Shown: one piece after another, positions 1 through 64,000 of the stretch
Numbering within the stretch: the stretch's first letter is position 1
Layout of the letters: the number at the start of each line of letters is the position of its first letter
Source of the DNA: the human T2T-CHM13v2.0 reference genome, Homo sapiens
Direction: 5' to 3'
Length of the DNA: 64,000 nucleotides
NCBI GenBank assembly: GCA_009914755.4
Contig: CP086569.2
Coordinates: 10,400,001 to 10,464,000, forward strand
Position numbers and translations under genes: made by a program
The notes under the pieces: generated by a model
What the model was told of the DNA's origin: nothing
What the model saw: the letters and a program-made list of their open reading frames with translations, nothing else
Database searches by the model: none

Positions 1-3000
1 TGAATGCACACATCACAAAGAAGTTTCTAGGAATTTCTATATGTAGTTTTTATGTGGAGATATTTCCTTTTCCACAATAGGCCTAAAAGCTCTCCAAATA
101 TCCACTTACAGATTCTTCAAAAAGAGAGATTCAAAACTGGTCAATCAAAAGATAGGTTCATCCTTGTGTAAGTTGACTGCACACGTGGCAAAGAAATTTC
201 TCAGAATGCTTCTGTGTAGTTTTTATGTGAAGATATTTGCTTTTCCATGGTATGTCTCAAAGTGCTCCAAATATCCACTTGCAGATTCTGCAAAAATGGA
301 GATTCAAAACTGCTCAATCAAAAGATAGTTTCCACTCTGTGGGTTGAATGCACACATAACAAAGAAGTTTCTCAAAATGCTTCTGTGTAGTTTTTATGGG
401 AAGATATTTCCTTTTCCAAAATAAGCCCCAAAGCCCTCCAAATATCCACTTCCAGTTCTACAAAAAGAGTGTTTCTGAACTGCTCAATCGAAAGAAAGGT
501 TGCACTCTGTGTGATGAATTCACTCACCGCAAAGAATTCTGTGAGAATGCTTCTGTGTAGTTTTTATATGAAGATATTTCCTTTTCCACAATAGGCCTCA
601 AATTGCTCCAAATATCCACTAGCAGATTGTACAAAAAGAGTGTTTCAAAACTGCTCAATGAAAAGAAAGATTCAACACTGTGAAATAAATGCACACACCA
701 CAAAGAAGTTTCTCAGAATGCTTCTGTGTAGTTTTTATGTGAAGATATTTGCTTTTCCACAGTAGGCCTCAAAGGGCTCCAAATATTCACGTGCAGATTC
801 TACAAAAAGAGAGATTTCAAAACTGCTCAATCAACAGACAGGTTTGACTCTGTGAGTTGAATGCACACATCACAAAGAAGTTTCTCAGAATGCTTCCGTG
901 TAGTATTTGTGTGAAGATATTTGATTTTCCACAGTAGACCTCAAAGCTCTCTAAACATCCCCTTGCAGATTCTGCAAAAAGAGAGATTCAAAACTGCTCA
1001 ATCAAAAGATAGGTTCAACACTGTGAGTTGAAGACACACATAACAAAGAAGTTTCTCAGAAGATTTCTGTGTAGTTTTTATTTGAAGATATCTTTTTTTC
1101 CAAAATTGACCTCCAAGCCCTCCAAATATCCACTTCCAGATTCTACAAAAATAATGTTTAAAAACTGCTCAATCAAAAGAAGAGTTCAATCCTGTGAGAG
1201 GAATGCGCACATCAAAAAGGAATTTCTCAGAATGCTTTTGTGTAGTTTTTATGTGAGGATATTTCCTTTTCCACAACAGGCCACAAAGGGCTCCAAATAT
1301 CCACTTGCAGATTCTACTGAAAGAGTGCTTCTAAACTGCTCAATCAAAAGAAAGTTTCAACTCTCTGAGATGAATGCACACATCACAAATAAGTTTCTTA
1401 GAATGCTTCTGTGTAGATTTTATGTGAAGATATTTCCTTTTTCACCATAGGCCACAAAAGACTCCAAATATGCAATTGTAGATTCTACAAAAAGAGAGTT
1501 TCAAAACTGCTCAACCAAAAGATAGATTCAACTCTGTGACTTGAATGCACACATCACAAAGAAGCTTCTCAGAATGCTTCTGTGTAGTTTTTATGTGAAG
1601 ATATTTGATTTTCCACAGTTGGCCTCAAAACCCTCCAAATATCCAGTAACAGATTCTGCAAAAACAGAGATTCGAAACTGCTCAATCAAAATATAGTTTC
1701 AACTCTGTGAGTTGAATGCACACATCACAAAGCAGTTTCTCAGAATGCTTCTGTGTAGTTTTTATGTGAAGCTATTTTATTTTCCACAGTAGGCCTCAAA
1801 GCACTCCTAATATCCACTTGCAGATTCTGCAAAAAGAGATTCAAAACAGCTCAATCAAAAGATAGTTTCAACTCTGTTAGTTGAATACACACCTCACAAA
1901 GAAGTTTCTCAAATTCTTCACTGTAGTTTTTATGTGAAGATATCTTTTTCTCCAATATAGTCCTCAAATCCCTCCAAATAGCCACTTCCAGATTCTACGA
2001 AAAGACTGTTTCAAAACTGCTCAATCCAAAGAAAGGTTCAACTCTGTGTGGTGAATGCACTCATCACAAAGAAGTTTCTCTGAACACTTCTGTGTAGTTT
2101 TTATTTGAAGATATTTACTTTTCCACCATAGGGTGAAAAGGGCTCCAAATACCCACTTGCAGATTCTACAAGAGAGATGCTAAACTGCTCATTGAAAAGA
2201 TAGGTTCAACTCTGTGAGTTGAATGCGCACATCACAAATCAGTTTCTCAGAATGCTTCTGTGTAGTTTTTATGTGAAGATATTTCCTTTTCCACTGTAGG
2301 CCTCAAATAGCTCCAAAGATACACTTGCAGATCATACAAAAACAGTGTTTCAATACGGCTTAATCAAAAGAAATGTTCAACTCTGTGAAATGAATGCATA
2401 CATCACAAAGAAGTTTCTCAGAATTTACTTTCAGAATTTTAGGTGAAGATATTTGCTTTTCCACGTTAGGACTCAAAGCGCTCCAAACATCCACTGGCAG
2501 ATTCTACAAAAAGAGTGTTTCAAAACTGCTCAATCATAAGATAGGTTCAACCCTGTGAGATGAATGCACACGTCAAAGGGAGTTTCTCAGAATGCTTCTC
2601 TCAATCAAAAGATAGGTTCAACTCAGTGAGTTGAATGCACACATCACAAAGAAGTTTCTCAGAATGCTTTCATGTAGTTTTTATGTGAAGATATTTGCTT
2701 TTCCACAATAGGCCTCAGATGTCTACAAATATCCACCCTCAGATCCTGCAAAAAGAGAGATTTAAAACTGCTTAATGAAAAGATGGGTTCGACTCTGTGA
2801 GTTGAATGCACACATCACAAAGAAGTTTCTCAGAATGCCTCTCTGTAGTTTTTATGTGAGGATATTTGATTTCCCAAGTAGGCCTCAAAGGGCTCCTAAT
2901 ACCCACTTGCAGATTCTGCAAAAAGAGAGATTCATAACGGCTCAATCAAAAGACAGGTTCAACTCTGAGTTGAATGCATACCTCTCAAAGAAGTTTCTAA

Positions 3001-6000
3001 GAATGCTTCTGTGTAGTTTTTATGTGAAGATATCTCCGTCTCCAAGATAGCAATCAAAGCCCTCCAAATATCCACTTCCAGATTCTATGAAAAGAATGTT
3101 TCAAAACTGCACAATCCAAAGAAAGTTTCAACTCTGTTTGAAGAATGCACTCATCCAAAGAAGTTTCTCTGAATGCTTCCGCATAGTTTTTATTTGAACA
3201 TATTTCCTTTTCTACCATAAGGCGTGAAGGGCTCCAAATATCCACATGCAGATTCTCCAAAAAGAGAGATTCTAAACTGCTCAATCTACAGATAGGTTCA
3301 ACTCTGTGAGTTGAATGCACACATCACAAAGAAGTTTCTGAGAATGCCTCTGTCTAGTTTTTATGTGAAGATATTTCCTTTTCCACCATAGGCTTCAAAT
3401 CGCTTCACATATCCACTTGCAGATTCTACAAAAAGAGTGTTTCAAAACTGCTCAATCAAAAGAAAGGTTCAACTCGGTGAGATGAATGCACACATCACAA
3501 AGACGTTCCACAGAATCCTACTGTCTAGTTTTTATATGAAGAAATTTGCTTTTACCCCAGAGGCTACAAAGCAATCAAAATATCCACTTGCAGATTGTAC
3601 AAAAAGAGTGTTTCAAAACTGCTCCATTAAAAGAAATGTTCAACTCTGTGAGCTGAATACACACATCACAAAGTAGTTTCTCAAAATGTTTCTGTCTAGT
3701 TTTTATATGAAGATATTACTTTTTCCACTGTGGGCCTCAAACCCCTCCAAATATCGATTTGCAGATACCACAAAAACACAGAGTCCAAATTGTGCAATCC
3801 AAAGAAAAAGGTACAACTCTGTGGGATAAATGGACACATCACAAAGCAGTTTCTTAGAATGCTTTTGTGTAGTTTTTATGTGAAGATATTTACTTTTCCC
3901 CATTAGGCCTCAAAGCGCTCCAAATATCCTCTTGGAGATTCTACTAAAAGAGTGTGTCAAAGCTGCTCAATCAAAAGTAATGTTGAATTCTGTAAGATGA
4001 ATGAGCACATCACAAAAAAGTTTCTCAGAATGCTTCTGTGTGGTTCTTATGCGAAGATACTTCCTTCTCCACCATTGGCCTCAAAGCACTCCACATATCC
4101 TCTTGCAGATTCTACAAAAAGAGTGTTTGAAAACTGGTGAATGAAAAGAAAGTTTCAATTCTGTGAAATGAATGCACTCATCCAAAGAAGTTTCTCAGAA
4201 TGCTTCTGTCTAGTTTTTATTTGAAGATACTTCCTTTTCCACCATCGGCCCCAAATCACTCCAAATATCCACTTACAGATTCTTCAAAAAGAGTTTTTCA
4301 AAACTGCTCAATCAAAAGAAAGGTTCATCTCTCTGAGATGAATGCACACATCACAAAGAAGTTTCTCAGAATGCTGCTGTATAGTTTTTATTTGAAGATG
4401 TTGCCTTTTCCACTAGTGGCCAAAAAGCTCTCCAAATATCCACTTGCAGATTCCACAAAAAGAGTGTTTCATAATTGCTCAATCAAAAGAAAGATTCAAC
4501 TCTCTGAGTTGAATGCACACATCGCAAAGAAGTTTCTGGGAATGCTTCTGTCCAATTTTAGAGTGAAGATATTTCATTTTCCACAATAGGCCTCAAAGCA
4601 CTCCAAATATCCACTTCCACATTCTACAAAAAGATTGTTTCAAAACTGCTCAATCAAAAGAAAGTTTCATCTCTGTGACATGAATGCATGCATCACAATG
4701 AAGTTTCTCATAATGCTTCCATGTAATTTTTATGGGCAGATATTTCCTTTTCAACCATAGGCCTCAAAGTTCTCCACATATCCAATTGCAGATTCTACAA
4801 AAAGAGTTTTTCAAAACTGCTCAATTAGAGGAAAGGTTCAAATCTGTGATATGAATGCACTGATCACAAAGAAGTTTGTCATAATGCTTCTGTGTAGTTT
4901 TATGTGAAGATATTTCCTTTTCCACAATAGGCCTCAGTGTGCTCCAAATATCCACTTGCTGATTATATAAAAAGAGTGTTTCAAAACTCCTCAATCAAAA
5001 GATAAGTTCAACTCTGTGACTTGAATGCACACATTACAAAGAAGTGTCTCACAATGCTTCTGTGTAGTTTTTATGTGAAGACATTTCCTTTTCCACAAGA
5101 AGCCTGAAAGCGCTCCAAATATCCACTTGAAGATCCTACAAAAAGAGTGTTTCAAAATGGTTCAATCAAAAGCAAGGTTCAACTCTGTGAGATGAATGCA
5201 CACATCACAAAGAAGCTGCTCAGAATGCTTTTGTATAGTTTTTATGTGAAGATATTTCGCTTTCCACCATAGGTCTCAACGGGCTCCAAATATCAACTTG
5301 CAGATTCTACAAAAAGAGTGTTTCCAAACTGCTCAATCAAATGACAGTTTCAACACTGTGAGATGAATGCACACATCACAGAGAAGTTTCTCAGAATGGT
5401 TCTGTGTAGTTTTTATGTGAAAATATTTCCTTTTCCACAATAGGTCTCAAAGCACTCCAAATATCCACTTGCAGATTCTACAAAAAGAGTGTTTCAAAAC
5501 TGCTCAATCAAAAGAAAGGTTTGACCCTGTGTGATGAATTTATTCATCACCAAGTAGTTTCTCAGAATGCTTCTGTGTAGTTTTTTTGTGAAGATATTTC
5601 CTTTTCCACAATAGGTCTCAAAGGGCTCCAAATATCCACTTGCAGATTGTACAAAAAGAGTGTTTCAAAAGGTCTCAATCAAAAGAAAGTTTCAAATCTC
5701 TGAGATAAATACACACATCACAAAGAAGTTTCTCAGAATGCTTCTGTGTAGTTTTATGTGAAGATATTTGCTTTTCCACAGTAGGCCTCTAAGCACTCCA
5801 TATAACCACTTGCAGAGTCTACCAAAAGGGTGTTTCAAAACTGCTCAGTCATAAGATAGGTTCAACCCTGTGAGATGAATGCACACATCACAAAGAAGTT
5901 TCTCAGAATGCTTCTGTGCAGTTTTTATGTGAAGATATTTCCTTTTCCACAATAGGCCTCAGTGTGCTCCAAATATCCACTTGCAGATTCTATAAAAAGA

Positions 6001-6932
6001 GTGTTTCCAAACTGCTCAATCAAATGAAAGTTTCAACACTGTGAGATGAATGCACACATCACAGAGAAGTTTCTCAGAATGGTTCTGTGTAGTTTTTATG
6101 TGAAAATATTTCCTTTTCCACAATAGGCCTCAAAGCGCTCCAAATATCCACTTGTAGATTCTACAAAAAGAGTGTTTCAAAACTGCTCAATCAACAGAAA
6201 GGTTCAACTCTGTGTGATCAATTTATTCATCACCAAGTAGTTTCTCAAAATCCTTCTGTGTAGTTTTTAAGTGAAGATATTCCCTTTTCCACAATAGGCC
6301 TCAAAGGGCTCCAAATACCCACTTGCAGATTGTACAAAATGAGTGTTTCAAAAAGCCTCAATCAAAAGAAAATTTCAAATCTGTGAGATAAATACACACA
6401 TCACAAAGAAGTTTCTCAGAATGCTTCTGTGTAGTTTTTATGTGAAAGTATTTCCTTTTCCACAACAGGCCTCAAAGTGCTCCAAATATCCACTTGAAGA
6501 TTATACAAAAAGAGTGTTTCAAAACTGCTCAATCAAAAGAAAGTTACCACTCTGTGTGATGAATTTATTCATCACAAAGAAGTTTCTCAGAATCCTTCTG
6601 TGTAGTTTTTATGTGAAGTCATTGCCTTTTCCTCCATAGGCCTCAAAGGGCTCCAAATACCCACTTCCATATTCTACAAAAAGAGAGTATCAAAACTGCT
6701 CAATCAAAAGATAGGTTCAACTCTGTGAGTTGAATGCACACATCACAAAGAAGTTTCTCAGAATGCTTCTATATAGTTTTTATGTGAAGATATTTCCTTT
6801 TCCACAATAGGCCTCAAAATGCTCCTAATATCCTCTTGCAGATTCTACAAAAACAGTGTTGCAAAACTGCTCAATCAAAAGAAAGTTTCAACTCTGTGAG
6901 ATGAATGCACACATCACAAAGAAGTTTCTCAG
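1..6932. repeat. Alpha satellite (alphoid) array of about 40 diverged 171-bp monomers, monomeric pericentromeric type. It lies in reverse-complement orientation relative to the usual consensus.
   Basis: A ~171-bp periodicity runs throughout. The recurring monomer motifs are ...ttctgtgtagtttttatgtgaagatatttccttttccacaataggcctcaaag...ctccaaatatccacttgcagattctacaaaaagag...gaatgcacacatcacaaagaagtttctcagaatgc. Monomer-to-monomer divergence is roughly 10–25%. One monomer near 2562–2632 is truncated to about 70 bp. Confidence 0.95.
5366..6734. repeat. Local higher-order duplication of about 4 alpha monomers (~684 bp) inside the monomeric array.
   Basis: Diagnostic monomer variants (..cacatcacagagaagtttctcagaatggttctg.. 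/ ..tgatgaatttattcatcaccaagtag.. / ..gagataaatacacacatcacaaagaag..) recur in the same order at 5366–6050 and 6050–6734. A further 'tttattcatcac' monomer follows at 6565. Confidence 0.6.
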
Positions 6933-7063
6933 GATGATGGCTGAATAGGAACAGCTCCAGTGTACAGCTCCCAGCATGAGCGATGCAGAAGAGGGTTGAT
7001 TTCTGCATTTCCCTGTGATGTACTGGGTTCATCTCACTAGGGAGTGCCAGACAGTGGGCTGAG
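6933..7063 (+). mobile_element. L1 5'UTR fragment, the extreme 5' end of an L1PA-type element, abutting the alpha satellite.
   Basis: gatgatggctgaataggaacagctccagtgtacagctcccagcatgagcgatgcagaagagggttgatttctgcatttcc...ctcactagggagtgccagacagtgggc matches the first ~130 nt of the primate L1 5'UTR (GGAGCCAAGATGGCCGAATAGGAACAGCTCCAG...). The similarity is lost after about 7063. Confidence 0.55.
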
Positions 7064-7419
7064 AAGTCTCTGCACCCCTGAAAGAGTGACTGTGTTGACT
7101 GTTTCCTGAGCTCTGTCATGCCCCAGAAACTTCCAGTAATGCGTGGAAGACCAGCATCTTGTTGGTGCTCTCCTTTCCAGTTTTCAAACAGGCTATATTG
7201 GAGACTCCCCATTTTGCAGGAAACAGGAATTCTTCATCAAGATGTGATGCATGGGACGTTTCTTTTCTCTGTAGTTTCACTCTCCTTGTCTACATGAAAA
7301 TAAACAGGATCCACACACCTACCTGTATGAGACTATTACGGCAACTGTGACACCCACGTGCTCACTAAGATTTGGCAGCCTGATCCTGGGACAATGGTAC
7401 TGATGGTTATCCAGACACA

Positions 7420-8739
7420 CCCCACCACAGTCACTAGCAAACCCACTCCCAAACACACAGACACACACGGGCACAAGCGTGGGAACACAAGCACACACAC
7501 AGACACACAAAGACACAGACAGCTTGAAGGTGAACAAGGGACAGAGGGATGGAGAGATAGAAAAGGAAGGAGAGTGAGAAACAGTGATAGAGAGAGAGAC
7601 AGAGAGGAATTGGGGAAATTGAGAGAGACAGAGAGCAAGCAAGCTGGAGTGGGAAGTAGAGAAATGGAGAGGGTGAAGGAGCTAGAGTGGGAGAGCAACA
7701 GACTTGGAGAGGGAGACTCTGCTCTGGTAGATAGGGGCCCCTTTGGCGAGGGTAGGGTGGAGGGTGCCTGGGCCGGGCTAGAACAGGGGGACAGGGCCAC
7801 CCATGCAGGAAAACCAATGGAGCCCTGAGACGTCTTTTTACTTGGATTGGTTAGTTGCTTTGGGGGTGCGTTTTGTAGCGTCATTCCTTTGTTGGCTCCT
7901 CCCTGTCCTCTTGGTGCTGTGGGCCCTGAAAATTATGGAGTGCACCGGCCCTGTGGTGGAAGCAGTGGCTTCGAGCCTGCCCATGGGCCGCAGCTTGGGT
8001 CTCTCTCACTTTCTGGGTGGTATGGCCATAGACAATGGCAGTGGCATGTGGCTGGCCCAAAAGCACGGTCCAGCTATGTCCACCTGATTCCAGGCATCAC
8101 CATCAACTCTGGGCTGTGAGGCTGGGATCAGGCACCCCAGAGCTGCTTGCCTGTGGCCGGGCTGCTCTCCCCCTCTACGCCCAAGCACCACTAGGCACCG
8201 CGCTGCACTTTCTGCCGACCTCCCACAGTGTCCCCCTGTCGCCGGTGGCTAGACCACATGTGGGACCGCAGAGGTGCCAGAGGCCTCCATCCCCTGCCAG
8301 GGCTCTGGACTCCCCAGGCGGCCACCCTCTCACTGACAGTCCAGGCCTTCCCCTGGCTCTTGAGCTCCTGAGCTTCCAATACCTGGGGCCCACTCAGGAC
8401 AAGATGTGCTCCAAGGCATTAGGGCCCAGGGCCCAGGGTCCTGGGTTCCCCTCTGGCCCTCTGCCTTGCAGTGGAAAAATTGTTTTGGATCCCTCACTGC
8501 CCCTCCTGCAAGGCCCCCTCTTGTCTCACACACCCAGAACCACCAGGGCTGCCCGAGTCGAACAGCTGGCCCAGCCCTGCGGGCCCTTTTTCTCACAATG
8601 CCCACTCCATCGTCGCTTGTCCCAAGGAAGACCTGGCCCATGGCCAACAGAGCAGGAAGGCCCTACTTTGCCCCGCACTGGCATTAGAGCCCCGGCAGCT
8701 TGATCCCAGGAAAGAGGGGCTGACAGACACCCAGAAACA
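7420..8739. repeat. Macrosatellite unit 1 (~1.32 kb). It lacks about 300 bp including most of the 5S-like segment.
   Basis: Bounded by the acacccc/accac landmarks at 7417 and 8737. Only the 5' end of the 5S-like block survives (gggtggtatggccatagac, 8016–8034) before the unit rejoins the D region homology. Confidence 0.7.
8016..8034 (-). pseudogene. Remnant of the 5S-like segment in unit 1, about the first 19 nt only.
   Basis: gggtggtatggccatagac is the reverse complement of GTCTAtGGCCATACCACCC. The rest is deleted relative to units 2 and 3. Confidence 0.4.
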
Positions 8740-10359
8740 CCCCACCACCACCAGGAGCAAACACATCCTCTCACACACAAACAGATACACAGGGGTGCAT
8801 GCACGCAGGCACACACGCACACGGACACACATGGACACACACACAGACAAAGACACAGACAGCTTGAAGAGAGGGATGGAGAGATAGAAACAAAGGGAGA
8901 GATAGAGACAGAGAGGGTGGAGAGACAGGGAGAGAAGGTGACAGAAGAGCGAGAGGTGGAGGGGGAAGAAAAGAGGGTGAGGGAGCCAGAGAGCAAGAGC
9001 GATTGAGCCTTGGAGAGGGAGGCTCTTCCCCAGATATACAGGGCCCCTTTGAGCAGGCCAGGGTAGGGTGGAGGGTGCTTGGGCTGGGCCAAACAGGGGG
9101 GCAGGGCCGTCCAAGGGAGAGGACCAACTGAGCCCTGAGACGTTTATTCTTGGGTTGGTTGGTTACTTTGGGGATGTGTTCGGTAGGGTCCTTCCTTTGT
9201 TTGCTCCTATCTGTCTTCTTGATGCGGTAGGCTCTGAGATTTTCAGAGTGTGCCTGTCCATCTTTCGGGAGCCATAATGCCGAGCATGCTCACAGTGCAC
9301 AAGACCTGGGTCTCTCTTGTGTCCTCGAGAATGGATTTCACACGAAGTTAGTGGCAGTGGAAATCCAAGTGCACAGGGATGGTTTTCCTGGTGGCTGATG
9401 AAGGCAATGTCCCTCCCCCGTGGAAAGCAGCCTATGCGTTGTGGAGCACGGAAAAGTGGAAGTAGAGTCAGGGGGTGGTTGGGAAGCATGGCGACAAAAG
9501 GGGGAAAGAGGGAGCGGGGAGCCAAAAGCCTACAGCACTCAGTATTCACAGGGGGTCTCGCATCCAAGTACTAAGCAGGCCCGACTCTGCTTAGCTTCCA
9601 AGATCAGTCAAGATCCCATGTGTTCAGGGTGGTATGGCCATAAAGGCCCACAGTGGCACCTGGCTGCCACAGGAGCCCAGCTCAGTCATGTCTGCTCCAC
9701 TCCAGGCATCACCGCCACCTCGGGGCCAAGGGGCTCAGATCCAGGGCCCCAGAGCTGCTCGCTCGCAGCCGGGCTGCTCTCCCCATCAAGGCCCCAGCAC
9801 CACTGGCCACCGTGCTGCGCCTTCTGCCGGCCTCCCAGAGCCACCTACCTCGCCTGCGGCCAGACCACGTGCAGGACCGCCATGGTGCTGCCCTGCTGCT
9901 GCACGGGAGAGCCAGAGGCCTCAGTCCCCTGCCCAGGTTCCAGGCACACCAGGTGGCCTCCCTTTTTGCAGATGCTCCAGGGGAGCTCCAGAGCTTCCAA
10001 CACATCGGGCTGGCTCAGGACTGCACGTGCTCTGAGGCATCAGGGCCAAGGGCCCATGGTCCTGGGATCCCCTCCGGTCCTCCTCCTTGCAGCAGAAAAA
10101 TTGTTTTGGATCCCTCTCCTCCCCTCCTGCAAGGCCCCCTCTTACCCCACACACCCAGAGCTGCCAGTGCTGCCCAGGGGCTAACAGCCGGCCCAGCCCC
10201 ACGGGCCCTTTATCCCACAACGCCCACACCATTATCGCTTGTCCCGACGAGGACCTGACCTTGGCCAATGGGGAGGGAAGGCTCTGCTTTTCCCCGTGCT
10301 GGCACTAGAGCCCCAGCAGCCTGATCCCTAGAAAGAGGAGCTGACAGTCACCAAGACAC
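8740..10359. repeat. Macrosatellite unit 2 (~1.62 kb), the most complete unit. It is CpG-depleted.
   Basis: Contains all modules including the full-length 5S-like segment at 9525–9645. Many positions that are CpG in unit 3 are TpG/CpA here. Confidence 0.75.
9525..9645 (-). pseudogene. 5S rRNA-derived segment (121 bp, about 88% identical by eye to canonical human 5S rRNA). Likely a pseudogene or 5S-related element inside macrosatellite unit 2.
   Basis: The reverse complement reads ..GGCCATACCACCCTGAACacatgGGATCTtGaCTGATCTtGGAAGCTAAGCAGaGTCGGGCCTGcTTAGTACTTGGATGcGAGACCcCCTGtGAATACtGaGTGCTGTAGGCTTTTGGC. Length and ends are conserved, including the terminal GGCTTTT T-run. Confidence 0.75.
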
Positions 10360-10524
10360 ACCCCACCACCACCACGAGCAAACCCACCCCAACACACACA
10401 CACAGAGATACACACAGGTGCACGTGCACAGACACACACGGACACACACACCACACCTGGGCACACACACACGGACACACAAAGACACAGACACAGATAG
10501 CTTGAAGTAAGGGAGGAGACTACC

Positions 10525-10972
10525 CCTCATATTGTCTTATGCCCAATTTCTGCCTCCAAAGAAAGAAGAAGTAAAATCTAAAAGGCAGAAATGAAATCCA
10601 CAGCCAGACAGCCCTGCGCCACACCCTGGGCCTGGTAGTTAAAGATCGACCCCTGACCTACTCTGTTATGTTATCTATAGATTACAGACATCGTATAGAA
10701 AAGCACTGTGAAAATCCCTGTCCTGTTTTGTTCTGATATAATTACCGGTGCATGCAGCCACCAGTCACATACCCTCTGCTTCCTCAATCCATCAGGACCT
10801 TCTCACGCGGACCCCCTTAGAGTTGTAAGCTCTTAAGAGGGACAGGAATTGCTCACTCAGAGAGCTCGGTTTTTGGAGATGTGAGAGTGCCGATGCTCCC
10901 AGCTGAATAAAGCCCTTCCTTCTACAACTCGGTGTCTGAAGGGTTTTGTCTGCGGCTCCTCCTGCTACAGGA
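10525..10972 (+). mobile_element. Solo-LTR-like insertion, of ERV1 / LTR2-like type (by recollection of the LTR 3' end), interrupting macrosatellite unit 3.
   Basis: About 450 bp absent from units 1 and 2, inserted between ..gacacagatagcttgaag and the resumed GA-rich module (..ggagagcaagggagacaggaatggagaaatagaa). It contains gctgaataaagcccttcc (a poly-A signal) and ends ..gggttttgtctgcggctcctcctgctaca, a TG..CA-type LTR terminus. Confidence 0.4.
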
Positions 10973-11599
10973 GAGCAAGGGAGACAGGAATGGAGAAATA
11001 GAACCAGAGGGAGAGCGAGAGAGACAGCGATACAGAGACAGAGAAGGGGGGAGGAGAGAGAGGGGGAGGGAAAGAGAGCCCGACAGTAGAGCGCCAGGTG
11101 GAGGGGGAAGTAGAGAAAGGGAGAGGGTGAGGGAGTTGTAGAGGGAGAGGGACAGAGTCATGGAAAGGGAGTCTCTACTCAGGTAGACAGAGCACCTTTG
11201 AGCAGGCCGGGGTGGGGTGGAAGGTGCTTGGGCTGGGCTAGAACAGGGGGTCAGGGCCCCCCACGTGGGAAAACCAAAGGAGCCCTGAGACGTGTTTTCT
11301 TTTTTCCTTGGATTGGTTGGTTGCTTCAGGGGAGCGTTTCATAGGGTTCTTCCTTTGTTTGTTTCTTTCTATCTCCTTGGTGCAGTGGGCCCCGAGATTT
11401 GTAGAGTGTGCTCATCCCTCTGGCTGGAGCCGTGGCGCCAAGCATGTCCACGCAGTGAGGCCTGGGTCTCTCTCCTGTCCTCAGGACTGGAGTTTACACG
11501 AAGTCGGTGGCCTTGGGAAACCAGGTGCACAGACACGGATTTCCTCGTGGCTGGCGAAGACAATGTCCTTCCCCTGGGGAAAGCAGCCCACGGGTTCTG

Positions 11600-12480
11600 G
11601 AGCGGAGGTCTTGGCTGGGGTCTGTGGGACCCGCTGCCCCTGCCCGCCCCTTCCCCCGGCTTGGACGATTGCAGCGGCGCTAGATGAATGAATAGAATTT
11701 CCTGGGAGTCCAGGAAGCCTGAAGACACCTGCGACCTCAGGAACGCGCGCCTGCGCCCTCGGGGTCGGTCCCGTCCCGCCCGGGTTGTAGCCAGGCTCCT
11801 GGTGGGCTGCTGCGAGTCGGAAGAGGTGGGATGCTGCTGCCCGGCTGTGCTGCAGTCGCGGATCTTCAGGAGGAGGTCCCGGGCTTCAGCTGGGACGCGT
11901 GGGCTGTCAAGGGGGAGCAGAGGCAGGGCGGGGGCGGGGTTGTGAAGCACTGAGACTAGAGGGGGAAAGAGGGAGGGAGCGGGAAGCCAAAAGCCCAAGG
12001 TACCTGCTATTACCAGGCGGAATCCCATCCAAGTACTAACCAGGCCCGACTCTGCTTAGCTTCAACAGATCAGAGGCAAGCGGGTGCGTTCAGGGTGGTG
12101 TGGCCTAGACGCTAGCAGCGGCGCCTGGCTGCCCCAAGAGCCCGTCCCAGCCATGCCCGAACGACTCCAGGCGTCACCGCCATCCCGGGGCAGCGGGTCT
12201 CGGATCCGGGACCCCCAGAGCCGCTCGCCTCTGCCCCAGGGCAGCTGTCTCCCTCTACACCCGAGTACCGCCGGCCTCCTGGCGAGTCCCGCCGTCACCG
12301 GCGGCCAGACCTGGCGCAGGACCAACGTGGCGCCGCCGTGCTGTTGCTGGCGGGCGCCAGAGGCCTCAGTCCCCTGCCCAGGATTCCGGCTCTCGGGGCG
12401 GCCTCCTTTCCGCCCACGCTCCAGTTCTTCCTCCAGCTCCCCAGCTCCGGAGCTTCCACCACATCTGCCGGCTCAGGACG
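11600..12480. promoter_or_regulatory. Candidate CpG island. Macrosatellite unit 3 retains dense CpGs and GC boxes, whereas paralogous units are CpG-decayed.
   Basis: Examples: aacgcgcgcctgcgccctcggggtcggtcccgtcccgcccgggttg, gcagggcgggggcggggttg, ccgggctgtgctgcagtcgcggatc, cgccgtcaccggcggccagacctggcgcaggaccaacgtggcgccgccg. The same aligned positions in unit 2 read tg/ca, e.g. ccgccacctcggggccaagg versus ccgccatcccggggcagcgg. Confidence 0.45.
11990..12110 (-). pseudogene. 5S rRNA-derived segment (~121 bp, about 85% identical by eye to canonical 5S) in CpG-rich macrosatellite unit 3.
   Basis: The reverse complement reads GTCTAgGcCaCACCACCCTGAACGCaCCCGcTtgccTCTGATCTgttGAAGCTAAGCAGaGTCGGGCCTGGTTAGTACTTGGATGGGAttCCGCCTGGtAATAgCaGGTaCcTtGGGCTTTTGGCTT. 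The C-box region TGGATGGGA and the T-run are retained. Confidence 0.75.
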
Positions 12481-12495
12481 GGTCGCGCTCATCCC

Positions 12496-13810
12496 TTAAC
12501 TTAACTTTTTGTTGTTTCTGTTTATATTTTATTGTGCTGTGTCTTGAAATGTTGTAGTTATTACTTTTGGATATTATTTAGTATTCCGACTTTGAATAAG
12601 AGTAGTTTGCACACCACACAGCTATAGTGTTATAATATTCTGTTTTGTTGTGTATCCTATTAGCAGTGAGGATTTTTTTTTTTATCTTTAGGTGATCATT
12701 TATTGCTCGTTAATGTTCTTTTCTTCCTGATTGAAGTACTTCCTTTAGCATTCCTTTAGGACAGGTGTGGTATTCATAAAATACTTCAGCTTTTGTTTGT
12801 CTGAAAAAGTTAGTATTTCTTCTTTTTATTTGAAGAATATTTTCACTGTATATTCTATTCTAAGGTAAAAGTTTTTTTTTCCTTTAGTACTTTAAATATT
12901 TATTGCTTCTCTCTCCTGACCAGTAGAGTTTCCACCGTAAAGTCTGCTGCCAGACGTGTTGGAGCTCCCCAGTATGTCATTTGTTTCTTTTCTCTTTCTT
13001 CCTTTAGAACTTTTCTTTATCTTTGACTTTTGGAAGATCTATTGAATGCTTTGAAGTAGTCTTTTTTGGGTTAAATCTGCTTAATGTTCTATAACATTTT
13101 TGTAGTTGGATATTGTTATCTTTCTCTAGGTTTGGAAAGTTCTCTGTGATTATCCCTCTGAATAAATTTTTCTACCCCTGCCTCTTTCTCTACATCTTCT
13201 TTAAAGCCAATAACTCTTAGATCTGTCTTTGTGAGGCTCTTTTCTAGATCCTCCCCTGCCTCTTTCCCTACATCTTCTTTAAAACAAATAACTCTTAGAT
13301 CTGTCTTTGTGAGGCTATATTCTGGATCCTGTTGGCATGACTTGTTGTTTTTATTCTTTCTCTTTTGTCTCTTCTATGTATTTTCAAAGAGCCGTCTTCA
13401 AGCTCACTATTTCTTCTGCTTGATCCATTCTGCTATTACATGGCTCTAATGCATTCTTCAACATGCCAATTGCATTTTTCAGCTCAGAATTTCTGCTTAA
13501 TTTGCTGTAACTATTTCAATCTCTTTGTTGAGTTTAGCTGATAAAATTTGGAATTTCTTTACTTTGTTATCTTAAATTTCTTTCAGTTTTTTTTTTAAAA
13601 AAATACAGCTATTTTGAATTCTCTGTCTGAAACGTCACATATCACTTTTTCTCCAGGATTTGTCCACAGTGCCTTATTTAGTTCACTTGGTGAGGTCATG
13701 TTTTCCTGGATGGTGTTGATGCTAGTAGATGTTCTTCAGTGTCAGGACATTAAAATCTTGGGCATGCAGCACCATATGAGAGGTTTAAAAAATAAAATTT
13801 AAAGAGAGAA
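12496..13810 (-). mobile_element. L1 (older L1PA/L1PB-like) ORF1 region and inter-ORF region, minus strand.
   Basis: The reverse complement encodes ORF1 motifs (…PGKHDLTK…, ENFPNLEK from ttctctaggtttggaaagttctc). Similar to the ORF1-upstream segment at 26404–26658 of the plus-strand L1. Confidence 0.7.
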
Positions 13811-14379
13811 AAGGTGAGTATTTATTGTAGTCTTCAATGTCGGGTTTATTTGTAGCTGTCTTTCATGGGAAGGTTTTTCACATATTTGAAAAGAGTTGGG
13901 TGTTGTGATCTAAGCCATATCTGCTTTATGGGGCACCTTATACCGAATAATGCTGTACTTCTTCCAGACTCAGAGAAGCACCACCTTGACAGCCTTCAAC
14001 AAGATCCAGGATAATTTTCTGGATTACTAGCCAGAGACTCTTTTTCCCTACCCTTATTTTCTCTCAAAGATACAGAGTATTTCTCTCTGTTCTAAGCCAC
14101 CTAAAGCTGGGAGAAGAAAGACACAAGCACCCGTGGCCACCACCACTATGACTGCCCTGGATCAGACCTAAAGCTAGCACAGCATGGGTCTTGCTCAAAT
14201 CCTGCTGCGTGCACTCTCTGACAACTGACTATGTTCACTCAAGGCCTTTGGTCTCTACAATTATCAGGTGGCAAAGCCAGCCAAGCCTGTGTTCTTTCCT
14301 TTAGGGCAGTGAGATCCCTCAGTCCCTGGCTGGGTCCAGAAGTGCCATTCAGAAGTCAGGGCTTTGGCCACTTTTTAAT
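13811..14379 (-). mobile_element. L1 5'UTR-like segment (older L1 family), minus strand. It is fused directly to a 3'-truncated L1 ORF2 on its right.
   Basis: ..acaggcttggctggctttgccacctgataattgtagagacc.. (reverse complement) matches ..ctggctggctttgccacctattaatcacagagtcc.. in the 5' region of the plus-strand L1 at ~26070. Confidence 0.5.
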
Positions 14380-16660
14380 AGGGTTTTTTGTTTTTCTCTC
14401 GTAAATTTAAATTCCTTATATTGAATATTAGATCTTTGTCAGATACATAGTTTGTAAATATTTTTTCCTCATTCTATAGGTTGTCTGTTCACTCTATTGA
14501 TAATTTCTTTTGCTGAGCACAAGCTTTTAAGTTTAATTAGATCCCACTTGTCAATAGTTGTATTTGTTGTTTTTGGTGTCTTTATCATGAAATCTTTGTC
14601 TCTTTCTATGTCCAGGATGGTATTGTCTAGGTTGTCTTCCAGGGCTTTTATAGTTTTGGGTTTTACATTTAAGTATTTAATCCATCTTGAGTTGATTTTG
14701 GTGTATGGTATAAGGAAGAAGTCCAACTTCAATCAGCATATGGCTAGCCAGTTATCCCAGCACCATTTATTGAATAGGGAATCTTTTCCCCTTTGCTTGT
14801 TTTTGCCAGCTTTGTCAAAGCTTAGATAGTTGTAGGTATGTGGTCTTACCTCCAACCTCTCTATTCTGTTCCTCTGGTGTATGTGTCTGTTTTTGTACTA
14901 CTACCATGCTGTTTTGGTTACTATAGTGCTGTAGTATATTTTGAAGTCAGGTAATATGATGCCTCAAGCTTTGTTCTTTTTGCTTAGGATTGCCTTGGCT
15001 ACTTAGGTTCTTTCTTGGTTCTATATGAATTTTTAAATAGCTTTTTTCTACTTCTGTGAAGCATGTCATTGGTAGTTTAATAGGAATAGCTTTGGGCAGT
15101 ACACCATTTAAATGATATTAATTCTTTCTCTGCATTAACATGGAATGATTTTTCATTTATTTGTGTCTTCTCTGACTTCTCTGAGCAGTGTTTTGTAATT
15201 TTCATTGTAGAGATTTTTCACCACCCTTGTTAGCTGTATTCGTATGTACTTTATTCTTTTCATGGAATTTGTGAATAAAATTGCCTCTCTGATTTGGTTC
15301 TTAGCTTGGCTCTTCTTGGTGTATAGGAATGCTAGCAAGTTTTGTATATTGATTTTGTGTCCTGAAACTTTGTGAAAGTTGTTTATCAGCTTAAGGAGTT
15401 TTTGGGTCACAACTATAGGGTTTAGATGGAGAATTATGTTGTCTGCAAACAGAGGTAGTTGGACTTCTCTTTCTATTTAGATACCCTTTATTTCTTTCTC
15501 TTGTCTGATTGCTCCAGAAAGGACTTCTAATACTATGTTGAATAGCAGTGGTGAGAGAGGGCATCCTTGTCTTGTGCGGGTTTCAAGGAGGATGCTTCCA
15601 CATTTTGCCCATTTAGTATAATGTTGGCTGTGAGTTTGTCATAGGTGGCCTTTATTATTTTGAGATATGTTCCTTTGATACCTCATTTATTGAGAATTTT
15701 TAACATGAAGTTTTGTTGAATTTTACTGAAAGCTTTTTCTGCATCCGTTGAGACAATCACGTGGTTCTTATCTTTAGTTTTATTTATGTTATGAATCACA
15801 TTTTATTGATTTGCTCATGGTGGACCAACCTTCCATTCCAGGGAAGAAGCTTACTTCACTATGGTGAATTAGCCTTTTGATATGTTGCTAGATTCAGTTT
15901 GCAAGTATTTTGTTGTGGGTTATTGAATGGATATTCAGGAAGGATACTGGCCTGAAGTTTTCTTTTTTTGTTGTGTCACTGCCAGGCTTTGGTATCAGGA
16001 TGATTCTGGCCTCATAGAACAAGTTGGGGAAGACCCCCTCCTCCTCTATTTCTTGAAATAGTATCAGTAGGACTGGTTCTGGCTCTCCTTTGTACATCTG
16101 TTAAAATTTGTTAATCTACCAGGTCCTGGGCTTTTTCGGGGGGTTGGTAGGCTATTTATTACAGATTCAATTTTTGGAGCTCATAATTGGTCTATTCAGA
16201 GACTGAATTTCTTCCTGGTTCAGTCTTGAGGAGTATATGTGTCCAGGAATTTATTAATCTCTTCTAGGGTTTCTAGTTTGTGTGTATAGAGGTGCTCGTA
16301 GTAGTTGCTGGTTGTTATTTTTATTTCCCTGGGGTCAGTGGTAACATTCCCTTCATCATTTCTAATTTTGTTTATTTGAATCTTCTCTCTTTTCTTCTTT
16401 ATTAGTCTAGCTAGTGCCCTATCTATCTTATTAATTTTTTCAAAAAACCTTGATTAAGTGATCTCTTGAACAGTTTTTCATGTCTCAATTTCTTTCAATT
16501 CAGCTCTGGTTTTAGTTATTTCTTGTCTTCTATAAGCTTTGTGGTTGAGTTCTTCTTGTTTCTCTAATTCTTTCAGTTGTGGTGTTAGGTTGTTAATTTG
16601 AGATATTTCTAATTTTTTGATATGGGCATTACTTCTTATGCCCCACTCTAACTTTTGTCC
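14380..16660 (-). mobile_element. L1 ORF2 (RT and C-terminal region) fragment, minus strand. It is 3'-truncated, with no 3'UTR or poly-A.
   Basis: Minus-strand ORFs encode L1 ORF2 peptides: 15894..16097 (…[19 protein letters not shown]…[13 protein letters not shown]), 15153..15410 (…MKRIKYIRIQLTRVVKNLYNENYKTLLREVREDTNK), 14469..14732 (…[30 protein letters not shown]…RVNRQP…). It ends at about 14380 with ..PIKKWAK. Confidence 0.8.
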
Positions 16661-18889
16661 TTCTAGAAAACTCAGAACTATGCCTTCTAAACCAATTGAA
16701 ACTTTCTCAGTGAATCAACCTGTTCTTCCTGAGGCAAAGTTAGCAATTTTCCGTTACACATGGTTCTTTCTCTGTAAGAATATCTAATGCAACAATGCAA
16801 GTGTTTCTTTCCCTCCTGGTAATGTGGGGAACTCCTTTTAGCTAAGACCAAGACTTAAAACCTTGTTCTTTCAACATTAATGAAGATCTATTTAGAAAGC
16901 CTCCATTTTTACAGAAAAGATATATAAACACCAATGAAAATGAATATGAAATTATATGACACAATTACATTGTGGAAAGACTGAATAAATAAGTGAACTA
17001 AGCTCTAAGAAAAAATATGATGATATAAAAAGATATAGAAGTAAAAACCTGGGCTGGTATAGCATAATTAATGTATCAGTAAAGTATGTACAGTGTAGAA
17101 GTGGCAGAAAGACAGCATAGAGAGTAAGACCTGACCAAAAGCTTTAAGAAAAGTTCTATACCCTTAAACGAGATTAAAGTGGACTCAGGAAAACATGGGA
17201 CACATGAGGGAAAGGACACATGCTCCAGATGGGCCAAAGCTCAGAGCATCTCTACCTTCTCCAGGAGGAAAGGGGAGGCAAAGCAGCAGGCAGAAGACAG
17301 CACAGCCAGGTCAGCACAGGGCGAAGCCAGGTGGGCTCCATCATACAGGTAGTGAGGAGCCACTGCCAGGTGGGCTTTATTCATTAGTTGGTTTTGTTTC
17401 CTTTAGTAACAAAGAGACATGATCAAAGTTGACCTTTGTAAGTGTTGCTGCAGCTGAACAAAAAGATGGATAAAACCAGTGTTTTAAAAATTATGTTGTA
17501 TACAGCACTAGCCTCAGTGAGTTATTAGTAGAACACACAGGTACACACATGCACACACATTCACACTGAGCCCAGATTATTCTGGCAAATTCTGGGTTAA
17601 GCTAACTAAAAGAAACATCTTTAGTTCTGGACTTCTCAGAACCTGGAATGCGGCTATATGACTCATAAAACAGCAAGGTTAAGACAGAGCATGTCATTTT
17701 TTCCAGAATTGTTGAAACATTTTCCTTCCCTTGGCATCAGTGTCACCTTCTTTCTCCTGGTTCTCCATCAACCTCTTTGGCTGCTCCTTCTTGATTTCCT
17801 TTTTCACGATCTGCTGCTGCTCAGCCATTCTCTTTTCATTCCCCATGGATTTCTCAAGTGTGTTTCTATTCCTGCATTTTAAACTTTCCTTGTTTTTCCT
17901 GACACTTCTCCTTGTCTGACCCTCCCCTGTTCTAAGGCAGGTGTTCCATCTGTGTGTGCTTTTGGCATCCTGGGATGCTCCCAGCATGTTCCCTGACACA
18001 CTCCATCAGGTTTTCTCTGCAGACTCTGTGAGAGCAGCAGCCTTGTTTCCACCGATCCTTCAATGCTCAGCACATAACACAGAAGCTGACTCCATAACAT
18101 TTAGTTGGCCAACTGAGACTAAATGTATGTTCCTCTAGATCTTAAAGAGTTACAAAAACATAGCACAATAGTCAAAACAATTCTCTTTAGTCAGGAGTTC
18201 TCTATATATGTACGACAGTTTGAAGTCATTATTAAAGCAAAGTGAAAGAGAAACTGTCACAGAATTCCCTAAGATAAATTATTTTGCTTTAATCTTCAAT
18301 TCATCATGTGAGATAATCAAGACCAAGTGTTATTGTAAATATTTCTTACAACACAATTAACTGATTTTTATTGTTTGAAATAACCACAAAATAAATCAGT
18401 CAATTAAAAATTGCATAAATAATCATTTCAAATAAAATTCTGCCTAAATTTTACTCATATGTTCAAATGATAATGAGCTCATAGGTGTTTCCAATACCTC
18501 AGTCAAAACATTGTACTGATTCCAGCTGTGGGAATAGTATCTGCAAGTTATTTTACAGATGGGGAAAAGGTACTTATGTGACATTGGCCTTTGCACTACT
18601 ATGCACTTTTGGGTCAGGAAAAAGCTGTTCCCTTAAAATCCTAAAATCTCTTCTCTCAGGTCTGAATGTGGATGGGAAACAAAGTTTTACAAATTTTAGC
18701 CACAGATGTTTTATTCCTTGCTTAAAGCAGTGACTAGATAAAGGCCCCTTGAAGAGCCTCCAATGATTCTTTAGAAGCGTGTGCCTGCGAATATCTTCCT
18801 GAAACACTCCCTTGTCTCTGCCCAAAATCACCTTAGGTAGGAAAATCAAAACTCAGCAGTCTGAGGAGATCCAAGGGGATCATTGAGCT

Positions 18890-19440
18890 CTGAGTCTTAT
18901 GAGAGAAGAGAGAGAGTTCTAAGACTGTTTGTGTATAAATGTATGGGTTCCAAGTGCAATTTTGCTGTAAGCATGGATGGCATAGTGGTGAACTCAGGGC
19001 TTTTAGGTATCCATCACCAGAATAATGCACATTGTACCCATTAAGTAATTTCTCACTGTTCACCCCTTCCATCCCCTCACCCTCCTGAGTCTCCATTATT
19101 CCACTCTCTACATCAATATCTACACATCTTTTAGCACCTGCTAATGAGTGATAAAATATGATGTTTACTCTGTGTCTGGCTTGCCTCACTTACAAAAATG
19201 GCCTCCAGTTTCATCCATGTGTCTGCAAAAAAGTTATGATTCTATTGTTTTTTATGCCTGAGTAGTATTTCATTGTGTATATTTTCTACATTTTCTTTCT
19301 CCAATCATTTGTTGATGGACATTTAGGTTGATTTTATATCTGTGCTACTGTGAATAGTATTGCAACAAATACACAAGTATAGTTATCTTTCTGATAGATT
19401 GATTTCTTTTCCTTTGCATAAATACTCAGTGGTGGGATTG
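18890..19440 (-). mobile_element. L1 3'-end fragment (ORF2 C-terminus / 3'UTR, older family), minus strand.
   Basis: The reverse complement matches L1 3' terminal sequences (..gcaataccattcacagtagcacagatataaaatcaacctaaatgtccatcaacaaatgattgg..tactactcaggcataaaaaacaatagaatcataac..). Confidence 0.65.
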
Positions 19441-22400
19441 CTGAATCAGACAGAGCCAATGGATGATCAGTAATGGTGGCCAATCATCAGCTAGAAACAA
19501 AGAACTTAGCAGGGCTTGAAAACACCAAAACTCTGAGACCACTGACCTTCAAAAACTTCAACAGCCCTGAGTGAAAAGTCCAAACACATTTATCTACCAT
19601 TCAAAGATGCTTTATTGTCTGTCCTCTGTGCATCTCAGTAGCCTCTTTTTACCACACTGTCTCTATACTGCATGAGCCATTTATATGAAACTATCTGACT
19701 CTCCATGGCATCTTATACCATGTATTCAACCATGTATCCCTAGTACCTAGCACAGTCTTGGTATATAGTTTGCTACTAAACTTTTGCAGAATGAAGGAAT
19801 TATCTTGTATCGAGGTTCCAAGTTTTAAGGTGATTCTTCACTAAGAAAAAGTATTACAGTTCACAAATAATCTACTTCCCTTTTTACAGATGGGATCAAT
19901 TTTAATCTTATCTCCTAATAACATTACTTTCATTTATTCTGATCTAAATATTCTGTCCTAAGAGAGCAATAAGAAAGAGAGTTGAAGCTGGAGTTTGAAG
20001 AATTGTACATGGTTCTATGATACCTTACCTTGTTTTAACCTGAGTGACTCTCCCCTAGCAGAGAGAGAGCCAGACAGACTCTATTTTAGTTTCTTCACGT
20101 GCAACCCCCTTTACCTCCCTCCCTTAAGGGCATAACTAGTGTAAACTGACTCAAAGCACATCCAGGAATGCACATACTGATAAGATATTGAGGCAAGCTG
20201 CACCAGCAGCTCCTAGGGACGTGCTTGGTGAATGTCACCCAAAACCCCTGCATTTCTCTCTTTGTGATAGTTTAAGTCCCTGCACCTGGAACTGTTTCTT
20301 TGTTGTGTAACTGCTTTTGTAACCAATTAATTTTTTAACTATTTGCCAGCTCTGCTTCAGTAAAAATTGTTTCAGTTAAACTCCCCCCTCCCCTATTTAG
20401 ACCACGGAATAAAAACAAAATCAGCCCCTTCCTCGGGGCCAAGAGAATTTTCAGCGTTAGCTGCCTCTCCGTCGCTGGCTAATAAAGGATTCCTTAATTT
20501 GTCTCAAAGTGTGGCGTTCCTCTATAACTCGCTTGGTTACAACAGTCCACACTGTGGCCTGAGGTGCATCGCCCACCTGAGCTTCATCTGTTATCTATGT
20601 CAGGGAAGATAAGCAGGGTGAGAGTGGCCTCATCAGAAGACCCAAGATCTCTGGCTTCCCCATCTGGCAAGTGCACCTCTGTGAACAAAGACTTCAGAGC
20701 CAGATGACAAGAATGGCCCAAGCAGTCCACCAGGGAAACTTGGGCCCAGTGTACATCAATGCAGAGCGTCAAGCATGGCATAACAGGTGGACAGTTGCCT
20801 ATTCCTGTTCAGAGATGACTGCATCCCACACACTGTAAAATGAAGAAATGCAGAGAAGCAGATGTAACTGAAGCAGACAGCAGGAACAACAAGGAAGGAC
20901 AACCACGACCTAGGAGGGCACCATGCCAGAGATGCCTGGACCCTATGCTAGGCTCAGTGCCTGTTATACTCTTGGGATCCAGCGCTTTCCCTCTCCATCA
21001 CAATGCATACTTGGCATTATTTGTTGTTTAAAATATTTTCCTTAGTTTTCACCTTTCCTAGGAGACACAGGCAGACCCTGTGACACTACAGCTTCTGGCA
21101 CACAGTAGGTGCATCACAAACATCTGTTGAGTTCACACACTCTTGCCTTCTCAAACCTTTTTGTCAAGTCTTCAGTGAAAAGGAATTGCTGATTGAGCAA
21201 GAATTAAACTTCTAGAGACTTCTGGATCCACTGAAGTTTAAGACAAGGTGAGATTTGTTTACTGCCATATTCCTAGCTCATAGCATACTGTAGTCACTTA
21301 AAAAATGTTTGTTGAATCAGTGACTGAATTGATTCATACGTCATACTTAGCTATATATTTTCTGAGTAAAATTGATGAATTTAATGGTTTAATTCTAGTA
21401 TAATTTTACTTTCCTTATTCAACGAACCTGACAATTCAACTTGGTGCCAAGCACACGGCTGCTGAAGTAAAGGAGGTATAAGATACAATTTCTGTCTACA
21501 AGAAAGCCACAATCTAAAAAGTAGAAACATATGAACAAATTATAATAATAAATAGGCTACATTCAAAATCAGAGGGGTCTGTTTCTATTTTAAACAGCTC
21601 TAGTCAGGAAGTGTTAGAAAGTTCTAAACAGGAAATGTTCCAACACACCATCCAAGCATGAAGCAGGAGACACCTATAATTGAGCTTGCTGCCACCAACC
21701 CCAACAGCAAGAATTCCAGTCCTGCTGCTGCAAAGTAAGTGTCACTCTGATTTTATTACTGCTGTGTAACCCAGTTTTAGACTCTCTGGTTCTCACTTAA
21801 TGTTCTAAATAAGTATTAAAGAGAAAATATTATTATGGTTTGAGCCCATCCACGGCAGACATCATAACATCATACTAGTTATAAGGCCTATCATTTAAAA
21901 GGAAAATTGTTAGCTTAACTTATTTATCCAAATATCAGTATTAGATAAACATCAGACTTTGTCATCAGACTTTGGATTTATGGGTTAAATAGCATACAAA
22001 TATGATTAGAGCCTTAAAGTTTACACTTCTCTGGTTTGCTCAAATTTTTTTCAAAATAGCATATGCCTTTCTAAAAAATTGTTAGTATATTTTTAAAAAT
22101 GAACATAAAAATATATATTTTCTCAAAACAAAATACAGCTCCCATTGGCAAATGATGATGTTGAAATACAACAGACAACTTCTCTTGGGAACCATTTAAT
22201 CAGTGCTCACTTTTGCACTCTTTCCAGAAATGTCAATGGCTTTAAAATGTAGAAGTATATTATACAACTAAACTTACACTTATTCAGTATTGTGCAATAT
22301 TTAGTACTTGTTCTAGCTATCTCTTGCTCAATAGTAAGCCATTCCAAAACTTAAGGAATTATTTATTGTTTAATTGTTTCTTGTTATTATTTGTTTAGTG

Positions 22401-23530
22401 ATTTTAAATAATGCTGTTTCTCGTGGTTTTGTGGGTTGATGGGCACTACAAAAGTTCTCTTTTGGAGTCTTTCTTGCGGTTGCAGTTGGTTGGCTGCTGC
22501 TGAACTCACCTGAAAGCTCAACTAGGCTAAAGAGCCTAGACAGGTCACTCATATGGCTGGCAGTGCATATTGGCTGCTGAGTGTGATGCCTATCTGACCT
22601 CTCTATGTTATCTGGAGTGCTCACAACGTGGTAGTTGGTCCCAAGACACACAGGCAAATACTACAAAGCTTCTTAGGACCTAGCCTTGGAGGTCCTAGAA
22701 TACAACTTCTGCTCCATCCTATTGATAAAGCAAGTCAGTGTGACCAGCACAGATTCAAGAAATGGGAGATTTGACTCTGTCAATGTAAAGAGCAGCATGT
22801 GCATGTAAGGAGGAAAGAAATTGAGGGCATCATCTTGAAGGCTATCATATCACACCATTATTCCAACTAATGAAAATTATGCATTAGATGGGCAGTCTTA
22901 GCTACTCATCTCTCCCCCAGAAACCCAAGCTAAGCACGGATATATTGAAGAGAATGTCAGCACCATTAAACAAACTCTAGAAAAATAACATGTGATGACT
23001 GAGGTTAATTCAGTCTGTCAATTACATCAATATAATTCCCTTCTTTTAACCCTAAATATGGTGAAGAAGAATTGAATTCTACAAAAGTCTTTCATCCGTT
23101 TTCCTATGGAATAATTAACAAACCCAATAAATGTATAAATAGTATGAAGCCCAATTTATTTTAGATTTTTACCTCTTAATTTCAAAGCTTATAGAAATCC
23201 AGAGAACTAATCATCATAATCCATAGTGCCTGGACCAGAAGTCTTTGTTCTAAGAGTATCTTCTGACATGCTAAAAATGTATTACTAACTAGGAAATTTA
23301 AAACTTTTTGGTTAGTGATTTTAAGAGAGGTGACTAACTCATCACCACAATTCACACAGATTAAGAATGGAGATTACTCTGCTGAGTGGATTCATAGTGA
23401 TCAGAAAAAAAATCACAAAAGAGGAAAAGAGATAGAGAAGGGGAAACATACTGTCAATCCCTTCAATTAAAGTGATTTTTCAAATGGTTTGATCTTATAT
23501 TTGCAAAGGAAATGCAGCTTATTGTGATAG

Positions 23531-23865
<335 letters not shown>

Positions 23866-23866
23866 C

Positions 23867-24675
23867 GTCTTCTTTTGAGAAATGTCTCCTTATGTCCCTT
23901 GTCAATGTTTTAATGGGGTTGTTTTCTTAATGTTCAACATCACTAATCATCAGAGAAATGCAAATCAATGTGAGATACCATCTGATATTAGTCAGAATGG
24001 CTACTATTAAAAAGTAAAAAAAAGACATTCTGTTTAGACTTCAGGGAAAATGAAATGTTTATACACTGTTGGTGAGAATGTAAATTAGTTCAGCCACTGT
24101 GAAAAGCAGTCTGGAGATTTTTCAAAGAATTTAAAACAGAAGTACCATTCAACCAGCAATTCCATTACTGAGTATATATCCAAAAGAAAATTTAAAATTC
24201 TACAAAAAGAAACCCCACATCCACTTGTATATGCATCATTTTGCTATTCACAATAGGGAAGGCATGGAATTAACTTATCTGTGAATCAATAAATTGGTTA
24301 GAAATATGTGTCACATATACACCATAAAATTCTATGCACACATTAAAAAGAATACAATTGTGTCCTGTGCAGCAACATGCATACTTCTGGAGGCCATTAT
24401 CCTAGGGAAATTAATACAGGAACAGAAAACCAAATACCACATGTTCTTGCCTATAAGTAGGATCTAAACATGGGGTACTCATGAATACAAAGACACCAAC
24501 AATAGACACTGAAAACTGCTAGATGAAGAAGGGAAGGAGGAGGGCAGGGGGTGAGAAACTATGAGTGTTATGCTTACTGCGTAGGTGATGGGATCAGTAA
24601 TATCCCACATTGCTCAGCATCACACAATATATCCATGTAACAAACCTGCAAATATACTCCCTGAATCTAAAAAAT
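23867..24675 (+). mobile_element. L1 (L1PA-like) 3' fragment: ORF2 C-terminus and 3'UTR, plus strand.
   Basis: ..cttcttttgagaaatgtctccttatgtcccttg.. (SSFEKCL), ..catcagagaaatgcaaatcaa.. (IREMQIK), ..cacatgttcttgcctataagtaggatctaaacatggggtactcatgaatacaaagacaccaacaatagacactg.. This is typical L1 3'UTR with a short A-rich end. Confidence 0.8.
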
Positions 24676-24679
24676 TTAA

Positions 24680-27573
24680 GGCAGAGACAGAATAAGAGGG
24701 CAGAATAGAGGCCTACATTCCCATCCACCACACAAAAACACCAAATTTTCACAACTCACTACATTCACGAATCAATGTCAAAGGGACCAAAAATTGGGTG
24801 AGCAATCCCAGTACCTGGTATTAACTTCAAATCACTGAAACAGACATTGGAGAAGACAAACAAATAAGAGACAGTCTAGAAGCACGGATGCTACCTCTTT
24901 TTCAACCACCAGTAGTGACTACATGGTGCCGAGATACTATGTTTGGGAGAGGGAGAGCATAGTTCGTGAGGCTTTGCAAAAAATTCAGTACTACCCCCTC
25001 ACAGTGAAAAGCAGAACCAGGCTGTACTCAGCTGACATTTGCCAATGGTGGGAGCACTTGTATTGGCCTTAGAAAGAGGAAAACCTCCCATCCTAGTGTT
25101 GGGAGCTTGAGTTTTTACAAGTCTTGCCATCATGAGTTGAAGTGCTATTGGACTCTAGGAGAACTTAAGGGGCAGTCTAGGCCACAAGGACTTCAATTAT
25201 TAGGCAAGTCATATTCCGAGCTGGGCTCAGAGCCAGTGGAATGTGGAGGGTGGGGAAAATGGGGTCTACTGAGACAGCAGCCAGAGCTAAGGGAGTGCTC
25301 ACAACACCAATCCTCCACTCCCACCTAGCAGCAGCCACACAACACAGAGAAACCAGTGAATTTGGGAGAGGGAGGGCACAGTGACTGGAGGACATTACAT
25401 TAAACTCAGTGCTGCCATGTCAGTAAAGACCTGGCAGAATTCATCACCTGCTGACTAAAGAACCCCTGTACCCAGAATAAAAAACAGTGACAACCAGGTA
25501 ATACACCATGGGCATTGGGCTCTGAGAAGCGCTAACTTCAGGTGTGACCCAGTACATTTCCAGCTGTGGTAGCTATGGTGAAAGACTTCTGTTTGAGAAA
25601 AGCAGGGGGGAAAGTAAAGGGACCTCTGCATTGCACATGATATGCCAGCTCAACCACAGTGGGGTAGAGCACCAAGCAGATTCTTAGAGTCCCTGAGTCC
25701 AGGCCTAGGGTCTTCTTGGTCAACATCTCTGCCCTTGCCCTGGGCCAAAGGTTGAGTCTCAGGCATTGCAGAATTTATCACAAGCTAATTAAAGAGTCCT
25801 TGTGCTTTAATTGAGAAAGTGATGATGATTTGGTGGAAATCCCCCATGAGCCAGTAGTGTTGGCAGTCATAAAAGAGGCTCTTCTGCCTGCAGACCGGGG
25901 AAGAAAGAGTAGAAAATACTTTGTCTTATTCCCAAAGTGCCAGGTTTGCTACAGTAAAATAGAAGAGAAGGTAAATTTTGAAGATTCTATGCTTTAATCT
26001 CTGGCTCCCAAGTAGCATCTGTGGACCCAATCATGGCTAGGTGAAATTGCCACCCTATAGGCAGAGACACAAACCTGGCTGGCTTTGCCACCTATTAATC
26101 ACAGAGTCCTAGGGCTTTGAATAAACTTATATGGTAGCCAAGTAGTGGTTGCAGTGGGCCTTGCATGAGACCAAGTTCTGTGCCTACTTCAGGTGTGAAC
26201 CAGCACAGTCTCAGTGGTGGTGGCCACAGGAGTGCTTATGTTACCCCAGCCCCAGCTTCACATGTCTCAGCACAGAAAGAGAGACTGATGATTTGAGAGA
26301 CAGTAAGGGAAGAGAACAAGAGTCTCTACTTGATAAATCAAGAGAATTTTTCTTGATGTTAATCCAAGGCTACCAAGGCAGTACCTCTATGTGTTTGCAT
26401 AAACTACCGTGCTATTGGGTTTGGGACCCAAGTTTCTTTGAATACCTGGAAAGTGTTCCCAAAGATAATGGGCACTAACAAACCCAGGCTGTGAAAACTA
26501 CAATAAAGACTGAACTCTTCAATGCCCAGATACAGATGAACATCTACAAGTATCAAGGCCATCCAGGAAAACATGACCTCACCAAACAAGCTAAATAAAG
26601 CATCAGGGACAAATCCTGGAAAAACAGAGATATGTGACTTTTCATACAGGAAATCCAAAATAGCTGGTTGAGGTAATTCAAAGAAATGTACAATATAACA
26701 CAGAGAAGGAATTCAAAATTCTATCAGATAAATTTAACAATGAGATTGAAATAAAAAGAATAAAGCAGAAATTCTGAAGTTAAAATGCTATTGTCATACT
26801 GAAGAATGGATCAGAATTACTTAAAAGAATTGAACAAGGAGAAGATAGATTTAGTGAACTTGAAGTCAGACTATTTAAAAATACAAAGTCAGAGGAGACA
26901 AAAAAGAATAAAAAATAAAGCACGTCTGTAGAATTTAAAAAATAGCCTCAAAATAGCAAATCTAAGAGTTATTGGCCTTAAAGAGGAGGTAGAAAAAGAG
27001 ATGAGTTGAACATTTATTTAAATAAATAATATTAAACAATTCCTCAACATTTGATATCAATATTCGAGTAACAGAAAGTTACAGAACATAAAGCAGATTT
27101 AACCTAAAGAAGCCACCTGAAGTCACGTAACTGAACTCCCAAAGATTAAGGATTAAGAAATGATTCTAAAAGCATCGAGAGAAGAGAAAGAAATAACATT
27201 CAGTGGAACTCCAATACATCTGACAGCAGACTTTTCAGGGGAAAATTTACAGGCTGGGAGACTGGCATGACGTATTAAAAAAGCTAAAGAAAAAAAGACT
27301 TTTACTTTAGAATAATGTATCTGACAAAAACGTCCTTTAATTTGACGGAAAAATAAGAACTTTTCCCGACAGAAAAAAAAAAAAAAACAGGGATTTCATT
27401 AACACCAGACCTGTCCTACAAGAAATGCTAAAGGGATATCTTAACCTAAAAGAAAAAAAGTGAGCAAGAAGAAATCATCTGAAGGTACAGAACTCACTAG
27501 CAATAGCACATGGAAAAACACTGAATATTATAACATGGTAATTATGGGGTGCAAAAATCTCAAATAGAAAGAG
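24680..27573 (+). mobile_element. Older L1 (L1PB/L1MA-like) 5' portion: long 5'UTR-like leader, ORF1, inter-ORF region and the first codons of ORF2. Plus strand.
   Basis: The ORF1-encoding stretch at about 26480–27430 (..PGKHDLTKQAK..; ..IIIKLLKIKDKEKILKAAREK..TYRGTPIRLTADFS..ARREW..) is clear. The leader shares segments with the minus-strand L1 leader at 13811–14379. It ends at the junction with the inverted L1PA at 27573/27574. Confidence 0.65.
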
Positions 27574-30500
27574 TAAACATATGAACTTTAAAGTACTTTT
27601 TTCCAATTCTGTGAAGAAAGACATTTGTAGCTTGATGGGGATGGCATTGAATCTATAAATTACCTTGGGCAGTATGGCCATTTTCACGATATTGATTCTT
27701 CCTACCCATGAGCATGGAATGTTCTTCCATTTGTTTGTATCCTCTTTTATTTCATTGAGCAGTGGTTTGTAACTCTCCCTGAAGAGGTCCTTCACATCCC
27801 TTGTAAGTTGGATTCCTAGGCATTTGATTCTCTCTGAAGCAATCGTGAATGGGAATTCACTCATGATTTGGCTCTCTGTTTGTCTGTTATTGGTGTATAA
27901 GAATGCTTCTGACTTTTTACATTGATTTTGTATCCTGAGCCTTGGCTGAAGTTGCGATTCAGCTTAAGGAGATTTTGGGCTGAGACAATGGGGCTTTCTA
28001 GATATACAATCGTGTCATCTGCAAACAGGGACAATTCGACTTCATCTTTTCCTAATTGAATACCCTTTATTTCCTTCTCCTGCCTGATTGCCCTGGCCAG
28101 AACTTCCAACACTATATTGAATAGGAGAGGTGAGAGAGGGCATCCCTATCTTCTGTCGGTTTTCAAAGAGAATGCTTGCAGTATTTGCCCATTCAGTATG
28201 ACACTGGCTGTGGGTTTGTCATAGATAGCTCTTATTATTTTGAGAAACGTCCCATCAATACCTAATTTATTGAGAGTTTTTAGCATGAATGTTGTTGAAT
28301 TTTGTCAAAGGCCTTTTCTGCATCTATTGAGATAATCACGTGGTTTTTGTCTTTGGTTCTGTTTATATGCTGGATTACATTTATTGATTTGCCTATGTTG
28401 AACCAGTTTGCATCCCAGGGATGAAGCCCACTTGATAATTGTGGATAAGCTTTTTGATGTGCTGCTGGATTCGGGTTGCCAGTATTTTGTTGAGGATTTT
28501 TGCATCAATGTTCATCAAGGATATTGGTCTAAAATTCTCTTTTTGTGTTGTGTCTCTGCCCGGCTTTGCTCTCAGGATGATGCTGGCCTCATAAAGTGAG
28601 TTAGGGAGGATTCCCTCTTTTTCTATTGATTGGAATAGTTTCAGAAGGAATGGTAATAACTCCTCCTTGTACCTCTGGTAGAATTCGGCTGTGAATCCAT
28701 CTGGTCCTAGGCTTTTTTGATTCGTAAGCTATTGATTATTGTCTTAATTTCAGAGCCCGTTATTGGTCTATTCAGAGATTCAACTTCTTCCTTGTTTAGT
28801 CTTGGGAGGGTGCATGTGTTCAGGAATTTATCCATTTCTTCTAGATTTTCTGGTTTATTTGCATAAAGGTTTCTATAGTATTCACTGGTGGTAGTTTGTA
28901 TTCCTGTGGGATCAGTGGTGATATCACCTTTATCATTTTTTATTGCATCTGTTTAAGACTTCTCTGTTTTTTTCTTTATGAGTCTGCTAGCAGTCTATCA
29001 ATTTTGTTGATCTATTCAAAAAACCAGCTCCTGCATTCGTTGACTTTTTGAAGGGGTATTTGTATCTCTATTTCCTTCAGTTCTTCTCTAATTTTAGTTA
29101 TTTCTTGCGTTCTATGAGCTTCTGAATGTGTTTGCTCTTGCTTCTCTAGTTCTCTTAATCGTGATGTTAGGGTGCCGTATTAGATCTTTCCTGCTTTCTC
29201 TTGTGGGCATTTAGTGCTATAAATTTCCCTCTACACACTGCTTTGAATGTGTCCCAAAGATTCTTGTATGTTGTGTCTTTGTTTTCTTTGGTTTCAAAGA
29301 ACATCTTTATTTCTGCCTTCATTTCGTTATATACCCAGTAGTCATTCAGGAGCAGGTTGTTCAGTTTCCATGTAGTCGAGCAGTTTTGAGTGAGTTTCTT
29401 AATCCTGAGTTCTAGTTTGATTGTACTGTGGTCTGAGAGACAGTTTGTTATAATTTCTGCTCTTTTACATTTGCTGAAGAGTGCTTTACTTCCAACTATG
29501 TGGTCGACTTTGGAATAGGTGTAGTGAGGTGCTGAAAAGAATGTATATTCTGTTGATTTGGGCTGGAGAGTTCTGTAGATGTCTATTAGGTCCGCTTGGT
29601 GCAGAGCTGAGTTCAATTCCTGGATATCCTTGTTAACTTTCCTTCTCATTGATCTGTCTAATATTGACAGTGGGTGTTAAACCCCCCTATTATTATTGTG
29701 TGGGAGTCTAAGTCTCTTTGTAGGTCTCTAAGTACTTTCTTTATGAATCTGGGTGCTCCTGTATTGGGTGCATATATATTTAGGATAATTAGCTCTTTTT
29801 GTTGGATTGATCCTTTTACCATTATGTCATGGCCTTCATTGTCTCTTTTGATCTTCACTGGTTTAAAATCTGTTTTATCAGAGACTAGGATTGCAACCCC
29901 TGCCTTTCTTTGTTTTCCATTTGCTTGGTAGATCTTCCTCCATCCCTTTATTTTGAGCCTGTGTGTGTCTCTGCACATGAGATAGGTTTCCTGAACACAG
30001 CACACTGATTGTTCCTGACTCTTTATCCAATTTGACAATCTTTGACTTTTAATTGGAGCATTTAGCCCATTTACATTTGAGGTTGATATTGCTATGTGTG
30101 AAATTTATCCTGTCATTATGATATTAGCTGGTTATTTTGTTCATTGGTTGATGCAGTTTCTTCCTAGCATTGATGGTCTTTACAATTTGGTGTTTTTGCA
30201 GTGGCTGGTACAGGTTGTTCTTTTCCACTTTTAGTGTTTCCTTCAGGAGCTATTTTAGGGCAGGTCTGGTGGTGACAAAATCTCTCAGCATTTGCTTGTC
30301 TGTAAAGGATTTTATTTCTCCTTCACTTACGAAGTTTAGTTTGGCTGTATATGACATTCTGGGTTCAAAATTCTTTTCTTTGAGAATGTTGAATATTGGC
30401 CCCCACTCTTCTGGCTTGTAGAGTTTCTGCCAAGAGATCAGCTGTTACTCTGAAGGGCTTCCCTTTGTGGGTAATCTGACATTTCTCTCTGGCTGCCCTT

Positions 30501-32218
30501 AACATTTTTTCCACATTTCAACTTTGGTGAATCTGACAATTATGTGTCTTGGAGTTTCTCTTCTCGAGGAGTATCTTTCTGGCATTCTCTGTATTTCCTG
30601 AATGTGAATGTTGGCCTGCGTTCCTAGATTGGGGAAGTTCTCCTCGATAATATACACAGTGTGTGTTTCAACTTGGTTCTATTCTCCCCATCACTTTCAG
30701 ATACACCAATCAGACGTAGATTTGGTCTTTTCACATAGTTCTATATTTCTTGGAGGTTTGCTCATTTCTTTTTATTCTTTTTTCTCTAAACTTCTCTTTT
30801 CACTTCATTTCATGCCTTTCATCTTCCATCACTGATACCGTTTCTTCCAGTTGATTGAATCATCTACTGAGGCTTGGGCATTCATCACGTGGTTCTCGTG
30901 CCATGGTTTTCAGCTCCATCAGGTCCTTTAAGGACTTCTCTGCATTGGTTATTCTACTTAGCCATTCATCTAATTTTTTTTCAAGCTTTTTAACTTCTTT
31001 GCCATGGGTTCAAAGTTTCTCCTTTAGCTTGAAGTCATTTGATCATCTGAAGCCTTCTTCTCTCAACTCATCAAAGTCATTCTCCGTCTGGATTTGTCCC
31101 ATTGCTGGTGAGGAGATGCATTCCTTTGGAGGAAGAGAGGCATTCTCATTTTTAGAGTTTCCATTGTTTCTGCTCTGTTTTTTCCCCATCTTTGTGGTTT
31201 TATCTACCTTTGGTCTTTGATGATTTTGATGTACAGATGGATTTTTTGCATGGATGTCCTTTCTGTTTCTTAGTTTTCCTTCTAACAGTCAGGACCCTCA
31301 GCTGCAGGTCTGTTGGAGTTTGCTGAAGGTCCACTCCTCACCCTGTTTGCCTGGGTATCAGCAGCAGTGGCTGCAGAACAGCGGATATTGGTGAACCACA
31401 AATGCTGCTGCTTGATCATTCCTCTGGAAGTTTTGTCTCACAGGAGTACCCAGCCATGTTAGGTTTCAGTCCGCCCTTACTGGGTGTGCCTCCCAATTGG
31501 GCTACTCGGGGTTCAGGGACCCAGTTGAGGAGGCAGTCTGCCCGTTCTCAGATCTCCAGCTGCAGCTGGGAGAATCACTACTCTCTTCAAAGCTGTCAGA
31601 CAAGGACATTTAAGTCTGCAGAGATTTCTGCTGCCTTTTGTTTGGCTATGTCCTACCCCCAGAGGTAGAGTCTACAGAGGCAGGCAGCCCTCCTTGACCT
31701 GAATTGGGCTCCACCGAGTTCGAGCTTCCCAGATGCTTTACCTACTCAAGCCTCAGCAATGGCAGGGGACCCTTCCCCAGCCTTGCTGCCACGTTGCAGT
31801 TTGATCTCAGACTGCTGTGCTAGCAATGAGTGAGGTTCTGTGGGCCTAGGACCCTCCAATCCAGGCATGAGATATAATCTCCTGGAGTGACTTTTGCTAA
31901 GACAATTGGAAAAGTGTAGTATTAGGATGGGAATGACCCAATTTTCCAGGTGCCATCTGTCACCACTTTCTTTGACTGGGAAAAGGAATTCCCTGACCCC
32001 TTGTGCTTCCCAGGTGAGGTGATGTCTCACCCTGCTTCTGCTCATGCTCGGTGCACTGCACCCACTGTGCTGCACCCTCGGTCTGACACTCTCCAGTGAG
32101 ATGAACCCGGTACCTCATTGGGAAATGCAGAAATCACCCATCTTCTGTGTTGCTCATTCTGGGAGCTGTAGACTGGAGTTGCTGCTATCAGCCATCTTGG
32201 CTCCAACCTCCGTTTTGC
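27574..32218 (-). mobile_element. L1PA element, minus strand, with an intact 5' end (5'UTR start at ~32218). It is 3'-truncated within ORF2 (after ..[12 protein letters not shown]..), with no 3'UTR or poly-A.
   Basis: Minus ORFs: 29658..30038 (ORF2 endonuclease start, MSNWIKSQEQSVCCVQETYLMCRDTHRLKIKGWRKIYQANGKQRKAGVAILVSDKTDFKP…), 29167..29649 (EN C-terminal region), 27861..28112 and 27475..27864 (RT). The reverse complement of ctggagttgctgctatcagccatcttggctccaacctcc is the L1 5' terminus GG(A)GGTTGGAGCCAAGATGGCTGATAGCAGC..CTCCAG. Confidence 0.85.
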
Positions 32219-34069
32219 TTGTTTCTTTGTTTATGCAATCAATGTTAAATTGTCCACAGTCTAAAATAATGTATTATGTTATTTTCAAGCCTCATGATAA
32301 TTTCAAATCAAAGAGTGTACCACAGATGTACAAAAAGTAAAAAGCAAGAAATTAGATTATAATTCAAGATAAATCACCTTCACTAAAAGGAAGACAGGAA
32401 GAAAGGGAAGAAGGAAGAGAGGACAAAAATCAATGAGAAAAAAATAAAAAAATGGCAGGAGTAAGTTCTTATCACTGATAACATTGAATTTAAATGAACT
32501 AAATACACCAGTCAAAAGAAAAATAGTGGATGAATAGATAGAGAAGCAGGACAATAATCTGTGACCTACCAAAAAAAAACACACTTTATCTATAAAGATA
32601 CATTTAGACTGAAAATAGAAGGATGAAAAAAGTTATTCCATGCCAATAGAGACCAAAAAGAGCAGAACTAGCCATACTTATACCAGACAAAAATAGATTT
32701 CAACAAAAGACTGTAGGAAGAAATTAAAAGGTCATTATATAATAATAAAGAGATCAATTCATCAAGAGGATATAATAATTGAAAATATATATGCACCCAA
32801 CACTAAAGCACTTAGATAAATGAAGCAAATATTATAAGAGCTAAAGAAAGAGACCTCAATACAATATTGGCAGGACAATTCAACACCCCACTTTAGTCAT
32901 TGGACAGACTTTCCAGACAGAAAATAAACAAAGAAACATCAGACTTAATCTGTACTATAGAACAAATGAACCTAATAGATATTTACAGAAAATTTCATCC
33001 AACAGCTGCATAATACACATTCTTCTCCTCTGCACATGGGTTATTTTCAAGGATAGACCATATGTTATGTAACAAGTATAAAAACATTCCAAAAAATTGA
33101 AGTAATATGAAGCATTTTCTTTGACTACAGGGGATAAAACTAGAAATAATTTAAAAAGGAATTTAAGAAACTATACAAACACATAGACATTAAACAATAT
33201 GCTCCTGAATGATTAGTAGGCCGATAAAAAAGTTAAAAAGAAAATAGAAAAATTTCTTGAAACAAATGATAATGGAAACATAGCATAGAAAAAGCTATGG
33301 AATATAGTAAAAGAGGTACTATTATAAAAGGAAAATTTATAACTGTGTCTACATAAAAAACAGAAAATCTTCAAATACATAACCTAACAATACATTTTAA
33401 TTAACTAGAATAAAAAGACCAAACCTAACCCAAAATTAGAAGAAAAGAAATAATAAAGATTAGAGCAGAAGTAGATAAATTTAAAATGACGAAAATAATG
33501 TAAAGAATTAATGAAAGAAAAAGTTGATTTTTTGAAAAGTAAAACAATTGACAAATATTTAAACAGGCTAACTGAAAAACAAAAAAGATACAGATTAGTA
33601 AATCAGAGGTGAAAAAGGAGACATTACAAGTAACGCTTCAGAAAAGCAAAGTTTCATTAATGAATACTCTCAGCAATTTTATGCCAACAAATTAGAAAAC
33701 CTAGAGGAAATTAATTCTTAGACAAACACAACTTACCAAGATTGAACTAGGAAAAAATCTAAAACCTGAACAGATCAATAACAATTAACAAAATTAATGC
33801 CTTAATAAAAGAGTCTGTAGGACCAGACTGAAAACTAGAGAAGGAAAGAACACTTCCAAACTCATTCTTTGAGGCTAGTATTACCCTGATATCAAAACCA
33901 GACAAAGACATATTTAAAAAAGCGAACTACAGGCCCATATCTGAGAATATTGGTGCAAAAATTTGCAAAACACCTAGCAAACTGAATTAAACAATACATA
34001 AATAAGTAATTCATAATGACCAAGTGGGATTTATCCCAGGGATGCAAGGATGGTTCAACATGCAACTCA

Positions 34070-34418
<349 letters not shown>

Positions 34419-34795
34419 AGGACAAAATCCATATAATCATTTCAATTATGCTAACAATTTTTGATAAAATTTAATATTCTTTAATAACAAAACACTTTGA
34501 AAACTGGGTATGGAATGAACATAACCTCAACATAATAAAAGTCATATATGACAGACCCACAGCTAGCATCACACTAAGTGGGGAAAAACTAAAAGCCTTT
34601 ACTCTAAAATCTGGAAGATGACAAGAATGTCCACTTTTACCACTGTTATTCAACATAATGCTGAAAGTCCTATCTGGAGCAATCAGACAGGAAGGAGAAA
34701 GCAATAAAATGCATCCCAGTTGGAAAAGAAGTCAAATTACCTTTTTTTTTTTGCCAATGATAAAATCTTATATTGGAAAAAGCATAAATACTCCT

Positions 34796-37255
34796 CTGAT
34801 AGGGTTTGAATGTGTGTCCCCTCCCCAAATCTCATATTTAAATGTAATTCTGAATGATGGAGATGGGCCTGGTGGAAGGTGATTTAACCATTGGGATGGA
34901 TTACTCATAAATGGCTTAGCACCATCCCATTTGGTGCTATCCTCATGATAGTGAGTGAGTTCCCATAAGAACTGCTTAGTTAAAACTGTGTAACAACTCT
35001 CCCCTCTGTTTTTTGCTCCTGCTTTTTGCCCTGTGATGTGCAAGATTCTGCTTCAACTTCTGCCATGACTGCAAAATTCCAGAGACTTCCCCAGAAACAT
35101 ATTCCAGTACTATGTCTTCTCCTCAGCCTGTAGAATCATAAGCCACTTAAACCTACTATGTAAAAAATAAATTATCTAGTCCCACTCTCATAGTGATGGA
35201 AAAATAGCTTAATACAGAAAATTGGCACCAAGGAATGGAAAATGGTTATAAGAATAACCCAAAATGTGGAATCAGCTTCGTAATTGGGTAAACAGATAGA
35301 AGTTGGAAGAGTTTGTAGGATTCAGAAGACAGAAAAATGATGGAAAGTTGAGATTTTCTTAGAGACTGGTTGAATGTCTGTGACCAAAATGTGGATAGTG
35401 GTCTGGACAGTGAATGCCGGGCTGAGGTCTCAGATGAAAACTAGAAACTTATTGGGACAGAAACAAAAGTCATGCATGTTGTCTTAGCAAAGTGGTTGGC
35501 CGAATTTCTGTCATGCCCTAGGGATATAGAAAAGTGTGAATTTGAAATTGATGATCTAGGGTTTCTGTTGGAAAAATATCTAAGCAGCAAAGCATTTGTG
35601 ATGTGGCCTGGCTGCTTCTAACAACCTATGTTCACATGTTCCAGCAAAAAAAATAAAAATAAAATAAGTAGTAACTTATACTTACAAAAGAAGCATAGTG
35701 TAAATGCTTGAAAACTTTGCAGCCTAGTCATGTGGCTGAACTCGAAAAAGCTTTTATAAGAGGAACTCAAGCAGGACATGGGTCAATCACTTGTTAGAGA
35801 TATTTGTATAACCTAAAAAAAAAGCAAGTCTTGATAGCCAAGACAATGGGAAAGAGGAATTGAAGGCATTTTAGAAATCTAAAAAGCAGCCCCCCATCAC
35901 AGGCCCTGAGGCCTGAAAGAAGAGAATAGTTTCTGGGATCAGGCCTAGGACCTGCTGCCTTGGGTAGCTTTGGAACAAGGCTCCCTACATCCTGGCCACT
36001 GCTTCAGGTCCAGGTGTAGCCCAAATTGACCCATTTAAACTCCAGTCACTGGTTCAGAAGGTGCAAGTCGTAACCTTGGTAGCTTCCATGTGGTGTTAGG
36101 CCTGTGGGTTTACAAAAGCAAGTAGTTGAGACTTGGGAGCCTCCACTATTATTTCAGAGGATGTATGAAAAAGCCAGGGTGTGAAGGCAGAAGCATGCTT
36201 CAGAGGTGGAGCCCTCATGGAGATCCTCTACTAAAACAATGGAGAAAAGAAATGTAGTGTGACAGTCCCCAGGGAGGCTCCCAACTAGGTCATGGCCTAG
36301 TAGATCTGTGAGGAGAGGATCACTGTCCTCCAGACTCCAGAATGGTAGATCTAGCTACAGCCTGCATCTTGCAGCTTGAAAAGCCAGAGGCACAGAATGC
36401 CAGCCCATGAGAGCAGCTGTGAGGGCTGAACCATGCAAAGTCACAAGGTAGAATCTTCCCAAGGCATTAGTGTTCCCTGGAAATGGGACAGAGAGTCAAA
36501 AATAAGTATTTTGGAGCCTTACAATTCAATAACTGCCCTTCTGGGTTTCAGACTTTCATGGGTCCTGTGGCCCCTTTCTTTTGGCTCATTTCTTCCTTTT
36601 AGAATAGGAGTGTTTACCCAATGCCTCTGTCTCATTTGTATCTTGGAAGAACTTAACTTGTTTTTTTATTTTACAGGCTTATAGGAGGAAGAAATTAGCT
36701 TTGTCTTAGATGAGACTTTTGACTTTTGAGTTAACGCTGAAATTAGTTAAGACATTGGGGATTATTGGGAAGTCATGATTGTATTTTGAAATATGAGAAG
36801 GATATGAGATTTGGAATGGCCAGGGGCAAAATGATACAGTTTGGATGTGTATTCCCACCAAAATCTTATATTGAAATATAATCCTCAATGTTGGAAGTGG
36901 GCCTAGAGTGGAGGTGATCGAATCATGAGGGCAAGATTTACATGAACAGTTTGGCATCACTTCCTTTGGTGCCATTCCCACAATAGTAAGTTTTCATGAG
37001 AGCTGGTTATCTACAAGTGTGTGTTGCACTTCCCCCCTGCCCTCACACTTACCATGTGATGTGCAAACCCCAGATTTATTTGTCACCTTGTCAGTTGTCA
37101 GAGGCTTCCCCAGAAGCAGAAGCCAGCACAATGCTTTCTGTACACCCTGTAGAACCATGAACTGATTAAACCTATTTTCTTTATAAATAAACCAGTCACT
37201 GATTACTTTTTATAGCAATATGAGAATGGCCTAATACATCCACAAAAACTATTAG
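34796..37255 (+). mobile_element. Full-length MaLR (ERVL-MaLR; MST/THE1-like) retroelement, LTR–internal–LTR, nested in the old L1.
   Basis: 5' LTR at about 34796–35215 (tgatagggtttgaatgtgtgtcccctccccaaatctcatatttaaatg...ccagtcccactctcatagtgatggaaaaatagcttaataca). Internal part (..ttggcaccaaggaatgg..cagaaacaaaagtcatgcatgttgtcttagcaaagtgg..) to 36835. 3' LTR at 36836–37255 (tgatacagtttggatgtgtattcccaccaaaatcttatattgaaat...aaccagtcactgattactttttatagcaatatgagaatggcctaataca). Confidence 0.8.
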
Positions 37256-37587
37256 AAGTAATAACTTGAGTAAATTTGCAGAATACAAAATCAACATACA
37301 CAAATCAGTAGGATTTCTATATGTCAATACTCAACAAACTGAAAAAGAATTCAAAAATATAATACTATTTACAGTAGCCACAAATAAAACAAAATGTGTG
37401 GGAATTTACCAAATAAAAGTTCTCAACAATTAAAACTGTAAAACACTGATAAAAGAAATGAAAAAGGACCCAAAAATTGGAAAGATATTTTTATGTTCAC
37501 AGATTGGAAGAATCAGTATTTTTAAAACACCTCCATACAATCCATAGCAATCTATATATTTCATGCCATCTCTATCAAAATAACAGT

Positions 37588-53415: not shown

Positions 53416-55380
53416 TCGTATATATCCGTTTTTAACACCATTTAAAAAAAATACCGTCCTTTCCCCATTGAACAGTGTTGACGCCCTTGTTAAAAATCAT
53501 GACCATGTTTTTTGGTTCTTTATTTCTATTGCATTGGTCTTTGTGTCTGTCTCTATGCTGCTACAGCATTGTTTTGCATACTGAAGTTTGAAACCAGAAG
53601 ATGTTACTCTTCTAACTTTGTCAGTTTTTAAGATTGATTTGGCTGCTTGGGGTTTTTTGAGATTTCAACTGAATTTTAGAATAGGTTTTTCTATTTTTGC
53701 AAATATTGGAATTTTTATAGTGATTTTACTGAATCTGTAGATGACTATAGATAACAATGGCCCCTTGACAAGGTTTTGTCTTCCAGTCCATAAACACTTG
53801 ATGTCTTTTCATTTATTTGTGTCATCTTTAATACTTTCATGCCATGTTTATAGTTTTTGCTGTACAGGTTTTTCATTTCCTTGGTTAACTGGGTTTCTAC
53901 GTATTTTATTCTTTTGATGTTATCATACATGATACTGTTGCCTTGATTTCTTCTTCAGATAGTTTATTGTTATTGTAGAAATACAACTGATTTTTGTGTA
54001 TTGTTTTCTATCCTCCAGCTTTGCTGAATTTTATTTATTGCGTCTGAGAGTTTATCTCACGGAAACTAAAAGATTTTTAATATATAAGGTTATGTCATCT
54101 TCAAACAGATATTAAATAGAAGTAGTAAAAGCAGGCATCCTTGTTTTTGCTCTTAGGGTAAAAGCTTTCAGTCTTTCACCATGTTAGCTGTGTTTCTTTG
54201 TTTTGTTTTGTTTTTTGTACAGCATTATGTAAAGTGTTTTCTTTCTTTTTATAGCTTATTAAGTATATTTTATCATGAATGTGCATTAAATTTTGACAAA
54301 TGCTTCTTTTTCTTTGCTTAAGATGATCACATGCGGGTTTTTTCCTTATGTTAATGCGATATTACACTGATTTTCATGTATTGGAACATACTTTCATTTC
54401 AGGAGTCAATTATACTCATTCATAGTGTATAATCCGTTTAATGTACTGCTAAGTTTGAGTTGCTGGTATTTTGTTGAGGATTTTTGCATCAGCATTTATA
54501 AGGGATGTTTGTTTGTAGTTTTCTTATGGTGCCTTTTTCTGTCTTGGTGCCAGGGTAATACTGGACTCACAGAATAAGTTAGAAAAAATTACCTCCTCTT
54601 CAACGTTTGAAAAAGTTTGAGAAAAAGTGGTGTTAATTCTGTTTTAAACATTGGGTAGAATTTAACAGTGAAGCCATCTTGTCCAAGCTTTTCTTTGTTG
54701 CTGAGTTTTTGATTACTGATGTAATCTTCCTGCTGAATCTCCTTGCTGAATAGGTTTATTCAACTTTTCTGATTCAGTCTTAGTAGGTTTTTTTTTCCTA
54801 GGAATTTGTTCATTTTATTTAGGCTATTCAATTTTTTAGTGTATAGTTCCTTATGTTACTCTCCTACACCCCTTTTTTACTCCAAAAATTTGTTAGTAAT
54901 ATACCCATTTTATTTTTGAGTTTAGTAATTTGAATATTCCCTTTCTTTCTTAGTCAATCTAGATAAAATTTTGTCACTTTTGATATTTTTCAGAGAACAA
55001 ACTAGGTTGTGTTGATTTTTGATATGGTTTTTCTATTCTCTATTTCACTTATTTCCACTGCAAATTTTATCTTTTTTTTAATTTTTGCTAGTTTTAGTTG
55101 TCCCTCTTTAATAGTCCCTCTTTTTCTCTCTGTTTTTAGTTCCTTAGGAGTAAAGTTGTTGATTTGGTATCTTATTTTTTATAATCATTTATAGCTATAA
55201 ATTTTTCCCTTATGGTACCGTTTTTGATGTATCTCCTAACTTTTGGTATTTCATGTTTTTAATTTGTCCCCATATATTTGCTCTTGTGATTTCTTCTTTT
55301 TCCATCCTTGAGAGTTTCATACCTATATTTTTAGATATAAAATGTGTAACCTACAAAATTTTCTTGATTTGTTTGTTTTA
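53416..55380 (-). mobile_element. Old L1 (L1M/L1PB-like) ORF2 fragment, minus strand. It is the probable host of the young L1 insertion.
   Basis: Minus ORF 53745..53930 MYDNIKRIKYVETQLTKEMKNLYSKNYKHGMKVLKMTQINEKTSSVYGLEDKTL (L1 ORF2 RT end). Further degenerate ORF2-like translation extends to about 55380. Confidence 0.55.
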
Positions 55381-56589
55381 TTTGTTGTAAGTTTTTATTT
55401 CAGAATTAAATATGTGTATCAACATTTGTTATGTTCTCATAAACTTTGAAATACATGGAGATTCCTGGTCCACATATGTAAGTCTCTATATGAATATTAT
55501 TTTGAAGCATTTAACCTTCTATTTTAATATTTCAAAGGTCTAGATGAAATTGAGACTTTGGTTTCTGAGATGAAATAATGCTAGGTGACTGAGAAATGCT
55601 TAAAAATTTGCCAAAACTTAAAATTAAGTTAAAGTTTACCTTCAAGATTCAACCTGAATAAGTCGCCCTGTATTGCTGGTAATAAAGAATAAGTCTTTAA
55701 TGATATAAAAGGAAACTTCAGATAATTTTTCCCCAGTTGACATATAAATTAAAAGATATAAAAAATTTTTATGGCCTTATGCATTTTTTACTTTAGAATT
55801 CCAAATTTTTCTCGTTAAAATTTTTCCCAACAGATTCCTGTGTATTTGAAAGACAAATAATTTTTTAGTTGAAATGCTTAAGCAGTTAAATAAGGCCATG
55901 AAAATTTCTTGAACTTGTGGGAATCCATGAGAAAACCTGACATTATGTTCTATTCTCTTGGAAGGTAGAATTATCGTTTGACTTCTGTTTTGCTGACAAG
56001 AAATGTCCTGAGCAAGGCTACCTGGGAAAATGACCTCACACATGGAAAACGTTGGAGCCCATCTGTTTCCAATGTGCTGTTTTCCGAAAATTAGGGAAGT
56101 TCAGTTTTCCCTTTGACACTCTCTCTTACTACCAATCCCAATGCCAGGGCTGTCCTGCTTCTACAAGTGACAATGACAAATATGGGCCTGAAGAAAGATG
56201 AGCTGATGGCATTCCCAGCTTATTACCTCTCCTTGGGGTCCTTATCTCACATACATGAATTCAACTCATAAACTCAGCTGGGTGAGGATCTGTTATTCAG
56301 CTACATAAGAAGTGATTGCTTAAGACTCGGGTGTGTGGTGAAATGAGGCAGAATTTTCTCAATGGAATGTTGGGAGAATTTTCTCATTATTACCATCTTA
56401 CTATCACTAAATCATAGCTAAAATGAAGACATTGTTCAAGAAGAAATAGAAATGTAACCTTATGAGGACATAAATTTAGAGATTTGTGGAGAGCTCTTCA
56501 TAATTTTATGGTGTTGTCTTTGAGCTGGGATTATAGTTGACATTTCATTATAATATATTAGCTGTTCTAGACTTTATGCATTTATGCAG

Positions 56590-61100
<4,511 letters not shown>

Positions 61101-62214
61101 AACTAAAGTATGATTTCTTAATACTTGAGATGTTTTAAATACATAACAATAATGATATTTATCACAAATATATTTTGTCTCAATGTGATATACTAAATGC
61201 TAAAAAGTCAATTCTTTTTGGTTACCACAAAACAATCTGGAAATGTAACGTCTGACATTTATAAAATTTTTGTAGAGTTAATAGAACTTTACTTGAAGGG
61301 AGGCTGTCAATATGCATCATGACTTCAAGCACTGCCAGTGAAGTTGTGGAGTTTGAAATGGTACTCACATTTGTTACTGGGATTATAAATTAGTACAAAC
61401 TATATCAATTGTGATTAAACAATATATACCAAAATTATAAATGGAAATAGTCTCTGATTCAGCAATTTCATTTCCAGAAATTTGCCATACAGACATACTT
61501 ATGATGCCTGGAATTATGTATGAATGGGAGAAAGTATTATACCACCTTTTTAATTAACAAAAGTCTAGAAATCACCTTAATGTTTATGAATCACATTAAT
61601 GATTATCATCTTACTGTTTATGAAATTATGGTTATTCATATGATAGACTACTATGCAGCTATTTAAAAAAATAAATTTTAAAGGGATGCTCAAAAATGAT
61701 GTCCAAGATATGTTACAAAGGAAAAAAACCTGGGTGGAGAGCCACATGTCTGATATGCCTCTATTCCTATAAAATCAGAGTGTATATAAATGCATAGAGT
61801 ATCTCTATTAACTGGTAACTGTTACAAAATTCAAAGTTAATGCAGGCAAGGCCTTTCTTTTTTAATGCTAAAACTCCAAGGAACTGCACAACATTTGAGG
61901 ATTTCCAACACATGCCAATCTACCTTTGAACCTACAGATTTTAGGAAATGAAGCTCTTGAAAAATCAATCATTAATATTCCTAGCTACAGTTGTTTGGGA
62001 CATAATTAGAATGATCCATTCTTTGAAAGTCTGTAAAATTTGCTTATACAACCATCGGGCATAGTCCTTCCTTTGTGAAAGATTTTATTTTACTAGAGAT
62101 TTTATGTCCTTCAAGTTATAGTACTTCTTAGGTTTTCTATTTCTTCTTGATTCTTGAGTCAATTTTGGTACCACTTAGTACCCCACAGGGTTCTTGTGCT
62201 CAGAACACATCAGT

Positions 62215-62545
62215 CAAAGAAAGAGAGAAGAAAGGAAGGCAGGAAGGAGGGAGGAAGAAAGGAAGGAAGGGGACAAAGAAAGAGAGAAGGAAGGAAAGAA
62301 TGGGATAAGGAAGGATGGAGGGAAAGATGGGGAGAGAGAGAAAGAAAGAAGGGAGGAGGGAGAGAAAGAGGGAAAGAGAAAGAAGGAAAGAAAACAAGGA
62401 AGCAGGGAGGGAGAGAAAGAAGAAAGTAGAGGAAGGAAGGAAGAAAGTAAGGAAAGAGGGAGGGAAGGAAGGGAGAGAGAGAGGAAAGGAGGGAAAGAAA
62501 GAGAGAAAGGTGAAAGGTGGGGATGGGAAGACAAGAGGAGCCAGC
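62215..62545. repeat. Polypurine simple repeat, (GGAA)n/(GAAA)n/(GA)n-rich, about 330 bp.
   Basis: aaagaaagagagaagaaaggaaggcaggaaggagggaggaagaaaggaaggaaggggacaaagaaagagagaaggaaggaaagaatgggataaggaaggatggagggaaag... It is almost exclusively A/G on the plus strand. Confidence 0.9.
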
Positions 62546-62744
62546 CACAGGCTACATCCTGTTTGTTCACTCTTTTAGTTGACCCAGGCAGTTCTGCCTT
62601 TTAAATATTCCACCTTCTACCATGAGTTACACTGCTCAATATTCATTCCTCAGAGCATTCAAAAGTCTATGTGTGCCCTGCCATGATGGAGCATGGCTTC
62701 AGCTCCCAAACACAACTCTCAGCCAAAATATTCATGACTGGTCC

Positions 62745-63180
62745 CTCCCATATACTCACCAATACCCCATGTATGGTCTTCATGTGTCCCCCAGAGCTCA
62801 AGTGTTGGAAACTTAATCCTCTATGTGACAGTGTTGAGATGTGGGCCTAATAAGAGTGATTGGGTTATGAGATTCTGCCCCAATGCATGGATTAATGTTA
62901 GTATCTCAGGAAGAGGTTAGTTATCTGGGGGGTGGGTTAGTTATCTTGGGAGTGCGCTTGTATTAAAAGCAAGTTCAGCCCCTTTTGCTCTCTTTCTTTC
63001 TCAAAGTCTTGCTTTGCTGCCTTCAGCCATGAGATGACACAGCAAGAAGGCCTTCACCAGATGCAGACGCCCTCATCCTTGGACTTCCTCACCTCCAGAA
63101 CACTAAGAAATAAATTTCTTTTCTTTATAGATTCCCTAGTCTATGGTATTTTGTTATAGTAGTACAAAATGGGTTAAGAA
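62745..63180 (+). mobile_element. MaLR LTR (MLT1/MST-like) remnant, plus strand.
   Basis: ..ccttcagccatgagatgacacagcaagaaggccttcaccagatgcagacgccctcatccttggacttcctcacctccagaacactaagaaataaatttcttttctttatagattccctagtctatggtattttgttatagtagtacaaaatgggttaagaag matches the conserved 3' part of MLT1/MST LTRs. Confidence 0.5.
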
Positions 63181-63669
63181 GTCCCATTAAGTGGAGAGTG
63201 CTGATCCACAGGGTTGAGATCATTGACTTAGGGCTTGGAGTCTTATACAACATCCCTATGGGAGTTGGCCTCCATATTCCCTAACTTCCACGAATCTCAA
63301 ATGGTGATCTCAGACCAAAATATAGCCCAGATATTTTGCATTTGGCAATATTGCCCACTTTTCTACAACTTTATCATGGCAGCTTTGATGTGTTCACTTC
63401 TACAATCCCTGAAAGGATATGAGTTCAAGATCCTGCAAGGTTACAATCCAAGGATAGAAGAGCCTAGACAAGATTCCCATCAACTGGGTGATCAGTGCAG
63501 AGATACGTCACAAATCCTCAGTAGGCAAAGCCTAGACAAGAGTTACATCACCAGGGGGTTCAATGCAGAGATATGTTACAAAGCCCCCATAGGCAGAGCC
63601 TAGACAAGAGTTACATCACCTGGGTGACAGGCAAACAACAATGAAAACTTATTTTCATCCCCACTTCAG

Positions 63670-63840
63670 TCTTTGAGGTTAGACAGACCAGGATTCAAAT
63701 CCAAGCTCCATCTCTGGCTGTGCGAGCTTGCTCAAGCTGCTAACCTCTCTGAGATTTGACTCTTCATTTGTGAAATGAGGATAAAGACCCTTCTCTCAGG
63801 GGCTGTGCCAAGGATGAAATGAGTCATGCATTGGTCAGGA
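63670..63840 (+). mobile_element. MIR (ancient tRNA-derived SINE) fragment.
   Basis: ..agaccaggattcaaatccaagctccatctctggctgtgcgagcttgctcaagctgctaacctctctgagatttgactcttcatttgtgaaatgaggataaagacccttctctcagggg..gtgccaaggatgaaatgagtcatgca matches the MIR core (..ggattcaaatcc..gctgtgtgaccttgggcaagttacttaacctctctgagcctcagtttcctcatctgtaaaatgggg..). Confidence 0.5.
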
Positions 63841-63902
63841 CAGGTGATTCTGTGTAACAAACAAGCCCCCAAACCTCAGTGGCTTCAAGAGCAAAGTTAA
63901 CT

Positions 63903-64000
63903 TCTTTTCTTTTCTTTTTTTGCAGGGGTTGGGGTGCGGTGGATGGAGTCTTGCTCTTTCTCCCAGGCTGGAGTGCAGTGGTGCAATCTCAGCTCACTGT
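63903..64000 (-). mobile_element. Alu, minus strand, partial (it continues beyond the window end).
   Basis: ttttcttttctttttttgcaggggttggggtgcggtggatggagtcttgctctttctcccaggctggagtgcagtggtgcaatctcagctcactg. Confidence 0.85.

What the first reader, a model, noticed from the sequence alone, without database searches (positions are those of the whole stretch)
7370..12495. Composite 5S-rRNA-containing macrosatellite array next to alpha satellite
About three and a half tandem copies of a 1.3–1.6 kb unit sit roughly 400 bp from the edge of a monomeric alpha-satellite block. The unit is itself modular: a CA-rich microsatellite, a GA-rich microsatellite, about 600 bp of unique sequence, a 121-bp 5S-rRNA-derived segment on the minus strand, and about 650 bp of GC-rich unique sequence. 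The units have diverged by a 5S-region deletion in unit 1, an LTR insertion in unit 3, and a ~300-bp indel. The unit is too short, and the 5S copies too divergent (85–88%), to be the canonical 2.2-kb 5S rDNA repeat. I cannot match it from memory to a named human satellite (SST1/NBL2, D4Z4, DXZ4, RS447, ACRO1, beta satellite, LSAU and others all differ in unit size or content as I recall them). It may be an unnamed or recently catalogued composite pericentromeric repeat.
Basis: seen in the sequence. Interest (0 to 1): 0.8.

Follow-up and report, generated by a model that had tools for sequence, protein, structure and literature searches.

The report
Decayed pericentromeric copy of 5S rDNA
This is a short, decayed duplicate of the end of the human 5S ribosomal RNA gene array sitting next to centromeric satellite DNA; it belongs to a repeat family the telomere-to-telomere genome project catalogued in 2021, so it is real but ordinary.

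Summary
Positions 7354-12495 contain three tandem units, the last one truncated, each built as CA-rich / GA-rich / spacer / 5S (minus strand) / GC-rich spacer. The array starts about 420 bp from an alpha-satellite block.

It is not a new satellite. The two "unique" modules match the named T2T subunits COMP-subunit_5SRNA family-13719 and family-13720, in the published order. Each unit aligns over 86-97% of its length with the canonical 2.2-kb human 5S rDNA unit once that unit's AluY is removed. Hoyt et al. (bioRxiv 2021.07.12.451456) call this 5SRNA_Comp. They report 49 dispersed, Alu-less, LTR2-bearing copies enriched in centromere transition regions, most of them next to LSAU fragments.

The window also shares three features with contigs that carry intact 5S genes: the right array/flank junction (flank 94.6% identical), the LTR insertion site, and a left flank. 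The best reading is therefore a segmental duplicate of the 5S rDNA array end, made of edge units that had already diverged.

The 5S copies are pseudogenes (Rfam 59.5 and 55.8 bits against 114.6 for the real gene).

Verdict: already known, low interest.

The parts
1..6936 (.). Context: diverged alpha-satellite block (171-bp monomers, with a slightly better 342-bp periodicity).
   Evidence: TRF: period 171 x 40.2 copies at 71% matches; period 342 x 20.1 copies at 74% matches.
6937..7065 (+). Context: first ~130 nt of an L1 5'UTR. It abuts the alpha satellite and is cut off at about 7066.
   Evidence: Sequence read. The match to the L1PA 5'UTR start is from my own knowledge of that sequence and was not tool-tested.
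7066..7357 (-). Left flank of the array. It is homologous to a D4Z4/LSAU-BSAT composite subunit (family-4) and to the sequence beside 5S rDNA units in contig L009.
   Evidence: LSAU-BSAT family-4 consensus 235-393 matches 7357-7199(-) at 72%, E 8e-24. L009 2539-2724 matches 7066-7250 at 80%; L009 also carries an LSAU family-5403 match further out.
7354..8693 (+). Unit 1: CA-rich (~7375-7521), GA-rich (~7522-7702), 13719 5' part (7703-8004), deletion junction, 5S remnant (8015-8033, minus strand), 13720 (8034-8693).
   Evidence: blastn to the 13719 and 13720 consensi; 7354-8004 matches canonical 726-1496 and 8011-8158 matches canonical 224-376; alignment of the 5S remnant.
8694..10315 (+). Unit 2: CA-rich (8694-~8868), GA-rich (~8869-9008), 13719 with a 320-bp internal deletion (9009-9524), 5S pseudogene (9525-9645, minus strand), 13720 (9646-10315).
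9525..9645 (-). 5S rRNA pseudogene of unit 2.
   Evidence: Rfam RF00001 scores 59.5 bits against 114.6 for the canonical gene. Identity to human 5S is 86.4%. Changes G60A (box A), G71C (intermediate element), G86C and G93C (box C) are read from the alignment.
10316..12495 (+). Unit 3, truncated: CA-rich (10316-10507), solo LTR (10508-10959), GA-rich (10960-11177), full-length 13719 (11178-11989), 5S pseudogene (11990-12110, minus strand), 13720 truncated (12111-12495).
10508..10959 (+). 452-bp solo LTR inserted at the CA|GA junction. Hoyt et al. call the insertion in dispersed copies LTR2.
   Evidence: the canonical empty site is GCTT-GAAG-GAGAGC. The 4-bp target-site duplication GAAG is intact in paralog L003 and reduced to G in the window. 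L011 and L003 carry the same insertion site. The family name comes and could not be verified by sequence here.
11990..12110 (-). 5S rRNA pseudogene of unit 3, with the upstream D-box-like GGGCTCTTGGGGCAGCCAGGCG retained.
   Evidence: Rfam 55.8 bits; 83.6% identity; G60A, G89T and A90T read from the alignment.
12496..13441 (+). Right flank (AT-rich interspersed-repeat sequence), shared with the end of an AluY-bearing 5S array that has an intact gene.
   Evidence: L012 (AluY + exact 5S + 13720 truncated at the same base + flank) aligns to 11989-13441. The flank alone is 94.6% identical (K2P 0.057).

Best explanation
Positions 7354-12495 are a non-functional, pericentromeric paralogue of the human 5S rDNA repeat, that is, a dispersed copy of the composite that the T2T repeat annotation names 5SRNA_Comp. 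Each unit is the 5S rDNA unit in its pre-AluY form: CA repeat, GA-rich tract, spacer subunit 13719, 5S gene on the minus strand, spacer subunit 13720.

Shown: the block shares its right array/flank junction, its LTR insertion site and a left-flank segment with contigs that carry intact 5S genes.

Inferred: it arose by segmental duplication of the edge of the 5S rDNA array, flanks included, into a centromere transition region, very roughly 15-30 million years ago. The duplicated edge units had already diverged from each other and already carried the LTR. Since then the copy has decayed by point substitution (CpG is depleted in units 1 and 2) and by deletions: most of 5S plus about 550 bp in unit 1, and 320 bp in unit 2. 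It sits outside the concerted evolution that keeps the 1q42 array homogeneous.

The 5S copies are pseudogenes, and I expect no ribosomal function.
For: 1. Named subunits. The first 399 nt of the published 13719 consensus match 7703-8004, 9009-9402 and 11178-11558. The 13720 consensus matches 8344-8621, 9659-9770 plus 9985-10243, and 12122-12229 plus 12373-12490. Human 5S lies between them on the minus strand (consensi).
2. Published description. Fig. S9 defines the composite as GA-rich plus CA repeat plus 5S plus 13719 plus 13720. It has an AluY only in the chr1 array and an LTR2 in the dispersed copies. There are 49 loci enriched in centromere transition regions, and Table S2 lists most of them next to LSAU singletons.
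3. Canonical unit. A 2237-bp unit was recovered from a metagenome contig (L010). The window units are collinear with it, and 86-97% of each unit aligns to the Alu-less 1904-bp version.
4. No retroposition. The region upstream of 5S, including the D-box-like motif, is co-duplicated.
5. Shared junctions. L012 aligns to 11989-13441 and has the identical truncation point. L003 and L011 share the LTR site. L009 and LSAU family-4 match the left flank.
6. Order of events. Divergence is K2P 0.057 in the flank, 0.115-0.15 for GC-rich parts against their paralogues, and 0.27-0.33 between window units.
7. Pseudogene status. Rfam gives 59.5 and 55.8 bits against 114.6, and there are box A and box C substitutions.
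Against: - The published consensi were available only as their first 399 nt, and identity to them is modest (66-81%).
- The comparison contigs are short-read metagenome assemblies, presumed to be host contamination. Their species, chromosomal origin and freedom from chimerism are unverified. L003 and L012 cannot be joined through the same 5S gene.
- The window's own species and chromosome are unknown. I could not show which of the 49 tabulated loci it is, if any. Every dispersed locus in Table S2 is 3.36 kb or shorter and called a 'singleton', whereas this block is 5.1 kb with three units.
- The LTR family (LTR2) could not be checked by sequence.
- The left-flank homology is short (185 bp at 80%).
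- Unit 3 keeps CpG-island-like composition (CpG observed/expected 0.64-0.82 over 11501-12500), which pure neutral decay does not obviously predict.
Confidence: 0.9

Rival explanations
1. An independent, previously unnamed pericentromeric macrosatellite that happened to capture a 5S-derived segment.
For: The unit has a kb-scale tandem organisation next to alpha satellite. It matches none of the D4Z4/LSAU subunits tested inside the array.
Against: Every module, not only 5S, is collinear with the canonical 5S rDNA unit and with the named subunits 13719 and 13720. There are only three units at 67-78% identity. The family is already catalogued.
Confidence: 0.02
2. A cluster of retroposed 5S rRNA pseudogenes (RNA5SP type) lying by chance in repeated DNA.
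For: The 5S segments are diverged, like typical pseudogenes.
Against: Homology extends far beyond the 121-nt transcript on both sides, including the upstream D-box region and the whole spacer. There is no A-tail and no target-site duplication around the 5S segments.
Confidence: 0.01
3. A still-active minor 5S variant locus or Pol III/TFIIIC-bound element. On this reading the 5S-like copies, or the CpG-island-like part of unit 3, are transcribed or act as a chromatin boundary at the centromere transition.
For: Both copies exceed the Rfam gathering score. Box A has a single change and a T4 run follows the gene. Region 11501-12500 has GC 0.60-0.73 and CpG observed/expected 0.64-0.82. Hoyt et al. 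note unusual methylation behaviour in the chr1 array.
Against: Bit scores are half that of the real gene. There are two substitutions in box C of each copy, the TFIIIA contact region as known from the Xenopus and human 5S internal control region. Units 1 and 2 are CpG-depleted. The reviews read here name the 1q42 cluster as the only source of ribosomal 5S rRNA.
Confidence: 0.05
4. The window comes from a non-human primate and is the orthologue, not a paralogue, of the human 5S array end, with the array having collapsed in that species.
For: Flank identity to L012 is 94.6%, which is also the order of human versus Old World monkey divergence. The species of the window is not given.
Against: A primate needs a functional 5S array, and this block has only pseudogenes wedged against alpha satellite. 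The human catalogue already contains dozens of such pericentromeric paralogues with the same Alu-less, LTR-bearing structure.
Confidence: 0.04

Closest known systems
5SRNA_Comp composite, dispersed 'singleton' form (Hoyt et al., T2T-CHM13 repeat annotation; bioRxiv 10.1101/2021.07.12.451456)
   Same: Same modules in the same order: CA repeat, GA-rich tract, subunit 13719, 5S, subunit 13720. No AluY, an LTR insertion, a position at a centromere transition, and an adjoining LSAU-composite fragment.
   Different: This block has three tandem units over 5.1 kb, while the tabulated dispersed loci are 3.36 kb or shorter. The LSAU piece is only ~290 bp because it is cut off by L1 and alpha satellite. 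The LTR sits at the CA|GA junction, about 1 kb from the AluY site, not 'at the same location' as the preprint words it.
Canonical human 5S rDNA array (RNA5S1-17, 1q42; 2.2-kb unit)
   Same: The unit is homologous throughout, including the upstream promoter-proximal region. The right array/flank junction is the same as in a contig that ends an AluY-bearing array.
   Different: No AluY. The 5S copies are degenerate (59.5 and 55.8 bits against 114.6). Units are 67-78% identical to each other rather than ~100%. There is an extra ~215-bp segment in 13720, plus unit-specific deletions. Location is pericentromeric.
Classical macrosatellites (D4Z4, DXZ4, RS447, SST1)
   Same: A kb-scale unit arranged head to tail.
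   Different: Only three, highly diverged units, with no sign of homogenisation. The D4Z4-derived subunits (family-1 and family-5403) do not match inside the array.

Membership tests
5SRNA_Comp (T2T composite repeat) | [quoted passage not shown] | tested here: met
   three hits (7703-8004, 9009-9402, 11178-11558) at 69-70% identity, E 1e-39 to 7e-57. Only the first 399 nt of the consensus were available.
5SRNA_Comp (T2T composite repeat) | [quoted passage not shown] | tested here: met
   hits in all three units (8344-8621; 9659-9770 plus 9985-10243; 12122-12229 plus 12373-12490) at 66-81% identity.
5SRNA_Comp (T2T composite repeat) | 5S segment lies between 13719 and 13720, with the CA simple repeat and GA-rich tract completing the unit | tested here: met
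   Rfam 5S hits at 9527-9645(-) and 11992-12110(-). A remnant survives in unit 1. The CA and GA tracts were read and are collinear with the canonical unit.
5SRNA_Comp (T2T composite repeat) | Dispersed copies lack the AluY of the chr1 array | tested here: met
   No Alu is present. The window reads straight through the AluY insertion site; in the canonical unit the site is marked by the target-site duplication AAAAGCCTACAGCA.
5SRNA_Comp (T2T composite repeat) | Dispersed copies carry an LTR2 insertion | tested here: inconclusive
   A 452-bp LTR-like insertion with a 4-bp target-site duplication is present at 10508-10959 and is shared with L003 and L011. No LTR library was available to confirm the LTR2 family.
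5SRNA_Comp (T2T composite repeat) | Located in a centromere transition region, usually beside an LSAU-composite fragment | tested here: met
   Alpha satellite ends at 6936. An LSAU-BSAT family-4 match lies at 7199-7357. The chromosome could not be determined.
Functional 5S rDNA array (1q42) | Intact 5S gene | tested here: not met
   59.5 and 55.8 bits against 114.6 bits for canonical copies. The copies differ from the human gene at 16 and 20 positions, including box A and box C.
Functional 5S rDNA array (1q42) | 2.2-kb unit with AluY, with units near-identical through concerted evolution | tested here: not met
   There is no Alu, and inter-unit identity is 67-78%.
Macrosatellite | Many copies of a highly similar kb-scale unit, with polymorphic copy number | tested here: not met
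   There are three units of low identity. Polymorphism cannot be tested with these tools.
Retroposed 5S pseudogene (RNA5SP) | Homology restricted to the transcribed 121 nt | tested here: not met
   Homology extends through the upstream and downstream spacer.

The most novel reading that the evidence does not exclude
This could be the most complete surviving 'fossil' of the pre-AluY 5S rDNA locus. It is a three-unit block with homologues of both array flanks, and it is longer than any dispersed copy tabulated for CHM13. It preserves ancestral features lost from the modern array, namely a ~215-bp segment of the upstream spacer and the original T4 terminator context. The CpG-island-like unit 3 could be kept unmethylated because it acts as a promoter or as a Pol III/TFIIIC-type boundary at the centromere edge.
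Probability: 0.12. Interest if true: 0.4.

Novelty: already known. Interest (0 to 1): 0.12.

Why it matters
It matters little as a discovery, because the repeat family, its composition and its pericentromeric spread were published with the T2T-CHM13 repeat annotation.

Its residual value is evolutionary. Copies like this one are frozen outgroups for the 5S rDNA array. They show that the AluY inserted into the 3' end of the 5S gene, and that a ~215-bp upstream-spacer segment is missing from the modern unit. They also show that the LTR-bearing edge units existed before the pericentromeric duplications.

For a genome scan, the practical lesson is that Rfam 5S hits beside CA and GA microsatellites and GC-rich sequence near centromeres should be masked as 5SRNA_Comp.

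Tried and rejected
- **Collection scans for the exact human 5S gene or D-box+5S pattern.** Viral contigs and genome contigs gave 0 hits. Only the metagenome scan worked.
- **D4Z4/LSAU subunits inside the array.** Family-5403 matched only an unrelated GA-rich tract at 62.2 kb, and family-1 (the DUX4 part) matched nothing. Only family-4 matched, in the left flank. The array itself is therefore not LSAU.
- **Size matching to Table S2.** The 'LSAU 2.19 kb + 5S 3.23 kb = 5.42 kb' blocks happen to equal the length of 7066-12495. I considered this a possible identification and rejected it as coincidence, because the LSAU homology here is only ~290 bp.
- **Coding potential.** ORFs of 150-254 aa inside the GC-rich array have no Pfam match. 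I treat them as spurious.
- **LTR family.** No Dfam/Repbase-type library is available. My recollection that the 3' end resembles HERV-E LTRs is not evidence.
- **Literature.** The published Science version (PMC9301658) and Sorensen & Frederiksen 1991 (PMC328554) are not held. The old report of a minor 1.6-kb human 5S repeat class is cited from memory only and was not compared.
- **Which Table S2 locus this is.** chr15:17.19 Mb is the only LTR2-bearing entry without a listed LSAU neighbour, but its size (2522 bp) does not fit. This is unresolved.


Full report
**1. Observation**

TRF shows alpha satellite over 1-6936. Rfam at gathering threshold finds exactly two RNAs in the 64-kb window. Both are 5S_rRNA on the minus strand, at 9527-9645 (59.5 bits) and 11992-12110 (55.8 bits).

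Self-comparison of 6900-13000 gives long direct-repeat alignments with offsets of 1320, 1612, 2114 and 2461 bp and E-values down to 1e-163 (families). So the tandem organisation, the modular unit, the 5S deletion in unit 1, the LTR in unit 3 and the ~300-bp indel are all real.

Some details need correcting:
- Every module occurs three times, with the last one truncated. That is about 2.8 units, not 3.5.
- The units are only 67-78% identical to each other.
- 5S identity to the human gene is 86.4% and 83.6%.

**2. Identity**

The T2T repeat paper (Hoyt et al., bioRxiv 10.1101/2021.07.12.451456) describes a composite called 5SRNA_Comp. [quoted passage not shown] The composite is arrayed 128 times on chromosome 1 with an AluY. 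It is also present at 49 other locations on 13 chromosomes, enriched in centromere transition regions, where it lacks the AluY and carries an LTR2.

Table S2 of that paper lists the loci. They lie in the centromeric regions of chr9, 12, 13, 14, 15, 16, 20, 21 and 22, and most abut an LSAU singleton. The table also gives the first ~400 nt of each subunit consensus.

Blastn of those consensi against the window hits only inside the finding, once per unit and in the published order, with 5S between them. Nothing else in the window matches.

**3. Relation to the real 5S rDNA**

A pattern made of the D-box region plus the exact human 5S gene found 15 contigs in metagenome assemblies. At least one is labelled human gut, and I presume they are host contamination. 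L010 is a collapsed circular unit of 2237 bp.

The window units are collinear with this unit:
- Unit 3: 10973-11995 matches canonical 1003-2035, and 11989-12229 matches canonical 125-369.
- Unit 2: 8344-9447 matches 373-1631, then 9449-9537 matches 1951-2042 (the 320-bp deletion), then 9524-9770 and 9985-10517 follow.

Against an Alu-less version of the unit (1904 bp), 86-97% of each window unit aligns.

The upstream promoter-proximal sequence GGGCTCTTGGGGCAGCCAGGCG is retained in unit 3. These are therefore DNA-level copies of rDNA units, not retroposed 5S RNA.

All three window units, and also contig L012, carry about 215 bp that the canonical unit lacks, between canonical positions 376 and 393.

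**4. Origin**

*Right junction.* Contig L012 reads AluY, then an exact 5S gene, then 13720 truncated at the same base as in the window, then the same AT-rich flank. It aligns to 11989-13441. The flank alone is 94.6% identical (K2P 0.057).

*LTR site.* L011 and L003 carry intact 5S genes next to spacer variants that are 84-86% identical to the window in the blastn alignments (86.5-88.8% on pairwise realignment). They contain the two ends of the same LTR at the same site. The 4-bp target-site duplication GAAG is intact in L003, and the canonical unit shows the empty site GCTT-GAAG-GAGAGC.

*Left flank.* Positions 7066-7357 match LSAU-BSAT subunit family-4. They also match, at 80% over 185 bp, the sequence next to near-canonical units in L009, which carries an LSAU family-5403 match further out.

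*Order of events.* The window's units differ from each other (K2P 0.27-0.33) about twice as much as each differs from its paralogue (0.115-0.15). So the unit divergence and the LTR insertion predate the duplication.

I infer a segmental duplication of an array end, flanks included, into pericentromeric DNA. The age of roughly 15-30 million years is my own estimate from K2P 0.057 and commonly used primate substitution rates.

Two caveats apply. The contigs are short-read assemblies of unverified origin. Also, L003 and L012 cannot be joined through the same 5S gene, so the exact layout of the source array end is not established.

**5. Function**

The canonical gene scores 114.6 bits in Rfam, and the window copies score about half that.

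Read against the classical internal control region (box A at 50-64, intermediate element at 67-72, box C at 80-97; established knowledge from Xenopus and human 5S genes), the alignment shows these changes:
- Unit 2: G60A, G71C, G86C and G93C.
- Unit 3: G60A, G89T and A90T.

ORFs inside the array have no Pfam domain. Units 1 and 2 are CpG-depleted (observed/expected 0.05-0.5). Region 11501-12500 in unit 3 keeps CpG observed/expected of 0.64-0.82 at 60-73% GC.

My best reading is a decaying relic without ribosomal function. A residual Pol III, boundary or promoter role for unit 3 is not excluded but has no support here.

**6. Comparison and novelty**

The block meets every testable defining feature of the dispersed form of 5SRNA_Comp. 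The LTR family name is the one feature I could not test.

It fails the criteria for the functional 5S array, which needs an intact gene, the AluY and homogeneous units. It also fails the criteria for a macrosatellite and for a retroposed pseudogene.

The finding is therefore already known.

Two points go beyond the catalogue. This block has three units over 5.1 kb, whereas the tabulated dispersed loci are 3.36 kb or shorter. The LTR lies at the CA|GA junction, about 1 kb from the AluY site, rather than 'at the same location' as the preprint says.

I could not determine which tabulated locus this is, or whether the window is from CHM13 or even from human.

Noticed in passing
L010 (canonical 5S rDNA unit) positions ~2029-2237 and 1-141; compare window 9518-9547: In the canonical unit the AluY is inserted into the 3' end of the 5S gene, with a 14-bp target-site duplication AAAAGCCTACAGCA (positions 125 and 2029). 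As a result, the T-rich sequence just downstream of the modern human 5S gene is the complement of the Alu A-rich tail. The window units show the uninterrupted ancestral site (GGCTTTTGG...).
   Followed up: partly
window 10508-10959; L003 and L011 ends: The LTR in this dispersed copy lies at the CA|GA junction (canonical ~947), about 1 kb from the AluY site. The preprint's wording that dispersed copies carry LTR2 'at the same location' as the AluY therefore does not hold for this locus or for the L003/L011 paralogues. The target-site duplication GAAG is intact in L003 and reduced to G in the window.
   Followed up: yes
window 8158-8344, 9770-9985, 12229-12373; L012 ~560-800: A ~215-bp segment of the upstream spacer (subunit 13720) is present in all three window units and in the terminal unit of contig L012, but absent from the homogenised canonical unit. 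Either the modern array lost it or the edge lineage gained it.
   Followed up: partly
window 11501-12495: This is a CpG-island-like stretch (GC 0.60-0.73, CpG observed/expected 0.64-0.82, about 1 kb) in unit 3, in contrast to the CpG-depleted units 1 and 2. Whether it reflects germline hypomethylation is unknown.
   Followed up: no
window 6937-7065: The first ~130 nt of an L1 5'UTR directly abut the last alpha-satellite monomer and stop abruptly at about 7066, where the LSAU-like flank begins. This is probably the left breakpoint of the duplicated block.
   Followed up: no
window 13175-13330: A 78-bp tandem duplication (2 copies, 92% matches) lies in the right flank. Paralogue L012 has a single copy here, seen as a ~77-nt gap in the alignment, so the duplication arose after the loci separated.
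   Followed up: partly
window 1-6936: The alpha-satellite block scores better at period 342 (score 6287, 74% matches) than at period 171 (score 4070, 71% matches). This hints at an old dimeric organisation rather than purely random monomers. There is also a local 242-bp irregularity at 2362-2844.
   Followed up: no
window 38222-38479, 62216-62510, 63461-63624: Other small tandem repeats elsewhere in the window: a 48/92-bp repeat (5.5 or 2.7 copies), a ~290-bp GA-rich low-complexity tract that weakly matches LSAU family-5403 by composition only, and a 68-bp repeat (2.4 copies). The rest of the window looks like ordinary L1- and Alu-rich DNA (RVT_1 domain at 52831-53445).
   Followed up: no

What the first reader, a model, noticed from the sequence alone, without database searches (positions are those of the whole stretch)
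9525..12110. Two full-length 5S-rRNA-like elements retain gene length and the Pol III T-run terminator
Both copies (9525–9645 and 11990–12110, minus strand) are exactly about 121 nt. They start with GTCTA..GGCCATACCACCC-like and end with ..GTAGGCTTTTGGC-like sequence. The internal control region around box C (TGGATGGGA) is partly conserved in unit 3. Although diverged 12–15% from canonical 5S, they could still be Pol III transcribed, or may represent a distinct 5S-derived element co-amplified within a satellite unit. A 5S-derived module as a constituent of a centromere-proximal tandem repeat is unusual.
Basis: partly seen in the sequence, partly recalled or inferred. Interest (0 to 1): 0.55.

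Follow-up and report, generated by a model that had tools for sequence, protein, structure and literature searches.

The report
Decayed 5S rDNA units beside centromere
The two 5S-like elements are real but are decayed pseudogenes inside a fossil fragment of the 5S ribosomal DNA repeat that was copied next to a primate centromere; this repeat family is already catalogued in the complete human genome, so the finding is ordinary.

Summary
Window 9525-9645(-) and 11990-12110(-) are full-length 5S rRNA homologues: RF00001 59.5 and 55.8 bits (gathering score 38; the canonical human gene scores 114.6), 85.1% and 83.6% identical to canonical 5S, each followed by TTTT.

They are not modules of a new satellite. 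The whole block 7374-12495 is about 3.5 old, mutually 70-77% identical units of the 5S rDNA repeat, spacer included, 440 bp from alpha satellite. It matches the canonical 2,239-bp unit along its length and the published 5SRNA_Comp subunit consensus sequences 13719 and 13720. It lacks the array's Alu and carries a solo LTR. It forms the edge of a segmental duplication of at least 10 kb, with about 21 paralogues recovered.

Hoyt et al. (bioRxiv 10.1101/2021.07.12.451456) already list such copies at 49 locations on 13 chromosomes, enriched near centromeres.

Both genes look dead as rRNA. 9/34 and 7/34 helix pairs are broken, as random substitution predicts, with no compensatory changes. 8/9 and 5/9 CpGs are lost. 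Each copy has substitutions in box A and box C, and copy 1 also in the intermediate element. The paralogues show no extra conservation of the 5S segment.

Residual Pol III transcription cannot be excluded. Interest is low.

The parts
1..6936 (.). Alpha satellite (171-bp monomers, 342-bp dimer periodicity, only 71-74% matches). This is context and shows the block is centromere-proximal.
   Evidence: TRF
7374..12495 (-). The whole 5S rDNA-derived block: about 3.5 old-type repeat units with the genes on the minus strand.
   Evidence: Self-BLAST; alignment to the canonical 2,239-bp unit and to published subunit consensus sequences 13719/13720; boundaries read
7374..8010 (-). Partial unit A, spacer only: CA-rich tract, GA-rich tract and a 13719-like segment at 7745-7989. 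The stretch that would hold its 5S gene is deleted.
8014..8033 (-). 5S remnant: only the first ~20 nt of the gene (rc = GTCTATGGCCATACCACCCAG). The same truncation junction is present in paralogue L060.
8011..9524 (-). Unit B: upstream spacer (13720-like 8344-8621), CA/GA tracts, and a 13719-like segment at 9009-9402. It has no LTR (empty site) and CpG o/e of 0.27.
9525..9645 (-). 5S pseudogene copy 1: 121 nt, 59.5 bits, 85.1% identical to canonical, 9/34 pairs broken, 8/9 CpGs lost. Promoter-box changes: box A G60A, IE G71C, box C G86C and G93C. Followed by TTTT.
9667..9677 (-). Upstream D-box position (-32 to -22) of copy 1: GGCTCCTGTGG, 2 mismatches to the canonical GGCTCTTGGGG.
   Evidence: the D-box definition is from memory (Nielsen et al. 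1993)
9646..10507 (-). Upstream spacer of copy 1 (13720-like 9659-9770 and 9985-10243), ending in a CA-rich microsatellite at about 10362-10500. The left copy of the LTR target-site duplication, GAAG, is at 10504-10507.
10508..10969 (+). Solo LTR, 462 bp, with AATAAA at about 10907 and a ...CTGCTACA end. It is inserted in the spacer at canonical-unit position 822/823. The 4-bp TSD GAAG is intact in paralogue L060. This is probably the 'LTR2' of Hoyt et al., but that identity was not verified.
   Evidence: naming
10970..11989 (-). Spacer downstream of copy 2: GA-rich tract and a 13719-like segment at 11178-11558. There is no Alu where the canonical unit has one, 36 bp 3' of the gene.
11990..12110 (-). 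5S pseudogene copy 2: 121 nt, 55.8 bits, 83.6% identical to canonical, 7/34 pairs broken, 5/9 CpGs lost. Promoter-box changes: box A G60A (private to the window), box C G89T/A90T (shared by the whole family). Followed by TTTT. It belongs to a family of at least 20 paralogues that share about 15 derived changes.
12132..12142 (-). Upstream D-box position (-32 to -22) of copy 2: GGCTCTTGGGG, identical to canonical.
11550..12495 (.). Stretch around copy 2 with CpG-island composition: GC 61-73%, CpG o/e 0.55-0.85. The units to its left have o/e 0.22-0.32.
12496..22000 (.). AT-rich interspersed-repeat (L1-type) sequence that continues the segmental duplication. It is 94-95% identical to paralogues L051, L071 and L089. 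The same junction with the 5S spacer is present in the paralogues and in L109. The 22000 end is where my query stopped, so the true right end was not determined.

Best explanation
The two elements are non-functional 5S rRNA pseudogenes inside a fossil piece of the 5S rDNA tandem array. A short stretch of an ancestral ('old-type', pre-Alu) 5S rDNA locus was copied as genomic DNA into a pericentromeric region. The copied piece included several units with their spacers, the upstream promoter region, and the flanking L1-rich sequence. It was then spread among pericentromeres by segmental duplication. Outside the active array, the copies escaped both concerted evolution and selection. Since then they have decayed roughly neutrally, through CpG deamination, point substitutions, deletions and one solo-LTR insertion. 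The 121-nt length, the T-run and the partly intact promoter boxes are inherited remnants, not evidence of maintained function. Shown here: homology of the whole unit to the 5S rDNA unit, membership of the published 5SRNA_Comp family, and the decay signatures. Inferred: the duplication route out of the chr1q42 locus, and transcriptional silence.
For: (1) Both elements are RF00001 homologues but score about half of the real gene: 59.5 and 55.8 bits against 114.6. (2) The canonical 2,239-bp unit, recovered from contaminant contigs, aligns along the whole length of each window unit at about 70-81%, not just over the 5S. The published 5SRNA_Comp subunit consensus sequences 13719 and 13720 are 99.7% identical to that canonical unit and hit every window unit at 70-81%. 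(3) Upstream promoter-proximal DNA was co-duplicated. GGCTCYTGKGGCAGCCAGGYGCC occurs exactly twice in the window, 9 nt upstream of each gene, with 0 matches expected by chance. This excludes an RNA-mediated origin. (4) Decay signatures: 9/34 and 7/34 helix pairs are broken, against 6.9+-1.6 and 8.2+-1.7 expected for randomly placed substitutions, with no compensatory double changes. Copy 1 threaded on the 5S structure gives +7.0 kcal/mol against -32.4 for canonical, and the copy 2 MFE has z=+1.16. 8/9 and 5/9 CpGs are lost, 6 and 3 of them by CpG-type transitions. (5) There is no extra constraint. Divergence among 21 paralogues is 0.033 in the 5S block against 0.020-0.072 in equal-sized flank blocks, and window-versus-others is 0.062 against 0.043-0.124. 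Post-dispersal variable columns fall in the internal control region as often as chance predicts (8/18, P=0.75). (6) The block is the edge of a large duplication: 94-95% identity to L051, L071 and L089 out to at least window position 22000. (7) Contigs L109 and L058 join perfect canonical units to old-type spacer on each side of the array. L109 also has the same L1 junction as window 12495. This places the source at the 5S rDNA locus itself. (8) Hoyt et al. describe exactly this: 5SRNA_Comp monomers at 49 locations on 13 chromosomes, enriched in centromere transition regions, lacking the AluY and carrying an LTR.
Against: Both copies pass the Rfam threshold, keep a T4 terminator and keep most of box A, the intermediate element and box C. 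Copy 2 has an intact -32/-22 upstream element. The ancestor of the copy-2 family accumulated its about 15 changes mostly outside the internal control region (2 of 16, P=0.02; P=0.09 when CpG sites are excluded). The roughly 950 bp around copy 2 still has CpG-island composition, and its CpG transition rate is only about 3 times the non-CpG transition rate. That is less decay than expected for DNA heavily methylated in the germline. Some human 5S pseudogenes (RNA5SP141) are transcribed in a TFIIIA-dependent way. Transcription was not and could not be measured here. The origin model relies on metagenome contigs that could be chimeric. No recovered contig is the same locus as the window, which is 8-10% from all paralogues, so the species and chromosome of the window are unknown.
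Confidence: 0.9

Rival explanations
1. These are transcribed 5S variant genes. One or both copies, most plausibly the copy-2 type, still recruit TFIIIA/TFIIIC/TFIIIB and Pol III and terminate at the T4 run. The result would be a ~120-nt 5S-like RNA that cannot fold or assemble as 5S rRNA, perhaps acting like RNA5SP141 as an unshielded 5'-triphosphate RNA.
For: RF00001 score above threshold. T4 run retained. Copy 2 has an intact intermediate element, an intact TGGATGGGA, an intact upstream GGCTCTTGGGG, and only one box A change, which is private to the window. Family-ancestral changes avoid the internal control region (P=0.02). The setting has CpG-island composition with weak CpG decay. There is precedent for TFIIIA-dependent transcription of a human 5S pseudogene.
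Against: Every definition of the box C core (+80-90, +82-92, +80-97) is hit: G86C and G93C in copy 1, G89T/A90T in copy 2. Copy 1 also carries IE G71C and 2 mismatches in the upstream element, and has lost 8/9 CpGs, which is typical of long-term methylation. After dispersal the internal control region varies as freely as the rest of the gene (8/18 variable columns), and the 5S block is no more conserved than its flanks. The pericentromeric setting, 440 bp from alpha satellite, is usually heterochromatic (inference).
Confidence: 0.12
2. This is a novel centromere-proximal satellite whose repeat unit happens to contain a 5S-derived module that was co-amplified with unrelated sequence.
For: There is tandem arrangement with about 2.46 kb spacing next to alpha satellite.
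Against: There are only about 3.5 units, 70-77% identical to each other, with different deletions in each. The non-5S parts are not unrelated: they are homologous to the spacer of the true 5S rDNA unit and to the published subunits 13719 and 13720. There is no sign of homogenisation.
Confidence: 0.02
3. These are processed (RNA-mediated, retrotransposed) 5S pseudogenes that landed by chance in a repeat.
For: Many dispersed human RNA5SP pseudogenes are isolated 5S-only copies. Hoyt Table S2 lists short non-centromeric singletons of 290-525 bp.
Against: Homology to the rDNA unit continues upstream of the transcription start through the promoter region and through about 2 kb of spacer on both sides. 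There is no poly(A) tail or target-site duplication around the 121-nt segments.
Confidence: 0.01

Closest known systems
5SRNA_Comp composite repeat, monomeric ('singleton') form (Hoyt et al., T2T-CHM13 repeat annotation; bioRxiv 10.1101/2021.07.12.451456, main text and Table S2)
   Same: The same building blocks in the same order: 5S, subunit 13720 (upstream spacer), CA simple repeat, GA-rich tract, subunit 13719. No AluY. An LTR in the spacer. Located in a centromere transition region. 1-2 tandem units. Spread by segmental duplication.
   Different: The window has about 3.5 units with two full-length 5S copies plus a 20-nt remnant, whereas the typical recovered paralogue (L060) has one full copy plus the remnant. 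The window copy is 8-10% from all 21 recovered paralogues and abuts alpha satellite and L1 rather than an LSAU unit. In my alignment the LTR sits about 1.1 kb from the Alu site of the array unit (canonical positions 822/823 against 1929-2203), not 'at the same location' as the preprint words it. Three recovered paralogues (L045, L046, L115) have no LTR, as do units A and B of the window.
Canonical human 5S rDNA array unit (chr1q42, about 2.2 kb; 128 units in CHM13)
   Same: Homologous over the whole unit. Same gene orientation, upstream GGCTCTTGGGG element, CA and GA tracts, and T-run.
   Different: The canonical gene scores 114.6 bits with all 34 pairs intact. The canonical unit has an Alu 36 bp 3' of the gene, a T5 plus backup T-runs, CpG o/e of 0.78, and near-identity between units. 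The window units are 70-81% identical to it, lack the Alu, carry an extra ~200 bp in the upstream spacer (9770-9985 and 12229-12427), and have decayed genes.
Dispersed human 5S rRNA pseudogenes (RNA5SP genes), including the transcribed RNA5SP141
   Same: 5S-derived, about 120 nt, detectable with RF00001, with mutations that prevent normal 5S function. At least one member is transcribed in a TFIIIA-dependent way.
   Different: No sequence of RNA5SP141 was available to compare. Whether these two copies carry RNA5SP names, or are expressed, was not testable. These copies are DNA-mediated duplicates that keep their spacer.
Orphons / degenerate edge units of tandem gene arrays (Childs et al. 1981 concept; cited in PMC3225859)
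   Same: Units of a tandemly repeated gene family that left the array, or sit at its edge, escape homogenisation and decay.
   Different: Here the orphon block was further propagated by pericentromeric segmental duplication.

Membership tests
5S rRNA homologue (Rfam RF00001) | Covariance-model score at or above the gathering threshold (38 bits) over the full model | tested here: met
   59.5 and 55.8 bits, model positions 1-120 of 120
Functional 5S rRNA gene | Conserved five-helix, three-way-junction secondary structure | tested here: not met
   9/34 and 7/34 consensus pairs are broken, with no compensatory changes. Copy 1 threaded energy is +7.0 kcal/mol against -32.4 for canonical. The MFE folds are not the 5S fold, and copy 2 has z=+1.16.
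Functional 5S rRNA gene | Intact internal control region: box A +50-64, IE +67-72, box C +80-97 (coordinates) | tested here: not met
   Copy 1 has 1, 1 and 2 mismatches (G60A; G71C; G86C, G93C). Copy 2 has 1, 0 and 2 mismatches (G60A; G89T, A90T). The effect on TFIIIA binding is inferred, not measured.
Functional 5S rRNA gene | Pol III terminator: a run of at least 4 T directly after the gene | tested here: met
   GGCTTTTGGC follows both copies. This is T4, against T5 plus two further T-runs in the canonical unit.
Functional 5S rRNA gene | Human upstream promoter element at -32 to -22 (GGCTCTTGGGG; definition recalled from Nielsen et al. 1993) | tested here: inconclusive
   Identical in copy 2 and 2 mismatches in copy 1. 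The literature definition could not be checked in the held library.
Functional 5S rRNA gene | Purifying selection: the gene is much more conserved than its spacer among copies | tested here: not met
   Divergence among paralogues is 0.033 in the 5S block against 0.020-0.072 in flank blocks. Copy 1 against copy 2 is 76.8% identical, against 70-74% for the spacers. Variable columns are not depleted in the ICR.
Functional 5S rRNA gene | Transcription by Pol III and incorporation into ribosomes | not testable with these tools
   No expression or ChIP data are available here.
5SRNA_Comp composite (Hoyt et al.) | Contains 5S plus composite subunits 13719 and 13720, with a CA simple repeat and a GA-rich tract | tested here: met
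   13719 hits 7745-7989, 9009-9402 and 11178-11558. 13720 hits 8344-8621, 9659-9770 with 9985-10243, and 12122-12229 with 12427-12490. All hits are at 70-81%. The CA and GA tracts are visible.
5SRNA_Comp composite, monomeric form | Lacks the AluY of the chr1 array and carries an LTR (LTR2) insertion | tested here: met
   No Alu 3' of either gene. A 462-bp solo LTR at 10508-10969 with a 4-bp TSD. Its identity as Repbase LTR2 could not be tested because no repeat library was available.
5SRNA_Comp composite, monomeric form | Located in a centromere transition region and part of a segmental duplication | tested here: met
   Alpha satellite ends at 6936, 440 bp from the block. About 21 paralogues at 85-95% identity, with homology continuing for at least 10 kb.
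Satellite DNA | Many head-to-tail copies kept similar by homogenisation | tested here: not met
   About 3.5 units, 70-77% identical, each with its own deletions or insertions.
Processed (retrotransposed) 5S pseudogene | Homology limited to the transcribed 120 nt, with flanks unrelated to rDNA | tested here: not met
   Homology continues through the upstream region and the whole spacer.

The most novel reading that the evidence does not exclude
The copy-2-type pseudogene is a still-active Pol III unit. This type comprises at least 20 pericentromeric paralogues that share one set of about 15 mutations. They keep box A, the intermediate element, TGGATGGGA, the upstream element and a T4 terminator, and they sit in DNA that has resisted CpG decay. 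Collectively these copies would produce a misfolding 5S-like, 5'-triphosphate RNA from pericentromeres, a possible RIG-I ligand of the RNA5SP141 kind. Alternatively, the CpG-island-like stretch is kept unmethylated because TFIIIA/TFIIIC binding there acts as a chromatin boundary at the alpha-satellite edge.
Probability: 0.1. Interest if true: 0.45.

Novelty: already known. Interest (0 to 1): 0.15.

Why it matters
As it stands, this matters little. It is a correctly spotted example of a catalogued repeat: 5S rDNA-derived composite copies in centromere transition regions. It shows how units that leave a tandem gene array decay. Two things have modest value. First, such copies pass the Rfam threshold, so automated annotation will call them 5S genes or pseudogenes. 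The structure, promoter-box and CpG checks used here separate them from working genes. Second, the contigs recovered here suggest that the active chr1 array is flanked on both sides by old-type spacer, and that the dispersed copies were derived from that locus including its L1 flank. This refines the published origin scenario. If the copy-2 family were transcribed, it would be a multi-copy pericentromeric source of aberrant Pol III RNA, which would matter for innate-immune sensing. Nothing here shows that it is.

Tried and rejected
(1) I looked for a third full 5S in the block with permissive cmscan (E<=10, 6900-13000). None was found. Only a 20-nt 5' remnant at 8014-8033 was found, by eye and by alignment.

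(2) The genome-contig scan (bacterial and archaeal genomes) with the upstream pattern returned 41 loci. In the BLAST of the window block against all fetched loci (E<=1e-10), none of them matched.

(3) I tried to read Chiang et al. 2018 (PMC5815369) and Naesens et al. 2022 (PMC10075094) to compare with the RNA5SP141 sequence and TFIIIA ChIP data. Neither paper is held.

(4) Literature searches for base-by-base TFIIIA contact data in box C gave only box coordinates, not per-base effects. The impact of G86C and G89T/A90T on TFIIIA binding therefore remains an inference.

(5) I tested whether substitutions spare base pairs, which would indicate a functional RNA. They do not.

(6) I tested whether the 5S is more conserved than its flanks among paralogues. 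It is not.

(7) Retrotransposed pseudogene and novel satellite were both considered and rejected on flank homology and on unit number and identity.

(8) The LTR family could not be identified without a repeat library. The name LTR2 is taken from Hoyt et al.

(9) The species and chromosome of the window could not be determined. No recovered contig is identical to it.


Full report

Yes. A gathering-threshold scan of the whole window against Rfam gives exactly two matches, both RF00001 (5S rRNA) on the minus strand. They lie at 9527-9645 (59.5 bits, E=6e-10) and 11992-12110 (55.8 bits, E=5.6e-09), and both cover the full model. A permissive rescan of 6900-13000 at E<=10 adds no further 5S match.

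Against it, copy 1 (9525-9645) has 18 substitutions and no indels (85.1% identity). Copy 2 (11990-12110) has 18 substitutions, one 1-nt deletion and one 1-nt insertion (83.6%). Both are followed by GGCTTTTGGC, a T4 run.

**2. What surrounds them?**

The window is primate pericentromeric DNA.
- Positions 1-6936 are alpha satellite with 171/342-bp periodicity and only 71-74% matches.
- The rest carries Alu-type SRP matches and mir-1299-like repeats.
- After an L1 5'UTR-like fragment and about 300 bp of unassigned sequence, a GC-rich block runs from 7374 to 12495. It ends abruptly in AT-rich L1-type sequence.

Self-comparison shows the block consists of repeat units only 70-74% identical to each other. 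The layout is:
- Partial unit A at 7374-8010.
- Unit B at 8011-9524. Its 5S is reduced to the first ~20 nt, at 8014-8033 (rc GTCTATGGCCATACCACCCAG).
- A complete unit at 9525-11989, which starts with 5S copy 1 and contains a 462-bp insertion.
- The start of a fourth unit at 11990-12495, comprising 5S copy 2 and its upstream spacer.

The insertion at 10508-10969 is a solo LTR on the plus strand, with AATAAA near its 3' end and a ...CTGCTACA terminus. Units A and B and paralogues L115 and L045 show the empty site. Paralogue L060 shows an intact 4-bp target-site duplication, GAAG.

**3. Related sequences from elsewhere**

A 23-nt degenerate pattern from just upstream of both genes (GGCTCYTGKGGCAGCCAGGYGCC) occurs exactly twice in the window, 9 nt upstream of each gene, with 0 matches expected by chance. 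A 19-nt version scanned against metagenome contigs recovered two kinds of contaminant primate DNA.

Kind (a) is the canonical 5S rDNA unit.
- It appears in 16 loci with a 100% canonical gene.
- The period is 2,239 bp in L113.
- It scores 114.6 bits on RF00001 with every pair intact.

Kind (b) is about 21 dispersed paralogues of the window block.
- They are 85-93% identical over window 11000-12700.
- The 18 scanned with Rfam score 48.8-66.4 bits on their 5S-like element.

The same scan of bacterial and archaeal genomes returned 41 loci, none of which matched the window block at E<=1e-10.

**4. The whole unit is 5S rDNA, not just the 121 nt**

The canonical unit aligns to each window unit along essentially its whole length at 70-81%. 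This covers the gene plus about 125 bp upstream, the upstream spacer, the CA-rich and GA-rich tracts, and the downstream spacer. There are three differences.
- The canonical unit has an Alu 36 bp 3' of the gene (unit positions 1929-2203). The window units lack it.
- The window units carry about 200 extra bp in the upstream spacer (9770-9985 and 12229-12427).
- One window unit carries the LTR, at canonical position 822/823.

This excludes a retrotransposed 5S pseudogene. It also excludes a satellite that merely captured a 5S module.

**5. Already described**

Hoyt et al. (bioRxiv 10.1101/2021.07.12.451456) define the composite '5SRNA_Comp'. It forms an array of 128 units on chromosome 1 with an AluY, plus monomers at 49 locations on 13 chromosomes. 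The monomers are enriched in centromere transition regions, lack the AluY and carry an LTR2. The authors attribute the monomers to segmental duplication.

Their Table S2 lists the loci, which are mostly about 3.2-kb 'singletons (~1-2 tandem units)' in CEN regions of chr9, 12, 13, 14, 15, 16, 20 and 21. It also gives consensus sequences for the two spacer subunits. The first 399 nt of each consensus match my canonical unit at 99.7% and hit every window unit at 70-81%. Membership in this family is therefore tested and met.

Two points of detail differ from the preprint's wording.
- In my alignment the LTR site is about 1.1 kb from the Alu site, not at the same position.
- Some dispersed copies have no LTR: L045, L046 and L115, and window units A and B. 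This agrees with the 'no TE insertion' rows of their table.

**6. Are the two genes alive?**

As 5S rRNA, almost certainly not.

Structure. 9 of 34 (copy 1) and 7 of 34 (copy 2) consensus base pairs are broken. Substitutions of the same types placed at random would break 6.9+-1.6 and 8.2+-1.7, so the observed numbers match the null. No pair has a compensatory double change. Canonical 5S folds into the three-helix junction at -50.5 kcal/mol. Copy 1 folds into an unrelated hairpin, and threaded on the 5S structure it gives +7.0 kcal/mol against -32.4 for canonical. Copy 2 folds no better than shuffled sequence (z=+1.16).

Promoter. I used the standard coordinates: box A +50-64, IE +67-72, and box C +80-97 with core +80/82-90/92.
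- Copy 1 has G60A, G71C, G86C and G93C.
- Copy 2 has G60A and G89T/A90T.

Every definition of the box C core is hit in both copies. The upstream -32/-22 element (definition recalled from Nielsen et al. 1993) is intact in copy 2 and has two mismatches in copy 1.

Mutation spectrum. Copy 1 has lost 8 of 9 CpGs, six by C>T or G>A. Copy 2 has lost 5 of 9.

Selection. Copy 1 and copy 2 are 76.8% identical, against 70-74% for their spacers. Among the paralogues, the 5S block has mean pairwise divergence 0.033, inside the range of equal-sized flank blocks (0.020-0.072). For the window against the others, the figure is 0.062 against 0.043-0.124.

**7. History**

All 19 paralogue 5S elements plus window copy 2 share the same roughly 15 derived changes. 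These are ΔC6, T12C, A32C, T35G, G37C, +G45/46, C46T, G47T, G89T, A90T, G99T, C104G, a change at position 106, G110A and T112C. The gene was therefore already degenerate before the block was dispersed.

Homology between the window and paralogues L051, L071 and L089 continues rightwards at 94-95% to at least position 22000. The block is thus the edge of a segmental duplication of at least 10 kb.

Two contigs link this to the active locus.
- L109 is canonical (Alu, gene, 125 bp upstream; 98-99.7%). It then switches to old-type upstream spacer and the same L1 junction as window 12495.
- L058 is a full canonical unit whose last gene is followed by old-type downstream spacer running into the LTR.

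If these contigs are not chimeric, the present array sits between old-type flanks. Window copy 2 would then be the positional homologue of the site where the Alu-bearing unit later expanded.

L060 has the truncated-5S junction of window unit B directly left of its LTR-bearing spacer. The typical dispersed copy therefore has one full pseudogene plus the remnant, and the window retains an extra full unit, copy 1. Units B and C differ by 26%, whereas the window and L060 differ by about 14%. The L060 lineage probably lost a unit by unequal crossover (inference).

The window is 8-10% from every recovered paralogue, while the paralogues are 2-7% from each other. It is either an early-branching paralogue or comes from another primate. 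This could not be resolved.

**8. What keeps the alternative alive?**
- The family-ancestral changes avoid the internal control region: 2 of 16, binomial P=0.02, weakening to P=0.09 when CpG positions are excluded.
- The roughly 950 bp around copy 2 (11550-12495) still has CpG-island composition: GC 61-73% and o/e 0.55-0.85. This compares with 0.22-0.32 in the units nearer the alpha satellite and 0.78 in the canonical unit.
- On the window lineage, CpG transitions are only about 3 times as frequent per site as other transitions. That is lower than expected for DNA heavily methylated in the germline.
- At least one human 5S pseudogene, RNA5SP141, is transcribed in a TFIIIA-dependent way.

After dispersal, however, the control region varies as freely as the rest of the gene (8 of 18 variable columns, P=0.75). 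I put residual Pol III transcription of the copy-2 type at roughly 10%. It cannot be settled without ChIP and RNA data mapped to a complete assembly.

**9. Verdict**

The 'unusual new satellite module' reading is wrong. This is a member of an already catalogued repeat family, namely 5S rDNA-derived composite copies in centromere transition regions. Its two 5S copies behave as neutrally decaying pseudogenes. Novelty: already known. Interest: low.

Noticed in passing
window 11550-12495 versus 7374-10506: There is a sharp CpG gradient inside the block. The stretch around copy 2 keeps CpG-island composition (o/e 0.55-0.85), and its CpG transition rate is only about 3 times the non-CpG transition rate. 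The alpha-satellite-proximal units are fully CpG-depleted (o/e 0.22-0.32). Paralogue L060 still has o/e 0.62 where the window has 0.32 (window 9620-10500). This is unexplained. Possible causes are methylation spreading from the centromere side, or protection of the copy-2 side.
   Followed up: partly
L109 (1-587 versus 588-1732) and L058 (rc 1-1025 versus 1025-3239): These metagenome contigs join perfect canonical 5S rDNA units to 'old-type' spacer of the dispersed kind on either side. L109 also has the same L1 junction as window 12495. They look like the two edges of the chr1q42 array. Assembly chimeras were not excluded.
   Followed up: partly
canonical unit positions 822/823 versus 1929-2203; window 10508-10969: The LTR of the dispersed copies and the Alu of the array unit are about 1.1 kb apart in my alignment. 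The preprint says the LTR2 is 'at the same location' as the AluY. Also, L045, L046, L115 and window units A and B have the LTR site empty.
   Followed up: yes
window 13175-13330: This is a 78-bp tandem duplication (2 copies, 92% matches). It appears specific to the window: alignments to L060, L063, L109 and L120 break at 13252/13253 with a 78-bp overlap in the paralogue.
   Followed up: partly
window 38222-38479: Tandem 48/92-bp repeats match the mir-1299 precursor family (RF04142) at 74.5, 55.1 and 39.8 bits, all below the gathering score of 89. They are paralogous mir-1299-like repeats typical of pericentromeric duplications, not the annotated miRNA itself.
   Followed up: no
L074 (BNJS01002349.1), 5S at 756-873, 2929-3049, 5091-5207, 7288-7410: This is a four-unit tandem 5S array with about 2.17-kb spacing, whose genes score 91, 52, 80 and 52 bits. 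It alternates better and worse copies and aligns to the window units at only about 70%. Its source organism is unknown. It may be another primate or mammal, or a variant 5S cluster.
   Followed up: no
window 1-6936 and 6940-7060: The alpha satellite here is old and heterogeneous (dimeric 342-bp periodicity, 71-74% matches), not a homogeneous higher-order array. It ends at an L1 5'UTR-like fragment, which is 83.7% identical to window 32075-32196 on the opposite strand.
   Followed up: no
5S positions 1-121 of the copy-2 family (window 11990-12110 and 19 loci): The roughly 15 changes shared by the whole family lie almost entirely outside the internal control region (2 of 16, P=0.02; P=0.09 without CpG sites). 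This hints that the ancestor may have stayed under promoter constraint for a while before dispersal. The test is post hoc and marginal.
   Followed up: yes
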